A stretch of 64,000 nucleotides of DNA, taken from Deltaproteobacteria bacterium (GTDB lineage Bacteria > Desulfobacterota > Dissulfuribacteria > Dissulfuribacterales > UBA5754). The stretch covers positions 18,029 through 82,028 of the forward strand of contig JAINCN010000030.1 of the NCBI GenBank assembly GCA_036574075.1, in the 5' to 3' direction. The translations under genes and the position numbers were made by a program. The notes below the pieces were generated by a model. The model saw only the letters and a list, made by a program, of their open reading frames with translations, was not told the origin of the DNA and searched no databases. Every line of letters begins with the position of its first letter. Positions within the stretch are counted from its first letter, which is position 1. This document shows, piece after piece, positions 1 through 64,000 of this stretch.

Positions 1-37
1 ACTCATGTAATGTGACACCATAGGAGGACCATGTACC

Positions 38-949
38 ATGAAGGTTTTCGTCCTTGGAGGAACGGGATTCATCGGGATCCACCTCGCCAGGTTTTTCATC
101 AGGCACGGGCATGCGGTCACCTGTCTTGCGCGTTCCCAGAGCAAGGCAGAGGATCTACCTCCTGGCACGCGTCACGTGATTGGAGACCCCCTGCGGTCCG
201 GTCCATGGCAGGAAGAGGCGGCCAAGGCGGACCTCATCGTGAACCTTGTGGGAAGATCCATCATGACCCGATGGACGGATGAGGCAAAGGAGGCAATCCT
301 CAAAACCCGCATCATGTCCACCCGTATGGCAGTGGATTCCATTTCCCGCGAAAGGGCAGCGAAAACGGTTCTTGTGAACGCCAATGCCGTCGGCTATTAC
401 GAGGGTGCCGGTGATCTGGAGGTGACCGAGGAATCCCCTGCCGGTAGGGGTTTTCTCGCCGAGGTCACTCAAGCATGGCAGGAGGAGGCGGAACGCGCCC
501 TAAAAAAAGGCGCCAGGGTCGTTATCGCGCGTTTCGGGGTGGTGCTCGGGCGGGACGGTGGGCTTCTCGCCCAGATGCTACCGGTCTTTCAGCTCGGCCT
601 GGGCGGACGCCTCGGCAGCGGCCGGCAGTGGTTCTCCTGGATCCATGTCCACGATCTTTGTCGGGCAGTCCTTTTTGTCGCTGAGCGCGGGGATATCTCG
701 GGTCCTGTCAATTTCTGTTCCCCCCATCCGGTGACAAACAGGGAATTCACCCGGACACTTGCCCGCCTTCTCGGCCGTCCCGCGATCCTTCCGGTTCCGG
801 GCCTTGCGCTTCGCCTTGCCATCGGAGACGCGGCCGAGATCGCCCTCAGAGGCGAAAGGGTGGTGCCTCGCGTGCTTGAAAGGGCGGGATTCGCATTTGA
901 ATTTCCCACTATTGAGGATGCCCTCAAGGATTTGGTCCTAACGTCTTGA
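38..949 (+). CDS. NAD-dependent epimerase family protein (YfcH/TIGR01777-like)
   Basis: 303-aa ORF with N-terminal Rossmann motif VLGGTGFIG; overall length and C-terminal region fit the YfcH-type epimerases. Confidence 0.8.
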   Translation: MKVFVLGGTGFIGIHLARFFIRHGHAVTCLARSQSKAEDLPPGTRHVIGDPLRSGPWQEEAAKADLIVNLVGRSIMTRWTDEAKEAILKTRIMSTRMAVDSISRERAAKTVLVNANAVGYYEGAGDLEVTEESPAGRGFLAEVTQAWQEEAERALKKGARVVIARFGVVLGRDGGLLAQMLPVFQLGLGGRLGSGRQWFSWIHVHDLCRAVLFVAERGDISGPVNFCSPHPVTNREFTRTLARLLGRPAILPVPGLALRLAIGDAAEIALRGERVVPRVLERAGFAFEFPTIEDALKDLVLTS

Positions 950-969
950 TATTCCGATTTAACGGGATA

Positions 970-1141
970 CCTGAATCCGTGGGCCGACGGCCGGGTATTT
1001 GTTTCGTGCGGCAAATAGCCTCCTGTCCATGTTGGCAGATTTGCCGTTCGAGCCCTGTCTATGGGCGCCTTACTCCACAAACACCCCCGCTGTCGGCTTA
1101 TTCTATGAAATCGAAAGGTTGAGTGCATATCTGATTCCGGG
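970..1141 (+). repeat. MITE-like palindromic element, copy A (right terminus degenerate)
   Basis: Starts cctgaatccgtggg; shares internal blocks gtatttgt..tgcggcaaatagcc..gcagatttgccgttcgagcc..acaaa..gaaatcgaaaggttgagtgcatat with copies at 8313, 34503, 43068(rc) and 57796. Confidence 0.75.
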
Positions 1142-1831
1142 TTATTTCGCCCGGTCGAGGATCCTTCTTGCGTAAGGGCCGTACAGAAAGAGGATGTCAA
1201 TGGCCGAGAGGTCTCTGGCAAAATCCCCCCACAGCTGGGGATAGACGGGAGACGGTATGGGGATCCATTCGATGGAGATCCCGCGATCGGAAAGGAGACG
1301 TGTATCCAGGTGAGGGCGGGCGAGGCGGGATGCCACAAGTCGGTCTGCGCCGAGGGATTCGCATATAGACGCTATAAGTTGGGTCCCATGTCCGGTTACA
1401 CCCAGCGAGGAAAGGAGCCGGTACGGCCGTTCGATCCCGAGGCCGTGCCAGATAATATCTATGATAGGAAGATTCACATCGAGAAGGCGATCCTGCGGGG
1501 TCCCATAAATCCTTTCGAGATCGGAGAAGGTCTCCTCAAAGAAGGGCGCCTTCCCGTAGCAATGAAAGAATGTCTCGATGTGTTTTTTCCGCCAGCGTGG
1601 CTCCGGAAGGCAGCGGACTTGGTCGATCCTCTGAAGACCCTGACCCTTCCTGAGGACCGGAACCCGAAGCCAGACCTCTCCCCCAGGCCCTTTGATCCGG
1701 TTTCTTGTGAGCCAGGTGAACCCGCGCGGGAACTGCACCGTGTCGAGGAGGACGAGGCAGTCGGCATGGATGGCCTTGTAAAAGAGTCCGGGCCAGGGGA
1801 AAAAGACGGGTTGGTGGACGGCGACGCGCAT
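1142..1831 (-). CDS. WbqC family protein
   Basis: 229-aa ORF; N-terminus MRVAVHQPVFFPWPGLFYK... typical of WbqC-like proteins; sits next to a polysaccharide deacetylase gene. Confidence 0.7.
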   Translation of the reverse strand: MRVAVHQPVFFPWPGLFYKAIHADCLVLLDTVQFPRGFTWLTRNRIKGPGGEVWLRVPVLRKGQGLQRIDQVRCLPEPRWRKKHIETFFHCYGKAPFFEETFSDLERIYGTPQDRLLDVNLPIIDIIWHGLGIERPYRLLSSLGVTGHGTQLIASICESLGADRLVASRLARPHLDTRLLSDRGISIEWIPIPSPVYPQLWGDFARDLSAIDILFLYGPYARRILDRAK

Positions 1832-1838
1832 TTCCTGA

Positions 1839-2540
1839 TCAGGAGCCCCAAAGGAGGGCGCTCAGCCCCCAGGGAGCGAGTCCACGTGCCCTCAACCCGG
1901 TGACGAGATCCGTCAAGGTATCCACCACAGGCACAGAAGAGGGAAGATCAGCCCTCCACGGGACAAGGCAGATATCGCCTGGGCGGATTCGGTCAAGGAG
2001 GCCCTTCATGACGTCCTGCCCAGGCCTTATGGTGCAGGCAGGATTTACGACCGTGAGGCCAAATTCCCTGGCGACGCCGGTGAGCCGGAGGTCTTTCCAT
2101 CCATGCGGTGGGAGAAGAAAAGAGATCCTCCGGTCCTGAAGTTCCCTGGCAGCCAGACAGGCCTGCTGGATCTCCTTGCGAACGGCCTCTTCCGATCTCA
2201 GGGCAAGGGGACGGTAATGCATCCCGTGGATGCCGATCTCGAAGGATTTCATGGCCCTTGATGCCGCTTGGTGACGGCGCGCCCGGTCTCCCTCGAGGAA
2301 AAAGGTTGCCGAGGCCCCGAGTTCATGAAGTCTTCGGCACACGTCCTCGGTCGATGGATTCGGAGATCGGTCGAAAATGATGGCTACGGCATGGCGGTTT
2401 CTCGGGCCGTGGGTTATGACCCTTCCGAAAAGGGTCGCCCTGGGGCAGAAGACCTCGTAAGAAGCGGCTGCGGCAAGTGTGGTCCCGGCGGCCAGGGAGA
2501 GAAGGGCGGAGGTTCGTCCGGATGGAAGGGGGATCTTCAT
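1839..2540 (-). CDS. polysaccharide deacetylase family protein
   Basis: 233-aa ORF with signal-like N-terminus and NodB-type layout (ATFFLEG..., GIHGMHY). Confidence 0.7.
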   Translation of the reverse strand: MKIPLPSGRTSALLSLAAGTTLAAAASYEVFCPRATLFGRVITHGPRNRHAVAIIFDRSPNPSTEDVCRRLHELGASATFFLEGDRARRHQAASRAMKSFEIGIHGMHYRPLALRSEEAVRKEIQQACLAARELQDRRISFLLPPHGWKDLRLTGVAREFGLTVVNPACTIRPGQDVMKGLLDRIRPGDICLVPWRADLPSSVPVVDTLTDLVTGLRARGLAPWGLSALLWGS

Positions 2541-2567
2541 GGCTGCGCGTCCTTCATGTCATTGGCG

Positions 2568-3569
2568 TCATTTAGCGCGCGTCAAAATGAAACGGGCAAG
2601 GGTGACGAGTCCTTCCCTGGTCCCGGAGGGGGGGAATGTGTCCACGAGATGTGCGCACGCGTCCTCGATATATGCCTCGGCCCGTGTCAGGGTTTCCTCG
2701 ATCGCCCCGGTTTGGTGCAGGATGCGTTGGGCCCATGAGAGGTCATCATTGGTTATCCTTTCGGAGGAAAGGATCTCCTTGAGCCTTTCCCGGTCGCGGG
2801 TTTCGGCCCTTTCCATGGCGATCGCAAGGGGTAGGGTCGTCTTGCCTTCCGCCATGTCCGTTCCCACTGCCTTTCCGAGTTTTTCCGTCTCCGAGGTGTA
2901 GTCGAGGACGTCGTCAACCATCTGAAAAGCGATCCCGATGAGGCGGCCGAATTCGGTGAGGGCATGGACCTGCCGTGGTCCCGCCTCGGCCAGAAGGGCG
3001 CCTATGGCGCAGGACGCGGAGATGAGCGCCCCGGTCTTTCTGTAAACGATGTCCAGATAGGTCTTTTCGTCGAGTCCGCGTGTTTGTGAGGACAGAAGCT
3101 GGATGATCTCACCTTCGGCCATGAGGGCCACGGTCTCAGCGATGATCCTGGCGATCGGTACGTTTCGGAAACGGGTGGCGATCTCGATGGCCCTGGCATA
3201 AAGGGAGTCCCCGACAAGCACAACGGCCTTGACCCCCCAGAGGGTATGGGCCGCTGGCTTTCCACGCCGAAGGACCCCTCCGTCCACCACGTCATCGTGA
3301 AGGAGGCTCGCTGCGTGAAGGTATTCGGGCACGACCGAGAGTTCGTATGCCGCATCATCCGACCTGCCGCAAAGCCTGGCCGCGCACACGGTGAGAAGGG
3401 GCCGGATGCGTTTTCCTCCGGCGAATATGATGTGGCCGCACACCTTGTCGATAAATGGGTTTTCACATGCGAATCGGTCCTTGAGGATCTGTTCGATTCG
3501 TAGGAGATCGGGCTGGAAGATGTGGAAGATGTCGTTAGTGTTTTTCTTTCCCATAACGAACGGATCCAT
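2568..3569 (-). CDS. polyprenyl diphosphate synthase (IspB-like)
   Basis: Two aspartate-rich motifs, LLHDDVVDGG and QMVDDVLDYT. The ORF extends to 3641, but an internal Met (MDPFVMGKK, 3569) gives the usual N-terminus; start uncertain. Confidence 0.85.
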   Translation of the reverse strand: MDPFVMGKKNTNDIFHIFQPDLLRIEQILKDRFACENPFIDKVCGHIIFAGGKRIRPLLTVCAARLCGRSDDAAYELSVVPEYLHAASLLHDDVVDGGVLRRGKPAAHTLWGVKAVVLVGDSLYARAIEIATRFRNVPIARIIAETVALMAEGEIIQLLSSQTRGLDEKTYLDIVYRKTGALISASCAIGALLAEAGPRQVHALTEFGRLIGIAFQMVDDVLDYTSETEKLGKAVGTDMAEGKTTLPLAIAMERAETRDRERLKEILSSERITNDDLSWAQRILHQTGAIEETLTRAEAYIEDACAHLVDTFPPSGTREGLVTLARFILTRAK

Positions 3570-3689
3570 GACGATCGGGCAGTAAATCAGTATAATGGCT
3601 GTCTGCCTTGCTTCACAAGGCATGGATCCGGGGATAAGCACCCAACCTTTTGATCTCGCTGAATAAGCCGACGGCCCACGGATTCAGGG

Positions 3690-6368
3690 ATGGAAAGGAT
3701 GAAAGCAGTCAACCCGTCCGCTGATGTATCTTCCACCTTCGAGCGGACGACCCCCATGCTCCAGCAATACCGAGAGATCAAGGCGGCACACGAGGACTGT
3801 ATCCTTTTTTTTCGCATGGGCGATTTCTATGAGATGTTTTTCGAGGACGCGGAGATCGCCTCTTCCATCCTCGGTATCGCCCTCACCTCGCGGGACCGTA
3901 ACAAGGAAGACGGTGTCCCCATGTGTGGCGTTCCGGTCCATGCATCAGAGGGGTATCTGGCCCGGCTCGTACAGGCGGGCAAGCGTGTAGCGATCTGCGA
4001 ACAGGTCGAAGATCCCAAAAACGCCAAAGGTCTCGTCCGGCGGGAGGTCGTGCGGGTCGTCACTCCCGGGCTCATCGCCATCGACGGCGGCCTTTCGGCC
4101 AAGAACAATAATTATATCGTTTCCATCGGCCCTTGCCTGGACGGAGGGTTGCGCGGAATTTCCTCACTGGAGCTCTCCACCGGGGAATTCCGGCTCACCG
4201 AGGTGTCTTCGGACGCTGAGGCCGTCTCCGAGGTCTGCCGACTCGATCCGGCGGAGATCCTTCTTCCCGAGGGAGAGAAGGACGGCCATTTTGCAGCCAG
4301 GCTCGCCGGAGCCCTTTCCGGCCCTGCTGTGAGTTTTCGCCCGGACGGATGGTTCCGGCCCGAACGTGGGGCCTCAGACCTCATGAGGCATTTTTCGGTC
4401 CTCACCCTCGACGGGTTCGGACTTTCCGGATTTGCGGCCGGTACAGGCGCGGCAGGCGCCCTTCTCGAGTACGCCCGCGAGACCCAGCATTCGGATCTCT
4501 CCCACATCCGACGCATCCTTCCCTACCGTCTCGGAGATCATCTCATTCTCGACGAGGCCACCCGCAGAAATCTCGAACTCGTGGCCAACAGTCTGGACCA
4601 TGGCCGGGACGGTACCCTCCTTTCCGTCCTTGACAGGACGGTGACGCCCATGGGGGGACGTCTCCTTAGAAACTGGATCCTTTACCCGCTCATAGAGCGG
4701 CATTCCATCGAGGCGCGGCTCTCTGCCGTGGAGGCACTTGTCGCGGCAGCGACTGAGCGGCAGGCCGCAAGGAGGATGCTCAGAAAGATCTCCGACATGG
4801 AGCGGCTCATCGGTCGCGTCACCCTCAAGACCGCTACCCCGAGGGATCTCCTGGCCCTCAAGGAATCCCTCGCCATGGTCCCCGAAATCCGGGACAGCCT
4901 GGAAGGCCCTGCCGGATACTCTGAGCTCATCTCTGGCATTCGGGCAGATCTCGATCCGTGTGTAGAGGTTCGGGACCTCATCGAGGGCGCGATCCGGCCA
5001 GATGCGCCTTCCATCCTCCGGGACGGAGGGGTGATCCGGGAGGGTTTCCATCCGGAGCTCGACGAGATCATCGCCATCCAGCGGGACGGCAGGGCCTATA
5101 TCGCCAGGGTCGAGAACATCGAGAAGGAAAGGACTGGGATCGCATCTCTCAAGGTAGGATTCAACAGGGTTTTCGGCTATTACATCGAGATCTCCAAGGT
5201 CCATGGAGAAAAGGTCCCGGAGTCCTATATCCGAAAGCAGACCCTCGTTTCCGCCGAGCGATACATCACGCCAGAGCTCAAGGAGGTGGAGGCCAGGATC
5301 CTGACCGCTCAGGAAAGGAAGATAGCCCTCGAGCAGGAGATCTTTCGTGACATCGGGGCCCGCATCTGCCGGAACGGAGAAAGGATCCAGACGACGGCCC
5401 GCGCACTTTCCCTTCTCGACTGTCTTGCGTCTCTTGCAGAGGTGGCAGTGGAATATGGCTACAAAAGGCCTGTCATTACCGATGGAGACGGCATACATAT
5501 TCGTCAGGGGCGGCATCCGGTAGTGGAGCGGACGCTCGTCGCTGAGAGATTCGTCCCAAACGACATCACGCTCGACCTCAAGGGCCCGCGCATGATCATC
5601 ATCACCGGACCTAACATGGCCGGCAAATCCACGGTCCTTCGCCAGACCGCCCTCATCGTCCTACTTGCCCAGATGGGGAGCTTCGTTCCCGCGGATGCCG
5701 CCGAGATCGGAATCGTGGACAGGATCTTCACCAGGGTCGGCGCAACGGATTACCTTTCCCGCGGTCAGAGCACCTTTATGGTGGAGATGACGGAGACGGC
5801 CAACATCCTCCACAACGCCACGCCGAAGAGCCTCGTCATCCTGGACGAGATCGGCAGGGGCACGAGCACCTACGACGGCCTGTCCATCGCATGGGCCGTG
5901 GCCGAAGAGCTCCTCCGAAAGGACGGGATTGGTGTCAAGACCCTCTTTGCCACCCATTACCACGAACTGACCGCCCTTGCCGATCGCTACGACGTCATCA
6001 GGAACATGCACATCTCCGTCCAGGAGTGGGAGGGTGGGATCGTTTTTCTTCGGCATCTGCTGGATGGCCCGGCGAGCAGGAGTTACGGCATCCAGGTCGC
6101 GGCCCTTGCCGGGGTGCCGCGGTCTGTCATCGACCGGGCAAAGGAGATACTCGATCTCATTGAGAATGGAGGTGTGGCGGCTGTAGCGGGACGCGCCGCT
6201 CCTTCCAAAAAGGGCAGAAAAAGACCTGTACAGATGACGCTTCCCCTGGAGCCTGTGGACCGTTTCGGCCTCGAAAGCCGGATTTCGAACCTGGACATCG
6301 ACAACCTCACGCCTTTAGATGCCCTTAAAACCCTTGCCGAGCTCAAGGAATTGATAAAGAATGGCTAA
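3690..6368 (+). CDS. mutS: DNA mismatch repair protein MutS
   Basis: 892 aa; TPMLQQYREIK N-terminus, Walker A GPNMAGKSTVLRQ, DEIGRGTSTYDG, THYHELT. Confidence 0.96.
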   Translation: MERMKAVNPSADVSSTFERTTPMLQQYREIKAAHEDCILFFRMGDFYEMFFEDAEIASSILGIALTSRDRNKEDGVPMCGVPVHASEGYLARLVQAGKRVAICEQVEDPKNAKGLVRREVVRVVTPGLIAIDGGLSAKNNNYIVSIGPCLDGGLRGISSLELSTGEFRLTEVSSDAEAVSEVCRLDPAEILLPEGEKDGHFAARLAGALSGPAVSFRPDGWFRPERGASDLMRHFSVLTLDGFGLSGFAAGTGAAGALLEYARETQHSDLSHIRRILPYRLGDHLILDEATRRNLELVANSLDHGRDGTLLSVLDRTVTPMGGRLLRNWILYPLIERHSIEARLSAVEALVAAATERQAARRMLRKISDMERLIGRVTLKTATPRDLLALKESLAMVPEIRDSLEGPAGYSELISGIRADLDPCVEVRDLIEGAIRPDAPSILRDGGVIREGFHPELDEIIAIQRDGRAYIARVENIEKERTGIASLKVGFNRVFGYYIEISKVHGEKVPESYIRKQTLVSAERYITPELKEVEARILTAQERKIALEQEIFRDIGARICRNGERIQTTARALSLLDCLASLAEVAVEYGYKRPVITDGDGIHIRQGRHPVVERTLVAERFVPNDITLDLKGPRMIIITGPNMAGKSTVLRQTALIVLLAQMGSFVPADAAEIGIVDRIFTRVGATDYLSRGQSTFMVEMTETANILHNATPKSLVILDEIGRGTSTYDGLSIAWAVAEELLRKDGIGVKTLFATHYHELTALADRYDVIRNMHISVQEWEGGIVFLRHLLDGPASRSYGIQVAALAGVPRSVIDRAKEILDLIENGGVAAVAGRAAPSKKGRKRPVQMTLPLEPVDRFGLESRISNLDIDNLTPLDALKTLAELKELIKNG

Positions 6369-6401
6369 ATCCACTGCGCCACTCACCGGATCGCCCATGT
6401 C

Positions 6402-8198
6402 ATGATCGCCTTAACCGCTGTCCTTACACCCATCCGCGTCCTTTTTTTCATCACGGCGGTCTGTTGCGTCATTTTTCTTGGGGTATCGGCGTTGCGCGCG
6501 GAAACGAAGTCAACGCCCGAGGACGATTATCGAAAGGCCAAGGCCGCGTACGACAGGATCGCAGGTGATGCCAACCTGAAAGGGCATCGGAGGCAGTGGA
6601 TCAATGTCATACAGGGCTTTCGGGGCGTGTATCTGCGGTATCCTGATCACGCGGAATTTGCCCCAAAGGCCCTCTACATGATGGGTCGGAGCTATCTCCA
6701 GCTTTACAACCAAACCCATTCCAGGGATGATCTGGATGAGGCGATCAAGCGTTTCGAGCTCGTTCCGGAAAAGTTTCCGGAAAGCTTCCTTGCCGACGAT
6801 TCCCTCTACGTCCTTGGTTGTCTGTATGAAGGGATTGGTGAAAAGACATGGGCAAGGGAGATGTGGGACGAGATCGTCGAGTCCTACCCCCAGGGGGATC
6901 ACTACCAGAAGGCCATGATGAAGATCGCTTCTTCCAAGGGAGGCGAGGACAGGCAGGAGGGATCCCCCGCAGAGGCCGCACGCAAAATCGATATCGACGG
7001 AATCCAGGTCTCGGTATCCGTCCCTGAACAGACGCGGAACGGGAAAAAGGGGCGGGCAAGGATTCGGGGAATCCGTCACTGGTCGGTCGAAGACTATACG
7101 CGCGTCGTCATCGAGGCGAGTGCTCCTCTTTCGGTCAAAAAAGGGGAACTCCCGGCGGACAAGGCGCGCAACTGGCCGGCCCGTATGTATCTTGATCTAT
7201 CTCCTGCGGTCAAGGGCGAGGAGGTAGGGCCTGGGATCGCCCTGGAAAAGGGTCTTCTCGAGGGGGTCAGGGTGGCCCAGTTCGATCCGGATACCGTCCG
7301 GGTCGTCTTTGATTTGGGGACCACCCAAAACATAAAGGTCTTCAATCTGGACGACCCATATCGTGTCGTGGTTGATGCCTTTGCCCCGGGCTATGTTAAG
7401 GGGTTTTCCTGTCCGCCTCCACCCGCCGAAGAGACAAAAGAGATCAGCATTCGGATTCCCCGAAAAGGGGAAAAATTGACCCTTGCCCAGCAGCTCGGTC
7501 TCTGTGTGAGGAGGATTGTGATCGACCCTGGTCACGGAGGCAAGGACCCAGGGGCCATAGGGCCGAGCGGACTCAAGGAGAAGGATGTCGCCCTCAGTCT
7601 CTCGCGCAAGGTGGCAAAGGAACTTCGGGACAAACTGGGCTGTGATGTCATCCTCACCCGGGACCGTGATGTCTTTCTCCCTCTCGAAGAGCGGACCGCT
7701 ATTGCAAACGCAAAGAAGGCGGACCTCTTCGTCTCCATTCACACCAACGCCGCTCCCAACCCTGACGCACGGGGTATCGAGACCTATTTCCTGAACTTTG
7801 CCGTGGACGAGGACGCCATGCGTGTGGCAGCCCTGGAAAACGCAACCTCAAAGAAGCGGATAGGCGAGCTTCAGGGGATACTGAACGACATCCTCAAGAA
7901 CTCCAAGGTGAGCGAGTCGTCCCGTCTTGCAGGCGCCGTCCAGAAGGCCCTGATCGAGGAGGTGAAGGGAAAATACGCCTCCGTCAAGGATCTTGGCGTG
8001 AAACAGGCCCCCTTCTTTGTCCTTGTCGGGGCGCAGATGCCGTCCATCCTCGTAGAGACCTCTTTCATCAGCAACGAGACCGAGGAAAGGCGACTTCGTG
8101 ACGAGGCCTATCTCGCCTCCCTCGCGGAGGGAATCGCAGACGGCATCATTTCCTATGCCAGTGGGATGAATCTTTCTTCCCTCCAGGCTCCAAGGTAA
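6402..8198 (+). CDS. N-acetylmuramoyl-L-alanine amidase with N-terminal TPR (CpoB/YbgF-like) and AMIN-like regions
   Basis: 598 aa; C-terminal Amidase_3 signature IVIDPGHGGKDPGAIG...SIHTNA...VETSFISN; central IRGIRHWSVEDYTRVVIE...RVVFDL block resembles AMIN; N-terminal helical repeats. Confidence 0.85.
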   Translation: MIALTAVLTPIRVLFFITAVCCVIFLGVSALRAETKSTPEDDYRKAKAAYDRIAGDANLKGHRRQWINVIQGFRGVYLRYPDHAEFAPKALYMMGRSYLQLYNQTHSRDDLDEAIKRFELVPEKFPESFLADDSLYVLGCLYEGIGEKTWAREMWDEIVESYPQGDHYQKAMMKIASSKGGEDRQEGSPAEAARKIDIDGIQVSVSVPEQTRNGKKGRARIRGIRHWSVEDYTRVVIEASAPLSVKKGELPADKARNWPARMYLDLSPAVKGEEVGPGIALEKGLLEGVRVAQFDPDTVRVVFDLGTTQNIKVFNLDDPYRVVVDAFAPGYVKGFSCPPPPAEETKEISIRIPRKGEKLTLAQQLGLCVRRIVIDPGHGGKDPGAIGPSGLKEKDVALSLSRKVAKELRDKLGCDVILTRDRDVFLPLEERTAIANAKKADLFVSIHTNAAPNPDARGIETYFLNFAVDEDAMRVAALENATSKKRIGELQGILNDILKNSKVSESSRLAGAVQKALIEEVKGKYASVKDLGVKQAPFFVLVGAQMPSILVETSFISNETEERRLRDEAYLASLAEGIADGIISYASGMNLSSLQAPR

Positions 8199-8312
8199 TA
8201 TGGCCGGTTTGACCCGCCTGCAGTTCGTGAAGACTTGGATCTCATGCGCGGTGTGTGCTCGACGCCCCTTGCTTTTTTTCGGACCAGTGATAGATTTGCC
8301 CGCCAATAAACA

Positions 8313-8485
8313 CCTGAATCCGCGAGCCTACGGCCGGGGTATTTGTTCCGTGCGGCAAATAGCCCCGTCCATGGGGGCAGATTTGCTGACGGCGCCCATC
8401 CGTGGGCGCCTCCATGCACAAATATCCCCGCCGTCAGCATATTCTATGAAATCGAAAGGTTGAGTGCATATCTCACAGATTCAGG
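8313..8485 (+). repeat. MITE-like palindromic element, copy B (both termini present)
   Basis: cctgaatccgcgag ... ctcacagattcagg termini; internal blocks as in the other copies. Confidence 0.8.
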
Positions 8486-8514
8486 AAAAATACATTCATT
8501 GGAGGATTACAGGC

Positions 8515-9054
8515 ATGAGAATCAATCGGATGAATCGTCTCTTTTTTATTGCAATGACAGTTACTGCTGTCGGGCTCACTGGGTGTGCAAAAAAGACTGT
8601 AAAGACTGAGGCGCCGTGTACAACACCCGTTACGTCCTCCTCGGATTCTCTTGCTGGAGCTACCGAGGAAGACAAGGGTATTCGTTACGCGGAAAATATT
8701 TCCGAGGGACGAACAAGCGGTCCCATGCTCCCTGTGTATTTCGATTTTGACCAGTACACCATCAGGAGCGACATGGTATCCCGAATAGAAGGAAATGCGA
8801 CGTTTCTGAAGGACAATCCGGAAGTGCGTGTCGAGATCCAGGGAAACTGCGACGAACGAGGAACGAACGAATACAACCTCGCCCTTGGGGAAAAGCGGGC
8901 CATGAGCGCAAAGAAGTACCTCATGAACTTAGGGGTGCGTGGAGATCGGATCGACACCGTGAGCCTGGGCGAGGAGGCCCCGCTGGATCCAGGGCATGAC
9001 GAAGCAGCCTGGAAGGTGAACAGACGGGACGATTTCGTCATCATCTCCCGATAG
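8515..9054 (+). CDS. pal: peptidoglycan-associated lipoprotein Pal (OmpA family)
   Basis: Lipobox LTGCAKK and OmpA-like motifs VYFDFDQYTIRSD, NEYNLALGEKRA. Start moved to ATG 8515 (GGAGGA 9 nt upstream) because the longer ORF begins inside repeat copy B. Confidence 0.85.
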   Translation: MRINRMNRLFFIAMTVTAVGLTGCAKKTVKTEAPCTTPVTSSSDSLAGATEEDKGIRYAENISEGRTSGPMLPVYFDFDQYTIRSDMVSRIEGNATFLKDNPEVRVEIQGNCDERGTNEYNLALGEKRAMSAKKYLMNLGVRGDRIDTVSLGEEAPLDPGHDEAAWKVNRRDDFVIISR

Positions 9055-9171
9055 GACTTTAAAAAACACATACAAGGGATGTTCTGGAGGCCCTGTCCAA
9101 TGCCAAAAGCCGGAGGGGTCTCCTTGTTTTTTGAAAGAGGCTATCTGAGAAATCCGCTGGAGGGTGGCAGT

Positions 9172-9699
9172 ATGACGGGAAAAATGGCTACCGTGTTGAT
9201 TGCGGCTGGTTTGTTTTTTGTCCCAGTTTCCATGTGCATGGCAGAGTCGGGAAAGATCGCCGTTATCACCATGCAAAAGATCGTGAAACAATCTCAATCG
9301 GGCAAAAAGGCCACTGAGGAACTCCAGAAAAAGTTTGAATCCCTCCAGAAGTCTCTCCAGCAGAAACAGGATGCTCTCAAGGCATTCAAGGAAGACATGG
9401 ATAAGAAGGCGTCGCTTCTGAGCGAGGAGGCGCGGGCAGAGAAGGAACGTGAATACAAGAAGATGCTCCGCGAATTCAAGGAACAGAGCGATGACGCCCA
9501 GTTCGAGATGCGCCAAGCCGAGGCCAAGGTTATGGAACCCATTCTGAAGACACTGGAGCAGGTGGTGACCAAGATCGGCGAGTCAGGCGGATACGCACTT
9601 ATCCTAGAAAACAACATGCCTGGCATCTATTATGTCTCCCCGACTATAGACATAACCGATGAGGTGATAAAGGCATACGACAAGGAACAGGGCAGATAA
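9172..9699 (+). CDS. OmpH/Skp family periplasmic chaperone
   Basis: Signal peptide MTGKMATVLIAAGLFFVPVSMCMA followed by Lys/Glu-rich coiled region typical of Skp; ATG 9172 preceded by ggagggtgg. Confidence 0.8.
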   Translation: MTGKMATVLIAAGLFFVPVSMCMAESGKIAVITMQKIVKQSQSGKKATEELQKKFESLQKSLQQKQDALKAFKEDMDKKASLLSEEARAEKEREYKKMLREFKEQSDDAQFEMRQAEAKVMEPILKTLEQVVTKIGESGGYALILENNMPGIYYVSPTIDITDEVIKAYDKEQGR

Positions 9700-9726
9700 G
9701 AAAAGAGACGAACGAGGAGGGCGTGA

Positions 9727-11682
9727 TTGGCCTGCCGGCCCATTTCCGTGACAGACAAAACCGGACTCTCACAAGAGGATCTTGTCGAACTCGACGGGAT
9801 GTGGAGGAGGTGCGCCTCCAGGATCATCCTTTCGACGACGCTTGCGGGAAGCGGCCATCCGGGCGGATCTCTCTCATCCCTTCATGCATTTCTCCTCCTC
9901 TTTAGAATCATCCGTAACGACCCATCCTATTCCTTGGATCCGGAAAGGGACCGGGTGGTCATAAGCATCGGCCACGTCTCTCCCCTTGTTTACAGCGTCC
10001 TCGCTGAGCTGGGATTTGTCTCCGAGGAGGCGTTTCTCACCGAGTTCCGGCGCGCCGGATCCGCCTTTTCCGGCCATGTGGAGCAGTCGGTGCCAGGCGT
10101 CGAATGGAATACGGGGAACCTTGGACAGGGGCTTTCCGCAGGGGTGGGCTTTGCCCTTTCACAGACCCTGAACAAACGACAGGGAAAGACCATTGTCTTT
10201 ATGGGAGACGGCGAGCAGCAGAAGGGCCAGATCGCCGAGGCGAGGCGGTTCGCCGCCAAATTCAATCTGGGAAACCTTATCGGGATAGTTGACCGGAATC
10301 ACCTCCAGATCGGGGGATCGACAGAGGACGTCATGCCGGTCCGTGTCCGGGACGAGTACGCCGCTGCTGGCTGGAACGTGCTCTATGTGGGGGACGGAAA
10401 CGATTTTCAGCAGCTTTATGCGGCCTATCGAAGGGCGTGGTTCCACGAACATCTCATTCCTACCCGGCCGACCGTGATCGTGGCCAGGACCGTCATGGGC
10501 AAGGGGGTCTCGTTCATGGAGAATCGCGAGAAATACCACGGTTCACCTCTGTCCCCTGATGAGGCTCGGCGCGCCCTGGAGGAGATTGGGACCGATCCTG
10601 GCCTTCTCGATTACTGGAAGAAAAGGCGGGAGGGCCATCAGGAGATCCTTCCCGCCCGGCCTCCGGCAGCACCTTATCCCCTGATCGAGCCAGGAACCCC
10701 CAGGACATACGCGGCGGATATGAAGATCGACTGCCGTTCTGCGTACGGAAACGCCCTCGAGGACCTCGCCCGCCTCAACAACCTTCCTGACCAGCCCCCC
10801 AAGGTCCTGGGCATCAGTTGCGACCTGGAAGGTTCCGTAAAGATGCAGGGCTTTCGAAAGGTCTCTCCTCATGCCTTCATCGAATCGGGAATCGAGGAAC
10901 ACCACGCGGCAGCCATGGCAGGCGCCCTGAGCAGGGAAGGATTCGCCACCTTTTTCAGTACGTTTGGGGTTTTTGCCGTTGCCGAGACCTATAATCAGCA
11001 CCGGCTCAACGACCTAAACGATACCAATGTCAAGATCGTCTCCACCCATGTGGGGCTCGATGTGGGAGAGGACGGTCCGACGCATCAGTCCATCGACTAC
11101 ATTGGTCTTCTCGAGAACCTTTTCGGTTTCTCTATCTTCATGCCGGCCGATCCGAACCAGACGGATCATATCGTCCGATACGTTGCAGCACGACCTGGAA
11201 ACATGTTCATCGGCATGGGGCGATCAAGGCTTGCCACGATCACGGATGATGCCGGGGCCCCCTTTTTCGGCCCTGATTACATATTCAGGCCTGGAAAGGC
11301 GGATTGGCTCCGCCGCGGAGACGATCTCACCTTTATGTCATACGGATCCATCCTTTCAAATGTCCTTGCAGCCCGCGAGATCCTGGCCGCACAGGGCATC
11401 CGGGCAGGTGTGCTGAACATGGCCTCTATCAAGCCGATAGACGTGGATGCCATCTGCGAGGCCGCGCGCCTCGGCCCCATCGTGACCGTGGAAGACCACG
11501 CGGCAGTGACGGGCCTCGGATCTATTGTCGCCAGGGTCATAGCCTCTGCCCGCTTGGCCCCAAAGTTCCGTGCCCTTGGGGTCACGGCCTACGGCTCTTC
11601 AGGCAAACCCTCTGATCTCTATCGCCTTCAGGGCCTTCACCCAGAGGGGATCGCTGCAAGCGTCCGGGACCTTCTCGCCTGA
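9727..11682 (+). CDS. tkt: transketolase (single-polypeptide form)
   Basis: 651 aa; SGHPGGSLS, TPP-binding GDGEQQKGQ, C-terminal Pyr/TKC-like region. Start ambiguous (TTG 9727 or GTG 9748). Confidence 0.9.
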   Translation: MACRPISVTDKTGLSQEDLVELDGMWRRCASRIILSTTLAGSGHPGGSLSSLHAFLLLFRIIRNDPSYSLDPERDRVVISIGHVSPLVYSVLAELGFVSEEAFLTEFRRAGSAFSGHVEQSVPGVEWNTGNLGQGLSAGVGFALSQTLNKRQGKTIVFMGDGEQQKGQIAEARRFAAKFNLGNLIGIVDRNHLQIGGSTEDVMPVRVRDEYAAAGWNVLYVGDGNDFQQLYAAYRRAWFHEHLIPTRPTVIVARTVMGKGVSFMENREKYHGSPLSPDEARRALEEIGTDPGLLDYWKKRREGHQEILPARPPAAPYPLIEPGTPRTYAADMKIDCRSAYGNALEDLARLNNLPDQPPKVLGISCDLEGSVKMQGFRKVSPHAFIESGIEEHHAAAMAGALSREGFATFFSTFGVFAVAETYNQHRLNDLNDTNVKIVSTHVGLDVGEDGPTHQSIDYIGLLENLFGFSIFMPADPNQTDHIVRYVAARPGNMFIGMGRSRLATITDDAGAPFFGPDYIFRPGKADWLRRGDDLTFMSYGSILSNVLAAREILAAQGIRAGVLNMASIKPIDVDAICEAARLGPIVTVEDHAAVTGLGSIVARVIASARLAPKFRALGVTAYGSSGKPSDLYRLQGLHPEGIAASVRDLLA

Positions 11683-11786
11683 TTTAACCACACCCCCCGG
11701 GCCCTCGGTTCACGGATTCAGGTTACACCTTTTCCTTTATTTAGCCGAAAGGAAGGTGAGAGGATCGCACTCCTCCCCCTTCTGCC

Positions 11787-13481
11787 ATGATCCGTTTTCC
11801 CTCCGACATCCTGTCTTCGCTCCTGTCCCTTCGGTCCTCCCAGGGGGGAGAGGCCGGGGAAAGGTCCCTTCGTTTTCTCGCCCAGGCAGGAGAGGAATTC
11901 GAGGGCGTCGTGCTGGGCCGGATGGGTGGCGTGGATCTTGTCTCTGTTGGAGAATCTGTGGTTCGAGTGAAGGGCGGAGCCGAGCTCCAGGAAGGCGCAT
12001 GGGCGCGTTTTCGTGTAGTGGAGCCCGGTTTTCCCGCCCGTGTCCAGGTCATCCATCAGACAGACAGGGAAAACGTCCCTCGGCCGACCGTACACGAGGC
12101 CGCCTTGCGCCTTAAGGCCGGACTCTTTCGTCTTGCCCGGGATCTCGCGCCCATTCTTGCTGATAAAACACCTGATCCATCCCCAATTTTTAGGGGTTCA
12201 GGGCCCATTTCCGCCCTCCCGGCCATCATCCGGGGCCTTGCTCTCGGGGGGCACCCGGCCCCAGAACATATCAAGATCCTTGCCTCGATTTTCCGTACAC
12301 AGGGAGATGGCCGCATGGTCTTCAAGGATATTGTGGAGGGCCTTGGATCCGCCGTCAGTGAGGTGATTTCTGACGGCCAGACACCCGTCGAAGGCCTCAT
12401 TGACGATCTTCAGCACGGGGCGTCAAGAGACGCAGAGAACAGACCTGCATCCCTGTCTGCCGGTCTCAGACCCTCCCGTGCCATGCCAGAACAGGGGTCT
12501 TCCTCAGGGGGCTACGACGGTCCGGTGCCAGATACGTCCGCAAGTCATCCTGATCTCCCGGAAGTACTCGTCACCCCAGCCACAACACGAGATTCCGGGC
12601 GCCTCGTCCAGAAACCCGTTGTGTCCGGGACATGGGAGATGGTCGGGCCGGAAGTCAAGAATCCGACAGGGGTGAGAGAAGGAGAAGGACCTCCTGCCGA
12701 ACCCCTTAATCTGAAAGGGAATCATGTGACGCCGCCTTCCCTCCGCAGCACAAGTGAGGCCGTGGCGGCCGAATCCTCTAAGCTGAAAGGAATTCCGGCA
12801 ACACCGCCCGAACAAAAGACCGCCATGAATGGGTGTGACGCGCCGACAGTAGAGGACGTTCAGGGAGAGACAGAAACCCTCCATTCCGGCGAGAGGCGGA
12901 GGATGGAACCGAATCCGGAAAACGGACAGGTCGTTAGGGATGCCGTCTCTCTCCCGCCAAAAGGCAAGGGTATGTCTCAGGGGGCGGATCCATCCAGCCC
13001 CGACGCCTTGGCCTCTGTCTTTCGGTCTATAGCCGACTACACCGAGGGCATTTCCCGTTACCAGCGTCTTTTCGACGAGACGTCCGGTGTTTCCGTGTCT
13101 TTCTTTCCGTTCTGGTTTATCGGTGGCTCTGGATCCGGCGTGTCGGCCTGGTGGAAGGAGACCGAAAGCGGGGTTCGAAAGGAAAGGGGCCTCGAAGAGG
13201 TGGAAAATATCGTCTTTGACCTGGTCATGGATGCCCTCGGTCCTGTAAGGCTGCACCTTCGGGGTTCAGGCGGAAGATACACCCTTTCGGTCATGGCGCG
13301 GGCCGAGTCCCTTACTGTTTTGCGAGACGGCCTTCCCGAACTCAAGGAATCCGCAGACTCGGAGGGTTTTGCCATCAGTGTCATCGGGCTTTCCCCCCTG
13401 ACGGAACAAGGTCCGAAGGCGTGCCCGGGTGAAGGTCCGGCCCCGGGCATTTTCGACGCTGGCTTTCACCTCGTGACATGA
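11787..13481 (+). CDS. flagellar hook-length control (FliK)-like protein
   Basis: 564-aa Pro/Ser/Gly-rich low-complexity centre. The C-terminal block IVFDLVMDALGPVRLHLRGSGGRYTLSVMARAESLTVLRDGLPELK matches the FliK C-terminal pattern. Overlaps the next flagellar gene by ATGA. Confidence 0.45.
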   Translation: MIRFPSDILSSLLSLRSSQGGEAGERSLRFLAQAGEEFEGVVLGRMGGVDLVSVGESVVRVKGGAELQEGAWARFRVVEPGFPARVQVIHQTDRENVPRPTVHEAALRLKAGLFRLARDLAPILADKTPDPSPIFRGSGPISALPAIIRGLALGGHPAPEHIKILASIFRTQGDGRMVFKDIVEGLGSAVSEVISDGQTPVEGLIDDLQHGASRDAENRPASLSAGLRPSRAMPEQGSSSGGYDGPVPDTSASHPDLPEVLVTPATTRDSGRLVQKPVVSGTWEMVGPEVKNPTGVREGEGPPAEPLNLKGNHVTPPSLRSTSEAVAAESSKLKGIPATPPEQKTAMNGCDAPTVEDVQGETETLHSGERRRMEPNPENGQVVRDAVSLPPKGKGMSQGADPSSPDALASVFRSIADYTEGISRYQRLFDETSGVSVSFFPFWFIGGSGSGVSAWWKETESGVRKERGLEEVENIVFDLVMDALGPVRLHLRGSGGRYTLSVMARAESLTVLRDGLPELKESADSEGFAISVIGLSPLTEQGPKACPGEGPAPGIFDAGFHLVT

Positions 13482-13771
13482 ACACGGATTCTGCCAAAAA
13501 GCGTCAAAAGGCCGTCGCCCTCCGCTACGATAGATCCCGAGGCGGCGCTCCACAGGTGACAGCAACCGGAAAGGGTCATCTCGCCGAGAAGATCATCGAG
13601 CTTGCGCGGGCCTCCGGCGTCCCTGTCCGGGAAGATGCGGCCCTTGCCGAGGTCCTTTCCCACCTGAAACTCGGGGATGAAATTCCGCCTGAGACCTACG
13701 TCCTCGTGGCCCAGATCCTCGCCTGGGTCTATCGAATGAACGGCAGGGCGGCAAAAAAGGATCCACGGTAG
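13478..13771 (+). CDS. FlhB C-terminal-domain-like (EscU/YscU/HrcU family) small protein
   Basis: 97 aa; AVALRYD...APQVTATGKGHLAEKIIELARASGVPVREDAALAEVL...IPPETYVLVAQILAWVY corresponds to the post-NPTH part of FlhB. Confidence 0.8.
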   Translation: MNTDSAKKRQKAVALRYDRSRGGAPQVTATGKGHLAEKIIELARASGVPVREDAALAEVLSHLKLGDEIPPETYVLVAQILAWVYRMNGRAAKKDPR

Positions 13772-13919
13772 GAAATATCTTCTAACAAAAGGGATCGCCC
13801 TTCGGCCTTCTCTGGCAAATCCTGCGTCCCTTCCCGTTCCTATGAGTTTTTTCTTACGGGCATGTTTCTTGCTTATATGACATGTGAGATGCGACATAGT
13901 GCGAGGAGGATCTTTACGC

Positions 13920-14672
13920 ATGGGTACGATCGCCGGGCTACATCCCCACGCGAGGCTTGGGCATATGGAGGCACTTGAGGGGGCGATCATCAATGAGAGG
14001 AAGCTCGAGTTGGTCGCCAACGAGATGGCGAATGTCTCGACCGTGGGGTTCAAGCGACAGCGGATCACCTTTGAAGAGTATCTCCTTCCCCAGCAGGACC
14101 AGACCCTTCGGAATGCCAAGGGGGAAAGGGTGGCTACGGATTTCAGCCAGGGACCGGTTCATCAAACCGGAAATCCTTTTGATTTCGCCATTGAAGGCGA
14201 GGGGTTTTTTGTCGTTGAGACCCCTCAGGGGAAACGGTACACGCGCGCAGGGAACTTTACCCTGGATGCGGAGCAAAGGCTTGTGACCCAGGAGGGCTAT
14301 CCTGTGCTTGGAGACGGGGCCCCCATCGTGATCGAGGACACCACCGGGGATGGCGTCTGGCTTTCTGAGGACGGCCGTTTTTTTGTAGATGGCACACAGC
14401 AGGGGCGGATCGACGTGGTCCGTTTTGAAAATCCCCAGGGCCTGGGGCGGGAAGGCCGGAATCTCTACGTAGAGACGGATGCATCTGGCCCTGGAGAGCA
14501 GATGGACGGGCGTGTGATCCAGGGGGCCATCGAGGGTGCGAACGTGAATGCCGTTGAGGCTATGGTCCATCTGATCGATCTATACCGGTCCTACGAGGCC
14601 CAGCAAAAGACCCTTCAGGCCGTGGACCAGTTGGATGAGAAGGCTTCAACCACCCTCGGACGGGTAGGGTAG
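13920..14672 (+). CDS. flgF: flagellar basal-body rod protein FlgF
   Basis: N-terminal NEMANVSTVGFKRQR and C-terminal DLYRSYEAQQKTLQAVDQLD rod-protein motifs; ATG 13920 preceded by gaggagga. Confidence 0.85.
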   Translation: MGTIAGLHPHARLGHMEALEGAIINERKLELVANEMANVSTVGFKRQRITFEEYLLPQQDQTLRNAKGERVATDFSQGPVHQTGNPFDFAIEGEGFFVVETPQGKRYTRAGNFTLDAEQRLVTQEGYPVLGDGAPIVIEDTTGDGVWLSEDGRFFVDGTQQGRIDVVRFENPQGLGREGRNLYVETDASGPGEQMDGRVIQGAIEGANVNAVEAMVHLIDLYRSYEAQQKTLQAVDQLDEKASTTLGRVG

Positions 14673-14710
14673 CGCGCAGGAAACTGACAGAGGACCGGAG
14701 GTAAAGGAAT

Positions 14711-15493
14711 ATGCTGAGAGGTTTGTGGTCGGCCGCATCCGGCATGAACAGTATGCAGCTCAATCTGGACGTCATAGCGAACAACCTGGCCAATACCAAT
14801 ACGATAGGATTCAAACGAAGCAGGGCAGACTTCGAGGACCTTCTCTACCAGACCCTTCGAAAGGCAGGGACGGAAAACGCAGACGGCACCTTGGTTCCTA
14901 CAGGGATGCAGGTGGGAATGGGGTCTCGGCCCGCGGCCATTCAGAAGATCTTCACCCAGGGAGATTTTCAGAACACTGGAAACGAACTCGACTGGGTCAT
15001 AGAGGGACGCGGTTTTTTCAAGGTCATGAGCAACGGGGAGGAGTACTACACACGGGCAGGGGCCTTCAAGCTGGACAGGGACGGCTACATCGTCACCTCC
15101 AACGGCGACAGACTCCAGCCCGAGTTCGCCGTGCCAGAAAACACCGTAAGGATCAGCCTCGATCCCTATGGATCCCTGGTGGCAGCAGGCCCGTCGGGCG
15201 AGGCCCTCGCCTCGGCCCAGCTTACCATCTACGACTTCCCCAACCCGGCAGGGCTTTCGAGTGAGGGGAGAAATCTCTTTTCTCCAACCCAGGCCTCAGG
15301 GGATCCCATTGAGGGCACCCCTGGTACGGAGAACTTTGGGACTGTGGCCCAGGGTTTCATCGAGCAGTCGAACGTAGACGTGGTGAAGGAGATGGTGGAC
15401 ATGATCGTTACCCAGCGGGCCTACGAACTCAACTCGAAGACCGTCCAGACTGCGGACGAGATGCTCGGAATCGCAAGCAATCTAAGGAGATGA
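14711..15493 (+). CDS. flgG: flagellar basal-body rod protein FlgG
   Basis: 260 aa; MLRGLWSAASGMNSMQLNLDVIANNLANTNTIGFK ... VTQRAYELNSKTVQTADEML. Confidence 0.95.
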   Translation: MLRGLWSAASGMNSMQLNLDVIANNLANTNTIGFKRSRADFEDLLYQTLRKAGTENADGTLVPTGMQVGMGSRPAAIQKIFTQGDFQNTGNELDWVIEGRGFFKVMSNGEEYYTRAGAFKLDRDGYIVTSNGDRLQPEFAVPENTVRISLDPYGSLVAAGPSGEALASAQLTIYDFPNPAGLSSEGRNLFSPTQASGDPIEGTPGTENFGTVAQGFIEQSNVDVVKEMVDMIVTQRAYELNSKTVQTADEMLGIASNLRR

Positions 15494-16317
15494 TTTCGAT
15501 GTCGAACGCAATTGTGATAGATCCTAGCACGGACGATGGAGGCCGCAGGTGGACAGGTTCATGGCGCATGGCCGTCTGTACGGTCCTTTTTGTGTGCGCC
15601 GTTTTTTTTGGCCTTGCAGCTCCAGAGGCCAGCGAGACCCCGCCTTCGGCCGCTGCCCAGAGGTCCGGTGAAGGGTCGATCGTCCTCACGGCCGAGGATT
15701 TCAGCCAAGTCTTTTCCGATACTGTCACCGCCATGGGCCCGTGGGACGGAGAAGTGGAGATAACAGGGCTTAGGATTTCGCCTCCCACTGTCACGGTACC
15801 AGAAGGCACTCTCGGCATGGATGTCCCGAATCCGCCTCAAGGCAGGGGATTGGGAACCGTTTCCTTTCCGGTCCGGATCCTGGTGGATGGGGTTTTGACA
15901 AAGACCGTTCGGGTAACGGGCAGGGTAGAGGTTTACAGATCCGTTGCGTGCGCAGTAAGGCACATGAAAAAGGACCATGTCATTGGCCCTGGGGACGTGG
16001 CAGTGGTGAGAAAGCCCCTTTCTCAAATCCAGGCAGCGGCCGTGTCTGCCCTCGAAGAGGTCCTTGGAAAGCGCCTGACCAGTTCTGTTCGGGCAGGAGC
16101 CGTGCTAACTGAACGCATGCTTTCCGAGGCCCCTGTCGTTAGCAAGGGTGACCGGGTGACCATCATTGCGGACTCGCCTGTACTTCGCGTGAGCGTTCCG
16201 GGCGTGATCCTGGAGGACGGGGCCCGGGGAGAATACGTCCAGGTCAAGAATCTAATGAGCGGAAAGGAGGTCTTCGCCCGTGTGGAGGACGCCAGCACGG
16301 TGAGTGTGGCCTTCTAA
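15490..16317 (+). CDS. flgA: flagellar basal-body P-ring formation chaperone FlgA
   Basis: 275 aa; signal/TM N-terminus; C-terminal GDRVTIIADSPVLRVSVPGVILEDGARGEYVQVKNLMSGKEVFARV typical of FlgA; position between flgG and flgH. Confidence 0.8.
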   Translation: MISMSNAIVIDPSTDDGGRRWTGSWRMAVCTVLFVCAVFFGLAAPEASETPPSAAAQRSGEGSIVLTAEDFSQVFSDTVTAMGPWDGEVEITGLRISPPTVTVPEGTLGMDVPNPPQGRGLGTVSFPVRILVDGVLTKTVRVTGRVEVYRSVACAVRHMKKDHVIGPGDVAVVRKPLSQIQAAAVSALEEVLGKRLTSSVRAGAVLTERMLSEAPVVSKGDRVTIIADSPVLRVSVPGVILEDGARGEYVQVKNLMSGKEVFARVEDASTVSVAF

Positions 16318-16329
16318 GGAACAAGGGGG

Positions 16330-17037
16330 ATGACACCCATGAAGAATTCCGTCATGTTTTGCCTTCTCATCGGCCTCCTTGCAGGGTGCGCTGGAACGCG
16401 GCACACCCCTGTTCCGGCCATTGCGCCGACAACGCTCAGCCACGTGCCTTCCGCCCCGTCCACACCTTCCGAAGGGGCGCTTTTCAACCCCAATCAATCC
16501 GGAAGCCTCTTTGAGGACTTCCGCGCACGGTACGTGGGGGATGTGGTTACCATCCTTCTCGAGGAGGATTTCCAGGGGGCAAAGAACGTCAAGACACAGA
16601 CGGATCGGGATTCGGAGATGAATGTCGGGCTTACTGGGATCCTTGGACTCGACTTCAAGAAACGTATGGAACCCAGATACAATACCACCATAGACGCCAC
16701 CAAGGCCATCGGTGGAGCGACCAAGGACTCCTTCAAGGGGACCGGGAAAACGAGCCGGGACGCGTCCCTCACCGGGACCATCTCTTCCCGGGTCGTGGAG
16801 GTCCTGCCGGACGGAAATCTTCGCATCGAGGGGACGCGGGAGCTCAAGATCAACAACGAATCCCAGTATCTCATCCTCTCCGGGATCATTCGGCCTAAGG
16901 ACATAGGCCCGGACAATACGATATCATCGACCCGCATCGGGGATGCCAGAATCTCCTACACCGGGGGCGGCACCCTGAGCGAAAAACAGAATCCGGCGTG
17001 GTTCGCAAGGCTTCTCGGACTAATCGCCCCATTTTAA
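16330..17037 (+). CDS. flgH: flagellar L-ring lipoprotein FlgH
   Basis: Lipobox LLAGCAG; DFRARYVGDVVTILLEE and ILSGIIRPKDI motifs. Confidence 0.9.
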   Translation: MTPMKNSVMFCLLIGLLAGCAGTRHTPVPAIAPTTLSHVPSAPSTPSEGALFNPNQSGSLFEDFRARYVGDVVTILLEEDFQGAKNVKTQTDRDSEMNVGLTGILGLDFKKRMEPRYNTTIDATKAIGGATKDSFKGTGKTSRDASLTGTISSRVVEVLPDGNLRIEGTRELKINNESQYLILSGIIRPKDIGPDNTISSTRIGDARISYTGGGTLSEKQNPAWFARLLGLIAPF

Positions 17038-17251
17038 GGCCGTCACAGAGACAGGATGACTTGGAGACAGATCCGATGCCGCTGAAAAAAAACCGATCTT
17101 CTGATCCAGCTCAAAAAAACCGATTCTCACGGCGTTGTTTCAATTTTCCAGTCCATGCGGCTGACGCTAACTACGCCTCATTCCTGGAAGATTTCGCATC
17201 TTGCATCCCGAGTTTTTTGAGCGGCATCATACCCCATAAGGTCTTTTAAAC

Positions 17252-18364
17252 GTGAGCGGAGCTATGATCATCCTGCGTTTTGCGATGATTTCCTTGTTCC
17301 TTCTCAGCGCCTTTGTCTCTGGAGCATGGGCTGTACGTCTCAAGGACATGACGCAGGTCCAGGGGGTCCGATCCAATCAGCTCGTGGGCTACGGGCTCGT
17401 GGTTGGCCTGAACGGGACCGGAGACGGGACCCAGTCCGAGTTTACCATCCAGTCCCTTGCCAACATGATGGAAAGGATGGGGATGAGTATTGACCCCAAG
17501 AAGGTCAAGGTGAAGAACACTGCAGGCGTCATTGTGACGGCCCAGCTCCCTCCATCGGTAAAACCGGGACAGAAGCTTGACGTCGTCGTCTCGTCCCTCG
17601 GGGATGCCAAAAGCCTCCAGGGAGGGACCCTTCTCATGACCCCGCTTAAAGGGATAGACGGAAAGATCTACGCCGTTGCCCAGGGTCCCGTGAGCCTTGG
17701 AGGCTTTTCCGCAGGGGGGGCTGCGGGAAAGGTCCAGAAGAACCATCCGACCGCGTGCAGGATCCCCAATGGCGCGACTGTGGAAAGGGAGGTTCCAGTT
17801 GGGATCAACGAAAAGGACGAGATCTTCATGAGCTTTGAAAGCGCTGATTTCACCACCGTCACCCGTGCGGCAGAGGCCGTCAACCGGCGCCTCGGGGGTG
17901 AGTATGCCAGGGCATTAGATGCCATGACCCTCTCGGTCATGGTTCCAAAACCTTACCAGGGAAATGTGGTGGGGCTTCTGGCCGACATTGAATCCGTGGA
18001 GATCACCCCTGACCAGCGGGCCAGGGTTGTACTTGACGAGCGCACCGGGACGGTTGTGATGGGTAACAACGTACGCATCTCGACGGTCGCCGTGGCCCAT
18101 GGGAACCTGAGCATACAGATCCGAGAACAGCCCCAGGTCTCTCAGCCGGCCCCGTTATCCCAGGGGGGGACCGTTGTGGTCCCGAGGACTGGCATCTCGG
18201 TCCAGGAAGGCGGCGGAGAACTTGTACTCCTCGAGGGCGGGGCGAGCATCGGGGATCTGGTCCGGGCCCTCAATGCGGTGGGGGTAACGCCGAGGGACAT
18301 GATCGCGATCCTCCACTCCATTAAGGCTGCTGGCGCCCTCCAGGCGGATCTGGAGATCATCTGA
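17252..18364 (+). CDS. flgI: flagellar P-ring protein FlgI
   Basis: 370 aa; RLKDMTQVQGVRSNQLVGYGLVVGLNGTGD; start GTG 17252 or ATG 17264. Confidence 0.95.
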   Translation: MSGAMIILRFAMISLFLLSAFVSGAWAVRLKDMTQVQGVRSNQLVGYGLVVGLNGTGDGTQSEFTIQSLANMMERMGMSIDPKKVKVKNTAGVIVTAQLPPSVKPGQKLDVVVSSLGDAKSLQGGTLLMTPLKGIDGKIYAVAQGPVSLGGFSAGGAAGKVQKNHPTACRIPNGATVEREVPVGINEKDEIFMSFESADFTTVTRAAEAVNRRLGGEYARALDAMTLSVMVPKPYQGNVVGLLADIESVEITPDQRARVVLDERTGTVVMGNNVRISTVAVAHGNLSIQIREQPQVSQPAPLSQGGTVVVPRTGISVQEGGGELVLLEGGASIGDLVRALNAVGVTPRDMIAILHSIKAAGALQADLEII

Positions 18365-18402
18365 CAATGACCTCTTTGAGGTCCGACTAAAAGGAGAGAA
18401 AG

Positions 18403-18765
18403 ATGAAGGCATTGTCACCTGTACCGAGTCATCTCCTTGCGCTTGCTGCTGGCTCGGATCGCCTCAGTACAGAGGGCGCAGGGACGGACAAAGGGCTCAG
18501 AAGGGCATGTGAGGACTTCGAGGCCATCTTTATCCGTCAGATGTTTCAGATCATGAGAAGGACGATCCAGAAGAGCGGCCTTTTTGGAGGCGGCATGCAG
18601 GAGGAGATCCTGACCGATCTCTGTGATGAGCAGGTCGCAAACGAAATCGCCCACGGTCGGGGCATCGGGATCTCCCAGGCCCTCTATCGGGATCTTGCTA
18701 AGGCGGCCTCACGGAGAGATCCACAACGACGTGGCATACGCCAGGGGCTTTGTCGTGTCTCGTGA
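18403..18765 (+). CDS. rod-binding protein (FlgJ N-terminal domain only)
   Basis: 120 aa; ACEDFEAIFIRQMFQIMRRT rod-binding motif; no muramidase domain attached. Confidence 0.75.
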   Translation: MKALSPVPSHLLALAAGSDRLSTEGAGTDKGLRRACEDFEAIFIRQMFQIMRRTIQKSGLFGGGMQEEILTDLCDEQVANEIAHGRGIGISQALYRDLAKAASRRDPQRRGIRQGLCRVS

Positions 18766-19285
18766 TGGGTCATCCTGCGTCCTTCCGCGCCTTCCAGATG
18801 CATTCTGGCAGGCGATCCATGGGGCTCGGGATGCATGGCAGGCACTCGAAGGGATCCTCGACGAGGAGTGGGAAGGACTCAGGCGGAACGAGATTTCTGT
18901 TCTTTGGAAAACTGCCGATAAAAAGATCATGCAGGCAGCTCGCATCCGGGAAAAGGAGGCCACCCTGACCCACATGGCCCGGCTTATAACCGAGCGCTGC
19001 GGTCTTGAGGACTGCGGCGACTGGAGACAGGCGCTCAGGTCCGCTCTCCACCCCTCGGACCTTTCCCGATTCGAGGCAGAGCTTTTCGCACTTCGGCGCG
19101 TACGTGAGGAGGCCATGGAGAGAAACCGTCGCCACGGTCGATGGATAGAGGAACGGCTCGATCTCACGAAGGCCATTGCCAGGATCCTCGTCCCGGTTGC
19201 AGAGGTTCCTTCCGGCCTTTACGGTCCGTCCGGGGGGCTTTCTGAAAAACGCTCCTGGCGAATGTCCACACGCGGGGTCTTCTGA
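18755..19285 (+). CDS. hypothetical protein, possibly a FlgN-like flagellar export chaperone
   Basis: Helical protein encoded between flgJ-N and flgK; the ORF runs from 18623 but overlaps flgJ, so GTG 18755 is proposed. The call rests on position only. Confidence 0.35.
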   Translation: MSRDGSSCVLPRLPDAFWQAIHGARDAWQALEGILDEEWEGLRRNEISVLWKTADKKIMQAARIREKEATLTHMARLITERCGLEDCGDWRQALRSALHPSDLSRFEAELFALRRVREEAMERNRRHGRWIEERLDLTKAIARILVPVAEVPSGLYGPSGGLSEKRSWRMSTRGVF

Positions 19286-22086
19286 TGGCTGGGATCACGA
19301 GTCTTCTTAATGTGGCCAAGGTCGGGATCCTTACCCATCAGGTCTCCATGCACGTCACTGGCAACAACGTCTCGAACGTGAATACCCCTGGTTATTCCCG
19401 CCAGAGCGTCACCCTTTCCCCTGCCTATCCCACGCCGTCCACGGTCGGCCCTATTGGAAACGGGGTGAACGCAACAGGAGTGGTCCGGAATTACGACCGA
19501 TTCATCACCACTACACTATTCGACAAGACCTCGGTCATGTCTGGACTCGAGACACGCCAGTTCGGCATGAAGCTCATCGAGGGGATCCTGAACGAGGTGG
19601 ATGAAAACGGACTCAACGAGCTCATGAACCGGTTCTGGTCCGCGTGGGAGGACTTGGCTGACAATGCCGAAGGCATGGCCGAAAGGACCTCCCTCCTCCA
19701 GCAGGCCTCCCTCCTTGCCGATGGAATCCGGGACCGCTACAACCGGCTCGTGAAACTCTCTCACGACGTGGACCTGAACATCGAGACCGCCGTATCTGAC
19801 ATAAACCGTATCTCCAGGGGGATCGCCGAGCTGAACGTCCAGATCGTCTCCCTCGAGGCCGGAGGGCACCAGGCGAACGACCTCAGGGACCAGAGGGACG
19901 AGCTCGTCAGAGACCTCTCTAAGCTTGCTGACGTCCGGTATTTCGAGACCAAGCGCGGGTCATATACCGTCCTCATCGGTCAGGGAAGCCCTCTTGTTGA
20001 AGACGACCGTTCCTGGGAGCTTGAGATGCGGGCCGGAGATGTCTACTGGAAGGAAAGCACAGGAGATGTCATGAGACTCACCACCGAGGACGTGGCCCAC
20101 GGAGAGCTTGGGGCATGGCTTGACGTCAAGTCTAGGGTGAGCCCAAGAGATATGTCCGTCCTCACCGCCTCACGGGCGAACACGTCGGCAGGGCAGGGGA
20201 TCAGACCCGCGACCCTCTGGAGCCAGATCGACGGCGTAACTGTTACCGGGCCTTTCCAGATCGCCTTTTCTGGCACCGACCGGAATGGCCACCCGGTCTC
20301 CGCTACCTACGACAGCACCGTGGATTACGACGCTGACGGGACCACCGGCCAGGTCTCGGACTTTCTTTCAGCCATCGAGACGACATACGGAGCGGCCGAT
20401 GTGGATGCCACCCTCGACCCTGACGGAAGACTTGTCCTGCAGGACATCCACCCGGGGGATGTGCCCATTTCCTTTCAGATCGAGGGGATGACTGGAGGGA
20501 TCACCGGCCTTGATCTTGGCAGATTCGACGGATCATATCCGGAAAACTACCTTGAACGCCTTGACCGCATGGCGACCGAGCTCATCAAGGCGGTAAACGA
20601 GGTACACAGCCAGGGATCAGGCCTTGTCCCCTTCACGGAGGCCGCAGCCCTTCACGGGGTAACCGATATGAACGAGCCCGTGAGCTGGCGCTCATCCGGA
20701 CTTGAGTTCTCCGACCAGGTGCGCAACGGCGCCTTCGAGATCTGGGTCTATGATGCAAACGGCGATGTCATCGACCTGGATCCATCGACCGCAGGGGTGA
20801 ACGATCCATGGCGCATGACCGTCACCGATGGGGTGACGACCATCCAGGACATCGTTGATGCCGTAAACGATCCGGTAAGCGGAATCCCCGGAATAACTGC
20901 ATCCGCCCCAGGAGGGAGGCTCGTCCTTGCAGTGGACGGGACCTCGCAGACATCCGGTTTCGCCTTCGGCACCGATACGTCGGGTGTCCTTTCCGCCCTT
21001 GGCTTGAACGCCTTTTTCGACGGCACGGATGCATCTACAATATCGGTCAATTCAGTGCTCATGGAGGACCCCAGATACGTAGCCGCGGCCCGTGTGGAGG
21101 TCCGGGGAAACGCCGATGTTATGGCGACTGTTGCCGTGCGTGAACCCGCGCGCCCCCTCGGGGTCTCGGTGACGGACGGGACCTTCACGGTCAGTCTCTA
21201 CGATCAGACAGGGGCGCTCCAGCACACGGAGACCATTTCGGTGGATGCGGATGTTACCACGCTCGAGGACGTTATGGATGCCATCAACCGGGTGGATGGT
21301 CTTCACTCAGAGGTCGCAAATGGGGTCTTTACGGTGAGCTCCACCCGGACCGGCTGGACCGTGAATGTCTCGGATAGTGGCAATGATCTTCTTGCCTATC
21401 TCGGAATAACGCCTCCAGGCACTCCTCAGGAGTCCATATCAGGTGTGTATCAGCTCGACCGGACCTTTGAGCCGTTTGCCGATTTCACGACCGGGGTCGC
21501 TTCGGGTTCATTTCAGGTGGATCTCTTTGATGCGGACGGAAACCCCGTGGCAGGAAGCCCATTCACCGTCCCGGTCAATCCGGCAACGGATGGCCTTGAT
21601 GATGTGGCCGCGGCCATCGACGCCGTTCCTGGCCTCGCCGCAGGTGTTGAGGACGGAAGGCTCCGGATCTCCGCCGAGGGGAATGCGGCCTCTTTCGTCC
21701 TGAGGAACGACACCACGGGCGTCCTTTCCTACCTAGGGCTCGCTACCTCCAGCGGAGGCACCCTCAACCCTGCGAACAACGCAAACGCCCTCGAGTTCGG
21801 GGCCCTTGGGAGGGAGGGGATCGCAGCCCTTGACGGAGCGACCTTCAGCGAGGCCTACAGCGGGCTCGTGGGGACCGTGGGGATCCATTCCCGTGGTATC
21901 GGGCTCGATTACGAGTTCACACGCTCTGCAGTTGCCGAGCTCGAGGCCAGGAGGGACGAGGTCTCAGGCGTCTCCCTGGACGAGGAGCTCGCCAATCTTC
22001 TCCGATTCCAGCACGCCTATTCGGCTGCGGCAAAACTTATCAAGGTCGCGGACGAGATGTTTCTTTCCATCATCGAGACCAAGTAG
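19285..22086 (+). CDS. flgK: flagellar hook-associated protein 1 FlgK (expanded, 933 aa)
   Basis: N-terminal NVSNVNTPGYSRQ, C-terminal VSLDEELANLLRFQHAYSAAAKLIKVADEM; long central variable region. Confidence 0.9.
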   Translation: MAGITSLLNVAKVGILTHQVSMHVTGNNVSNVNTPGYSRQSVTLSPAYPTPSTVGPIGNGVNATGVVRNYDRFITTTLFDKTSVMSGLETRQFGMKLIEGILNEVDENGLNELMNRFWSAWEDLADNAEGMAERTSLLQQASLLADGIRDRYNRLVKLSHDVDLNIETAVSDINRISRGIAELNVQIVSLEAGGHQANDLRDQRDELVRDLSKLADVRYFETKRGSYTVLIGQGSPLVEDDRSWELEMRAGDVYWKESTGDVMRLTTEDVAHGELGAWLDVKSRVSPRDMSVLTASRANTSAGQGIRPATLWSQIDGVTVTGPFQIAFSGTDRNGHPVSATYDSTVDYDADGTTGQVSDFLSAIETTYGAADVDATLDPDGRLVLQDIHPGDVPISFQIEGMTGGITGLDLGRFDGSYPENYLERLDRMATELIKAVNEVHSQGSGLVPFTEAAALHGVTDMNEPVSWRSSGLEFSDQVRNGAFEIWVYDANGDVIDLDPSTAGVNDPWRMTVTDGVTTIQDIVDAVNDPVSGIPGITASAPGGRLVLAVDGTSQTSGFAFGTDTSGVLSALGLNAFFDGTDASTISVNSVLMEDPRYVAAARVEVRGNADVMATVAVREPARPLGVSVTDGTFTVSLYDQTGALQHTETISVDADVTTLEDVMDAINRVDGLHSEVANGVFTVSSTRTGWTVNVSDSGNDLLAYLGITPPGTPQESISGVYQLDRTFEPFADFTTGVASGSFQVDLFDADGNPVAGSPFTVPVNPATDGLDDVAAAIDAVPGLAAGVEDGRLRISAEGNAASFVLRNDTTGVLSYLGLATSSGGTLNPANNANALEFGALGREGIAALDGATFSEAYSGLVGTVGIHSRGIGLDYEFTRSAVAELEARRDEVSGVSLDEELANLLRFQHAYSAAAKLIKVADEMFLSIIETK

Positions 22087-22097
22087 GGGGTGCGGCC

Positions 22098-22997
22098 ATG
22101 CGCGTCACCATGAATACCATGTACGACCAGATCAACGCCAATCTCTTTCGCCTGACAGACCGCATCTATAAAACCAACGCCTCTATCTCGTCTGGTAAGA
22201 TCTACCGAACGCCGTCGGACGAGCCCGTCGCCCTTGTTCACGCCCTCGGGGTGAGAAGCGACATGGCGGCAACGCTTCAGTATCAGAGGAACATCTCCTA
22301 CGCCAAGGGGTGGACCTATGCAACAGAGAGCGCCCTCAGCCAGGTCCAGGATCGCCTGCTTCGGGCGAAGGAACTCGCCATCCAGGGGGCGAACGACACA
22401 CTTACAGCCTCGGACAGACGGGCCATCGCCGCAGAGGTGGAGCGCATCCAGGAAGAGGTGGTAGCACTGGGGAATACGAGTTTCGGCGGGAGATACATCT
22501 TCGGCGGGACCCGGACCAAGGGATACGGCCCAGGAAAGGCCCCCTTGGTTCTCGACCGCGACGGCCGCGTCACCTATCACGGGAACCGGGAAGGCATCTC
22601 TGTGGAGACCGCCCCTGGAATCCGGGAGAAGATAAACCTCGACGGCGATGACGCCCTTGTTCAAGGCGGGGTCTTCACAAGCCTCGACCTCCTCCGTGAC
22701 GCCCTCGAGGCGGACAGCCAATCGGGCATCCAGACCGCCATCGGAGACATCGACCGGGCCATCGGTCACGTCTCAGACCGAATCGCCGTCATGGGTGCGA
22801 AGGCCAACTCCATTGAAAACAAGGAGGCCATGGCCGAGGACTTGGAGATCACCGGGCGTGAGCACCTCTCCGATATAGAGGATGCTGATCTCCTTGAGGC
22901 AGTCTCTGACCTCAAGGCCCAGGAGACGGGTTATCAGGCGGCCCTTTCCGCCGCCTCCAGGGTCATGTCCATGAGTCTGGTGGATTATCTTAGATAG
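22098..22997 (+). CDS. flgL: flagellar hook-associated protein 3 FlgL
   Basis: 299 aa; flagellin-like N and C termini (MRVTMNTMYDQINANLFRL ... YQAALSAASRVMSMSLVDYL). Confidence 0.85.
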   Translation: MRVTMNTMYDQINANLFRLTDRIYKTNASISSGKIYRTPSDEPVALVHALGVRSDMAATLQYQRNISYAKGWTYATESALSQVQDRLLRAKELAIQGANDTLTASDRRAIAAEVERIQEEVVALGNTSFGGRYIFGGTRTKGYGPGKAPLVLDRDGRVTYHGNREGISVETAPGIREKINLDGDDALVQGGVFTSLDLLRDALEADSQSGIQTAIGDIDRAIGHVSDRIAVMGAKANSIENKEAMAEDLEITGREHLSDIEDADLLEAVSDLKAQETGYQAALSAASRVMSMSLVDYLR

Positions 22998-23033
22998 AAG
23001 AACACGCACAACGCGAGCCAAGGAGGGCGTGAC

Positions 23034-23285
23034 ATGCTCATTCTGACCAGGAAGGTTGGAGACAGGATTAGGATCGGGGACGGAATCGAGATCGCGATTC
23101 TGGAACTGAAGGGCCGTTCCGTACGAATCGGTGTTTCGGCACCAAAAGGCATGTCCGTCCTGAGGGAGGAGGTGTATCAAAGGATCCGAGAGGAGAACAT
23201 CAGGGCCGCGGTGGAAGGTCCCACTCCTGAGATGCTCGATGCCATCGGACACCGTATGCCTCCAGCAAAAAAGACACCCAATTAG
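23034..23285 (+). CDS. csrA: carbon storage regulator CsrA
   Basis: [48 protein letters not shown]. Confidence 0.95.
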
Positions 23286-23295
23286 GAAAACGGCC

Positions 23296-23730
23296 ATGGA
23301 AATCATGACGACCAGGTTCGGAACCCTTGACATAGAAGAGGGGAAAATCCTCACCTTTACCCACGGAATTCCCGGTTTTGCTGACAAAAGGCGCTTCATT
23401 CTCATCCCCCACGGAGAGGAATCCCCCTTTTTTTGGCTCCAATGTCTGGATGATCCGGATCTCGCCTTTCCTGTACTCGATCCGGCTGTTATCCTTTCAG
23501 ACTATTCCTTCGAGATCCCGGACGGGATTCAGGAAGAACTCGGGATCACCCGTCAGGAGCAGGTCCAGGTTCTTGTCATTGTAACGGTGCCGCGGGAAAA
23601 CCCGCGGAAAATGACGGCAAACCTCCTCGGTCCCGTGGTCCTGAATGTAGAGACCATGACGGGCTGCCAGATCGTGCTCGATCACACCCGTTATCCACTG
23701 AAATATCCTCTCTTCAAGGAAGATTCCTGA
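23296..23730 (+). CDS. fliW: flagellar assembly factor FliW
   Basis: MEIMTTRFGTLDIEEGKILTFTHGIPGF...FFWLQCLDDPDLAFPVLDP; ATG 23296 chosen over the longer ORF that overlaps csrA. Confidence 0.9.
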   Translation: MEIMTTRFGTLDIEEGKILTFTHGIPGFADKRRFILIPHGEESPFFWLQCLDDPDLAFPVLDPAVILSDYSFEIPDGIQEELGITRQEQVQVLVIVTVPRENPRKMTANLLGPVVLNVETMTGCQIVLDHTRYPLKYPLFKEDS

Positions 23731-23909
23731 ATCTTCGCGCCTGAGAACGGGTGTCTGTGGAGTGCGGCGTCCACGGACGGGGCTCGAACGGCAAATCCGT
23801 CCCCATAGGCTATTTGCCCTGTCTTCCGACAGACAGGGGCGATGGACAAACACCCAGGGGCTGCCTGCCTGCGCCTGGCACGGCAGACAGGTCAGCCCAC
23901 GGATTCAGG
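23726..23909 (-). repeat. MITE-like element, copy C (reverse orientation, internally rearranged)
   Basis: cctgaatcttcgcg ... tgtggagtgcggcgtccacggacggggctcgaacggcaaatc ... cccacggattcagg; its left terminus contains the fliW stop codon. Confidence 0.65.
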
Positions 23910-23977
23910 GTGAAGTAAGCGGTCCTTGCACAGGACCTCTAATCCTCTAATCCTTTACCCCTATACCCCTATATATC

Positions 23978-24454
23978 TTAAAGGGTCCCGCCATCCGGAT
24001 CCGGCGGGATCTCTCCGCCTTGTCCCTGTGCAATGGCGGTGCGGGCTAGCCTGTCGGCACGCTCGTTCTCTGGGTGCCCGGCATGTCCACGGATCCAGTG
24101 CCATGTCACCTTGTGGTAGGCACAGAGGGCGTCGAGTCGCTCCCAGAGGTCCTTGTTCTTGACCGGCTCTCGTGATGCGGTGAGCCATCCTTTTCGCTTC
24201 CAGGATGCGATCCATGTGGTCATCCCCTTCATCACGTATTGGGAGTCAGTGGTGATGGTCACCTCACAGGGCCGATTGAGGGCCTCGAGGGCCCGGATGG
24301 CCGCAAGGAGCTCCATCCGGTTGTTCGTCGTGCTGGGTGACCAGCCGCTCATCTCCCTTTCCGCTCCACGATATCTAAGGATCGCCCCCCAGCCTCCTGG
24401 CCCAGGGTTTCCGGAACAGGCGCCGTCCGTGTAGATCTCGACACGAGTCTTCAC
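23978..24454 (-). CDS. rnhA: ribonuclease HI
   Basis: [52 protein letters not shown]. Confidence 0.95.
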
Positions 24455-25179
24455 GGCCCATTGAGTCCGGTATAAAGGGTCACGATCCCGAGGGTGAGGG
24501 GACGGTAGCGGACCTCTGTAAAGCCTGCTGAGGCCATCATGCCGGCAAGGACCTCGGGCGCGTAGAAGCCCTGAATGGAGCTTGCGAGATAGGAATAGGC
24601 GGATTTGTCGCCCGAAAGGATCCCTCCGATGTGGGGAAGGACCTTGTGTAGATAAAACATGTAGATCGGACCGAGGACCGGGACCCTGGGCCGGGAAAAC
24701 TCGAGGATTGCGAGCTTTCCGCCGGGTACGAGAACCCTTCTCATCTCCTCCAGCCCCTTTTCCGTTCGGCTGAGGTTGCGGATCCCAAAGGCAATGGTGA
24801 TTCCCTGAAAGATACCATCGGGAAAAGGAAGCTCCTCACCGTCCCCGCACACTGGAAAGATCTCGTTCCGCCGTGCCTGGTAGCCCGAGCCCTTCATGCC
24901 TTGAAGGAGCATGTCAGGGCAAAAATCGACGGCAAATACACGTCCCGCCGGTCTTTGACGGGCGATCTCAACGGCAAGTGGAAGGGTCCCGGCGCAGAGA
25001 TCGAGGATCGGCCCGTCCGGCAGGGCAGCGACCTCGGCTGCCGTTATTCGCCTCCATGACCGGTCGATGGAAAGACTCAGGACAGAGTTCAGGAGATCGT
25101 AGCGATGGGCGACCGCGGCGAATTTGTCCCTGACGAACCGTCGTTTTAGATCGGGATCAGAGAGGGGGGCGGCCATCAT
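24451..25179 (-). CDS. ubiE: demethylmenaquinone/ubiquinone methyltransferase (UbiE/MenG)
   Basis: 242 aa; [20 protein letters not shown] motif [14 protein letters not shown]. Confidence 0.9.
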
Positions 25180-26012
25180 TCAGTAACCTCTTGAAAGGAG
25201 GAGGGGATCAGGCGAAGATCCAAGGCAGGGGGGATCTCGCCCCGGACCGAGAGACGGCGAAAAAATTCGAGAAGGCCCTGGCGTTTCGGCCCTGAGAAGT
25301 CATACTCGATCCCTTTGAGATAGGAAAGACATGCGGAGGGCGTAAGGGAGACCTTCGGGGCCACGATGGATGCGATGCGCACGAGCTCCCGCTGACCCGT
25401 CCGGACGCACGAAACGAGGCGGTCCCTCAGGGCTTCGACTGCGCTCCATGCCTCCTCCAGGACCTGGTTTCTCACGGCCCAGACAGCGAAGACAAAGGGA
25501 AGGCCGGTTTTTTGGAGCCAGATCTCGGCCAAATCAATCACGAGAAATTGCCTTTTGTTTCGGGCCAGTCTCAGGGCCTCGTCTCCGATGGCAAGATAGG
25601 CATCACTCGTCCCTACAGCAAGATCCTCCGAGGAACCCGCCTGGTACAGGGGACGGACGCAGAAAAAATCCTCGAGAAGGATCCGGAGCAGGGCGACCGA
25701 AGTGGCAGACTGTGGAGTAAGGGAGACGGTTTTGCCCCCGAGTTCTCCAATAGGGATGCGGCTCAGGAGGATCACGCTTTTGACCGCCCCGGTGGAGCTG
25801 ATGCAGAGCTCGGGCATAAGATGATAGGAATCGGGGTGGAGACCGTATTCAAAAGAGGAGATCATGCCCACGTCGATCTCTCCGGCATGGAGAAGACGGT
25901 TGAGTTCGGTTGGTGTGGCCTCGACCGACTCCCAGCCGGCAATGGGACCTGATTCGCGCCATGGGACCATTATGGGCGCAGTATTGATGTAGCGGACGAA
26001 TCCGACCTTCAT
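25176..26012 (-). CDS. mqnA: chorismate dehydratase MqnA (futalosine pathway)
   Basis: Starts MKVGFVRYINTAPIMVPW at ATG 26012, 5 nt after the upstream gene's stop; periplasmic-binding-like fold pattern. The 545-aa ORF in the track is an upstream read-through extension. Confidence 0.8.
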   Translation of the reverse strand: MKVGFVRYINTAPIMVPWRESGPIAGWESVEATPTELNRLLHAGEIDVGMISSFEYGLHPDSYHLMPELCISSTGAVKSVILLSRIPIGELGGKTVSLTPQSATSVALLRILLEDFFCVRPLYQAGSSEDLAVGTSDAYLAIGDEALRLARNKRQFLVIDLAEIWLQKTGLPFVFAVWAVRNQVLEEAWSAVEALRDRLVSCVRTGQRELVRIASIVAPKVSLTPSACLSYLKGIEYDFSGPKRQGLLEFFRRLSVRGEIPPALDLRLIPSSFQEVTE

Positions 26013-26016
26013 GGAC

Positions 26017-27315
26017 TCACTCCCATCTGGGAGGGTCACCGACCCAGGAGACAGGATCGGGTCCCCTAACCCCCTGGACAAGATACTCGAGGACTTCTCT
26101 GTCCCGGATCCCGTCGGCCCGGATCGCAAGGAACGTGGACCTGAAACCTGGATCAAGCCTGCCAATAGGGGCCTGGCGGCCTTCTTCTGCATCCAATCCG
26201 GGCCCCGAGAGGCCCAGGGCCCTGGCGCCGTGTTCTGTTGCCGCGGTGAGGATGCGCCCGGGCGGGATCGTGGGCGCCAGGGAGGCAAGGGATGACATCT
26301 CTGCAAAGATCGAAAGGGTGTCGTTGCTTGCAAGGCTGTCTGTCCCGAGGGCAAAGGGGATCCCGGCAGCTGCAAATCTCTCGACCTGCGGGATGCCGAC
26401 ATCCAGAAAGAGGTTGCTCCGAGGGCATAGACAGACAGATGCCCCGGTCTTTTTGAGGATTTCCAGATCATCGTCGTCCACATGAATGGCGTGGACGCAT
26501 ACCGTATTCGAATCGAGGACACCGAGCCTGTGGAGATATCGGATCGGAGAACAGCCGGGGATTTCCTCCTGGGCAATGCGGTGGCCCCGCTCCTTGAGAA
26601 GATCGAGGATGGGGCCGGTCCCTGAGAGGACAAACTCCATTTCCTCCGGAGATTCCGCAGTGTGGATCTGAAAGGGGATGCGGTGCTCCCGGTCCCAGGC
26701 CTTGGTGCGGATGATGACCTGGGAAGAGGCCGAGAAGACCGCATGGGAGGAAAGGCCAAAGGAGATCGCCACCCTTGCTCCGTTTTCCCCCTTTGGAAAA
26801 CCTCCTGTTTCAAAGGGTTGGAGGTCTTCGGGCCCTCCCCGAGGCTGGATGATCTCTCGGTAAAAGATGCCGGAAAAAGGCGGAAAGTCCTTCTCCTTTA
26901 AGGCGCGGGAGGCTATCCCGAGGTTTCCCACATCCCCTATGCCCAGGACTCCCCCCTCGAAAAGCCCGTGGGCCGCGCTCATGACGGCCGGGAGCCACTC
27001 GTCGGGAGAGATTCGGGAGCGGGCATCCACAAGGGAGCGCACCCAGGAGGAGAAGGAGCCGCTGGGAGAAATTCGCCACTTGAGGGGAGAGAGCTCCAGA
27101 TGACAATGGGCATTCACAAGGGGCGGAATGAGGACGGATGCGCCGTGGTCGATGGTCTCCCCGTGACAGGAGAGCAGGATCGCCTTTGCCTGCCCCGATG
27201 CCACGATCTTCCCCCCGAATGTGGCCACTGCCCCATCGGATATGACGATCCCGTCACCTGGGACGATCCACTTCGCCCGGTGTATGCAAAGGGTAGGGCA
27301 GGGGACGTCCTTCAC
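26017..27315 (-). CDS. amidohydrolase family protein (chlorohydrolase/deaminase-like; possible aminofutalosine deaminase)
   Basis: 432 aa; metal-binding NAHCHLELS, later HAVF, HTAES, HAIH, GTDS motifs of the amidohydrolase superfamily; embedded between mqnC and mqnA. Confidence 0.75.
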   Translation of the reverse strand: MKDVPCPTLCIHRAKWIVPGDGIVISDGAVATFGGKIVASGQAKAILLSCHGETIDHGASVLIPPLVNAHCHLELSPLKWRISPSGSFSSWVRSLVDARSRISPDEWLPAVMSAAHGLFEGGVLGIGDVGNLGIASRALKEKDFPPFSGIFYREIIQPRGGPEDLQPFETGGFPKGENGARVAISFGLSSHAVFSASSQVIIRTKAWDREHRIPFQIHTAESPEEMEFVLSGTGPILDLLKERGHRIAQEEIPGCSPIRYLHRLGVLDSNTVCVHAIHVDDDDLEILKKTGASVCLCPRSNLFLDVGIPQVERFAAAGIPFALGTDSLASNDTLSIFAEMSSLASLAPTIPPGRILTAATEHGARALGLSGPGLDAEEGRQAPIGRLDPGFRSTFLAIRADGIRDREVLEYLVQGVRGPDPVSWVGDPPRWE

Positions 27316-28379
27316 TTATTCCCGTTCAGGAGGCGGTAATCCATGGTCCTGCGGGAGGGCCGGAATCCGGCTGCCTCGATGGTCCTCCTGATCTCCTCTT
27401 CCGAGAGGCGGTGCGAGACCCCAGTGGCTGCAACGACGTTTTCTTCGATCATGGTGCTGCCAAAGTCGTTTGCCCCGAAAAAGAGGGCGATCTGGGCGAT
27501 CTTCGGTCCCTGTGTCACCCATGATGCCTGGATATTGGGGACGTTGTCGAGGACGATTCGGGACAGGGAAAGGACCTTCAGGTACTCATGTGCGGTCGCG
27601 GGGTGGACAGGGATGTGGGTGTTTCTGGGCTGGAATGGCCAGGGAATGAAGGCGGTGAACCCGTTTGTCCGGTCCTGGAGGTCCCGAATAGCCATCATGT
27701 GCTTGATCCTTTCCCCCTGGGTCTCCACGTGGCCGAACATCATGGTGGCCGTGGTCTTGAGGCCGAGTTCGTGGGCCGTCTCCATGACGGAGAGCCATTC
27801 AGCGGTTGTGGCCTTTCTCGGGGCTATGGCCTCCCGCACCCGGTCCACGAGGATCTCGGCCCCACCGCCGGGAATGGAATCAAGGCCGGCGGCGATGAGA
27901 CGTTTCAAGACCTCTCGAATGGAAAGACCGGATAGGCGCGCAAAATGCACGATCTCAGGCGGGGAAAAGGCGTGGCAGTGCACGCCCTTCTCTTTCATGA
28001 AAGCGAGCATGTCTTCATAAAATGTGAGAGGGAGCTCCGGATGGAGTCCACCCTGAAGAAGGATCTGGTTTCCACCGAGGGCGAGGGTTTCGTCGATCTT
28101 TCTGGCAAGTTCTTCACGTGAGAGGACATAGCCCCTCGAATCCCCAGGGGCCACAAAAAAGGCGCAGAATCGGCAACCTGAGATGCAGATGTTTGTGTAG
28201 TTGATGTTCCGGTCCACGATGTAGGAGACCACGCCCTCCGGGTGTAGCCTGGCGCGGAGCCCGTCAGCCAGCTCTCCGAGCAAGTGGATGGATGCCTGAC
28301 TGGAGAGAGAGATGGCCTCCTCGTAGGTGACGCGCCCTCCGTCGCGGACCTTTCCGGCTATCCGCTCGACCTCGGTCAT
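27312..28379 (-). CDS. mqnC: radical SAM cyclic dehypoxanthinyl futalosine synthase MqnC
   Basis: 355 aa; IVDRNINYTNICISGCRFCAFF cluster motif and CofH/MqnC/MqnE-family C-terminal half. Confidence 0.78.
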   Translation of the reverse strand: MTEVERIAGKVRDGGRVTYEEAISLSSQASIHLLGELADGLRARLHPEGVVSYIVDRNINYTNICISGCRFCAFFVAPGDSRGYVLSREELARKIDETLALGGNQILLQGGLHPELPLTFYEDMLAFMKEKGVHCHAFSPPEIVHFARLSGLSIREVLKRLIAAGLDSIPGGGAEILVDRVREAIAPRKATTAEWLSVMETAHELGLKTTATMMFGHVETQGERIKHMMAIRDLQDRTNGFTAFIPWPFQPRNTHIPVHPATAHEYLKVLSLSRIVLDNVPNIQASWVTQGPKIAQIALFFGANDFGSTMIEENVVAATGVSHRLSEEEIRRTIEAAGFRPSRRTMDYRLLNGNK

Positions 28380-29485
28380 ACGCGCTGGTAGAGGGTGTCA
28401 CGCTCCACCGGTTCGCGGCCGGCCGCCCGAATGAGGCGTTCGATTTCTGCCCGCGTCATGGCGCCTGATGTCTCACCTCCTGCCATGTGGGTGATCTTCT
28501 CCTCAAGGACGGTGCCGTCCAGATCGTCGGCCCCGAAGGAAAGGGCAATCTGGGCGACCTTCTGCCCGAGCATGACCCAGTAGGCCTTGATGTGCGGGAT
28601 GTTGTCGAGCATGAGTCGAGAGACGGCGATCATCTTGAGGTCATCCACCCCGCAGGTGGGAGAAAGGGCCTCGAGCTCGGTGTTCTTGGGGTGAAAGGCG
28701 AGGGGGATGAAACAGAGAAATCCTTTGGTCTCGTCCTGGGCCTCACGAAGGGCCACCAGGTGTTCGAGTCGCTCCCGGACGGTCTCGATGTGGCCATAGA
28801 GCAGGGTCGCATTGCTCCTGATCCCCATGCGGTGCGCGGTCTTTGCCACCTCAATCCACTTGTCTCCCGGAAGTTTTCTCGGGCAGAGCCTCTCCCGGAC
28901 CCGTGGGCTGAAGACCTCCGCTCCACCCCCGGGGATGGAACCAAGACCGGCCTGGACCAGATCTTCCAGGGTCTCTTCAACGGTCTTGCCAGCAAGATCT
29001 GCAATATGTTTGATCTCCACACAGGTGAATGCCTGGATGTGAATCTCAGGACGGGCGGCCTTCACGGCCCGGAGCATGTCGAGATAATACGAATATGGAA
29101 GATCAGGGTGGAGCCCTCCCACGATATGCACCTCGCGGATAGGTTCGTCGGCGCGTTCACGGATCTTTCGAACGATCTCTTCGATCCCCATCTCGTAGGC
29201 CTTCTCGTGGCCTTTTCCCTTTCCGAACGCACAGAATTTGCAAAGATTGATGCAGACGTTCGAGTAGTTAATATGCTGATTATAGATGTAAAAGGCGTCA
29301 TTTCCGTTTATGCGTTCACGGACGATGTTTGCAAGATAGCCGATGAGTGGGAGGTTGCGGGAGGCAAAAAGCCGCTCTCCGTCCTCGATGCTGATTCTCG
29401 TGCCGGCGAGCACCTTTTCGTAGATGTCAGCAAGGCCAGCGGATTTGAATGCGTCGAGCATGATTTTATCCCTGTCTGATGCCAC
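28376..29485 (-). CDS. mqnE: radical SAM aminofutalosine synthase MqnE
   Basis: 369 aa; YIYNQHINYSNVCINLCKFCAFGK; paralogous to the adjacent mqnC. The MqnE versus MqnC assignment rests on N-terminal motif recall. Confidence 0.75.
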   Translation of the reverse strand: MASDRDKIMLDAFKSAGLADIYEKVLAGTRISIEDGERLFASRNLPLIGYLANIVRERINGNDAFYIYNQHINYSNVCINLCKFCAFGKGKGHEKAYEMGIEEIVRKIRERADEPIREVHIVGGLHPDLPYSYYLDMLRAVKAARPEIHIQAFTCVEIKHIADLAGKTVEETLEDLVQAGLGSIPGGGAEVFSPRVRERLCPRKLPGDKWIEVAKTAHRMGIRSNATLLYGHIETVRERLEHLVALREAQDETKGFLCFIPLAFHPKNTELEALSPTCGVDDLKMIAVSRLMLDNIPHIKAYWVMLGQKVAQIALSFGADDLDGTVLEEKITHMAGGETSGAMTRAEIERLIRAAGREPVERDTLYQRV

Positions 29486-29560
29486 TGAAAGAATCCGACC
29501 TGCTTTGGGCTTTTAGTGCCATCTATTTTTTGGTCACCATGAGCGTATTAAAAATGCGAC

Positions 29561-29983
29561 CTAACATGCGGATGGATCTGTTTTTTTTACAACAGGGATC
29601 TTCAGGAAGGTGATTCCCTCCTTTTTCAGCATCTCCTCTTCCTGCTCTGTTGCTACCCCCCGGATGTTCTGGGCTTCGGTAAGGCCGTAATGCATCTTGA
29701 TGGCCTCCTGGGCAAAGGCTGTCCCCACGTCGACCGTGTTTTGCATGATATACTCGGAGACACGGGAGAGAAGTTCTCGAGCGGCGTCCTCAAGACGAAT
29801 GCCGTCATGGTTGGCCCTTCCGGTACGTATGGCGACAGGGGAGATGGCCTTGTCGATCTCTGTACTTCCACAGAAAGGACAGCTGATTAGGTGTGCGTTT
29901 TTCTGACTTAAAAAGGAATCCCTGTCAGGGAACCACGCCTCGAAGACGTGATCCCGGGCGCAGCGAAGGTCAAAGGCAATCAT
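29561..29983 (-). CDS. DUF1178 family protein
   Basis: 140 aa; MIAFDLRCARDHVFEAWFPDRDSF...CPFCGS zinc-ribbon-like N-terminus typical of DUF1178. Confidence 0.65.
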   Translation of the reverse strand: MIAFDLRCARDHVFEAWFPDRDSFLSQKNAHLISCPFCGSTEIDKAISPVAIRTGRANHDGIRLEDAARELLSRVSEYIMQNTVDVGTAFAQEAIKMHYGLTEAQNIRGVATEQEEEMLKKEGITFLKIPVVKKTDPSAC

Positions 29984-30038
29984 AATAAAAATTTACTACC
30001 ACAGGGACGCATCCGCCACAACGGAAAACCTGAATCCG

Positions 30039-30113
30039 TGAGATATGCACTCAAACTTTCGATTTCACAGAGAGTTAGGTCGGGTTAGCGCAGCGTAACC
30101 TGACCTACAAGGC
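30039..30113 (-). repeat. truncated MITE-like terminus fused to a REP-like palindrome
   Basis: cctgaatccgtgagatatgcactcaaactttcgatttcacag (matches the rc end of copy E), followed by ttaggtcgggttagcgcagcgtaacctgacctac. Confidence 0.65.
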
Positions 30114-30486
30114 TCCTACAGTGTGACAGGTGTTGTTTTGGGAAGGCGAGGGGGGTTATCCATCGCTGGATAACATTTTTTTGATTTTATTATGATTATA
30201 CAGGGACGAACCTTGTGTTCGCCCTTCTTAATCCCGGCGAGGTTGTTCAAAACAGCCTGATTTGCTCTTTGAAATAATATGTTATAAGAGAAGGTCCGAG
30301 AGGACATCACTGCGGGCAGTGCCTGAAGAGAGAGGACGAACACAAGCGCCCCTACGAGGCTGCTGAGTTTTGCCGCATCCCTATCCGGCTGGCAGGGCAT
30401 CTCGGGCTTTTGAGCGGCATCATTCCTATGTATATCTGTGCTTTCAGATCGATTTTCCCCAGGGCCCCCCTCTTGAAGGAATATTT

Positions 30487-31158
30487 ATGATCACAATAAA
30501 AAGTTCGTTTAAATCGTTTGTTACAATGCTTATCGGATCCATTTTGATAAGTTTTTCCGTGGAGGCCGGTTCAAGTAACAGTCCCAAGGAAACGGCCGCT
30601 CTTCTCCAGGCGCGGTACGAAAAGACGGATGTCATCCAGGCCCGATTCTCTCAAGAGACCATCCCTGCCGGGGCTACCGAAGGGATTTCCGCAACTGGGA
30701 GGGTCTTTTTTGCAAGACCTGACCGAATGCGCTGGGAATACGAGACTCCGGATCCCCAGCTCATCGTGACCTCGGGACAGGATGTCTTCGTTTACGAAAA
30801 GGAGGCGAATCAGGTCCTTGTCATCCCAAGGGATCAGTTCCTCAACTCCGAGGTGAGCAAGGCCTTTTTCTTGGGCAAAGGGGATCTGGAGAGATCTTTT
30901 AGAATCGAGGCACCGGAAGGCGACCAATCCAAAAAGTGGACCATCAAACTCGTTCCCAGGCAGGACAATCCCCAGGTCAAGACGATCTTCATCACCATTG
31001 ACCCAGAGAATCATTGCGTCAGGGAGATGACTCTAGAAGACCACATGGGTGGAAAGACCCTGCTTCGTTTTACGGACATCGCCCTGAATGGAAAGGTTGA
31101 GGGTTCCCTCTTTTCCTTCACACCTCCACAAGGGGTCGAGATTTTTTATTCCCGGTGA
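30487..31158 (+). CDS. lolA: outer-membrane lipoprotein carrier protein LolA
   Basis: Signal peptide MITIKSSFKSFVTMLIGSILISFSVEA; FSQET...GRVFFARPDRMRWEY LolA pattern; ATG 30487. Confidence 0.8.
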   Translation: MITIKSSFKSFVTMLIGSILISFSVEAGSSNSPKETAALLQARYEKTDVIQARFSQETIPAGATEGISATGRVFFARPDRMRWEYETPDPQLIVTSGQDVFVYEKEANQVLVIPRDQFLNSEVSKAFFLGKGDLERSFRIEAPEGDQSKKWTIKLVPRQDNPQVKTIFITIDPENHCVREMTLEDHMGGKTLLRFTDIALNGKVEGSLFSFTPPQGVEIFYSR

Positions 31159-32078
31159 TGGAAAGGGACATGGAAGAACTTGTAAAAAGGATCCGCTCAC
31201 TCGCCAGGCAGAAGAACGCCATTATCCTGGCCCACAACTACCAGCGTCCGGAGATCCAGGATATAGCCGATCTCACGGGCGACTCCCTTGAGCTAAGCAT
31301 CAAGGCCTCGCGCACGGACGCAGACATGATCGTCTTTTGCGGCGTCCATTTCATGGCAGAGACCGCTGCGATCCTGTGCCCCTCAAAAAAGGTCGTCCTT
31401 CCCGTTGTCTCAGCAGGCTGCGCTATGGCCGATATGATCACGGCGGAAGAACTTCGTCGAAAAAAGACGGAGCATCCGGGGGTGCCAGTCGTCACCTATG
31501 TGAATTCGGGCGCCGACGTCAAGGCGGAGAGCGACATCTGTTGCACATCGGCAAACGCCATACAGGTCGTCCGTTCCCTGGATGCGAGTGAGGTTATCAT
31601 GACCCCGGACCGGAATCTCGCTAACTGGGTCCAGCGGCATACGGATAAAAAGATCCATGCCTGGCCGGGATTCTGCCCCATCCATGACGCCTTGACTGTT
31701 GCCGCTGTAAACGAGGCCAGGGCCGCGCATCCAAGGGCCGTGCTAATGGCCCACCCTGAGTGCCCTCTCAATGTCCTCGAAATGGCCGATGTGGTGCGGA
31801 GCACGAGCGGCATGCTCGATTACGCTGCGGCATCAGACGCAAGGGAATTCATCGTTGCCACGGAAAACGGGCTTCTCCACACCTTGGTAAAACAGAACCC
31901 GGGAAAGGCCTTTTACCCGGCATCTCCACTCATGGTCTGTGCGGACATGAAAAAGACCGGCCTTTTCGAGCTCTTCCGTGCCATCGAGGATGAAGGACCA
32001 GTGATCACCGTACCCGAAGATATACGTGTCCGGGCCTTTCAGGCAGTGGAACGGATGCTCGCCGTCCCCAGGGATTAG
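31155..32078 (+). CDS. nadA: quinolinate synthase NadA
   Basis: 307 aa; ILAHNYQRPEIQDIAD, VHFMAETA, CTSANA, CPIHD, HPECP. Confidence 0.95.
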   Translation: MMERDMEELVKRIRSLARQKNAIILAHNYQRPEIQDIADLTGDSLELSIKASRTDADMIVFCGVHFMAETAAILCPSKKVVLPVVSAGCAMADMITAEELRRKKTEHPGVPVVTYVNSGADVKAESDICCTSANAIQVVRSLDASEVIMTPDRNLANWVQRHTDKKIHAWPGFCPIHDALTVAAVNEARAAHPRAVLMAHPECPLNVLEMADVVRSTSGMLDYAAASDAREFIVATENGLLHTLVKQNPGKAFYPASPLMVCADMKKTGLFELFRAIEDEGPVITVPEDIRVRAFQAVERMLAVPRD

Positions 32079-32135
32079 GTGGTAGATAAGGGCAAGAAGA
32101 GGTTTAAGATGGACGAATGGGGCCGGAGATGGTGT

Positions 32136-32236
32136 AAAGGAGGTGGTCTTTCCGGCCCCGTTCGTTCCTATGAGGCAGACCGTTTCCCCCCGCCTGAAAT
32201 ATATCGAAACGTTTTTGAGGCTATGGCATGTCTGCC
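32136..32236 (-). pseudogene. remnant of an ABC-transporter ATP-binding gene (N-terminal fragment ending after Walker A)
   Basis: Minus-strand translation ...HSLKNVSIYFRRGETVCLIGTNGAGKTTSF, then runs into antisense nadA with no further ABC motifs. Confidence 0.45.
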
Positions 32237-32238
32237 GA

Positions 32239-33810
32239 TTATGAGGGGATGAGTCCAAGGATATCCTCAAGAGGACGGGAGGTGTCTATGATCAAGGGCT
32301 GGTCGGACGGCAAGGCCTCATGGGGGTCAAACGTCTTCTTTTGCACCAGGTAGATCTCCCACCGTCCGTCGGAGACGGAAGTAGTGTCCGAAGCGCGCCT
32401 TTCCAGGCGTTGACGGACCACATCCTCGGGGCATTCACAGAGGATGAAACGGATCCTGGCGTTGGAACAGGCAGCAAGTTCCAGGAGGGCTGAACGCTCC
32501 CTGCCGTCCCGATACGTGGCATCGAGGACCACGGATTCCCCCCGCATGAGATGCCGACCCGCAAACCGTGCGAGGGCCGCGTAAGTCCTTCGGCTCATCT
32601 CACCCGAATAGATACCTGCCCCAAATGCCTCATGGCGCCGTTCCAGGGCAGGGATGCCGGCAACGATCTCCTTTCTCACCCGGTCCGAGTTGTAATAAGC
32701 AAGGCCCTTCCGCTCCGCCCAGGCCGAAGAAACCGTGCTTTTGCCAGTACCCGGAAGCCCATAGAAGACGTAAAGCTTGGGCCTGTCCTGAGTCGCTCCT
32801 GTGTAGCGATGGGCAAGGGCGAAGTATTCCCGGGCCGTCTGTTTAAAAAGATCCCGCTCACGGGGATCGAGCCCGTCCGCCATGCTCGTGAAGCAGTTGA
32901 TCTTTCCGCGCACATATGCCCTGTAACACTTGTAGAACGGAATGAGTTCGAGGAACATGTCGTCATTTGTCCGGCGGGCGAATTCATCAATGAACCGCTT
33001 AGAAAGGATGGGAAGGCCGTGAAAATCTAGGTCCATGGCGAGAAAGGCCACATCCGCAGCCACGTCTCCACACCGAAACCGTTCGTTGAATTCGATGCAA
33101 TCAAATATGTAGACGGTCTCTCGCGGACGGTCGAAACAGATGTTTGCGGAGTAAAGATCCCCGTGTCCTTCCTTGATCCATCCTCCCTGAATGCGTGCAT
33201 GAAAAAGGGCCTCTTTGTCCCGTATGAAACCTCGCGTGTAGGAGCGGATCGCATCAAAGGTCGGGCGTGATATTGCCGTATCTATAAAAGATTCGGTCTG
33301 ATCGAAATTTTCTTCTGTATTGCGAGAAATAATATCAAGTTTTCCGAACTCTGCGATCTTCTTTCCTGTCGCTGCCTCTTTTTCGTAAAAAGGCACGAGG
33401 CGGGAGACCACAAGGGACAGGTCCTTTTCTTCCAGCCTGTCTTCTGCTATCATTCGAGCCATCATCCCGTCTTCCGGCATGCGCTTCATCCTGACCGCCC
33501 ATTCCACCGGAGTTCCGGAGCCGTTCAGCTCGTACATGCCCGCCTCCTCGGTAATGGGTATGACATTAAGATAGATCTCCGGACAGAGGCGGCGGTTGAG
33601 GCGCACCTCTTCTTCGCAGAAATGTCGCCTCTTTTCCAGTGTTGTGAAATCGAGAAAGCCGAAATCTACGGGTTTTTTCACTTTGTAGACGAAATCCCCT
33701 GCGATAAAGACCCAGGAGATGTGTGTCTGGATGCAGATAACAGCGTCTGCATCGTGGGGATAGAAGGATGGTTTTTTCATCCACTCGAGCCATGGGGGGG
33801 GTGTTTTCAT
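32239..33810 (-). CDS. bifunctional aminoglycoside-phosphotransferase-like / P-loop kinase protein
   Basis: 523 aa; N-terminal APH-like region (HGDLYSANICF), C-terminal P-loop FYGLPGTGKSTVS. Confidence 0.7.
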   Translation of the reverse strand: MKTPPPWLEWMKKPSFYPHDADAVICIQTHISWVFIAGDFVYKVKKPVDFGFLDFTTLEKRRHFCEEEVRLNRRLCPEIYLNVIPITEEAGMYELNGSGTPVEWAVRMKRMPEDGMMARMIAEDRLEEKDLSLVVSRLVPFYEKEAATGKKIAEFGKLDIISRNTEENFDQTESFIDTAISRPTFDAIRSYTRGFIRDKEALFHARIQGGWIKEGHGDLYSANICFDRPRETVYIFDCIEFNERFRCGDVAADVAFLAMDLDFHGLPILSKRFIDEFARRTNDDMFLELIPFYKCYRAYVRGKINCFTSMADGLDPRERDLFKQTAREYFALAHRYTGATQDRPKLYVFYGLPGTGKSTVSSAWAERKGLAYYNSDRVRKEIVAGIPALERRHEAFGAGIYSGEMSRRTYAALARFAGRHLMRGESVVLDATYRDGRERSALLELAACSNARIRFILCECPEDVVRQRLERRASDTTSVSDGRWEIYLVQKKTFDPHEALPSDQPLIIDTSRPLEDILGLIPS

Positions 33811-33921
33811 GGAGGTGTGTCCTCGGTCTTTTTGAGCGTGAACGGGTGAGTAGATTTACATTTTTTGACTGATTACGTAATATGACACCTTGCTCACTAC
33901 CACAAAAGACGGGGTATCGCT

Positions 33922-34500
33922 ATGGCTGAAATACGAAGTTCCCTGGATATTGCTCTTGAAAAGGCCGCTCGGCTTGGCTCTGTCGACAAGGAAGAAATGG
34001 CGAGGGAGACACGGGTGGAACACGGTAGACGTCTGGCCGTAACGTTTCTCCAGTCCCGGGATGCCACGATGAGGTCCCTTCTCGAAGGTGTGGATCCCCA
34101 GGGCTTCCAGGATGTCATGACCGGGGTTTTGCAGGTCCTCATGAGGAATATCATCCTCCCCAGGGATGCACAAAGGACGGAGATTGACCGCGCCCTGACC
34201 GGAATCGGCGAGCTCAAGGGAAGCAGCGCTCGGGACATCCTTTCGCAGATCGACCAGCTCATCGATGCCTATATCAAGAACAAAAAACACTACTACGAAC
34301 AGTTGAAGGTCCAGATGGAAGGCAAGCTTGGGGGCCTGCAGGAGGCCATGGCTCAACAATATGGCATACGCGGCATGGCAAGGCTTTCGGCCGAATCCAT
34401 TCCCCAGTTCCAGCAGGAGTGGGCAAAACTCTCATCGGAAATAGACGAGCAGTTTCAGCAGAGGCTCGACTTGTTAAAGGCCAATCTGGAACATTTGTAG
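33922..34500 (+). CDS. hypothetical protein (helical)
   Basis: 192-aa ORF with coding-like composition; no motif I can name. Confidence 0.5.
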   Translation: MAEIRSSLDIALEKAARLGSVDKEEMARETRVEHGRRLAVTFLQSRDATMRSLLEGVDPQGFQDVMTGVLQVLMRNIILPRDAQRTEIDRALTGIGELKGSSARDILSQIDQLIDAYIKNKKHYYEQLKVQMEGKLGGLQEAMAQQYGIRGMARLSAESIPQFQQEWAKLSSEIDEQFQQRLDLLKANLEHL

Positions 34501-34502
34501 GC

Positions 34503-34653
34503 CCTGAATCCGTGAGCCTACGGCCGGAGTATTTGTTTCGTGCGGCAAATAGCCTCCTGTCCATGGGGGCGGATTTGCCGCTCAAGCCTATTTATGGGCG
34601 CCTCCATCCACAAATACCCCGGCCGTAGGCTTATGCTGTGAAATCGAAAGGTA
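34503..34653 (+). repeat. MITE-like element, copy D (right terminus replaced)
   Basis: cctgaatccgtgagcctacggccggagtatttgt...gaaatcgaaaggt, then abruptly continues into the family-2 repeat. Confidence 0.75.
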
Positions 34654-35190
34654 GGGAGGGGGTGCGGGGCAGTGCCTCATCGGCCGGATAACCGCTTTGG
34701 TGATGCAACTGCCTTTTCGGCCATGGACGCGAGGTGCCAAGTGAGGCCCTGCGGCCGCCTGCCCTGGCTTTCTGGATCCGGCCTGATTCAGCACTACCCC
34801 GCACCCCCTCCCTGGATTACATGGGCGTACTTCAAACCTTACACGAGGGTTTGGACGGATGGGTGCACGGCGCAAGTGGAGGCTGGTGGGGCGGGCCGTT
34901 GTGGAGGCGGGCGGATCCAGAAAGCCAGGATAAGCGGGCACCGGGCCTTGCATAGCACCTTGCGTCATCGGAAAAGACAGCCGCTACATCGCCAAAGCGG
35001 TTATCCGACCGCCGGAACAACGGCCCGCCCCACCTGCCCATGAATTTAGGCGGAAAGCGGATCCAGAAAGCCAGGATAAGCGGGCACCAGGCCTTGCATG
35101 GCACCTTGCGTCCTCGGACAAGACCGCCGCTGTATCGCCAAAGCGGTTATCCGACCGCCGGAACAACGGCCCGCCCCACCTGCCCATATT
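34653..35190. repeat. family-2 long hairpin repeats: one inverted unit plus two direct ~131-bp units
   Basis: Unit 1 (34653-34813) is bracketed by the perfect 17-bp inverted repeat agggagggggtgcgggg/ccccgcaccccctccct. Units 2 (34885-35034) and 3 (~35048-35180) share gcggatccagaaagccaggataagcgggcacc...ccaaagcggttatccgaccgccggaacaacggcccgccccacc, and unit 1 is their reverse complement at roughly 70-75% identity. Confidence 0.85.
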
Positions 35191-35299
35191 GAGGAATGCC
35201 TGACAGCCGGGAAACGGCAAGCTTGCCGAATCTGGCGGCCTTGTCTCCCCTGTATCATCCTATATGCGATGGCATTTATGGAACATGCGGGAGGCCGTC

Positions 35300-35584
35300 A
35301 TGGAGAACAGGGATCTCTATCTTGCTGCGTACGACATCACGGAGGCAAAGAGGCTCCGCGACGCCCTTAACGTACTAAAAGGCGTCTCCACTGGTGGCCA
35401 GAAGTCCGTATTCGAGTGTTTTCTCAACAACATCGAGAAGAAGGGGCTTCTTTCCCGGGTCGGCAGGATCCTGGATCCGGCTGAGGACCGGTTTCTCCTC
35501 CTTAGGCTCGATCCGCGTGCGCGGGTCCACACCCTCGGGATCGGGGTCGAGCCTTCCGATCCCCCGTTTTTCTATTTCGGGTGA
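35300..35584 (+). CDS. cas2: CRISPR-associated endoribonuclease Cas2 (copy a)
   Basis: 94 aa; MENRDLYLAAYDITEAKRLRDA...VFECFL...RFLLLRL ferredoxin-like Cas2 pattern with the N-terminal Asp; gggagg 6 nt upstream of ATG 35300. Confidence 0.85.
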   Translation: MENRDLYLAAYDITEAKRLRDALNVLKGVSTGGQKSVFECFLNNIEKKGLLSRVGRILDPAEDRFLLLRLDPRARVHTLGIGVEPSDPPFFYFG

Positions 35585-35588
35585 TGCC

Positions 35589-36563
35589 ATGGGAACGCTC
35601 TATCTCGACCGTTCAGGCCTGGAACTCCGGATCGACGGGGACGCCGTGGCCCTTTACACGCGTGGTGAAAGGAGCGGCACGGTCCCGATTGGCCTGCTCG
35701 AAAAGATCGTCATCAAGGGGGAGATTTCCTTAACGAGCAATGTCCTTGGAAGGCTTGCTGATGCCGGGGTATCTGTTCTCATGCTTTCGGCCCGTCACTC
35801 GCGAAGGGTCGCATTCGTGCACGGACGATTCCACAACGACGCCCGTATCCGGCTCGCCCACTACCGGGCCGTCCTTGACGACGAATACGCGCTTGGCTGG
35901 TCCCGCCGTATCGTCCGTGCGAAGATATCAGCCCAGGTCGCCTTTTTGAAAAGGGCCGGAGACGAGAAGCCGGAGGCCAAAAAGGACCTTTTCGGCCCCA
36001 TCGCCGGGCTCAAAAGCTGTGGTGAGGCCCTTTCAAACGCCGTCACCACCGACGGCGTACGAGGACTTGAGGGGGCCTCTGCAAGGCTCTATTTCGCGGG
36101 CCTTTCGCACCTCTTTCCGCCTTCGCTTCAATTCAACGGACGCAACAAGAGACCCCCTCGGGATCCTGTCAATGCAGTCCTTTCCCTCGCTTACACCCTT
36201 GCGCATCACGAGGCCGTGAGGGCCTGCCATCTGGCCGGCCTTGATCCGCTCCTCGGCTTTCTCCACAAGCCGGCCTGGGGCCGGGAATCCCTTGCCTGCG
36301 ATCTCATTGAGCCCTTTCGGCCCAGGCTGGATGCCTGGGTGTGGGGGTTATTCCGCGAAAGGATCCTCAGACCTGAGGATTTCCACCGGGACAAGGGTGC
36401 GGTCCTCCTCGGCAAGGCCGGACGTCACCGTTTCTACGAGGCATACGAGGCAAAGGGCCCAGTCTGGAGCCGGGCCCTCATCAGGCTCGCCCGTGCCCTT
36501 GCCTCCTCCGTGACGAAAAAGACCCCGGATCTCTTTCTTGCGGACGAGGAGGACGACTCATGA
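35589..36563 (+). CDS. cas1: CRISPR-associated endonuclease Cas1 (copy a, catalytic motifs intact)
   Basis: 324 aa; N-terminal beta domain TLYLDRSGLELRIDGDAVAL...; GLEGASARLYF (Glu), LDPLLGFLH (His), SLACDLIEPFRP (Asp/Glu). Confidence 0.9.
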   Translation: MGTLYLDRSGLELRIDGDAVALYTRGERSGTVPIGLLEKIVIKGEISLTSNVLGRLADAGVSVLMLSARHSRRVAFVHGRFHNDARIRLAHYRAVLDDEYALGWSRRIVRAKISAQVAFLKRAGDEKPEAKKDLFGPIAGLKSCGEALSNAVTTDGVRGLEGASARLYFAGLSHLFPPSLQFNGRNKRPPRDPVNAVLSLAYTLAHHEAVRACHLAGLDPLLGFLHKPAWGRESLACDLIEPFRPRLDAWVWGLFRERILRPEDFHRDKGAVLLGKAGRHRFYEAYEAKGPVWSRALIRLARALASSVTKKTPDLFLADEEDDS

Positions 36564-37342
36564 GAAGGCCGCTGTATCTCCTGAGAGGGGAAGGGACAGA
36601 GGTCCGGCTCGATGGACCCTCCCTCCTCGTTTCAGGCACACGCAGGGCGGACGGCCGTTACCCTCTGGCCCAGGTCAGCCGTGTGACCTCCGACAGCGCG
36701 GTCAGGTGGGAAACCGAGGCCATCATTGCATGCCTCGGAAGCCGCATCCCGGTGACGTTCGTCAGCGGCCGGGGCAGAATCATCGGATTCTGCCTGCCGG
36801 TCGGGGAGCTGAAATCCAGCAACGCATCGAAACTTCGTGAGTTTTTCGCCTTTCCGTTCTGGAAGGAGGTCTACGACAATTGGCTCTCAGCTGAGACGAG
36901 AAAGGCCGTTCTCGATCAACTCGATGCATTTCACGTCAGGACCGAGGATCTGAGGCCCATGGCGGCAAGGCGGTTTCTGCTTGACCGTGTAGCTGCAAAC
37001 GTGTCAAGGGCCGAGAGGGACCGGATCATGGACAGATTAAACGGGCTTGCTGGATCCCTCCTCGCAGGGCTCTTCTCCCATGAAAGGCTCCCAACCCGGT
37101 ATCCTGTTACAGGGGCAGGGGTGGTGAACCTGCACGAGGATTTCCTGTCCGTCATTTCCTGGGAGCTTTTGCCGATCGTAATGGAGGTTGCGAGAAGGGG
37201 CTACAGGGATCGCGATCCGAATAGCCTGGCCTTGCTTGTCGGCGCCTTCGAGAAGAGATCCACTGTGATCAAGGATCGGCATGCGCGACTCCTCGAAAGT
37301 CTTCTTCTGAGAATTCATGACGCCTACCTCGTTGGACAATGA
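36560..37342 (+). CDS. divergent Cas1-like protein (copy b, catalytic residues apparently lost)
   Basis: 260 aa; ATGA overlap with cas1a. The N-terminal PLYLLRGEGTEVRLDGPSLLV...IPVTFVSGRGRIIGFCLP parallels the Cas1 beta domain. The aligned GLEG reads GLAG, and no GFLH-type His motif was found. Confidence 0.6.
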   Translation: MRRPLYLLRGEGTEVRLDGPSLLVSGTRRADGRYPLAQVSRVTSDSAVRWETEAIIACLGSRIPVTFVSGRGRIIGFCLPVGELKSSNASKLREFFAFPFWKEVYDNWLSAETRKAVLDQLDAFHVRTEDLRPMAARRFLLDRVAANVSRAERDRIMDRLNGLAGSLLAGLFSHERLPTRYPVTGAGVVNLHEDFLSVISWELLPIVMEVARRGYRDRDPNSLALLVGAFEKRSTVIKDRHARLLESLLLRIHDAYLVGQ

Positions 37343-37345
37343 GTC

Positions 37346-37708
37346 ATGAGCGACCAAGGCAAGCGCCCCTATCTTGTTGCGTACGACATTGCTGATCCGA
37401 AAAGGCTCTGCCTCGTCCACAAGATCCTCACCAGATACGCCGTCCCTGTCCAGTATTCCGTGTTTATCGGCACCTTTACCCCCACGAACCTTGAGGCCCT
37501 CAAAAAGGAGCTTGTGCAGGTCATAGAAAATGACGAGGACGACATAAGAATGTATCCTATCTCACGCAACGCCGATCCCATCACCATCGGCCGGCACTTC
37601 CTGCCGGAGGATGTACTGCTTTTTATCCAGAACAAACGGGCTGATATCACGCCCCTTGTCAGGGGTGGAGTCCATGGGCATGATCTCTGCGACAAGAAGA
37701 AAAAATAG
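37346..37708 (+). CDS. cas2: CRISPR-associated Cas2 (copy b)
   Basis: 120 aa; KRPYLVAYDIADPKRL...VQYSVFIGTF...IRMYPI; 3-nt gap after cas1b. Confidence 0.85.
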   Translation: MSDQGKRPYLVAYDIADPKRLCLVHKILTRYAVPVQYSVFIGTFTPTNLEALKKELVQVIENDEDDIRMYPISRNADPITIGRHFLPEDVLLFIQNKRADITPLVRGGVHGHDLCDKKKK

Positions 37709-37809
37709 GAGGAAAAGTAAGCAAATGGCGAATTGGCTTTTCAAACGTTATCAAAATTGGCAAGGTGGCTTGTATGAGGCTGGAAATATTTCAAAAAAAA
37801 GGAGGAGCT
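37709..37809 (+). promoter_or_regulatory. putative CRISPR leader
   Basis: 101-bp AT-rich stretch between cas2b and the first repeat, with repeated attggc motifs and an A8 run. No promoter hexamers could be assigned confidently. Confidence 0.5.
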
Positions 37810-40800
37810 ATTGATCCGATTGCCCTGATGAAGAAGGGATTAAGACTTCCATGCAGAGATAAATCCGCCTAAATAGCACTGGCATTGATCCGATTGCCCT
37901 GATGAAGAAGGGATTAAGACACGGGAAAAGCCACCAACTTTCCCTGCTGGATCAATTGATCCGATTGCCCTGATGAAGAAGGGATTAAGACTCGTCGGTT
38001 ACGTGGGATATGATCAGTTGGGAGCCCGTCATTGATCCGATTGCCCTGATGAAGAAGGGATTAAGACGAAAAGACATGGCAACAATCACAGTAAGGAAAA
38101 AATTGATCCGATTGCCCTGATGAAGAAGGGATTAAGACCTCCATGCAGAGATAGACCCGCCGAAACAGAAATTGATCCGATTGCCCTGATGAAGAAGGGA
38201 TTAAGACACGTGAGCTGGGCGGAAACCCAGATTTTTCACGATTGATCCGATTGCCCTGATGAAGAAGGGATTAAGACCAGCAGCCGCGCAGCCAGATCGC
38301 GCGGCAGGCATTGATCCGATTGCCCTGATGAAGAAGGGATTAAGACCGTCGTGCCAGACGATGATCCGCGCAAATGAGGAATTGATCCGATTGCCCTGAT
38401 GAAGAAGGGATTAAGACGACAACGCACGTCGCTAATTCGAACACGCGTCGATTGATCCGATTGCCCTGATGAAGAAGGGATTAAGACAGATCAGTTTGTG
38501 CATAATCAGCAAATGTCTCGATTGATCCGATTGCCCTGATGAAGAAGGGATTAAGACCCAAGCCACAACTCTAATTTCGGACTGGGATAGAATTGATCCG
38601 ATTGCCCTGATGAAGAAGGGATTAAGACTTGAGTTTGATTTGTTTTCTTCCGGATCGTAAATTGATCCGATTGCCCTGATGAAGAAGGGATTAAGACAGG
38701 CTGAGGCCACCGATGCGGCAATAAACGCTATTGATCCGATTGCCCTGATGAAGAAGGGATTAAGACCTTCGCCCGTTTTTCATTGTTAACGGCCACGTAC
38801 ATTGATCCGATTGCCCTGATGAAGAAGGGATTAAGACTTATTAGTAGTTAATATAATCATCAATATCATCGATTGATCCGATTGCCCTGATGAAGAAGGG
38901 ATTAAGACTACAACAATCGCCATTTTTTTGCCCTCCTTAATATTGATCCGATTGCCCTGATGAAGAAGGGATTAAGACATTTCCCATTCTGCTTCTTCAT
39001 CCTCATCCTATTGATCCGATTGCCCTGATGAAGAAGGGATTAAGACTTGCCGATTAGGGCAAGTACTTTTTGCTCAGGTGTATTGATCCGATTGCCCTGA
39101 TGAAGAAGGGATTAAGACCGCTTGCGAGCGCTCTTGCCGATTCTCATCTATTAATTGATCCGATTGCCCTGATGAAGAAGGGATTAAGACTGACATTCCT
39201 CCTTCATTTATGTTTAGTGTTTTATTGATCCGATTGCCCTGATGAAGAAGGGATTAAGACCATTGTGCCCCTTGGGTTGGGATGGCGGCGCTATTGATCC
39301 GATTGCCCTGATGAAGAAGGGATTAAGACTTTTCCCTCTGTTGATTGTTAACGGACACGTACTATTGATCCGATTGCCCTGATGAAGAAGGGATTAAGAC
39401 AGATCATGGAGATTTTTTTGAACTTGAAACCCATTGATCCGATTGCCCTGATGAAGAAGGGATTAAGACTCGACGCTGTCCCATATTTTCATTTCCCATA
39501 CTATTGATCCGATTGCCCTGATGAAGAAGGGATTAAGACTTCTGTAGGATAATAACTATCAACAAGATCTTGGTATTGATCCGATTGCCCTGATGAAGAA
39601 GGGATTAAGACTGATTTGCCTTGCAGACCTCAGCGTCTGCAACATTGATCCGATTGCCCTGATGAAGAAGGGATTAAGACCCCTCGTTCTTGCAAAACTT
39701 GATTAATCCCTTGATTGATCCGATTGCCCTGATGAAGAAGGGATTAAGACATCCGGGCCGTCGATGTCCCGGATCCATGCATTGATCCGATTGCCCTGAT
39801 GAAGAAGGGATTAAGACCAGGGCGCTTGAAGATGTTGAGCCTGTCGGCATTGATCCGATTGCCCTGATGAAGAAGGGATTAAGACCGTTGCCTGCGCGCG
39901 GATTTTTAAAGCGCTTGCAAGTGGATTGATCCGATTGCCCTGATGAAGAAGGGATTAAGACCTCTCAAGGGGAGCCATCAAGAAAAGGGCGCCGCCTATA
40001 TTGATCCGATTGCCCTGATGAAGAAGGGATTAAGACGCCTTGTGTTGGGTAAGATTCAAAATTTTCACATTGATCCGATTGCCCTGATGAAGAAGGGATT
40101 AAGACAGAGATTATAGATTTCAGAAATAATTTCACCATCATTGATCCGATTGCCCTGATGAAGAAGGGATTAAGACCCGACCCTTAAGGTCATCATAGGG
40201 CTCGCCCTTGATTGATCCGATTGCCCTGATGAAGAAGGGATTAAGACGAGATCCGGGCCATCAATATCCCGGATCCAGGCCCATTGATCCGATTGCCCTG
40301 ATGAAGAAGGGATTAAGACCGACCTTTTGACTTATATCTCTTGTGAGTGTTCATTGATCCGATTGCCCTGATGAAGAAGGGATTAAGACTTGTGGGCAAT
40401 GTACTTGCCCACAAGGGCCATTACTTTCATTGATCCGATTGCCCTGATGAAGAAGGGATTAAGACACGAGGGGTTACCTTGCTTTCGGGCGTCCACTGCC
40501 ATTGATCCGATTGCCCTGATGAAGAAGGGATTAAGACGCCCCGAGGGTTAAGTTAGCCCTCAGGGCTTGTATCATTGATCCGATTGCCCTGATGAAGAAG
40601 GGATTAAGACCATAATCTTTCCTCCTTTAAATTAAGATTTATCGGCATTGATCCGATTGCCCTGATGAAGAAGGGATTAAGACTAGAAGACCGGAGCAGT
40701 TTCCAGTACATCCACATTGATCCGATTGCCCTGATGAAGAAGGGATTAAGACTTCCATAGATAGACGCCGTACCATCCATAAATATGGATTGATCCGATT

Positions 40801-42237
40801 GCCCTGATGAAGAAGGGATTAAGACACCGGCCTGATCCATGACTTTCTGAAAACTTGTATCTATTGATCCGATTGTCCTGATGAAGAAGGGATTAAGACG
40901 AAGGCGGATAACCCGCCTTTTCTCGTTTTTCGATTGATCCGATTGCCCTGATGAAGAAGGGATTAAGACTTTTTCTTAAGTGTGATTGTTGCCATTTTCT
41001 TCTATTGATCCGATTGCCCTGATGAAGAAGGGATTAAGACCCTATTAAGGCAAGCACTTTTTGCTCCGGCGTTAATTGATCCGATTGCCCTGATGAAGAA
41101 GGGATTAAGACAGCTCGGCGCAGTGTTCTTCGGGGACATCCACGATTGATCCGATTGCCCTGATGAAGAAGGGATTAAGACACCATGACCCCGGAGTGTA
41201 GCATGCCTGCCTTATTGATCCGATTGCCCTGATGAAGAAGGGATTAAGACTCCACGGACTGGGAAAGCTGTCAGCTTCCCATCAATTGATCCGATTGCCC
41301 TGATGAAGAAGGGATTAAGACTTATTGGTCGCGATATATTTCGCGACCAAGGTAAATTGATCCGATTGCCCTGATGAAGAAGGGATTAAGACCTATTTCG
41401 ATGCCACGACCATAAATAGACGACTCCATTGATCCGATTGCCCTGATGAAGAAGGGATTAAGACCCCCGAGCTTGTTAGGCTCGGGGTTGGAGCTCCATT
41501 GATCCGATTGCCCTGATGAAGAAGGGATTAAGACCGAATTTGATTTAGAATTAAGTGCTCTTTTTAATTGATCCGATTGCCCTGATGAAGAAGGGATTAA
41601 GACTTTTGCTCACTGTCCATGTGCGCAACGATTTTTATTGATCCGATTGCCCTGATGAAGAAGGGATTAAGACAGATAAAGACTGTTTCATAATTTCCTC
41701 CTTTATTAGATTGATCCGATTGCCCTGATGAAGAAGGGATTAAGACCGAATTTGATTTAGAATTAAGTGCTCTTTTTAATTGATCCGATTGCCCTGATGA
41801 AGAAGGGATTAAGACAGGCAGAGTCTATAGACTCTGCCTCTCCATGCATTGATCCGATTGCCCTGATGAAGAAGGGATTAAGACGAGCCCCAGTTTCCCA
41901 ATCTACTTCCGGGGCTGGGATTGATCCGATTGCCCTGATGAAGAAGGGATTAAGACGAAAGAGCCATGGGGACCTCCTTTTTTTGTTTATCATTGATCCG
42001 ATTGCCCTGATGAAGAAGGGATTAAGACGCACTAACTTTGAGTACTCTCTCCTTTCCTCCGATTGATCCGATTGCCCTGATGAAGAAGGGATTAAGACAG
42101 AAGTTTTTTCCATGGTTTCCTCCTTTCGTCATTGATTCGATTGCCCTGATGAAGAAGGGATTAAGACAATAAGCGGGACCAATGCCTCGTTCTGCTTAGG
42201 ATTGATCCGATTGCCATGATGAAGACTGTAGGGGCGA
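37810..42237 (+). CRISPR. CRISPR array: 63 repeats of 37 nt, 62 spacers of 30-39 nt
   Basis: Repeat ATTGATCCGATTGCCCTGATGAAGAAGGGATTAAGAC. Variants are R44 (40863, gattgTcctg), R62 (42131, attgatTcg) and the degenerate terminal R63 (42201, attgatccgattgccAtgatgaagaCTGTAGGGGCG). I parsed every unit: spacer lengths sum to 2097 nt. Orientation is set by cas-proximal leader, distal decay and the ATTAAGAC 3' end. Confidence 0.97.
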
Positions 42238-42293
42238 AAAATTTTCGTCCCTACAATTACTTTGATCCGATTGCCGGATGCACTGCGCTTATC
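42226..42293. repeat. REP-like palindromes and a repeat fragment at the array's distal end
   Basis: tgtaggggcgaaaaattttcgtccctaca hairpin, repeat fragment ttgatccgattgcc (42253-42266), then ccggatgcactgcgcttatccgg hairpin. Confidence 0.6.
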
Positions 42294-42313
42294 CGGCCTG
42301 CAGGGGAAAAGGT

Positions 42314-42500
42314 AAGGGGCATGGCGATGTGGTGCCCGACCCTTCGGCAGATCCGGCACCTCCCTGATTGCTGCGGAGAAGGCGGACCAAGTGGCGCGTC
42401 TGATCGAGCTCGATCCGAAGTATGCGGAGGTGATCGTGCAGCCCTGGCATGACTGCACAGGCAGGCAGGCGCTTAGCGGTCAAGTCCTTCGCCGATTTGG
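42314..42500 (+). pseudogene. C-terminal remnant of an N-4/N-6 DNA methyltransferase (frameshifted)
   Basis: Translation KGHGDVVPDP / (1-nt frameshift) / FGRSGTSLIAAEKADQVARLIELDPKYAEVIVQPWHDCTGRQA matches the DPF-GSGTT...ELDP.Y..V...RW..TG motif series. No N-terminal part is present. Confidence 0.55.
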
Positions 42501-42526
42501 CCTGGCAGCGCCAGTCCGAATGGCTG

Positions 42527-42805
42527 TTAGCTGTTCAGCCTTTTAAGCTCACGGTTGAAGTTTTCGTGAGGCCCAACCATCAGAAGTTTGATCGTGCTTT
42601 CGTCGAGTGCTCGATAGGCCAGCAGGCAAAGCAAGCTGCCCATACGAAACTCGTAAACCCGCACACCAGACAGATCGCCAACTTTGGCTTCACCGACTTC
42701 GGTCTGACTGACAAGGGTGCGTACCGCTTCGCCGAACGCCGCTTTCTGCTGCTCGTGGAGCCTTTTGACGGTGCGTTCGAAGGTCGGAGTCACAAAGATG
42801 CGCAT
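42527..42805 (-). CDS. type II toxin-antitoxin system RelE/ParE family toxin
   Basis: 92 aa; MRIFVTPTFERTVKRL...VRVYEFRMGSLLCLLAYRALDESTIKLLMVGPHENF; 1-nt overlap with the upstream antitoxin. Confidence 0.8.
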   Translation of the reverse strand: MRIFVTPTFERTVKRLHEQQKAAFGEAVRTLVSQTEVGEAKVGDLSGVRVYEFRMGSLLCLLAYRALDESTIKLLMVGPHENFNRELKRLNS

Positions 42806-43014
42806 CAGCCGAATTTGTACTCGCCCACGGGCTCTTCTTGATCGGCGATCAGGATCTCGCGGATGACACTGAACGGCAGATCCGGGTTTTCAGTGGTGAT
42901 CTTGCCGATCTGCGACCAATACTCGATTTGCTTTGGCACCGAGCGGTGCTCGATGGCGCCGTAGCGCTTGGCGGTTTCGACCAGGGCTTCTGGCAGCTTG
43001 ACATTGATAGCCAT
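42805..43014 (-). CDS. ParD-like antitoxin
   Basis: 69 aa from ATG 43014 (GGAGG upstream): MAINVKLPEALVETAKRYGAIEHRSVPKQIEYWSQIGKITTENPDLPF. Confidence 0.7.
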   Translation of the reverse strand: MAINVKLPEALVETAKRYGAIEHRSVPKQIEYWSQIGKITTENPDLPFSVIREILIADQEEPVGEYKFG

Positions 43015-43067
43015 GACTAACCTCCATGAATGGGCGCATTCTCGCTCACCATGGTCCAAAAAGGAAC

Positions 43068-43245
43068 CCGTGAATCCGTGAGATATGCACTCAACCTTTC
43101 GATTTCACAACATAAGCCTACGGGCCGGGGTATTTGTGGATGGAGGCGCCCACGGACGGGTCTCGAACGGCAAATCTGCCCCCATGGATGGGGGCTATTT
43201 GCCGCACGAAACAAATACCCCGGCCCGTAGGCTCACGGATTCAGG
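43068..43245 (-). repeat. MITE-like element, copy E (reverse orientation, full length)
   Basis: ccgtgaatccgtgagatatgcactcaacctttcgatttcac...ggcaaatctgcccccatgg...ccgtaggctcacggattcagg. Confidence 0.8.
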
Positions 43246-43717
43246 GGATATATATAGGCTTTTCCCCGCGCTTTTCAGGGGAAATGGACTCCCATCGCTT
43301 TCTGATCTGCTCCTTACGCTCGGGCGGAAGTTTCCTGAACCACTCGAATCTCCTACGGATGCGTTCCCGCTTCTCAGGCGGGAGCTCCCTGAATTTTTTG
43401 AACCTTTTTCTTAATAACTCGCGTTTTTCCGGTGGGAGATCCTTCCATCGGCTGAACCTCTCCAGCGCGATTTCGCGTTCCTCCGGGGACATATTCATCC
43501 ACCTGTCTGCTCCACGTCTCAGGCGGTCCTTCTTTTCCGGGGACAGATCCGCCCAGCGCCCGGCAAAGGGTTTGAGGACCTCCTGTTCCTCCCTGGTAAG
43601 TCCATCCCAGGGCAGATCCTCCTTTCCGGAGGCGGATGAAAGGGAAGGGAGCGTCGTCAGAACTCCGATAGATGCAAGGATGACGATCCAGTATCTGCAG
43701 TGAAGCCTCCAGTTCAT
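43241..43717 (-). CDS. DUF3106 domain-containing protein
   Basis: 158 aa; signal peptide followed by reiterated W..L(S/P)PE(K/E)R motifs (RWADLSPEKKDRL, RWMNMSPEEREIA, RWKDLPPEKRELL, KFRELPPEKRERI, WFRKLPPERKEQI). Confidence 0.7.
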   Translation of the reverse strand: MNWRLHCRYWIVILASIGVLTTLPSLSSASGKEDLPWDGLTREEQEVLKPFAGRWADLSPEKKDRLRRGADRWMNMSPEEREIALERFSRWKDLPPEKRELLRKRFKKFRELPPEKRERIRRRFEWFRKLPPERKEQIRKRWESISPEKRGEKPIYIP

Positions 43718-43956
43718 GGTCTCTTTCCACCTTTGTGTTCCTGGTATGCGGGATTTTTCTCCTCCTCCATGGATTCAAGGGACATCGGATCCACCTGCTC
43801 GCCTTCTTCCGTCTGGAATGTGCCGAGATATTCCAGAAATTCCATGGATACGACCTCTTCGGTCGGAGGACAGGATGCAGCGGTCCCGCCGTCCACAAGT
43901 CCGCTTAACAGAAAGAAGGATGCTATGGCGCAGTCAACCAAGGGCAGCCTCTTCAT
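43714..43956 (-). CDS. hypothetical secreted protein
   Basis: MKRLPLVDCAIASFFLLSGLV signal-like start; acidic C-terminal half; ATGA-type overlap with the DUF3106 gene. Confidence 0.4.
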   Translation of the reverse strand: MKRLPLVDCAIASFFLLSGLVDGGTAASCPPTEEVVSMEFLEYLGTFQTEEGEQVDPMSLESMEEEKNPAYQEHKGGKRP

Positions 43957-44298
43957 GGGTTGCAAGCCATTCGTAGAATTCAAGTTCTTCATAGAGATCC
44001 ATGGGCTCGGAAGTCGTCATGATCTCGAGGTCTTCGAACATATCTTGTCTCGCCGACCGATCTTCCGGGTGCCCGGATAGGAAGAATGAAAATGCGATGA
44101 GAACAAGGGCCGCAAGGGCGCCTGCAGGCAGGAGAAGGTGTCGAGCTCACGGGCCGTGTCCAGAAGGCGCCTCCCCCTATCAGCCAGCGTCCGGGGTAGG
44201 CATTACCGGCCGCCACGTCTAGGGCCATCGCCGAGGTCCACTAACGGCCCTGGTTCATCAACGGCACGAAACCGCCCGGGTCAGGGGGGCTACCCTGC

Positions 44299-45387
44299 TC
44301 ACAGGGATTTACCCAGGTAATTCAGCTTGTAGATCTCGAGCACGGAAAGACAGAGGGCGATCACGATGGGCCCCAATACCAGGCCGAGAAAACCGAAAAG
44401 GTTGATCCCTCCGATGATGCTCAACAGCAGAAAGAGGTTGTGGATCTGTATCTTGCCTCCGATGAGATACGGCCTCAAAAAATAATCTATCTGGCTTATG
44501 ACAAGCACGCTGAACCCGATAAGGATTGCGGCCTTCACGTACATGCCCGCAGCAACGAGATAGACCGTGGCGGGGATCCATACGAGAGCCGTCCCGACCA
44601 TGGGGATGAAGGTCGCCACACCCATGACGATCCCCCAGAGTATGGGGGCGGAAAAATCGAGTACCCACAGGATGAAGATCCCCAATGACGCCTGGACAAA
44701 GGCGGTCATGATGTTCCCGTAAAGGGTTGCGGAAAGGACGTCGTGGGTCACCCTGAAGAAGTTGGCTGTCTCGCGGTCAGAAAACGGGAGCAGTTCCTTG
44801 AAGGAGGCGAGCAAACGGTCCCCGTCCCGCAAAAGATAGAAGAGGATGGTGAGCATGATAAAGGCCTTGAAGATGAGAGAAGCCACGTTTTTGAAAACGA
44901 CCGTCCCCTGGGCGATAAGGATCTCCCCGAGCCTTTTCGAGAGATCCGTGATGGCCTCCCTGATTGTCTCCTCGTGTCCACGGACAAGCTCAATGAGTTG
45001 GGGGAACCTTTCCTTCAGGATCGGGAAAGCCTCCAGATCCGGGATGAGCCTGAGGCCCTGGCCGTGGAGTCTTTCCTGGATGGATACATAGACCTTGAAG
45101 GTCTCGTTCGTAAGGCTCCCCAGGAGCAAGAACACGGGAATCACGATGAAGGCGATGATGAGGGCGGTCATGATCGCGGCAGACAGGTTGTCCCGGCCCC
45201 GGAGATATCTCCTTATCCGCTGGTGGATGGGGTAAGAAAAGAGGGCGAGGATGATGGCCCATGCCATGGGCTCAAAAAACGGCGCAAAAAGCCTGAGCCC
45301 GAGACCCAAAATGAGAAAGGCGATCGAAAAGGCGAGAAAACCGACGTACTTCTTGTTGTCAGCCGGATTGACGGGAGGGAACATCAT
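44299..45387 (-). CDS. AI-2E family transporter (PerM-like permease)
   Basis: 362 aa; multiple TM segments, with the conserved GIVMGVATFIPMVGTALVWIPA and LLSIIGGINLFGFLGLVLGP regions. Confidence 0.88.
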   Translation of the reverse strand: MMFPPVNPADNKKYVGFLAFSIAFLILGLGLRLFAPFFEPMAWAIILALFSYPIHQRIRRYLRGRDNLSAAIMTALIIAFIVIPVFLLLGSLTNETFKVYVSIQERLHGQGLRLIPDLEAFPILKERFPQLIELVRGHEETIREAITDLSKRLGEILIAQGTVVFKNVASLIFKAFIMLTILFYLLRDGDRLLASFKELLPFSDRETANFFRVTHDVLSATLYGNIMTAFVQASLGIFILWVLDFSAPILWGIVMGVATFIPMVGTALVWIPATVYLVAAGMYVKAAILIGFSVLVISQIDYFLRPYLIGGKIQIHNLFLLLSIIGGINLFGFLGLVLGPIVIALCLSVLEIYKLNYLGKSL

Positions 45388-45971
45388 GCCTCTGGCCCGA
45401 ATGATGGAGGGAAAAGGGATTCGATGCCATGCGGGAAAACGTCAGGGGAGATGCCAAGGGCGCCGACAAGCCAGAGAAGCTCGTCATAAGGGCAATTAAT
45501 GGAGGATTTACGCCTTCCGTTCGTGACGTCGTCCAGTTCCTGGGTCAGAAACCCGATGAGGGCATGGGCGATCTCCTGATCAAGACCGGAGATCTCCTTT
45601 CCTTGCCGGGCCGCAAAGGATAGGAGGCGCCTCACATTCACCACGCACCGGGCAAGGCCCCGGTACGAGCGCTTATCACGGTTCTCGGGAGTCAGGTCTC
45701 GCAGGATGATCCTTCGATAACAGGAGATCACCGCGTCAGTGAGGCGTTCCATATCCTCTGGTTCGAGCTCTATACGCGGTCCGTCCTGGGCCTGGGTAAG
45801 ATGATAAATGGATTCGTGCAATGCCACCTCAGGGATCTCTCCGGCCTTCAGGATCGAAAAGACCTCCTCTTCGAGGAGCTCTGATTTTTCCAATGCGTTA
45901 CCAGTCAAGGGGACGTTTCCATGCATCCTTGAGGTCCTGGATATCCACAGAGACAAAGGGATGATCCCCAT
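45384..45971 (-). CDS. hypothetical protein
   Basis: 195-aa ORF between purL and the permease (ATGA overlap downstream). Its 5' end overlaps purL; a TTG at 45893 just after the purL stop is an alternative start. Confidence 0.45.
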   Translation of the reverse strand: MGIIPLSLWISRTSRMHGNVPLTGNALEKSELLEEEVFSILKAGEIPEVALHESIYHLTQAQDGPRIELEPEDMERLTDAVISCYRRIILRDLTPENRDKRSYRGLARCVVNVRRLLSFAARQGKEISGLDQEIAHALIGFLTQELDDVTNGRRKSSINCPYDELLWLVGALGISPDVFPHGIESLFPPSFGPEA

Positions 45972-48903
45972 GGAACGAGAGGGCGAATCTCCGGCCTTCT
46001 GTCACGTGCCCGATGCGGGCAAAGGCAGTGCCGGACATGGCCTCCTCAAAGGCGCGCTCGTTTTCCGGCCCTACCGTGACGACAAAGCGGGACTGGCTCT
46101 CGCTGAAAAGGAGGTGGTCGAGGCGATCCACACCCTCGGCCGGCACAAGCCCCAGGTCGATCTCCATGCCAAGGCCTCCGCTGAAGGCCGTTTCAGCGAG
46201 CGCCACAGCAAGGCCTCCGTCCGAACAATCGTGGCAGGAGGCCACAAGGCCATGGCGGATTGCCCTTGAAAGGGCGAGATACCTGGCCTTTGCCTCGGGG
46301 ATCCTGACCCTTGGGACCGTATTTCCCACAAAACCGTGTCGTGCATAATACTCCGACCCGCCGAGCTCGGGGTAGGTGACGCCGAGCACATAGATGCCGT
46401 CTCCCGGCCTCTTGGCATCCATGGTGACTGCGCGGCGGACGTCGTCCATCTTGCTGATCACGGAAAAAAGAAGGGTCGGGGGGATGGAGATCTTGACCCC
46501 TTCGATGATGGCGTCGTTTTTCATACTGTCCTTTCCGGAGATGCACGGGACTCCGTAGGCCCGGCAGATCTCGGAAAGGGCGAGGTTTGCACGCACGAGC
46601 TGGGCGAGTTTATAGCGGCCGTCCGGCGTCTTTTCCGACTGGACTGGATCGCACCAGCAGAAATTGTCGAGCCCGGCCATGAGATCGAGCCCGCCTCCCA
46701 CACATACGGCGTTTCTGACCGCCTCATCCACTGCGCATGCGACCATGTGATAGGTGTCGATTGCGCTGTATTTCGGGCAGATCCCGTGGGCGATCACAAG
46801 ACCTTCAAAAGAAGCGAGATCAGGACGGATCACCGCGGCATCAGACGGGCCGTCATCAAGGATGCCGACTAAGGGCTTCACTACGCTCCCACCCTGCACC
46901 TCGTGGTCATATTGCCGGACCACGTATTCCTTGCTGCAGACGTTGTAGCGGGAGAGGATTGCCATGATCTCGCCGGTCAGGTCCTCAGGGCAGGAGAAAA
47001 CGGGTTCCGAATGGACAGGAGGGGACCAGACCGCCTCGAGCTCCATTCTCGGAACCCCATCATGGACGAATCCGAGGTCGAGGCAGGCGACGGTCCTGCC
47101 CTTGTAGAGACAGTGAAAGAGACCGGAATCCGTGAATGTGCCGAGGACCGTGGCCTCCACGTCCATCTTTTCTGCAAGGGCCAGAAATGCTTGGAGCTTC
47201 TCTGGAGGAACGGCCACGGTCATACGTTCCTGGGCCTCTGAGAGGAGGATCTCCCATGGATCGAGACCCTGGTACTTGAGGGGCGCCTTGTCCAGGTGGA
47301 GTTCGAAGCCGCCCGTGTCCCGGGCCATCTCCCCTACGGAGGATGAGAGGCCACCGGCCCCGTTGTCGGTTATGGATGTGTAAAGGCAGAGATCCCGGGC
47401 GCGGAGGAGAAAATCCGTCATCTTTTTCTGCGTGATGGGATCGCCGATCTGGACGGCCGTTGCCGGAGAGCCCTCATGGAGCTCCTCGGATGAAAAGGTC
47501 GCCCCGTGGATCCCGTCCTTTCCGATTCGCCCTCCGCACATGACAATAGCGTCACCGACATTCGCGCGTTTCTTGTGGCCTGGCCTGCCGCAGACCTCAA
47601 GGGGGAGGACGCCGCCTGTTCCGCAGAAGACCAGGGGTTTGCCGAGATAGCGTTCGTCAAAGACAATGGACCCGTTCACCGTGGGGATCCCGCTCTTGTT
47701 GCCCCCGTGTTCCACGCCCTCCCGCACGCCCTCGAAGATCCGTTTCGGATGGAGAAGCCCCTTGGGTATGGGCCCTGGATAATCGGGCGGGGCAAAGCAG
47801 AAGACATCCGTATTGAAGATGAGACGTGCCCCCATGCCGGTCCCGAACGGATCCCGGTTCACACCGACGATCCCGGTGAGCGCCCCGCCGTAAGGATCGA
47901 GGGCAGACGGGCTGTTGTGGGTCTCCACCTTGAAGGCAATGCCCCAGCGGTCATTGAAACGTATGACACCCGCATTGTCATTGAAGACGGAAAGGCACCA
48001 GTCCCGGTCTCCGAGGGAGGATCTGATGTCCTTGGTCGCGGCCTTGATACAGGTCTCAAAGAGGCTGTCGATAATCCGCTCTTCGTTCCCCTCTGTGTAG
48101 CGGATGAGGGCGTTGAATATCTTGTGCTTGCAGTGCTCGGACCAGGTCTGGGCAAGGGCCTCGAGCTCCACGTCGGTGATCCGGTGAGAAAGCCCCCGCC
48201 TCTGCCTCTCTGCCAGGACCTCAGGGCGTTCGAAATAGGCCCGGATGGCAGCCATCTCCGGAAGGGAAAGGGCAAGGAGCCGATTCCGGGAAAGGCGGAT
48301 GAGATCCTCGTCCGAGAGTGCTGAAAGGTCAAACTCCTCTACTCTGGGCTCCTTTTCGCCCAGGACCCTGGGGACTGCGAAAAACAGGCCTCCCCCCCTC
48401 CTCTCCCATGCCTCATCAAAGAGGTCGCGGCGAAGGACGATGGTCCGCTCGATGAGTTCGTTGGCAAGGAGACCATCTGCAAGCTTGCGGATCTCCGTCT
48501 CCGCAAGATCGCCCTCGACGAGATATTGCACTGCCGTATAGACCCCTTCTGTGGACGAGACACGACGCCCGAGGAGGAGCTCGATGGCCTCGGTTGCAAT
48601 CCTGCCCTCATTGTCGGTGACTCCGGGCCTGTAGCCGACCTCTACGACCCATGTCCAGGGAAAATCGTGGATCCGTGACACAGGACTGTCAACGGATACG
48701 ACATGAATGACAGGGTCAGAGAGGGGACCATGGGCCACATCCTTGAGCCTGTCCTGGGGAAGGGCGATGTCCAGGAGATAGACCTTGACGGTCCTTACCC
48801 CAATGACAGGAAGGCCGAGGTCATGGACGGCCTTTCTGGCGATCTTTTCCCCGCGGGAGTCCCGCAGATGGGGTTTGAACATGACTTCTATGCGATGGGG
48901 CAT
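45898..48903 (-). CDS. purL: phosphoribosylformylglycinamidine synthase PurL with N-terminal PurS-like repeats
   Basis: 1001 aa; N-terminal MPHRIEVMFKPHLRDSRGEKI... and VVEVGYRPGVTDNEGRIA PurS-like units, then AIR-synthase-type domains (ETHNSPSALDPYGGALTGIVGVNRD, GIPTVNG, GKDSMKND). Confidence 0.93.
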   Translation of the reverse strand: MPHRIEVMFKPHLRDSRGEKIARKAVHDLGLPVIGVRTVKVYLLDIALPQDRLKDVAHGPLSDPVIHVVSVDSPVSRIHDFPWTWVVEVGYRPGVTDNEGRIATEAIELLLGRRVSSTEGVYTAVQYLVEGDLAETEIRKLADGLLANELIERTIVLRRDLFDEAWERRGGGLFFAVPRVLGEKEPRVEEFDLSALSDEDLIRLSRNRLLALSLPEMAAIRAYFERPEVLAERQRRGLSHRITDVELEALAQTWSEHCKHKIFNALIRYTEGNEERIIDSLFETCIKAATKDIRSSLGDRDWCLSVFNDNAGVIRFNDRWGIAFKVETHNSPSALDPYGGALTGIVGVNRDPFGTGMGARLIFNTDVFCFAPPDYPGPIPKGLLHPKRIFEGVREGVEHGGNKSGIPTVNGSIVFDERYLGKPLVFCGTGGVLPLEVCGRPGHKKRANVGDAIVMCGGRIGKDGIHGATFSSEELHEGSPATAVQIGDPITQKKMTDFLLRARDLCLYTSITDNGAGGLSSSVGEMARDTGGFELHLDKAPLKYQGLDPWEILLSEAQERMTVAVPPEKLQAFLALAEKMDVEATVLGTFTDSGLFHCLYKGRTVACLDLGFVHDGVPRMELEAVWSPPVHSEPVFSCPEDLTGEIMAILSRYNVCSKEYVVRQYDHEVQGGSVVKPLVGILDDGPSDAAVIRPDLASFEGLVIAHGICPKYSAIDTYHMVACAVDEAVRNAVCVGGGLDLMAGLDNFCWCDPVQSEKTPDGRYKLAQLVRANLALSEICRAYGVPCISGKDSMKNDAIIEGVKISIPPTLLFSVISKMDDVRRAVTMDAKRPGDGIYVLGVTYPELGGSEYYARHGFVGNTVPRVRIPEAKARYLALSRAIRHGLVASCHDCSDGGLAVALAETAFSGGLGMEIDLGLVPAEGVDRLDHLLFSESQSRFVVTVGPENERAFEEAMSGTAFARIGHVTEGRRFALSFHGDHPFVSVDIQDLKDAWKRPLDW

Positions 48904-49180
48904 GTATCCTCCAAAACGGGGAGAGACAAGGATTTCAGCGGACCCGAACTCAGTATTTGTAGCGTAACCGCCCTACACTGTCCATAGAGTCGATACCTGA
49001 ATCCGTGAAATACGGACTTAACTTGGCAATTTCTCAAAATAAGCCAATCTATCTGCCGGCAGGCAGCTCGGACAAAAATCCTCATTTTTCAAGGCACCCA
49101 TTGACGTAGATCAAGGTCAGCGAGGGCATGTAATGTCATTCCTGATTTCAAATGACAGTTTATCAACTGGAGGTTTTGCA

Positions 49181-49912
49181 ATGGGAAAAGTCATGCGAAA
49201 GATCATTGAAATAGACGAGGAACTTTGCAACGGATGCGGAAAGTGTGTGCCCAGCTGCGCCGAGGGCGCCATCCAGATCTTGAACGGCAAGGCCCGTATC
49301 GTATCCGAGCGGTTCTGCGACGGCCTCGGGGCCTGCATCGGGGACTGCCCTACCGGCGCGCTCAGTATCGTAGAGCGGGAGGCCGAGGAGTTCGACGAGG
49401 CCGAAGCCCATGCCCATGTCTCACGGATAAAGGCCATGGGGCAGACGATTCCTTGCGGTTGCCCCTCCAACCAGGTCCAGACATTTACGCCGGGGGTGAC
49501 GCAAACTCACGAAAAGGTGCGTCCCATGACAAAGGTCTCTATGCCATCGGCCCTCTCCCACTGGCCGGTCCAGATCCGGCTCGTTCCCCCGACCGCACCC
49601 TTTCTGAAAGGCTCGAGCCTTCTTATTGCGGCAGACTGCGTCCCTGTCGCGCACCCGTCGTTTCACAGAGACCTCTTGCATGGCAGAACGGTCCTCCTCG
49701 GCTGTCCCAAGTTCGACGACAGAGACTATTACGTGGAGAGATTGGCAGAGGTCTTCCTGAACGCCGAGGTCAGGGATGTCACCCTCGCGGTCATGGAGGT
49801 TCCGTGCTGTTCAGCCATGGAGGTCATCATACAAAAGGCCATGAAACAGGCGGGACGAGAGATTCCCGTCCGAAAGATCGTAGTCGGGATCAGGGGGGAT
49901 ATCCTCTCCTGA
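49181..49912 (+). CDS. 4Fe-4S dicluster domain-containing protein
   Basis: CNGCGKCVPSCAEGA and CDGLGACIGDCPTGA motifs; C-terminal WPVQIRLVPP...AADCVPVAH...GCPKFDD...MEVPCC region; ATG 49181 with ggagg upstream. Confidence 0.75.
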   Translation: MGKVMRKIIEIDEELCNGCGKCVPSCAEGAIQILNGKARIVSERFCDGLGACIGDCPTGALSIVEREAEEFDEAEAHAHVSRIKAMGQTIPCGCPSNQVQTFTPGVTQTHEKVRPMTKVSMPSALSHWPVQIRLVPPTAPFLKGSSLLIAADCVPVAHPSFHRDLLHGRTVLLGCPKFDDRDYYVERLAEVFLNAEVRDVTLAVMEVPCCSAMEVIIQKAMKQAGREIPVRKIVVGIRGDILS

Positions 49913-49924
49913 ACCCTGCATGAC

Positions 49925-52195
49925 CTACCAGACCCCGCGAAGCCCCAACTCCTTGCGCACCTTGTCCACCCGCCGCTCGAGATCCACCCTCCATTCGGCG
50001 TGGATCCGGGCGGCCGAGGGAGGGATGAGCTCCGGAAGGCCGTAAACGATACGATCCTCGGCCTGGCTCGTTTCGATGACCGCCTCAAGGGACCGTGCCC
50101 CGAACTTGTAGCGCGCAAGGAGAAGCCGGAGCAAAAGGCCTGAGGTCTTCCGCGCGGCCTTCTTCCAGTGGGTGTTCATCTGGTGGGCGATGACAAAGGC
50201 CCGTTTTATGAGAATCCGGTGCAGTTCGTCCAGCTCTTCGGGGCTGGCCGAATCGCTGAGAAGGCGGTCCGGAATCTCTATCCCCTCGATGTCCATGACT
50301 ACACGGAGCCTGCTCATGAAGTCCGGGATCTTGAGTGCTTTGACCGTATTCCAAGCGGACTTATCCTGCCGGGCAAGAAGCCCCAGCATGTCGTTCCAAG
50401 ACTCCTTGACCCCGCCTGCGAAAACAAAGATGGAGCGCCCGATGTAGCGAGGTGTGCCGTGGACGTATGTAACCCCGTCCTGCATGGAGGGTAGGAAATA
50501 ACGGAGATATCCGAACTCGTCGCCGTTGTAACGGCAGTCGAACTCGTCCCAGAAGGCGATGGGGATCTTCCCCTTTGCCACCGACGCCCTCACGAGATCG
50601 ATTGCCGAGTTGATCTCCTCAGGACCGGAAAACTGGGTGAGGTTGAACTGGAACAACTCAAAGGGATTTACCGTAAACCTTCGCGCCACGATTCGGGACA
50701 CCTCTTCCACAGCGAAGGATTTGCCGGATCCTGGAGGGCCGAAGACGCCGATGCAAAGTGGGCGCTTCACGAATTCCTTTGTGACGTAGCTTTCCATCAC
50801 CCCTTGGAGAGAGATGACGGGCTCGATCTCCGCGGGATCGACCGTGACAAAGGCACCCATCCTGAAGAGGCGCAGGTCGTCGAAACCGCCCCTGCGGTTG
50901 ACCTCCTCTTTCAGGCGGTGGAGAACAGAGAGGATCACCCGGAAGTATTCGGGGCGGAGCGCGCAGGCCTGTCCCAGGCCGAGCGTCCTCTCTTCAATAC
51001 CCCGGGTCGGACGCAGGAAAGACCTGAGGGCGGCCTTCCTCTCCATGCTCCATTCCTGGGATGAGACGAGTTCGAGGGTACGGTCGAAATCGGGACCTGG
51101 CTGCGGAAGATCGAAAAAATACACATCATCTCCGCGATCGAGGAAACTGGCCGGGGCCCCATTGGGATAGGTGGAGACGAAATCCAGGTTTGGGAACTCG
51201 AGCCCGTCTGTAAAATAATACCCATGGACAAAGATCTGGACCCAGTGCCGAAGGACCCGTTTGGAATAGTCGTAAAAAAAATTCCGCTGGGCAGGCACTT
51301 CTCCAAGTCTAAGACAGTCTACGACGAGCATGGCTGGGGCCAAGGTGTCATAGCAGGGAACGGACCCGGTCCGCCGGTTCGAGCCCCTGTCGGGTCGACT
51401 CCCCCTACCCTCCCTGTGCCTGAAATAGATGCCACAGGGCCCAGCATACAGAATCCCCCCTGGATACATCTGAACGATGACATGACACCGAAAGCGAGCC
51501 TGGTTGGCGTCCCAGAGGCCCACCTCCGGGCTCTTGAGCGCCCTCAGGATCATGGCGCAGACCGACTCCCAGAGGATGGCCGCATCCATCTCCATGCGGG
51601 ACGTATCGAGATCGGAACGGCGGCAAAAAAGGACGAACGATTCCCCGAACTCTCCGGCCCATTCCTCCCAACGTGCAGCAGATATCCCCATGGCCACGAC
51701 CCACGCCTCCGGGTTCAGCTCCTTCATCTGGCACGCGATTGCGGGCGGGGCACCTCCATCGTCTATTACGATGATCCCGGCGTTTCCACAAAGATGCTCC
51801 CTGGGATATTGCGCCAGGTCAAATTCCTCTGCCTCCACATGGCGTCCACCCGGCGGCAGGATCTGATGGACCATGAACCATCCATGCCCGCTCGATCCAT
51901 CGAGAAACCTCAACTGCTTGAAGATCTGGAAGATCTTTCTTTCCCTGCCATACGCTAAGGTTCGAATCTGGGGGGTGAGGCCGGCTGTCGTCAGAAAGGA
52001 CGAAAGCCACGTGAGAAACTGTTCCGAACGCCCCTCCTCCACAGTGACGTTTCCTGCGAGAAGCTCAATGAAATCACCAGGATCGTAGCCGTAGTCAGGA
52101 AGGCTCCCCTGGGCGAGCATCCGGACCTCCTGTACTGGCAGGTTTGTTATGGTCGCTCGGGAACCTAGGACAAGGATCTTTTTCTCAAGAGACAT
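49925..52195 (-). CDS. AAA+ ATPase with large uncharacterised N-terminal region
   Basis: 756 aa; Walker A GVFGPPGSGKSF, Walker B IAFWDEFD, FVFAGG sensor-like motif in the C-terminal third. I could not assign the first ~450 aa to any family. Confidence 0.7.
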   Translation of the reverse strand: MSLEKKILVLGSRATITNLPVQEVRMLAQGSLPDYGYDPGDFIELLAGNVTVEEGRSEQFLTWLSSFLTTAGLTPQIRTLAYGRERKIFQIFKQLRFLDGSSGHGWFMVHQILPPGGRHVEAEEFDLAQYPREHLCGNAGIIVIDDGGAPPAIACQMKELNPEAWVVAMGISAARWEEWAGEFGESFVLFCRRSDLDTSRMEMDAAILWESVCAMILRALKSPEVGLWDANQARFRCHVIVQMYPGGILYAGPCGIYFRHREGRGSRPDRGSNRRTGSVPCYDTLAPAMLVVDCLRLGEVPAQRNFFYDYSKRVLRHWVQIFVHGYYFTDGLEFPNLDFVSTYPNGAPASFLDRGDDVYFFDLPQPGPDFDRTLELVSSQEWSMERKAALRSFLRPTRGIEERTLGLGQACALRPEYFRVILSVLHRLKEEVNRRGGFDDLRLFRMGAFVTVDPAEIEPVISLQGVMESYVTKEFVKRPLCIGVFGPPGSGKSFAVEEVSRIVARRFTVNPFELFQFNLTQFSGPEEINSAIDLVRASVAKGKIPIAFWDEFDCRYNGDEFGYLRYFLPSMQDGVTYVHGTPRYIGRSIFVFAGGVKESWNDMLGLLARQDKSAWNTVKALKIPDFMSRLRVVMDIEGIEIPDRLLSDSASPEELDELHRILIKRAFVIAHQMNTHWKKAARKTSGLLLRLLLARYKFGARSLEAVIETSQAEDRIVYGLPELIPPSAARIHAEWRVDLERRVDKVRKELGLRGVW

Positions 52196-52244
52196 GGCCG
52201 TACCCTCCTCTTAACACAGACTCTACCGTCGTCATCTCACCTCG

Positions 52245-53303
52245 TCATCCTCCTTTCTCCTTCGAGGGAACATGACGATCCCTGGGGCCAGAAACCCCAT
52301 CACGACTGGTCATCTTGATAAGTCTGCTTACGGGGACGATGTCGATTTCTGACCGCATCGAAGGGAGTTCGGCGGAGAGGACCTCGTAAGTACTCTTGTA
52401 GGGATGGCCGATGGCAATGGCGAAGCCATGGTGACGCGCAACGTCAGCAGCGGCCCGCAGGGCCTTCGAGACGGCCTCGGGCCTCGGATCGTCGTCCAGA
52501 AAGACGGACCGTTCGAGCGCGGGGACCGCAAGGGAATCCGCCACCTCCATGGCCACGGAGTCGGCTGTAGTCCTGCTGTCCACGAAAAAGAGCCCCTTTC
52601 TCTTCACCTCGGCAAGGACAAACTCCATCCCCTTCCTGTCCGCCGTAAACCGTGACCCCATGTGGTTGTTGACGCCCACCGCAAAGGGGACGGCGGCAAG
52701 GTCCCGATCGAGCACCTGCACGATCATGTCCGGATCCATCCCCGTCAGGAGGACACCTGGACCGGGATCCACTGCGGGATCCCTGGGTTCCATGGGCAGA
52801 TGGACAAGTACGTCCCGTCCCTTGTCATGGGCATCTTTTGCGAATCGCTTCGTATGCCTCGCATAGGGAAGAAAGGCAAAGGACAGGGGGCACTCAAGAT
52901 CGAGCAAGGCCCGGTTTATGGTGTGATCGTGGCCCATGTCGTCGATGATGATCGCCAATGCGGGCCGATGCCCGGCAACAGGACTGGGATACTCGTCTGC
53001 AGGACGACCATGGCTGGAAGGGATCGGAGGAGAGACCTTCTCCTTTGGCGCTCCAGGCAGGGCCTGAGTAGGAGATTCGGGCGGAGCCGTGGGCCGGGCT
53101 TCCTCGAAAGGAGGAGGGACGTACCTTACCACACGGGTAGGCTCAGGCTTTGGAAGCAGAAAAAGAAGAGCGAGGATCGCCCCGATGAGTCCGAAAAAAA
53201 TGAGACCACCGACGAGGCCAGGAAATCTCCTACCAGTCGAAGTCCCTTTCCCCTTCCCCTTTCCCGATGCCTTCAATCCTCCGTTTCTGGCCTTTCTGGC
53301 CAT
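52245..53303 (-). CDS. divergent polysaccharide deacetylase family protein (YibQ-like)
   Basis: 352 aa; TM anchor, LAIIIDDMGH, FLPY, NNHMGSRFT motifs. Confidence 0.8.
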   Translation of the reverse strand: MARKARNGGLKASGKGKGKGTSTGRRFPGLVGGLIFFGLIGAILALLFLLPKPEPTRVVRYVPPPFEEARPTAPPESPTQALPGAPKEKVSPPIPSSHGRPADEYPSPVAGHRPALAIIIDDMGHDHTINRALLDLECPLSFAFLPYARHTKRFAKDAHDKGRDVLVHLPMEPRDPAVDPGPGVLLTGMDPDMIVQVLDRDLAAVPFAVGVNNHMGSRFTADRKGMEFVLAEVKRKGLFFVDSRTTADSVAMEVADSLAVPALERSVFLDDDPRPEAVSKALRAAADVARHHGFAIAIGHPYKSTYEVLSAELPSMRSEIDIVPVSRLIKMTSRDGVSGPRDRHVPSKEKGG

Positions 53304-53307
53304 CTCA

Positions 53308-54663
53308 TCAGTGGGCCGACGATATCATATTGGACGGACCGTACTGGGAAAAGGCGGACAGGAGCCTCCATGCCTTGAGGATCCTGAGCGCCTCCTCGAC
53401 CTGATTGTCGATGGGGGCATCTTCGGCAGTCAGGTCTTCCTTTTCGTCCTTCGAATCCTTTTTCTGGGAAACGTCAGGGGCGAGATGGCCCTTGAGGTCC
53501 TTCTCCGTAATGAAATGGGATCTGTCTGCCTGGCCATTTTCCAGTTTCTCCCTGGGATCGAAGGGGACCACGATGTCAGGCTGGATACCCGTGGCCTGGA
53601 TGGACCTCCCGCTCGGGGTGTAATATCGGGCGGTGGTCAACCTGACGGCGGAACCGTCCTCAAGGGGGATGATGGTCTGAACGGATCCCTTTCCGAAGGT
53701 CTGGGTCCCGAGGATGATGGCCCTCTTCTGGTCCTGAAGGGCGCCGGCCACGATCTCAGCTGCGCTCGCGCTCCCCTCGTTCACAAGGACCACGATAGGA
53801 TAATCCCGGGGATGATCGTTCGGGTGTGCCTCGAAACGGATCTTCTGTTCCTTGATCCGTCCGTCCGTATAGACAATAAGGCCGGATTCGAGAAACTCGT
53901 CGGAGACCTGGACGGCCTGGTCGAGGAGACCGCCAGGGTTGTTCCTCAGGTCGAGGACGAGACCCTTGAGGCCGCTGTTTTTCGCCTCCAGTTCATCGAG
54001 GGCCTTGCGCAGGTCCGCCGTGGTCTTGTCCTGGAAGTTCGTGATGCGCACATACCCGTACTCGGAATTGAGCGGACGGGAGCGGACGCTCATAAGGGGG
54101 ATCACATCCCTGGTGAGGGTGAAGTCCTTTAACTCTGTCCACCCCTCGCGCATGATGGTAACGGTGACATCGGTCCCCTTTTTCCCCCGGAGGAGCTTGA
54201 CGGCCTCGATGAGGGTCATGTCTTTGGTGAGCTTGCCATCTATCTTGATGATCTTGTCCTTGGCCTTGAGACCCGCCTTGTCTGCCGGGGTCCCCTCAAT
54301 GGGGGAGACGACGGTCAGCGCCCCGTCCTTCAAGGTGATCTCGATCCCGATTCCGCTGAAGACGCCCTTGGTCTCCACCTGGAGTTCCTTGAACTCATCT
54401 GGTGTGAGAAACGAAGAATGGGGATCGAGGGAGCTCAACATCCCCTGGATGGCGCCCTGGATCATGTCTTTCGATTTCGTCTCATCCACGTAGTTCCGCT
54501 CAACCAGGTCCAGGATCTCCGCAAAGGTCTTGAGCTGTTCGTATGTTTCGCTCTCCCGGGCCGAGGCCAGGCGTTGGGTCTGATAGATGCCTGTAACGAT
54601 AACGAAAACCGTGACGATTCCGATCACTATCCAGGGACTGCGTGACCTTAGGGACATGACCAT
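53308..54663 (-). CDS. ctpA: S41 family carboxyl-terminal processing peptidase
   Basis: 451 aa; PDZ region (GIGIEITLKDGALTVVSPIEGTPADKAGL), catalytic SASAAEIVAGAL and GTQTFGKGSVQT. Confidence 0.9.
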   Translation of the reverse strand: MVMSLRSRSPWIVIGIVTVFVIVTGIYQTQRLASARESETYEQLKTFAEILDLVERNYVDETKSKDMIQGAIQGMLSSLDPHSSFLTPDEFKELQVETKGVFSGIGIEITLKDGALTVVSPIEGTPADKAGLKAKDKIIKIDGKLTKDMTLIEAVKLLRGKKGTDVTVTIMREGWTELKDFTLTRDVIPLMSVRSRPLNSEYGYVRITNFQDKTTADLRKALDELEAKNSGLKGLVLDLRNNPGGLLDQAVQVSDEFLESGLIVYTDGRIKEQKIRFEAHPNDHPRDYPIVVLVNEGSASAAEIVAGALQDQKRAIILGTQTFGKGSVQTIIPLEDGSAVRLTTARYYTPSGRSIQATGIQPDIVVPFDPREKLENGQADRSHFITEKDLKGHLAPDVSQKKDSKDEKEDLTAEDAPIDNQVEEALRILKAWRLLSAFSQYGPSNMISSAH

Positions 54664-54732
54664 ACAAGTTCTCCTACTACGATTAAATCAGGATAAAACA
54701 TCCATTGATCAACGGCAATCGTATGGTGCGAT

Positions 54733-55941
54733 TCACGTGTCCTTCTCTTTCTCAACGAAAGGCTCCATACCCCGAAGATCAAGCCATTTTCGAGGGTCTT
54801 CCTCCCTCCCCTCCTGGCGTATTTCGAGGTAGATCCCTTCCGGTACCCAGGCCCCTCCCCCGGAAAGGCCGATCACATCCCCCTCGACGACCTGCTGGCC
54901 GACCTTCACAAACGATTTCATGACCTGCGCGGTGAGGCTGTAGTAGAGATCCCCGTGGTCAATAATGACGCAGTTTCCGTATCCCTCGAGGGCCCCTTGA
55001 TACACGACGATCCCGTCAAAGACGGCCCTGACCTCCGACCCCATAGGCGCCCGGATCGCAATCCCCGAGGACTTCTTGTGAAAGGGGGTCCTGCCCTTGG
55101 GAAGGATCTCCCCGCGAGGAAGTGGAGGCGTAAGCCTCCCCTTCTGGTCCCGGAAACGGTCCACTCCGACAAATGATGCCGAAAGCCCGCGTGATGCCTG
55201 GTCCACGGACCGGAGGTCGTCAACGACCTCCTGAAGGGACCTCTTGGCCCCCTGAAGTTCCAGGACCGTCCTTTGAAGGCGTTTCTCTTTGGCAAGCAGG
55301 CCCTCGTAAAAGGTCTTTCGCACCATTTTCCTTTTTTCGAGGGCAAGTGTCTCGGCCTCGAGCCTTCTGGTCGTCTCCTCCAAGGCATTCCTTTCCTTCA
55401 CCAGTTCGGCCTGACGGGCAGAGACCTCCGAGATGTCCCTGACATAGCCGTTGCGGAGTTCCTTGTCCCGAGCCAGGATGAGCCGGAGATATTCCTCTCG
55501 TGCAAGGAGCTCGGGGAAACTTTCAGCTGAAAAGAGGATGTTCAGGGTCCCGAGGGGCCCCATACGGTAAAAGGCCCGAAGACGGGTCTCCACAAGGCGC
55601 TTCCGTTTCTCGAGCTCTGCCTTGGAGACCTGCATCTCGTTTTGCATCTGTTCGATCCGGAGTTCCCGGTTGGTCAACTCCCGTCGAAGAGAGTCAACAA
55701 GGCCCCATTGTTCCATGATACGCGCATCCAGGCCGGAAAGTTCGGCAAGGACGGATTTCTTCTCCTTGGCGACCTCCCTTTCCTTCTTTCTCTCCGCCTC
55801 GAGCCTCTGTTCGATGGTCTTGAGCCGCTCCTGCCGGACCTCCAGGTCCCGCTGCACCGCCTGTTCCTCTGCGTTCACGATGGAAGGGACAAGGAGTGCG
55901 CAGATCCAAAAAACACGGAAGGACAGAAGACGCAGGTTCAC
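54733..55941 (-). CDS. murein hydrolase activator EnvC-like (coiled coil + M23 peptidase domain)
   Basis: GTG 55941 overlaps the ftsX stop (GTGA). Signal peptide, long Glu/Arg/Leu coiled coil, C-terminal M23-type GYGNCVIIDHGDLYYSLTAQ...GIYLEIRQEG. Confidence 0.8.
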   Translation of the reverse strand: MNLRLLSFRVFWICALLVPSIVNAEEQAVQRDLEVRQERLKTIEQRLEAERKKEREVAKEKKSVLAELSGLDARIMEQWGLVDSLRRELTNRELRIEQMQNEMQVSKAELEKRKRLVETRLRAFYRMGPLGTLNILFSAESFPELLAREEYLRLILARDKELRNGYVRDISEVSARQAELVKERNALEETTRRLEAETLALEKRKMVRKTFYEGLLAKEKRLQRTVLELQGAKRSLQEVVDDLRSVDQASRGLSASFVGVDRFRDQKGRLTPPLPRGEILPKGRTPFHKKSSGIAIRAPMGSEVRAVFDGIVVYQGALEGYGNCVIIDHGDLYYSLTAQVMKSFVKVGQQVVEGDVIGLSGGGAWVPEGIYLEIRQEGREEDPRKWLDLRGMEPFVEKEKDT

Positions 55942-56819
55942 GGTCGGGCGTAGCGCTGTATGGAGAGATACGTCATAAGGAGGCACAGAAGGACACTCGC
56001 AATGGAGACGGCCGCGACCACTGTCCACGGGAGAAAAACGATGGAGACGTCCTTGAAGAGGCGAGTCCCGGCAAGGAAACCTCGAAGGGAGAGAAACGCA
56101 AGATAGGTGCACATGATGGCAGCAGCAGCACCAACCGCGCCCTGGATCACGGCGGCCACGAGAAACGGGGCCTTGATGAAGGAGCTGGTCCCTCCGACAA
56201 GGCCCATAATCTCGATCTCGTCCTTACGGGCGAAGACAGAGAGCTGGATGGTCGTAGAGACCACAAAGGCCGCTGTCAGGAGGAGAAGGACGCTCACTCC
56301 GGCAAGGACGACATCTGCGGCATCCGTAAACGCGTTGAGTCGGGCGATCCACTCCTGTCCGTACTGGACCTTTTCCACGTTTTCGTAACCCTCTATCTCG
56401 TTCGCCACCTTCCTGACCCGGTCCAGATTGAAAATGGCCTTGTCGAGATAGAGCTCGAAAGAAGGGGGGAGAAATTGGGGATCCACCCCCTCGAGGACTG
56501 CCTTTTCCCCGGCGAGATCCTTTTCGAGACGGGCGAAGGCCTCCTCCGGAGACACGTAACGGACGGATTTCACACCGGCAAGCCGAGAAAGGGTATCGTA
56601 GAGTTGGGGAACTCGACCAGGCGGGGTCCCATCCTCGAGATAGACGACGAGGCCAAGCTCCGAGCTGAAACGATCGACAAAGACCCGAAGATTATGGGTG
56701 AAAAAGGCAAAACAGGAGATGATCAAAAGGGAGAGGGTCACCACGAGGGTGGTCAGGAGCTGACGGACCCAGTCCCTTTTCATGTCAGAGAGGGCGCGCC
56801 TGAAAAGGACACCGATCAT
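55938..56819 (-). CDS. ftsX: cell division permease-like protein FtsX
   Basis: 293 aa; four TM segments with a large first periplasmic loop; follows ftsE with a 4-nt overlap. Confidence 0.9.
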   Translation of the reverse strand: MIGVLFRRALSDMKRDWVRQLLTTLVVTLSLLIISCFAFFTHNLRVFVDRFSSELGLVVYLEDGTPPGRVPQLYDTLSRLAGVKSVRYVSPEEAFARLEKDLAGEKAVLEGVDPQFLPPSFELYLDKAIFNLDRVRKVANEIEGYENVEKVQYGQEWIARLNAFTDAADVVLAGVSVLLLLTAAFVVSTTIQLSVFARKDEIEIMGLVGGTSSFIKAPFLVAAVIQGAVGAAAAIMCTYLAFLSLRGFLAGTRLFKDVSIVFLPWTVVAAVSIASVLLCLLMTYLSIQRYARP

Positions 56820-57490
56820 GACGCAAGCCTCCCACCTTCGAGCCTCAACACCCGTCGGTATGTGTGGGCGAAAAACCGTTCGTTATGGGTCGCGAAGACG
56901 ATCGTAGTCCCCTGGGCATTGAGCTCATCCATGATGCCCATGACCTCGTCCGCCCGCCGGGTATCGAGATTTCCCGTGGGCTCGTCAGCCAGGATGATGG
57001 GCGGCCTGTTCACCACGGCCCGTGCGAGGGCCACCCTCTGCTGTTCCCCGCCCGAAAGTTGAAGGGGATAATGTTTCAGCTTTCCGGCAAGCCCTACGGC
57101 ATCAAGGACATGCCGGACCCTTTTTTCGATCTGGTCCCTGGAGACCCCGACGACCTCGAGGCTAAGGGCCACGTTCTCGAAGATCGTCTTGGCAGGTAGG
57201 AGCTTGAAGTCCTGGAAGACGACCCCGATCTTACGCCTAAGATACGGGATCTGTGCCCCGGCGACACTTGAAAGCGCAATGCCGTCGATCCAGATCTCTC
57301 CAGAGGTCGGCCTCTCCGCGCAAAACAGGAGCTTTAGGAACGTGGTCTTGCCCGAACCGCTCGGCCCTGTCAGAAAAACGAATTCGCCCTTTTCGATCTC
57401 ACAACTCACCTGAAAGAGAGAAACGATGTCTGGGGGATATGTCTTCGTGACCCCATCCATCCGGATGATCTGCTTTTCGAGTGCGGCCAT
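56816..57490 (-). CDS. ftsE: cell division ATP-binding protein FtsE
   Basis: GPSGSGKTT, LSGGEQQRVALARA, ILADEPTGNLD. Confidence 0.95.
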   Translation of the reverse strand: MAALEKQIIRMDGVTKTYPPDIVSLFQVSCEIEKGEFVFLTGPSGSGKTTFLKLLFCAERPTSGEIWIDGIALSSVAGAQIPYLRRKIGVVFQDFKLLPAKTIFENVALSLEVVGVSRDQIEKRVRHVLDAVGLAGKLKHYPLQLSGGEQQRVALARAVVNRPPIILADEPTGNLDTRRADEVMGIMDELNAQGTTIVFATHNERFFAHTYRRVLRLEGGRLAS

Positions 57491-57795
57491 ATTGTAAACC
57501 TTTCAAGCAGATGAAACGGATTTAAGGCACGGAATTGCCATGGGCAAGGATCCTCGGGGCATTCCTGAGGTCCCATGACCAACCGGCAGTTCAGGATTGA
57601 AGATGAAGGCCACCGACAGGCATTCTCAAGGCGTTTTGAGGTTCCCCTAAGGTACTTATCGGCGACTATAGCATTTTCCCGAAACAGTGCAATTTTTTCA
57701 AAATCGACGTCCGGGGTGTTTGTGGATGGAGGCGTCCATGGACGGGGCTCGATGGGGCTTAAGATTTCTCCTCGCTATCGCTCGTCGAAATGACA

Positions 57796-57970
57796 CCTGA
57801 ATCCGTGAGCCTACGGCCAGGGTATTTGTTCCGTGCGGCAAATAGCCCCCGTCCATGGGGGCAGATTTGCCGTTCGAGCCCCGTCCATGGGCGCCTCACT
57901 CCACAAATACCCCGGCCGTAGGCTTATGCTGTGAAATCGAAAGGTTGAGTGCATATCTCACGGATTCAGG
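57796..57970 (+). repeat. MITE-like element, copy F (best-preserved reference copy)
   Basis: cctgaatccgtgag...ctcacggattcagg 14-bp terminal inverted repeats; internal inverted pairs cctacggccagggtatttgt/acaaataccccggccgtagg and gcggcaaatagcc/ggcagatttgccg; flanked by tgaca on both sides. Confidence 0.85.
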
Positions 57971-58040
57971 TGACATTGCTGTCGCTGACCCTCCTGTCAT
58001 TTCGAGCGAAGCGAGAAATCTTGTCAATTCGGCCGTCGGC

Positions 58041-59684
58041 TCACGGATTCAGGCTTCTTTCAGAAGCCCGTTGTGTAAAGACCCTTGACATATTGAGCAG
58101 TGGGCGCACGAATTCCCATGCGCTTTTGATCTTCAGTATGCCTGCCGGGCAGGCATTGACGCATCTTCCACACCCCATGCATTCAACGGTTTTTATGCGG
58201 CCCGTTTTTACAAACTCCTTGACAGGGATCCCCATATCACATACCGATTCGCATTTACCACATTTAAGACATTTGTCTCCATCCGCCTCTATTCGATAGA
58301 AACCCAAATAGCTATACAGACCCCAAAGAGCTGCATACGGACAAAGTATCCTGCAGTAACTCCTGTTCCCAAAAAGCGGGAGGAAGAGATAACTGAAGTA
58401 GTAGCTCTCCGTAAGCACAGTGTAATAGTAGGTCCCAACCTTTTCATAGGCATGGACAGGATCGAAGATAATCCATCCTAAATACGTGAGCATAAATGCA
58501 AGAAATACGTATTTTAAGTAACGAAGCCTCCACCACAGACGGTTTCTGGGCGTCATCCTCCTGAAGGCGAAACCAACCGTCTCGCGCGTGGCCACACAGG
58601 GACAGTTCCACCCGCAGTCGAGTCTCCTTCCAAAAAAGAGCATCAAAAATCCGTAACCGAAAAACATGGCCGAGCCGATGACATGAATGGCAGGCCATAG
58701 GGAGTGTCTGCCGTCAAGTCCGGGAACCGTGATACCCATCACATAGGGCATGACACCCCAAAATATCAGATACAACCATACAATGACATGGATCCTGATC
58801 TTCTGGTATCGATCCTCCTTGAGAAAAAACCTGTAGAGCCCGAAGGCGAAGACAAAAACAAAGACCATAAAATCAGACAAATACATGGGCCTATCGCCCA
58901 CATCGAAGATCTTTTTGTTGAAAATGTGAGATATGACGAGAAGAACGGCGGCCCCGTAGCTTACTGCCCCAAGGGAGAGATATCGGCGGTCCCTGACCGC
59001 CTCCCTGAATATCCACCAGAGTATCTTGACCCCTGCCCTGACGCTCCCGGTTACTGTACCGCTTATCTTGGAGATCCCTGACCTGCGTTTCAGGTAATCC
59101 ACGGCCACTTCTTTAGTCCTCAGTCCCATACGCACGGCCTTGATCTGCATCTCCACGGTCCAGCCAAAATCGCGGTCTTCCATGGAGAGCCTTTCCAGGG
59201 CCGTCCAAGTGATCGCCCTGAACGGCCCCAAGTCCGTAAACCTCCTGCCCCATACAAGATAAATGAGAAAGACGGCCAGCATGTTGCCGAATCTCTGTAC
59301 AGCTGTAAGCGCCCCCTTCTCCACATTACCAAGGGCCCTGCTCCCTATTACCAGATCAAAGGCGCCTGATGCCAAAGGTGTCAGCAGCCTGCACATTTGA
59401 GAGAGATCTTCGCTGGCATCCCCATTGGCGAATACCACTATATCAGGGGGGGACTTTTGCAGGTGCTTCAAGGCGGCAAGACAGGCCGAACCGTATCCCC
59501 TAAGAGAGGCGGATACGACCTCAGCGCCAAGCGATGCGGCTATCCTCGCCGTATCGTCCTCGGAGCCGTTATCAGAAACGATTATTCTGTCCACATAATC
59601 CGGACAGTTTGAGATGACCTTCTCTATTCCCTGGGCCTCGTTGAGGGCCGGTATAACAAGGGCTACTGTTTTATTTTTGAACAT
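58041..59684 (-). CDS. family 2 glycosyltransferase fused to a polytopic membrane region and a C-terminal 2x[4Fe-4S] ferredoxin-like domain
   Basis: 547 aa; GT2 N-terminus VALVIPALNEAQGIEKV...VSDNGSEDDT...ANGDASED; about 8 hydrophobic segments; C-terminal CLKCGKCESVCDMG and CMGCGRCVNACPAG. Confidence 0.75.
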   Translation of the reverse strand: MFKNKTVALVIPALNEAQGIEKVISNCPDYVDRIIVSDNGSEDDTARIAASLGAEVVSASLRGYGSACLAALKHLQKSPPDIVVFANGDASEDLSQMCRLLTPLASGAFDLVIGSRALGNVEKGALTAVQRFGNMLAVFLIYLVWGRRFTDLGPFRAITWTALERLSMEDRDFGWTVEMQIKAVRMGLRTKEVAVDYLKRRSGISKISGTVTGSVRAGVKILWWIFREAVRDRRYLSLGAVSYGAAVLLVISHIFNKKIFDVGDRPMYLSDFMVFVFVFAFGLYRFFLKEDRYQKIRIHVIVWLYLIFWGVMPYVMGITVPGLDGRHSLWPAIHVIGSAMFFGYGFLMLFFGRRLDCGWNCPCVATRETVGFAFRRMTPRNRLWWRLRYLKYVFLAFMLTYLGWIIFDPVHAYEKVGTYYYTVLTESYYFSYLFLPLFGNRSYCRILCPYAALWGLYSYLGFYRIEADGDKCLKCGKCESVCDMGIPVKEFVKTGRIKTVECMGCGRCVNACPAGILKIKSAWEFVRPLLNMSRVFTQRASERSLNP

Positions 59685-59808
59685 CGGTCAACCACATTTT
59701 GTTGATTCCACTCCACAACCCCACTGTTGATGAACGATCAAAGTTCACGCCCCCTCAGGTCTCTGTAAGATCCCGAGGGTCTTCATCCCTGTCCGGGGAA
59801 TGCACAAT

Positions 59809-62800
59809 TCAGTGCCTTTCCCATAGGGGGCACGCGGGCCCGATGCATTCCCGGTTTTTGGCCGACTGCCGGCACCTGAGCGGGTAATCCGCCTTAAGCG
59901 TGACGGTAAGGAGCCACCGGGACCATTCCGCGGCCTTTACGAGGGCGATCCACGAGTCCCGCTGGCAGCAGCGGGCTGCGGCAAAACGGGCCTGCTCCTT
60001 GATCACTGATTGGCAGATCTCCTGCACCTGCCTGCGCTCCCGCGCCTTGATGGGGCTCGCCCCCAGGATGAGGCCAAAGGCGATGCCCACCCCAATGGCG
60101 GCTCCACACGCCCCGGTGAAGGCGCAGTTTCCGCCTGGAACAGCGCCTCCCCGCCTGAGTGCAGTCTCAAGCATCCCCTCTGTTACGTGTCCTCCCAGGT
60201 TCCTGTAGGTGGCAAGGATCAGCCCTGGCACCAGGATATGGTACTCCGGCCCGTGCATGGAGATGGATGGGTGCCTGCGGATGGCATCGAACAGGAATAC
60301 CATGTCGGTCTCCCGGGTGGTGCGCAGGGCATGGGCGATGAATGAAGCGGCATCCCGGCTGTGGCATGTATCGCAGACGAAGTGTCCCTGCTCGCACACC
60401 GCGTTTGCCGGAAGCTCGGCACCGCAGAAGAAACAGGCGTGGGTGGCCTCCTCCGGGAGATAACGAATGGGGGCGCCGCAGACCATACAGCCTGATACAT
60501 GCCTCTGGGAAAGAAGGGATATGGGCATGGTTCGACCCGAAGAAGATGCGCACGGTCCGCTCCCATGGCGACAGGCCGTTTCCGCAAGCGCCTGGGATTC
60601 GGCGCAGCAGGATGACGACGGTCCCCTGTCCGGCAAACAGCAGAAGGACGGGGCCATCTCCACGTTTGTGACCGCACCAGACTCGTCGAACACAAAGAGG
60701 TCGTGCGCATCCGCCAGGCCCGGGTCAAGGACGATCTCCCTCGTAGCCCCCACGGGAAGGATCTCGCCCCGGGTGGTCACTACCGCAGAGAACGGCCCCC
60801 GGTACATGACCTGCATCCTCTTGGGGGTCACGGGTTTTTCGGCCCTATAAGTCATGGAGAAAAATCGATGGCCCGAGACCTGACGGTACGGAAAACGTTT
60901 TAGGACCCGGGGGGCCACGAAACCCGCCTCTTCGAGGAGACCGAAGAGGTCCCGCTGCGTCAATGCCCCGGCGATGCACTGCCCCCGGAGGACGTCGTCG
61001 TTCCTGATGGCGGGGTCGGGCTCGGTCTCGCAGACCACATCCGAGATTACGAGACGCCCTCCAGGCTTGAGGACCCTGAATATCTCGGCAAAGGCCCGGC
61101 GCTTGTGGCCGGAAAGATTGATCACGCAGTTGGAAAGGACCACGTGTATGGCGGCATCCGGAACCGGCAGCTCCTCCAGATATCCCTTCCTGAAATCGAG
61201 GTTTCCGTATCCCAGTCTGGCCGCCACCTCCCGAGCACCCTTGTGCGCCCTTTGGAGCATGGACTCCAGCATGTCCACCCCGATGACCCATCCCTTTTCC
61301 CCAACGAGGCGGGATGCGATGAAACATTCGACACCGGTCCCACAACCGAGATCAAGCACGCGCTCTCCGGGTGCAAGCCCCGCGTCCAGGACCGGACTTC
61401 CGCAGCCGTAGCCCCGGAACCTGAACTCGGGCGGTATGTGGCTGACGATCTCATCCGGATAACAGACCGGGTTCAAGATGTCCTCCCGGGTCGTTTCCGA
61501 TGCGGCCTGATAAAAATCCTTCACCACGGTGCGGCTGTCCGGGGTTGCGGCAGCAAGGAGGCAGTTGGTGTGGGTGAGGGCCACGGCCCCATGGGCCCCG
61601 CAGCTTTCAAGGATGTCACCCATCCTGAGTCGAAGCCGCGGGGGGCCGGAGGCGGGTTCGTGCGCCGCCTCACGGGCGATGAGCCAAAGGGCCGTCTGTT
61701 CATGGAGGGATTCATACGGGTCCTGCCCAACAAAGCTGCCCCCATGCATGTAGCTATGGTCCGGATCCCCGCCCCCAAGAATAAAGCGAAGGGGCGAGGA
61801 GATCCGAGAAGCGGTTGCCTGTCTCACATGCTCGAGGACCGGGCTTTCCCGCCAGGCGCGGGCGAGATCAGGGCCGATCCCGGTCGCCAGGGCATCGACA
61901 CCCACGAGGGCCGCAGAGGGATAGAGCCGATCGTCCGGCCCGACTGCCACGGATTCCCATCCGCTCCCTGCACCGTCGTGGATTGTCCCGACTGGGGCAA
62001 AGACCTGTGACCTGAGGGCCGTCAGGTTGTCTATGGTGATCCCCGCCTTCTCGGCCCGATCCGCCGCCTTCACAAGCCGGGGGAAGATTTCTTCAGGCGT
62101 GGCAAACCTCTCCCTCGATCCGCGCCCGCGAACGAAATACCACATGAAATGGCAGTTCGAGGCCCCCACACCAGCTGCGAAATCGACCAAGTCCGGCATG
62201 TCCTGGACGTTTTCCGCATTCACGCACATGGACAGGGTGAAGGGGACCCCTAACTTCTTGAGCCATGCGAGGTTTTCCGTCAGGGTATCGAAGGCCCTGC
62301 GGCCCCGAATATGGTCGTGCCTCTTGCCAAGCCCATCCATGCTGATCTGGAGGTGGAAACGGTCACGAGGCCAGCGTTTGAGGCCCTTTTCGTGCTCCCT
62401 GAGGAGGGTGCCGTTCGTGAGGACCACCACATGGGAGGCCTTCCTCGAAAGGAGGTCCTCCACGATGGCATCGAAGTCAGGGTGGACCATGGGTTCCCCG
62501 CCGGTGAGGGCGAAAACCCGGCATCCGAGGGCATAGGCCTGGTCTGCAAGATCCTGGATGCGTGCTAAAGGAAGTTCCTCAGCCGTGACTGGCGAGCAGG
62601 CGAAAAGGCAGTGTCTGCATGCCTGGTTGCAGCGGTTGGTCACATGGAACCAGATCTCGCGCAAGTGGTCGAGGCAAAGGTGATGGGCCCGGCCGCTGTA
62701 GCAGCGGTCAGGCGGGTCTTCCGGAAGGCGCGACAAAAAGAGGCGCCCCTCCATATCGAGTGCCCCAGGACCGCCATCCGCAAGCCTTTTGAGTATCCTG

Positions 62801-62904
62801 TCTCCGGCATCGTTTGGGACAAACCAGTCAGGTCTGTCCCCCCTTACATAGATGGGTATCCCATCTGATTCGTACCGGGCCCAGCCCACTATGGAAAACG
62901 GCAT
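59809..62904 (-). CDS. tripartite fusion: radical SAM domain + ArsM-like SAM methyltransferase + Cys-rich C-terminal domain
   Basis: 1031 aa; HVTNRCNQACRHCLF radical-SAM cluster motif; methyltransferase VLDLGCGTGVE with YGCG, SNCVINL and GQCIAGAL cysteine motifs; C-terminal CMVCG...CFFCG...CEQGHFVCDTCH and GGNCAFTGACGAAIG. Confidence 0.7.
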   Translation of the reverse strand: MPFSIVGWARYESDGIPIYVRGDRPDWFVPNDAGDRILKRLADGGPGALDMEGRLFLSRLPEDPPDRCYSGRAHHLCLDHLREIWFHVTNRCNQACRHCLFACSPVTAEELPLARIQDLADQAYALGCRVFALTGGEPMVHPDFDAIVEDLLSRKASHVVVLTNGTLLREHEKGLKRWPRDRFHLQISMDGLGKRHDHIRGRRAFDTLTENLAWLKKLGVPFTLSMCVNAENVQDMPDLVDFAAGVGASNCHFMWYFVRGRGSRERFATPEEIFPRLVKAADRAEKAGITIDNLTALRSQVFAPVGTIHDGAGSGWESVAVGPDDRLYPSAALVGVDALATGIGPDLARAWRESPVLEHVRQATASRISSPLRFILGGGDPDHSYMHGGSFVGQDPYESLHEQTALWLIAREAAHEPASGPPRLRLRMGDILESCGAHGAVALTHTNCLLAAATPDSRTVVKDFYQAASETTREDILNPVCYPDEIVSHIPPEFRFRGYGCGSPVLDAGLAPGERVLDLGCGTGVECFIASRLVGEKGWVIGVDMLESMLQRAHKGAREVAARLGYGNLDFRKGYLEELPVPDAAIHVVLSNCVINLSGHKRRAFAEIFRVLKPGGRLVISDVVCETEPDPAIRNDDVLRGQCIAGALTQRDLFGLLEEAGFVAPRVLKRFPYRQVSGHRFFSMTYRAEKPVTPKRMQVMYRGPFSAVVTTRGEILPVGATREIVLDPGLADAHDLFVFDESGAVTNVEMAPSFCCLPDRGPSSSCCAESQALAETACRHGSGPCASSSGRTMPISLLSQRHVSGCMVCGAPIRYLPEEATHACFFCGAELPANAVCEQGHFVCDTCHSRDAASFIAHALRTTRETDMVFLFDAIRRHPSISMHGPEYHILVPGLILATYRNLGGHVTEGMLETALRRGGAVPGGNCAFTGACGAAIGVGIAFGLILGASPIKARERRQVQEICQSVIKEQARFAAARCCQRDSWIALVKAAEWSRWLLTVTLKADYPLRCRQSAKNRECIGPACPLWERH

Positions 62905-62951
62905 CCTTTAGTGTCTACACCGCAGTAAACACGATGGTGCAGGAAAAACCC

Positions 62952-63827
62952 CTATCTCTTTCCCCAGAAGTGGACGAGTGAGATCCCCCAGGTCTCACCC
63001 TTTGCAATGCTCTCGCCATAGAGGTCCCCACGGTAGAAGCCCTCCACCGAGAACCCCATGCCCACCTTTGCACCCAAGATGAGCTCCATGGTCCCGAGGT
63101 CGTACTCCACGCCGAGGGACGGGTTTAACTTGAAGGGCCCGTCCAGGGTCCTTGAGGGTCTGTCCCCGTTTCCGGCGGAAAGGATCCCAGAGAGCTTGGC
63201 CTGGGCATAAAGCCGCCACCAGTCGATGCCGTATTCGGCAACATACCGGATCTCGTCCGCCGGATCCCCCGTGCGCCAGCGGTATCCCGCCTCAAGATTC
63301 ACGTACCCGTATGGCCACAGGGACCGGCCTGCAAGGAGCCTCAGTTCGTAGTCCGTCTGGTTGTTGCCCGGCATGATCTCTTCGTCAGCGTCGTAGAGGA
63401 CCTCGCTCTTGACGAGAAATTGAGCGGAGAGGGCAGTAGCGCCCGTGAGGAAGCCGTATCTCGCGCCAAATTCCAGGTCCCCAAGGGTTTCTTGATCCGA
63501 GTACTTGAGGGTCTTGTCGTCCTCGCGACGATTCTTTCCCCAGTACATGTTCTTGTGGGGTAGGGAGGCGATGAGTGTAATCCGATCCGTTACCCCGTAC
63601 TCCCCGTACCACGTGACTTCGTGAGAACTGAAGGGGTATTCGAACGGGGTCCAGCCCTCTCCGCCGTGGGATCCGAAATTCTCGTCCGAATAGTAATAAT
63701 AATAGCTCAGTTTTTGGTAAAGCTCCCCCTGCTTCAGGGTCCAGGCCCCGGCGTGACAGACAGCAGGTGTCAAGGCTGCCGCCGCAAAGACTCCCATTGT
63801 TTTCACTATCATGCCCTTCATATCCAA
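62952..63827 (-). CDS. putative outer-membrane beta-barrel protein
   Basis: 291 aa; signal peptide ...AAALTPAVCHA; alternating aromatic/glycine-rich strands (YGEYG, EAGYRW, VEGFYRG); family not identified. Confidence 0.5.
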   Translation of the reverse strand: MDMKGMIVKTMGVFAAAALTPAVCHAGAWTLKQGELYQKLSYYYYYSDENFGSHGGEGWTPFEYPFSSHEVTWYGEYGVTDRITLIASLPHKNMYWGKNRREDDKTLKYSDQETLGDLEFGARYGFLTGATALSAQFLVKSEVLYDADEEIMPGNNQTDYELRLLAGRSLWPYGYVNLEAGYRWRTGDPADEIRYVAEYGIDWWRLYAQAKLSGILSAGNGDRPSRTLDGPFKLNPSLGVEYDLGTMELILGAKVGMGFSVEGFYRGDLYGESIAKGETWGISLVHFWGKR

Positions 63828-63858
63828 TCCTCCTTGATGGTTTGATGGTTTTGATCCT

Positions 63859-64000
63859 TTATGGAGATGCCCCGCTTGGCCGTCTTCTCTTCTCCCATTC
63901 CTCGGTCCCGCCCTCGAAGTTCTTCACGTCTTTAAAGCCGGAAAGCACGCTTACAGCCCATGCGTAACCGGAACGAATGCCGCCTGTGCAGTAGAAGACG
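63859..64000 (-). CDS. rhodanese-like domain protein (3' end only; gene continues beyond the window)
   Basis: Minus-strand translation VFYCTGGIRSGYAWAVSVLSGFKDVKNFEGGTEEWEKRRRPSGASP* contains the rhodanese active-site loop CTGGIRS; stop at 63859-63861. Confidence 0.7.
   Translation of the reverse strand, partial: VFYCTGGIRSGYAWAVSVLSGFKDVKNFEGGTEEWEKRRRPSGASP

Follow-up and report, generated by a model that had tools for sequence, protein, structure and literature searches.

Within the 64,000-nucleotide stretch of DNA analysed here (hereafter the window), one gene encodes a 1031-residue protein that joins a radical-SAM half, an ArsM-type As(III) methyltransferase, and a cysteine-rich tail. 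On its sequence and genomic context, we moderately favour reading this protein as a bifunctional, self-contained organoarsenical synthase of anaerobic bacteria, in which the ArsM-type domain would methylate arsenic and the radical-SAM domain would add a further C–As bond; that its chemistry forms C–As bonds, whether by adenosylation or by another reaction, is what we infer. The fusion is a member of a conserved, unnamed family, and no paper describing this family was found in the literature searched.

The gene is an intact open reading frame with an ATG start and no internal stop (ORF list and translation), and its product matches over 100 proteins, each some 1000 amino acids long, from end to end (99-100% coverage, 53-85% identity), a full-length alignment that marks it as a real, intact gene. 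Together with Pfam and NCBIfam domain matches, the reading frame and these homologues uphold the fusion of radical-SAM, ArsM-type, and Cys-rich parts proposed in the initial annotation; all three parts are present, but the protein also contains an RRE-like N-terminal domain, a degenerate SPASM region, and a disordered Cys-rich linker (Table 1). The AF2 model of the fusion has a pLDDT of 87.1 and a pTM of 0.72. The window's fusion protein contains no selenocysteine codon, and no in-frame TGA was seen in L079, the one intact relative checked.

Table 1. Coordinates of the fusion gene, its domains, and its neighbours in the window
Feature	Residues	Position	Strand	Basis
Rhodanese-like gene, 3' end (…YCTGGIRS…), cut by the window edge		63859..64000	(-)	Translation
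Upstream gene, 291 aa, signal-peptide-like N-terminus, without known family		62952..63827	(-)	No Pfam/NCBIfam match
Fusion ORF: RRE-like, radical SAM, degenerate SPASM, ArsM-type methyltransferase, Zn-ribbon, DUF5714	1-1031	59809..62904	(-)	
PqqD/RRE-like N-terminal domain, three beta strands plus helices	1-65	62710..62904	(-)	AF2 secondary structure, collinearity with P0204
Radical-SAM core	83-260	62125..62658	(-)	Pfam PF04055, conservation, structural matches
Degenerate SPASM/bridging region	261-455	61540..62124	(-)	BLASTP vs P0204 (Pfam SPASM), conservation
ArsM-type As(III) SAM methyltransferase (SAM-binding, As-binding, and C-terminal beta domains)	470-745	60670..61497	(-)	PRK11873, PDB, Foldseek
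Disordered Cys-rich linker	752-798	60511..60651	(-)	pLDDT <50 in both models
Zinc-ribbon-like beta hairpin	803-850	60355..60498	(-)	Model strands, invariant columns
DUF5714 helical bundle	857-1028	59821..60336	(-)	PF18978
Downstream gene, AglJ-like GT2 glycosyltransferase fused to NapH-like polytopic 4Fe-4S ferredoxin domain		58041..59684	(-)	Pfam, NCBIfam

The class I SAM methyltransferase that had been read from the motif VLDLGCGTG is recovered by Pfam Methyltransf_31 over aa 512-661 (E 9e-30), a span that includes the motif, and its proposed ArsM identity is borne out by sequence and fold. The best NCBIfam match is the arsenite methyltransferase model PRK11873 (214.4 bits over model positions 36-238 of 272, below the curated whole-protein cut-off of 263 bits), against 90 bits for the next non-ArsM methyltransferase model; the arsenosugar ArsM model NF038099 gives 121 bits against a cut-off of 400. 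CmArsM, CrArsM, and human AS3MT are the top matches in both sequence and fold: PDB sequence searches return 5evj and 4fr0 (E 1e-38, cysteines aligned), and Foldseek returns 4fr0, 6cx6, 5evj, and 8xt7 (E 1e-18 to 1e-21), with 4fr0 and 6cx6 at E 1e-20 and 34-36% identity over about 280 columns. A HMMER alignment to CmArsM (PDB 4fr0/4kw7) equates C44, C72, C174, and C224 of that enzyme with C481, C501, C593, and C643 of the fusion, and the cysteines of YGCG (C501), SNCV (C593), and GQCIAGAL (C643), previously likened to those of ArsM by motif, do pair with C72, C174, and C224. Of 197 aligned family sequences, all but one retain this As(III)-binding triad, and C481, the counterpart of C44, which partners C72 in the disulfide cascade, is kept in only 70% of the family. 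The single sequence without the triad looks like a mis-called outlier.

The radical-SAM core first recognised from CNQACRHC is confirmed by Pfam Radical_SAM PF04055 (aa 88-243, E 1e-23). Its cluster motif C92-x3-C96-x2-C99 (62608..62631, minus strand) is joined by GGEP at aa 135-138; 196 of 197 family members have all three cysteines, and the SAM-binding and cluster residues are invariant in a 65-sequence alignment. The suggestion that this domain might be ArsS-like did not survive at the level of sequence: the ArsS model TIGR04167 scores 56.5 bits on the fusion against a cut-off of 300, on the core only (aa 80-219), whereas the genuine ArsS proteins of L086-L088 score 418-429 bits; BLASTP against genuine ArsS aligns 129 aa at 30% identity, again in the core only; and DUF3641 (PF12345) has no match in the fusion, even at E<=10 on sub-regions. 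For aa 1-456, NCBIfam gives 74 matches, and no ArsL model stands among the best 25.

The domain is predicted to descend from the RRE-rSAM-SPASM lineage typical of peptide maturases. The structural matches of the core are SkfB, BlsE, PqqE, and anSMEcpe, and Foldseek aligns 463 columns of the fusion with SuiB. The N-terminal domain (modelled as E8-13, E16-21, E26-30, H32-42, H51-59) is collinear with the N-terminal region of P0204 that holds the Pfam PqqD domain of that protein (aa 19-76); no Pfam model, PqqD included, matches the fusion's own N-terminal domain, though its fold and this collinearity are RRE-like. All seven SPASM cysteines of P0204 are substituted in the fusion (BLASTP), with DLCNACY becoming DGAGSGW, YPC becoming YPS, and CRSCPYRHLCGGGCYC becoming ISSPLRFILGGGDPDH; no Pfam model, SPASM PF13186 included, matches the region, and C435 and C448, at the end of the degenerate region, are invariant. 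Of the two features that, taken together, were to speak against the initial reading, a lineage typical of peptide maturases is found, but a cognate precursor gene was searched for and not found: across 81 loci, no small ORF (20-110 aa) within 1.2 kb is conserved across lineages. The small ORFs that loci share over this distance are lineage-specific ribosomal genes only.

The Cys-rich tail with CxxC pairs noted earlier proves to be a DUF5714 domain preceded by a CxxC...CxxC beta-hairpin. DUF5714 (PF18978) matches at 177-181 bits over the full model length against a gathering threshold of 26.2, and the hairpin strands E813-824 and E830-837 are modelled at pLDDT >90. Invariant positions include C806, C809, C824, C827, C837, H841, C844, C847, and H848 in the hairpin and C927, C933, C979-C980, C1011, C1020, and C1025 in the bundle; 15 invariant cysteines, a vicinal CC dyad among them, are counted over the Zn-ribbon and DUF5714 tail, and C756 is the sole invariant cysteine of the linker. 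The N-terminal half of the NCBIfam model MbdU (NF045648, metal-binding double selenoprotein) gives 123 bits on aa 763-1029. C_GCAxxG_C_C (PF09719) scores 17.3 bits on aa 913-980 (E 0.005), below its gathering threshold of 27, and any kinship of DUF5714 to this putative redox-active family would be distant at most. No PDB fold match was found for the bundle.

Among 185,579 species genomes, 491 carry relatives of the fusion, most of them in lineages known as anaerobes (Desulfobacterota, Planctomycetota, Chlorobium, Victivallales), and the radical-SAM clade comprises only 118 clusters at E<=1e-30 among 1.84 billion representatives. Fusion to a methyltransferase appears to be the rule for this clade, judging from ten clusters sampled by Pfam, which are mostly such fusions (two of the ten lack a methyltransferase domain) and which display three gene orders: rSAM-MT-DUF5714, rSAM-MT, and MT-rSAM-SPASM. 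Members of the three ArsM-type gene orders almost always keep the ArsM cysteine triad, which is gone from the RiPP-like P0204 group.

A coupled radical-SAM/ArsM route to a C–As compound, as originally suggested, is favoured by gene context, the weightiest line of evidence, in which the fusion occupies the ArsS slot of a conserved cassette. This cassette, DUF547–DedA/VTT–FAD oxidoreductase–GT87–(GT2+TIGR04282+TIGR04283), carries ArsS in some genomes and the fusion in others, the order being ArsS-DUF547-VTT-Pyr_redox_2-x-GT87-tripleGT in L088 and L091, fusion-SDR-DUF547-VTT-Pyr_redox_2-GT87-tripleGT in L052 and L057, and DUF547-VTT-Pyr_redox_2-fusion-GT87-tripleGT in L090. Between L088 and L052/L057, four of the five shared accessory proteins are 44-61% identical, and the GT87-like protein only ~28-29%. 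Because the radical-SAM domain is of RRE-rSAM-SPASM descent and has no homology to ArsS beyond the common core, the exchange would be a non-orthologous displacement of ArsS, and since the fusion stands in the ArsS position in related genomes, it is probably a C–As bond-forming enzyme. Up to 10 kb from the fusion, the 83 loci searched contain no further radical-SAM gene.

The fusion is often a neighbour of TIGR04282 and TIGR04283, which are partner families of ArsS: of 81 loci, 17 have TIGR04282 no farther than 10 kb away (about 12 of these 17 within 2 kb). The TIGR04282 and TIGR04283 neighbours both pass their curated cut-offs, and such neighbours occur in Victivallales, Planctomycetaceae, Desulfuromusa, Desulfobulbaceae, Myxococcales, and others. 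The 'arsenosugar' names of the two families appear to rest on their association with ArsS, and no experimental study of either was found in the literature searched. The link of the fusion to the ArsS partner genes is lineage-restricted: it is seen in only two of the 33 loci that extend 8 kb or more on each side of the gene, and in Maridesulfovibrio, Chlorobium, and many Desulfuromonadales the fusion gene stands alone. No neighbour conserved across the whole family was found, and there are no ars resistance genes among the recurrent (most frequent) neighbour families, so that the choice of arsenic over other metalloids rests on the ArsM homology.

In the window, the GT2::NapH-like gene follows the fusion on the same strand after 125 nt; in L052, a glycosyltransferase of its GT2 type forms one protein with TIGR04282 and TIGR04283, and a NapH-like domain adjoins the fusion gene in L012, L032, and L085. 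The 291-aa gene, 48 nt upstream on the same strand, recurs directly upstream of the fusion only in L004 and is located elsewhere in L023. L004 is the closest relative (85% identity) and has TIGR04282, GT87, an AglJ-like GT2, a rhodanese, and VTT directly upstream of its fusion; its rhodanese gene is 77% identical in nucleotide sequence to the one cut by the window edge, and the rhodanese, the 291-aa gene, and the GT2 type are common to both loci. TIGR04282, TIGR04283, and VTT are absent from the 64-kb window, which ends 1.1 kb upstream of the fusion.

From these data, the following scheme can be proposed. As(III) would be held by the thiolates of C501/C593/C643, with C481 as the fourth ArsM cysteine, and would take up methyl groups from SAM to become methyl- or dimethyl-As(III), as strong homology argues. 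A [4Fe-4S] cluster on C92/C96/C99, without auxiliary clusters, would reductively cleave a second SAM, and the radical derived from it would attack trivalent arsenic to give a further C–As bond, two steps to which gene context points; by analogy with ArsS, the radical would most likely be 5'-deoxyadenosyl, and ArsS-like adenosylation is probable. More speculatively, the Zn-ribbon and DUF5714 tail may constitute a built-in redox/electron-transfer or metalloid-handling module, its CC dyad perhaps corresponding to the Cys-Sec ('CU') motif of MbdU, and arsenic might travel from one active site to the other by way of the disordered Cys-rich linker or DUF5714. As the context in relatives suggests, the product would pass to a membrane-associated glycosyl pathway of TIGR04282, TIGR04283, AglJ-like GT2, GT87-like enzyme, DedA/VTT, and FAD/Fe-S oxidoreductase; in the window, the GT2::NapH-like gene downstream of the fusion and the rhodanese upstream of it would stand for this pathway. 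It is plausible, if short of probable, that the fusion would represent a second, independently evolved radical-SAM lineage forming C–As bonds, derived from RRE-SPASM maturases with the loss of both auxiliary clusters and welded to ArsM and to DUF5714 as a new Cys-rich fold.

The same radical-SAM and ArsM logic could, however, serve other chemistry, such as transfer of a 3-amino-3-carboxypropyl group (as in ArsL) or of a methyl group, hydrogen abstraction from an As-bound organic group, or action on Sb, Se, or Te, which we consider unlikely. With a radical-SAM domain that is not orthologous to that of ArsS, there is no reason for identical chemistry, and with the ArsS partner genes absent from most loci, nothing requires an adenosyl or sugar derivative as the product; the absence of ars genes from the most frequent neighbour families points the same way, as does the fact that Se and Te are also methylated by ArsM-type enzymes. 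ArsL, moreover, is a radical-SAM fold that delivers a different radical to arsenic (bioRxiv 10.64898/2026.04.29.721666). Against this stands the exact positional replacement of ArsS in the conserved cassette, from which the downstream enzymes would be expected to receive the same type of intermediate. The canonical CX3CX2C motif of the fusion is weak evidence in the same direction, since the ArsL motif is canonical as well.

It seems quite improbable that the protein is only an arsenic-detoxifying anaerobic methyltransferase, with radical-SAM and DUF5714 parts that serve redox upkeep (re-reduction of the ArsM disulfide, supply of electrons) and no new type of C–As bond. To our knowledge, no radical-SAM domain is known as a simple disulfide reductase, and the conservation of the SAM-binding and cluster residues indicates real SAM cleavage; this reading also leaves the replacement of ArsS without explanation, and the fusion is not embedded in ars operons. 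It draws on the other ArsM fusions to Cys/Sec-rich domains in NCBIfam (ArsM/AhpD, ArsM/DUF2284, MTase/UXPK-star; PMC13188914), on the weak resemblance of DUF5714 to C_GCAxxG_C_C, and on the solitary position of the gene in most genomes. A RiPP or protein maturase, in which the RRE-like domain would recruit a peptide, the radical-SAM domain modify it, and the methyltransferase methylate it, the ArsM-like cysteines being relics or metal-cofactor ligands, would suit the RRE-like fold of the modelled N-terminus, the collinearity with a PqqD-rSAM-SPASM-MT protein, and SkfB, SuiB, and PqqE as the best structural matches of the N-terminal half; an ancestry of RRE and SPASM type is that of hydrogen-abstracting peptide maturases and counts against a C–As synthase. 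We nevertheless hold a maturase to be very improbable, given the lack of a conserved small ORF within 1.2 kb in 81 loci and of any neighbour kept family-wide, the loss of all SPASM cluster cysteines, and the strict conservation of the ArsM triad and its surrounding motifs, in contrast to the truly RiPP-like P0204 group, where the triad is lost.

If such a second lineage does form C–As bonds, organoarsenicals of adenosyl or sugar type, possibly linked to lipid or envelope, would be produced in anoxic sediments by sulfate reducers, Desulfuromonadales, anaerobic Planctomycetota, Victivallales, and green sulfur bacteria, and the arsenic cycle would have an anaerobic branch so far hidden from view.

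Among known systems, the arsenosugar pair ArsS and ArsM (TIGR04167/DUF3641 and NF038099; Synechocystis-type, e.g., L086) likewise combines a radical-SAM enzyme with an As(III) SAM-methyltransferase, ArsS adenosylating DMAs(III) to DDMAA, 5'-deoxy-5'-dimethylarsinoyl-adenosine (PMC13598754; bioRxiv 10.64898/2026.04.29.721666), and has partner genes in common with the fusion (TIGR04282 and TIGR04283; in some phyla DUF547, VTT, Pyr_redox_2, and GT87). The fusion differs in uniting both activities in one polypeptide, in a radical-SAM domain of other descent without DUF3641, in a methyltransferase nearer to generic ArsM than to the arsenosugar model, and in its extra Zn-ribbon and DUF5714 tail. In arsinothricin synthesis, ArsL forms a C–As bond by radical-SAM chemistry on Cys-bound As(III) and ArsM methylates (PMC8552651; bioRxiv 10.1101/2024.02.01.577332; bioRxiv 10.64898/2026.04.29.721666), the arsenic being bound by ArsL through C-terminal cysteines (bioRxiv 10.64898/2026.04.29.721666); unlike the fusion, these are separate proteins of aerobic soil bacteria, encoded within ars operons, and ArsL releases an ACP radical. 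NF041536 (ArsM/DUF2284), NF041537 (ArsM/AhpD), and NF047649 (MTase/UXPK-star) resemble the fusion in placing a Cys/Sec-rich putative redox/metal-binding domain after an ArsM-type domain (PMC13188914), and MbdU shares the Zn-ribbon and DUF5714 region, but none of the four has a radical-SAM domain and the fusion scores far below all their cut-offs. The RRE-rSAM-SPASM maturases SuiB, PqqE, SkfB, and AlbA match the N-terminal 460 residues in fold and domain order, whereas the fusion lacks auxiliary-cluster cysteines and a precursor gene and is fused to an ArsM-type domain.

The open reading frame for the 1031-aa fusion protein is real and intact, with an ATG start and 1031 codons free of internal stops, and its product matches more than 100 database proteins of ~1000 aa over 99-100% of its length at 53-85% identity. 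The architecture put forward in the initial annotation, a radical-SAM enzyme followed by an ArsM-type methyltransferase and a Cys-rich end, is borne out by Pfam in each of its parts: Radical_SAM (E 1e-23) covers aa 88-243 and includes C92-x3-C96-x2-C99, Methyltransf_31 (E 9e-30) covers aa 512-661, and DUF5714 matches the C-terminus with 177 bits against a threshold of 26. In an AlphaFold2 model of the full-length protein, built with 65 homologues as input (pLDDT 87.1, pTM 0.72), disorder is confined to the Cys-rich linker. The first 65 residues are probably an RRE-like domain, since they are collinear with the N-terminal region of P0204, a PqqD–rSAM–SPASM–MT relative, which holds Pfam PqqD (aa 19-76); Pfam searches on the sub-regions aa 1-84 and aa 251-470 gave zero matches at E<=10. 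Two cysteines at the end of the SPASM-homologous region, C435 and C448, are invariant. Among 197 full-length members, the radical-SAM triad, the ArsM triad and the 15 tail cysteines are each kept in 195-197, one sequence that deviates at most of these positions being an apparent mis-called outlier, and C481 is kept in 70%.

Positions of genes (window or related locus, nt), of regions and cysteines of the fusion protein (aa), and of cassettes in compared loci (nt)
Feature	Position	Strand	Description
Rhodanese-like gene, 3' end only	63859..64000	-	active-site loop YCTGGIRS; cut at window edge; found by BLAST
291-aa protein gene	62952..63827	-	signal-peptide-like N-terminus; no Pfam or NCBIfam family
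Counterpart of 291-aa gene, L004	9117..9986
Counterpart of 291-aa gene, L023	6060..6731
Fusion gene	59809..62904	-	radical SAM + ArsM-type methyltransferase + DUF5714
GT2::NapH-like gene	58041..59684	-
Housekeeping-like string	49925..57490	-	downstream
1001-aa ORF	45898..48903
CRISPR array	37807..~42300		~63 copies of 37-nt repeat ATTGATCCGATTGCCCTGATGAAGAAGGGATTAAGAC; spacers ~33 nt
Region a	aa 1-65		three strands, then helices; RRE-like (AlphaFold2 model and collinearity with P0204)
Region b	aa 83-260		radical-SAM core
Region c	aa 261-455		SPASM-homologous; all seven auxiliary-cluster cysteines substituted: 'DGAGSGW', 'YPS', 'ISSPLRFILGGGDPDH'
Region d	aa 470-745		ArsM-type module
Region e	aa 752-798		disordered Cys-rich linker
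Region f	aa 803-850		beta-hairpin 'ribbon' with C806, C809, C824, C827, then C837, C844, C847, H848
Region g	aa 857-1028		DUF5714 helical bundle with C927, C933, C979-C980, C1011, C1020, C1025
Cysteine pair	C481		CmArsM C44
Cysteine pair	C501 (YGCG)		CmArsM C72
Cysteine pair	C593 (SNCV)		CmArsM C174
Cysteine pair	C643 (GQCIAGAL)		CmArsM C224
Gene order at L086 (cyanobacterial-type)			TIGR04282/3 – arsM – ArsS
Cassette L088	1828..10010		FA_hydroxylase – ArsS – DUF547 – VTT – Pyr_redox_2 – x – GT87 – tripleGT
Cassette L091	2984..12022		as L088
Cassette L052	3293..14723		fusion – SDR – DUF547 – VTT – Pyr_redox_2 – GT87 – tripleGT
Cassette L057			as L052
Cassette L090	1904..12046		DUF547 – VTT – Pyr_redox_2 – fusion – GT87 – tripleGT

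In the HMMER alignment to the reference structure CmArsM (PDB 4fr0/4kw7), all four conserved ArsM cysteines pair with cysteines of the fusion. Foldseek places CmArsM, CrArsM and human AS3MT at the top for this domain (E 1e-18 to 1e-21; 28-36% identity over ~280 columns), and its best NCBIfam model is the arsenite methyltransferase PRK11873, with 214 bits against a cut-off of 263, the next unrelated methyltransferase reaching 90 bits. The methyltransferase thus has the structure and the cysteines of ArsM, yet scores under the whole-protein NCBIfam cut-off, as is expected since it is a single domain of a fusion. The fusion is a genuine DUF5714 member; the N-terminal half of 'metal-binding double selenoprotein MbdU' (NCBIfam) finds a match in its tail, and there is a weak, sub-threshold likeness in sequence (E 0.005) to C_GCAxxG_C_C, a 'putative redox-active' family. 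No PDB fold matched the model of the tail (pLDDT 85.8), and a search for selenocysteine variants in the three loci where ORF calling had failed, which proved to be one uninterrupted ORF, one frameshifted copy and one contig end, found no TGA at cysteine positions.

The suggestion that the radical-SAM domain might be like that of ArsS, the arsenosugar radical-SAM protein, did not hold: the TIGR04167 model gives 56 bits against a cut-off of 300, the DUF3641 domain is absent from the fusion, and the core of the domain is 30% identical to that of a genuine ArsS over 129 residues. Lacking both defining features, the fusion is excluded from ArsS membership, and its radical-SAM domain is, judged by sequence, not an ArsS orthologue. 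The best sequence matches of the domain fall in the generic MoaA/NirJ/AlbA/SkfB class, and the best structural matches of the N-terminal half are SkfB, BlsE, SuiB (463 aligned columns), PqqE and anSMEcpe; the fusion descends from SPASM-type radical-SAM enzymes, without their defining auxiliary-cluster feature. An exhaustive phmmer search with aa 1-470 against 1.84 billion representatives returned only 118 clusters at E<=1e-30, and most of those sampled join radical SAM to a methyltransferase in one of several domain orders, namely rSAM–MT–DUF5714, rSAM–MT (about 780-850 aa), MT–rSAM–SPASM and the more distant, RiPP-like PqqD–rSAM–SPASM–MT. The ArsM cysteine triad is kept in almost all members of the first three and is missing throughout the RiPP-like group. 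Its retention across architectures indicates that this radical-SAM clade was joined to an ArsM-type domain long ago and that the link has survived changes of gene order, which is a strong sign that both activities act on one substrate. Three relatives of 680-711 aa (P0207, P0215 and P0224) have the reverse order: the ArsM-type methyltransferase, triad included, precedes radical SAM and an intact SPASM. They form a third architecture coupling both activities, with the auxiliary clusters retained.

The same-strand gaps in the gene string around the fusion gene are 48 and 125 nt, and as promoter and terminator counts in 57300..64000 were not above shuffled expectation, operon boundaries are drawn from these gaps only. 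At L004, the closest related locus (fusion protein 85% identical), TIGR04282, GT87, two GT2 genes, rhodanese, Fer4-CCG-VTT and a 289-aa gene lie directly upstream of the fusion; the rhodanese genes are syntenic, and the Fer4-CCG-VTT gene next in L004 is absent in the window. Upstream of the fusion gene the window runs on for 1.1 kb only, which leaves the counterpart of the L004 upstream set out of sight. The other 58 kb hold no comparable partner genes; HMMs from related loci found no DUF2064, VTT, GT87 or Fer4-CCG in 1..64000, and the rhodanese HMM was likewise without a match there, though BLAST found the partial edge copy. The GT2::NapH-like protein is an unusual fusion of an AglJ/dolichyl-phosphate-hexose-synthase-like GT2 (aa 7-246) and a NapH/MauN-like polytopic membrane domain with two 4Fe-4S motifs (aa 333-523); elsewhere the NapH-like domain sits on a pyridine-nucleotide-disulfide oxidoreductase (loci L012 and L085) or alone (L032), always adjoining the fusion gene. 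The tyrosine- and glycine-rich 289-291-aa protein may belong to the outer membrane; only the window and its closest relative have its gene immediately upstream of the fusion gene.

Across the relatives, all-vs-all ORF clustering of 83 loci and Pfam counts of two genes per side revealed no family-wide conserved neighbour, and the genes that recur around the fusion are lineage-restricted partners only. In 17 of 81 loci a TIGR04282 (DUF2064) gene, in many cases joined to the GT2 TIGR04283, is found no more than 10 kb from the fusion gene; in ~12 of these the distance is within 2 kb, often with overlap or a gap of <100 nt. Among the 33 loci having long flanks on both sides, the association is found in two. 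Both neighbours exceed their curated cut-offs and both families recur beside ArsS. NCBI names them 'arsenosugar biosynthesis glycosyltransferases' and JGI 'rSAM/selenodomain-associated transferases'; the literature searched held no experimental study of either, and the 'arsenosugar' labels appear to rest on the ArsS association. Other recurrent partners are DedA/VTT genes (12-13 loci), Fe-S membrane proteins of NapH-like or CCG type, and FAD-dependent oxidoreductases of disulfide type, and domain fusions join several partners: GT2::NapH (window), Pyr_redox::NapH (L012, L085), Fer4-CCG::VTT (L004, L023) and GT2::TIGR04282::TIGR04283 (L052).

A comparison begun from the partner protein instead of the fusion yielded the gene orders in the table. 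Between the ArsS locus L088 and the fusion loci L052/L057, four of the five common accessory proteins are 44-61% identical and the GT87-like one ~28-29%; the cassette ArsS proteins exceed TIGR04167 with 418-429 bits, and a second radical-SAM gene within 10 kb occurs in 0 of 83 fusion loci. These gene orders and identities, with no second radical-SAM gene, indicate that the cassette holds either ArsS or the fusion. The cassette itself, apparently undescribed, consists of DUF547, DedA/VTT, a MerA-like FAD oxidoreductase (NF004991), GT87/MptA_B-like and tripleGT (AglJ-like GT2, TIGR04282 and TIGR04283 in one protein); its ArsS versions have a fatty-acid-hydroxylase-family gene before ArsS and no arsM within 8-10 kb.

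We cautiously favour the reading that the fusion is a bifunctional organoarsenical synthase acting in place of ArsS, with ArsS-like adenosylation as its likeliest chemistry. By homology, the ArsM-type site would hold As(III) with three thiolates, methylate it with SAM and feed the methylated As(III) in cis to the radical-SAM site, which is canonical in sequence, without auxiliary clusters, and from its context would do the same job as ArsS or a closely related one. More speculatively, the Zn-ribbon and DUF5714 tail may serve in redox chemistry, electron transfer or metalloid handling, and the conserved RRE-like domain might bind the flexible Cys-rich linker or a partner. The main points that weaken the favoured reading are the lineage restriction of the ArsS-partner association, the apparent basis of the 'arsenosugar' labels, and that no ars resistance genes were found among the recurrent neighbours.

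A different radical chemistry, or another metalloid, is possible but unlikely: that the domain is no ArsS orthologue speaks for it, and the exchange with ArsS in the cassette against it. It is rather improbable that the protein is a detoxifying ArsM with redox accessories. A RiPP or protein maturase, a role to which the N-terminal region shared with the PqqD-bearing relative might point, seems very improbable, as neither a neighbour nor a small ORF is conserved family-wide, which argues against a RiPP system; clustering of small ORFs (20-110 aa within 1.2 kb) brought together only the L21/L27 ribosomal genes of Maridesulfovibrio and overlapping frames that are spurious.

Of 185,579 genomes, each standing for one species, 491 gave relatives in a pattern scan, and nearly all of these are from lineages known as anaerobes. 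Desulfobacterota contribute many (Desulfobaccales, Syntrophobacterales, Desulfuromonadales, Maridesulfovibrio and Desulfacinum hydrothermale DSM 13146), and relatives are also carried by Pirellulaceae and Planctomycetaceae, by Chlorobium and Prosthecochloris, and by Victivallales, Nitrospiraceae, Anaerolineales and Acidobacteria. Isolate or complete genomes with members include Syntrophotalea acetylenivorans, Desulfuromonas sp. AOP6, Maridesulfovibrio sp. FT414 and the D. hydrothermale strain. Nearest to the window protein is a metagenome protein 85% identical, then Desulfobacca/Desulfobaccales/Syntrophobacterales proteins at ~64-70%, so that the window probably stems from a deltaproteobacterium resembling Desulfobaccales. 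Database entries label the proteins only as 'DUF5714 domain-containing protein' or 'methyltransferase type 11', or give generic COG names.

Elsewhere in the window, a CRISPR array accounts for the stretch of low GC and few ORFs at 37.8-42.3 kb; an rRNA reading of it was rejected on this ground, and Rfam had no match anywhere in the window. Some spacers are duplicated (for instance 41498 and 41710, 100% identical over 106 nt), and the ORFs flanking the array, including the 1001-aa one, may be cas genes. The housekeeping-like string, assigned by eye from translations, comprises look-alikes of a 756-aa P-loop ATPase, a divergent polysaccharide deacetylase, a C-terminal processing protease, an M23/EnvC-like peptidase, FtsX and FtsE, and a gap of ~550 nt separates the ftsE-like gene from the GT2::NapH gene.

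If the chemistry of the fusion is indeed of the ArsS type, evolution would have arrived at arsenic adenosylation twice, a possible case of convergence, and a one-polypeptide system would be at hand for studying the mechanism of methylation and radical alkylation on the same arsenic atom. The reading also predicts that organoarsenicals are made in anoxic sediments, paddy soils and aquifers, settings in which the toxicity and mobility of arsenic are governed by its speciation, and it offers a first clue to the function of DUF5714 and of the DUF547–DedA–FAD-oxidoreductase–GT87–TIGR04282/TIGR04283 cassette.

To our knowledge, the radical-SAM enzymes shown to form C–As bonds are ArsS and ArsL, and non-radical routes also exist. 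Both are stand-alone enzymes and have been studied in oxygen-tolerant organisms. The concept that radical SAM and ArsM together lead to a C–As natural product is already established; the literature searched does not mention DUF5714 or describe a radical-SAM–ArsM fusion, and as far as could be found there, the fused architecture, the independent radical-SAM origin, the DUF5714 module and the anaerobic distribution are undescribed. ArsS combines the 5'-deoxyadenosyl radical with DMAs(III) to give DDMAA (5'-deoxy-5'-dimethylarsinoyl-adenosine) in a redox-neutral reaction (PMC13598754; bioRxiv 10.64898/2026.04.29.721666), and the fusion is predicted to work like ArsS and ArsM together. The likeness to ArsL and ArsM is looser: ArsL binds arsenic by C-terminal cysteines beside its radical-SAM core (bioRxiv 10.64898/2026.04.29.721666), and the ArsM thiolate site of the fusion, immediately C-terminal to the radical-SAM core, is analogously placed.
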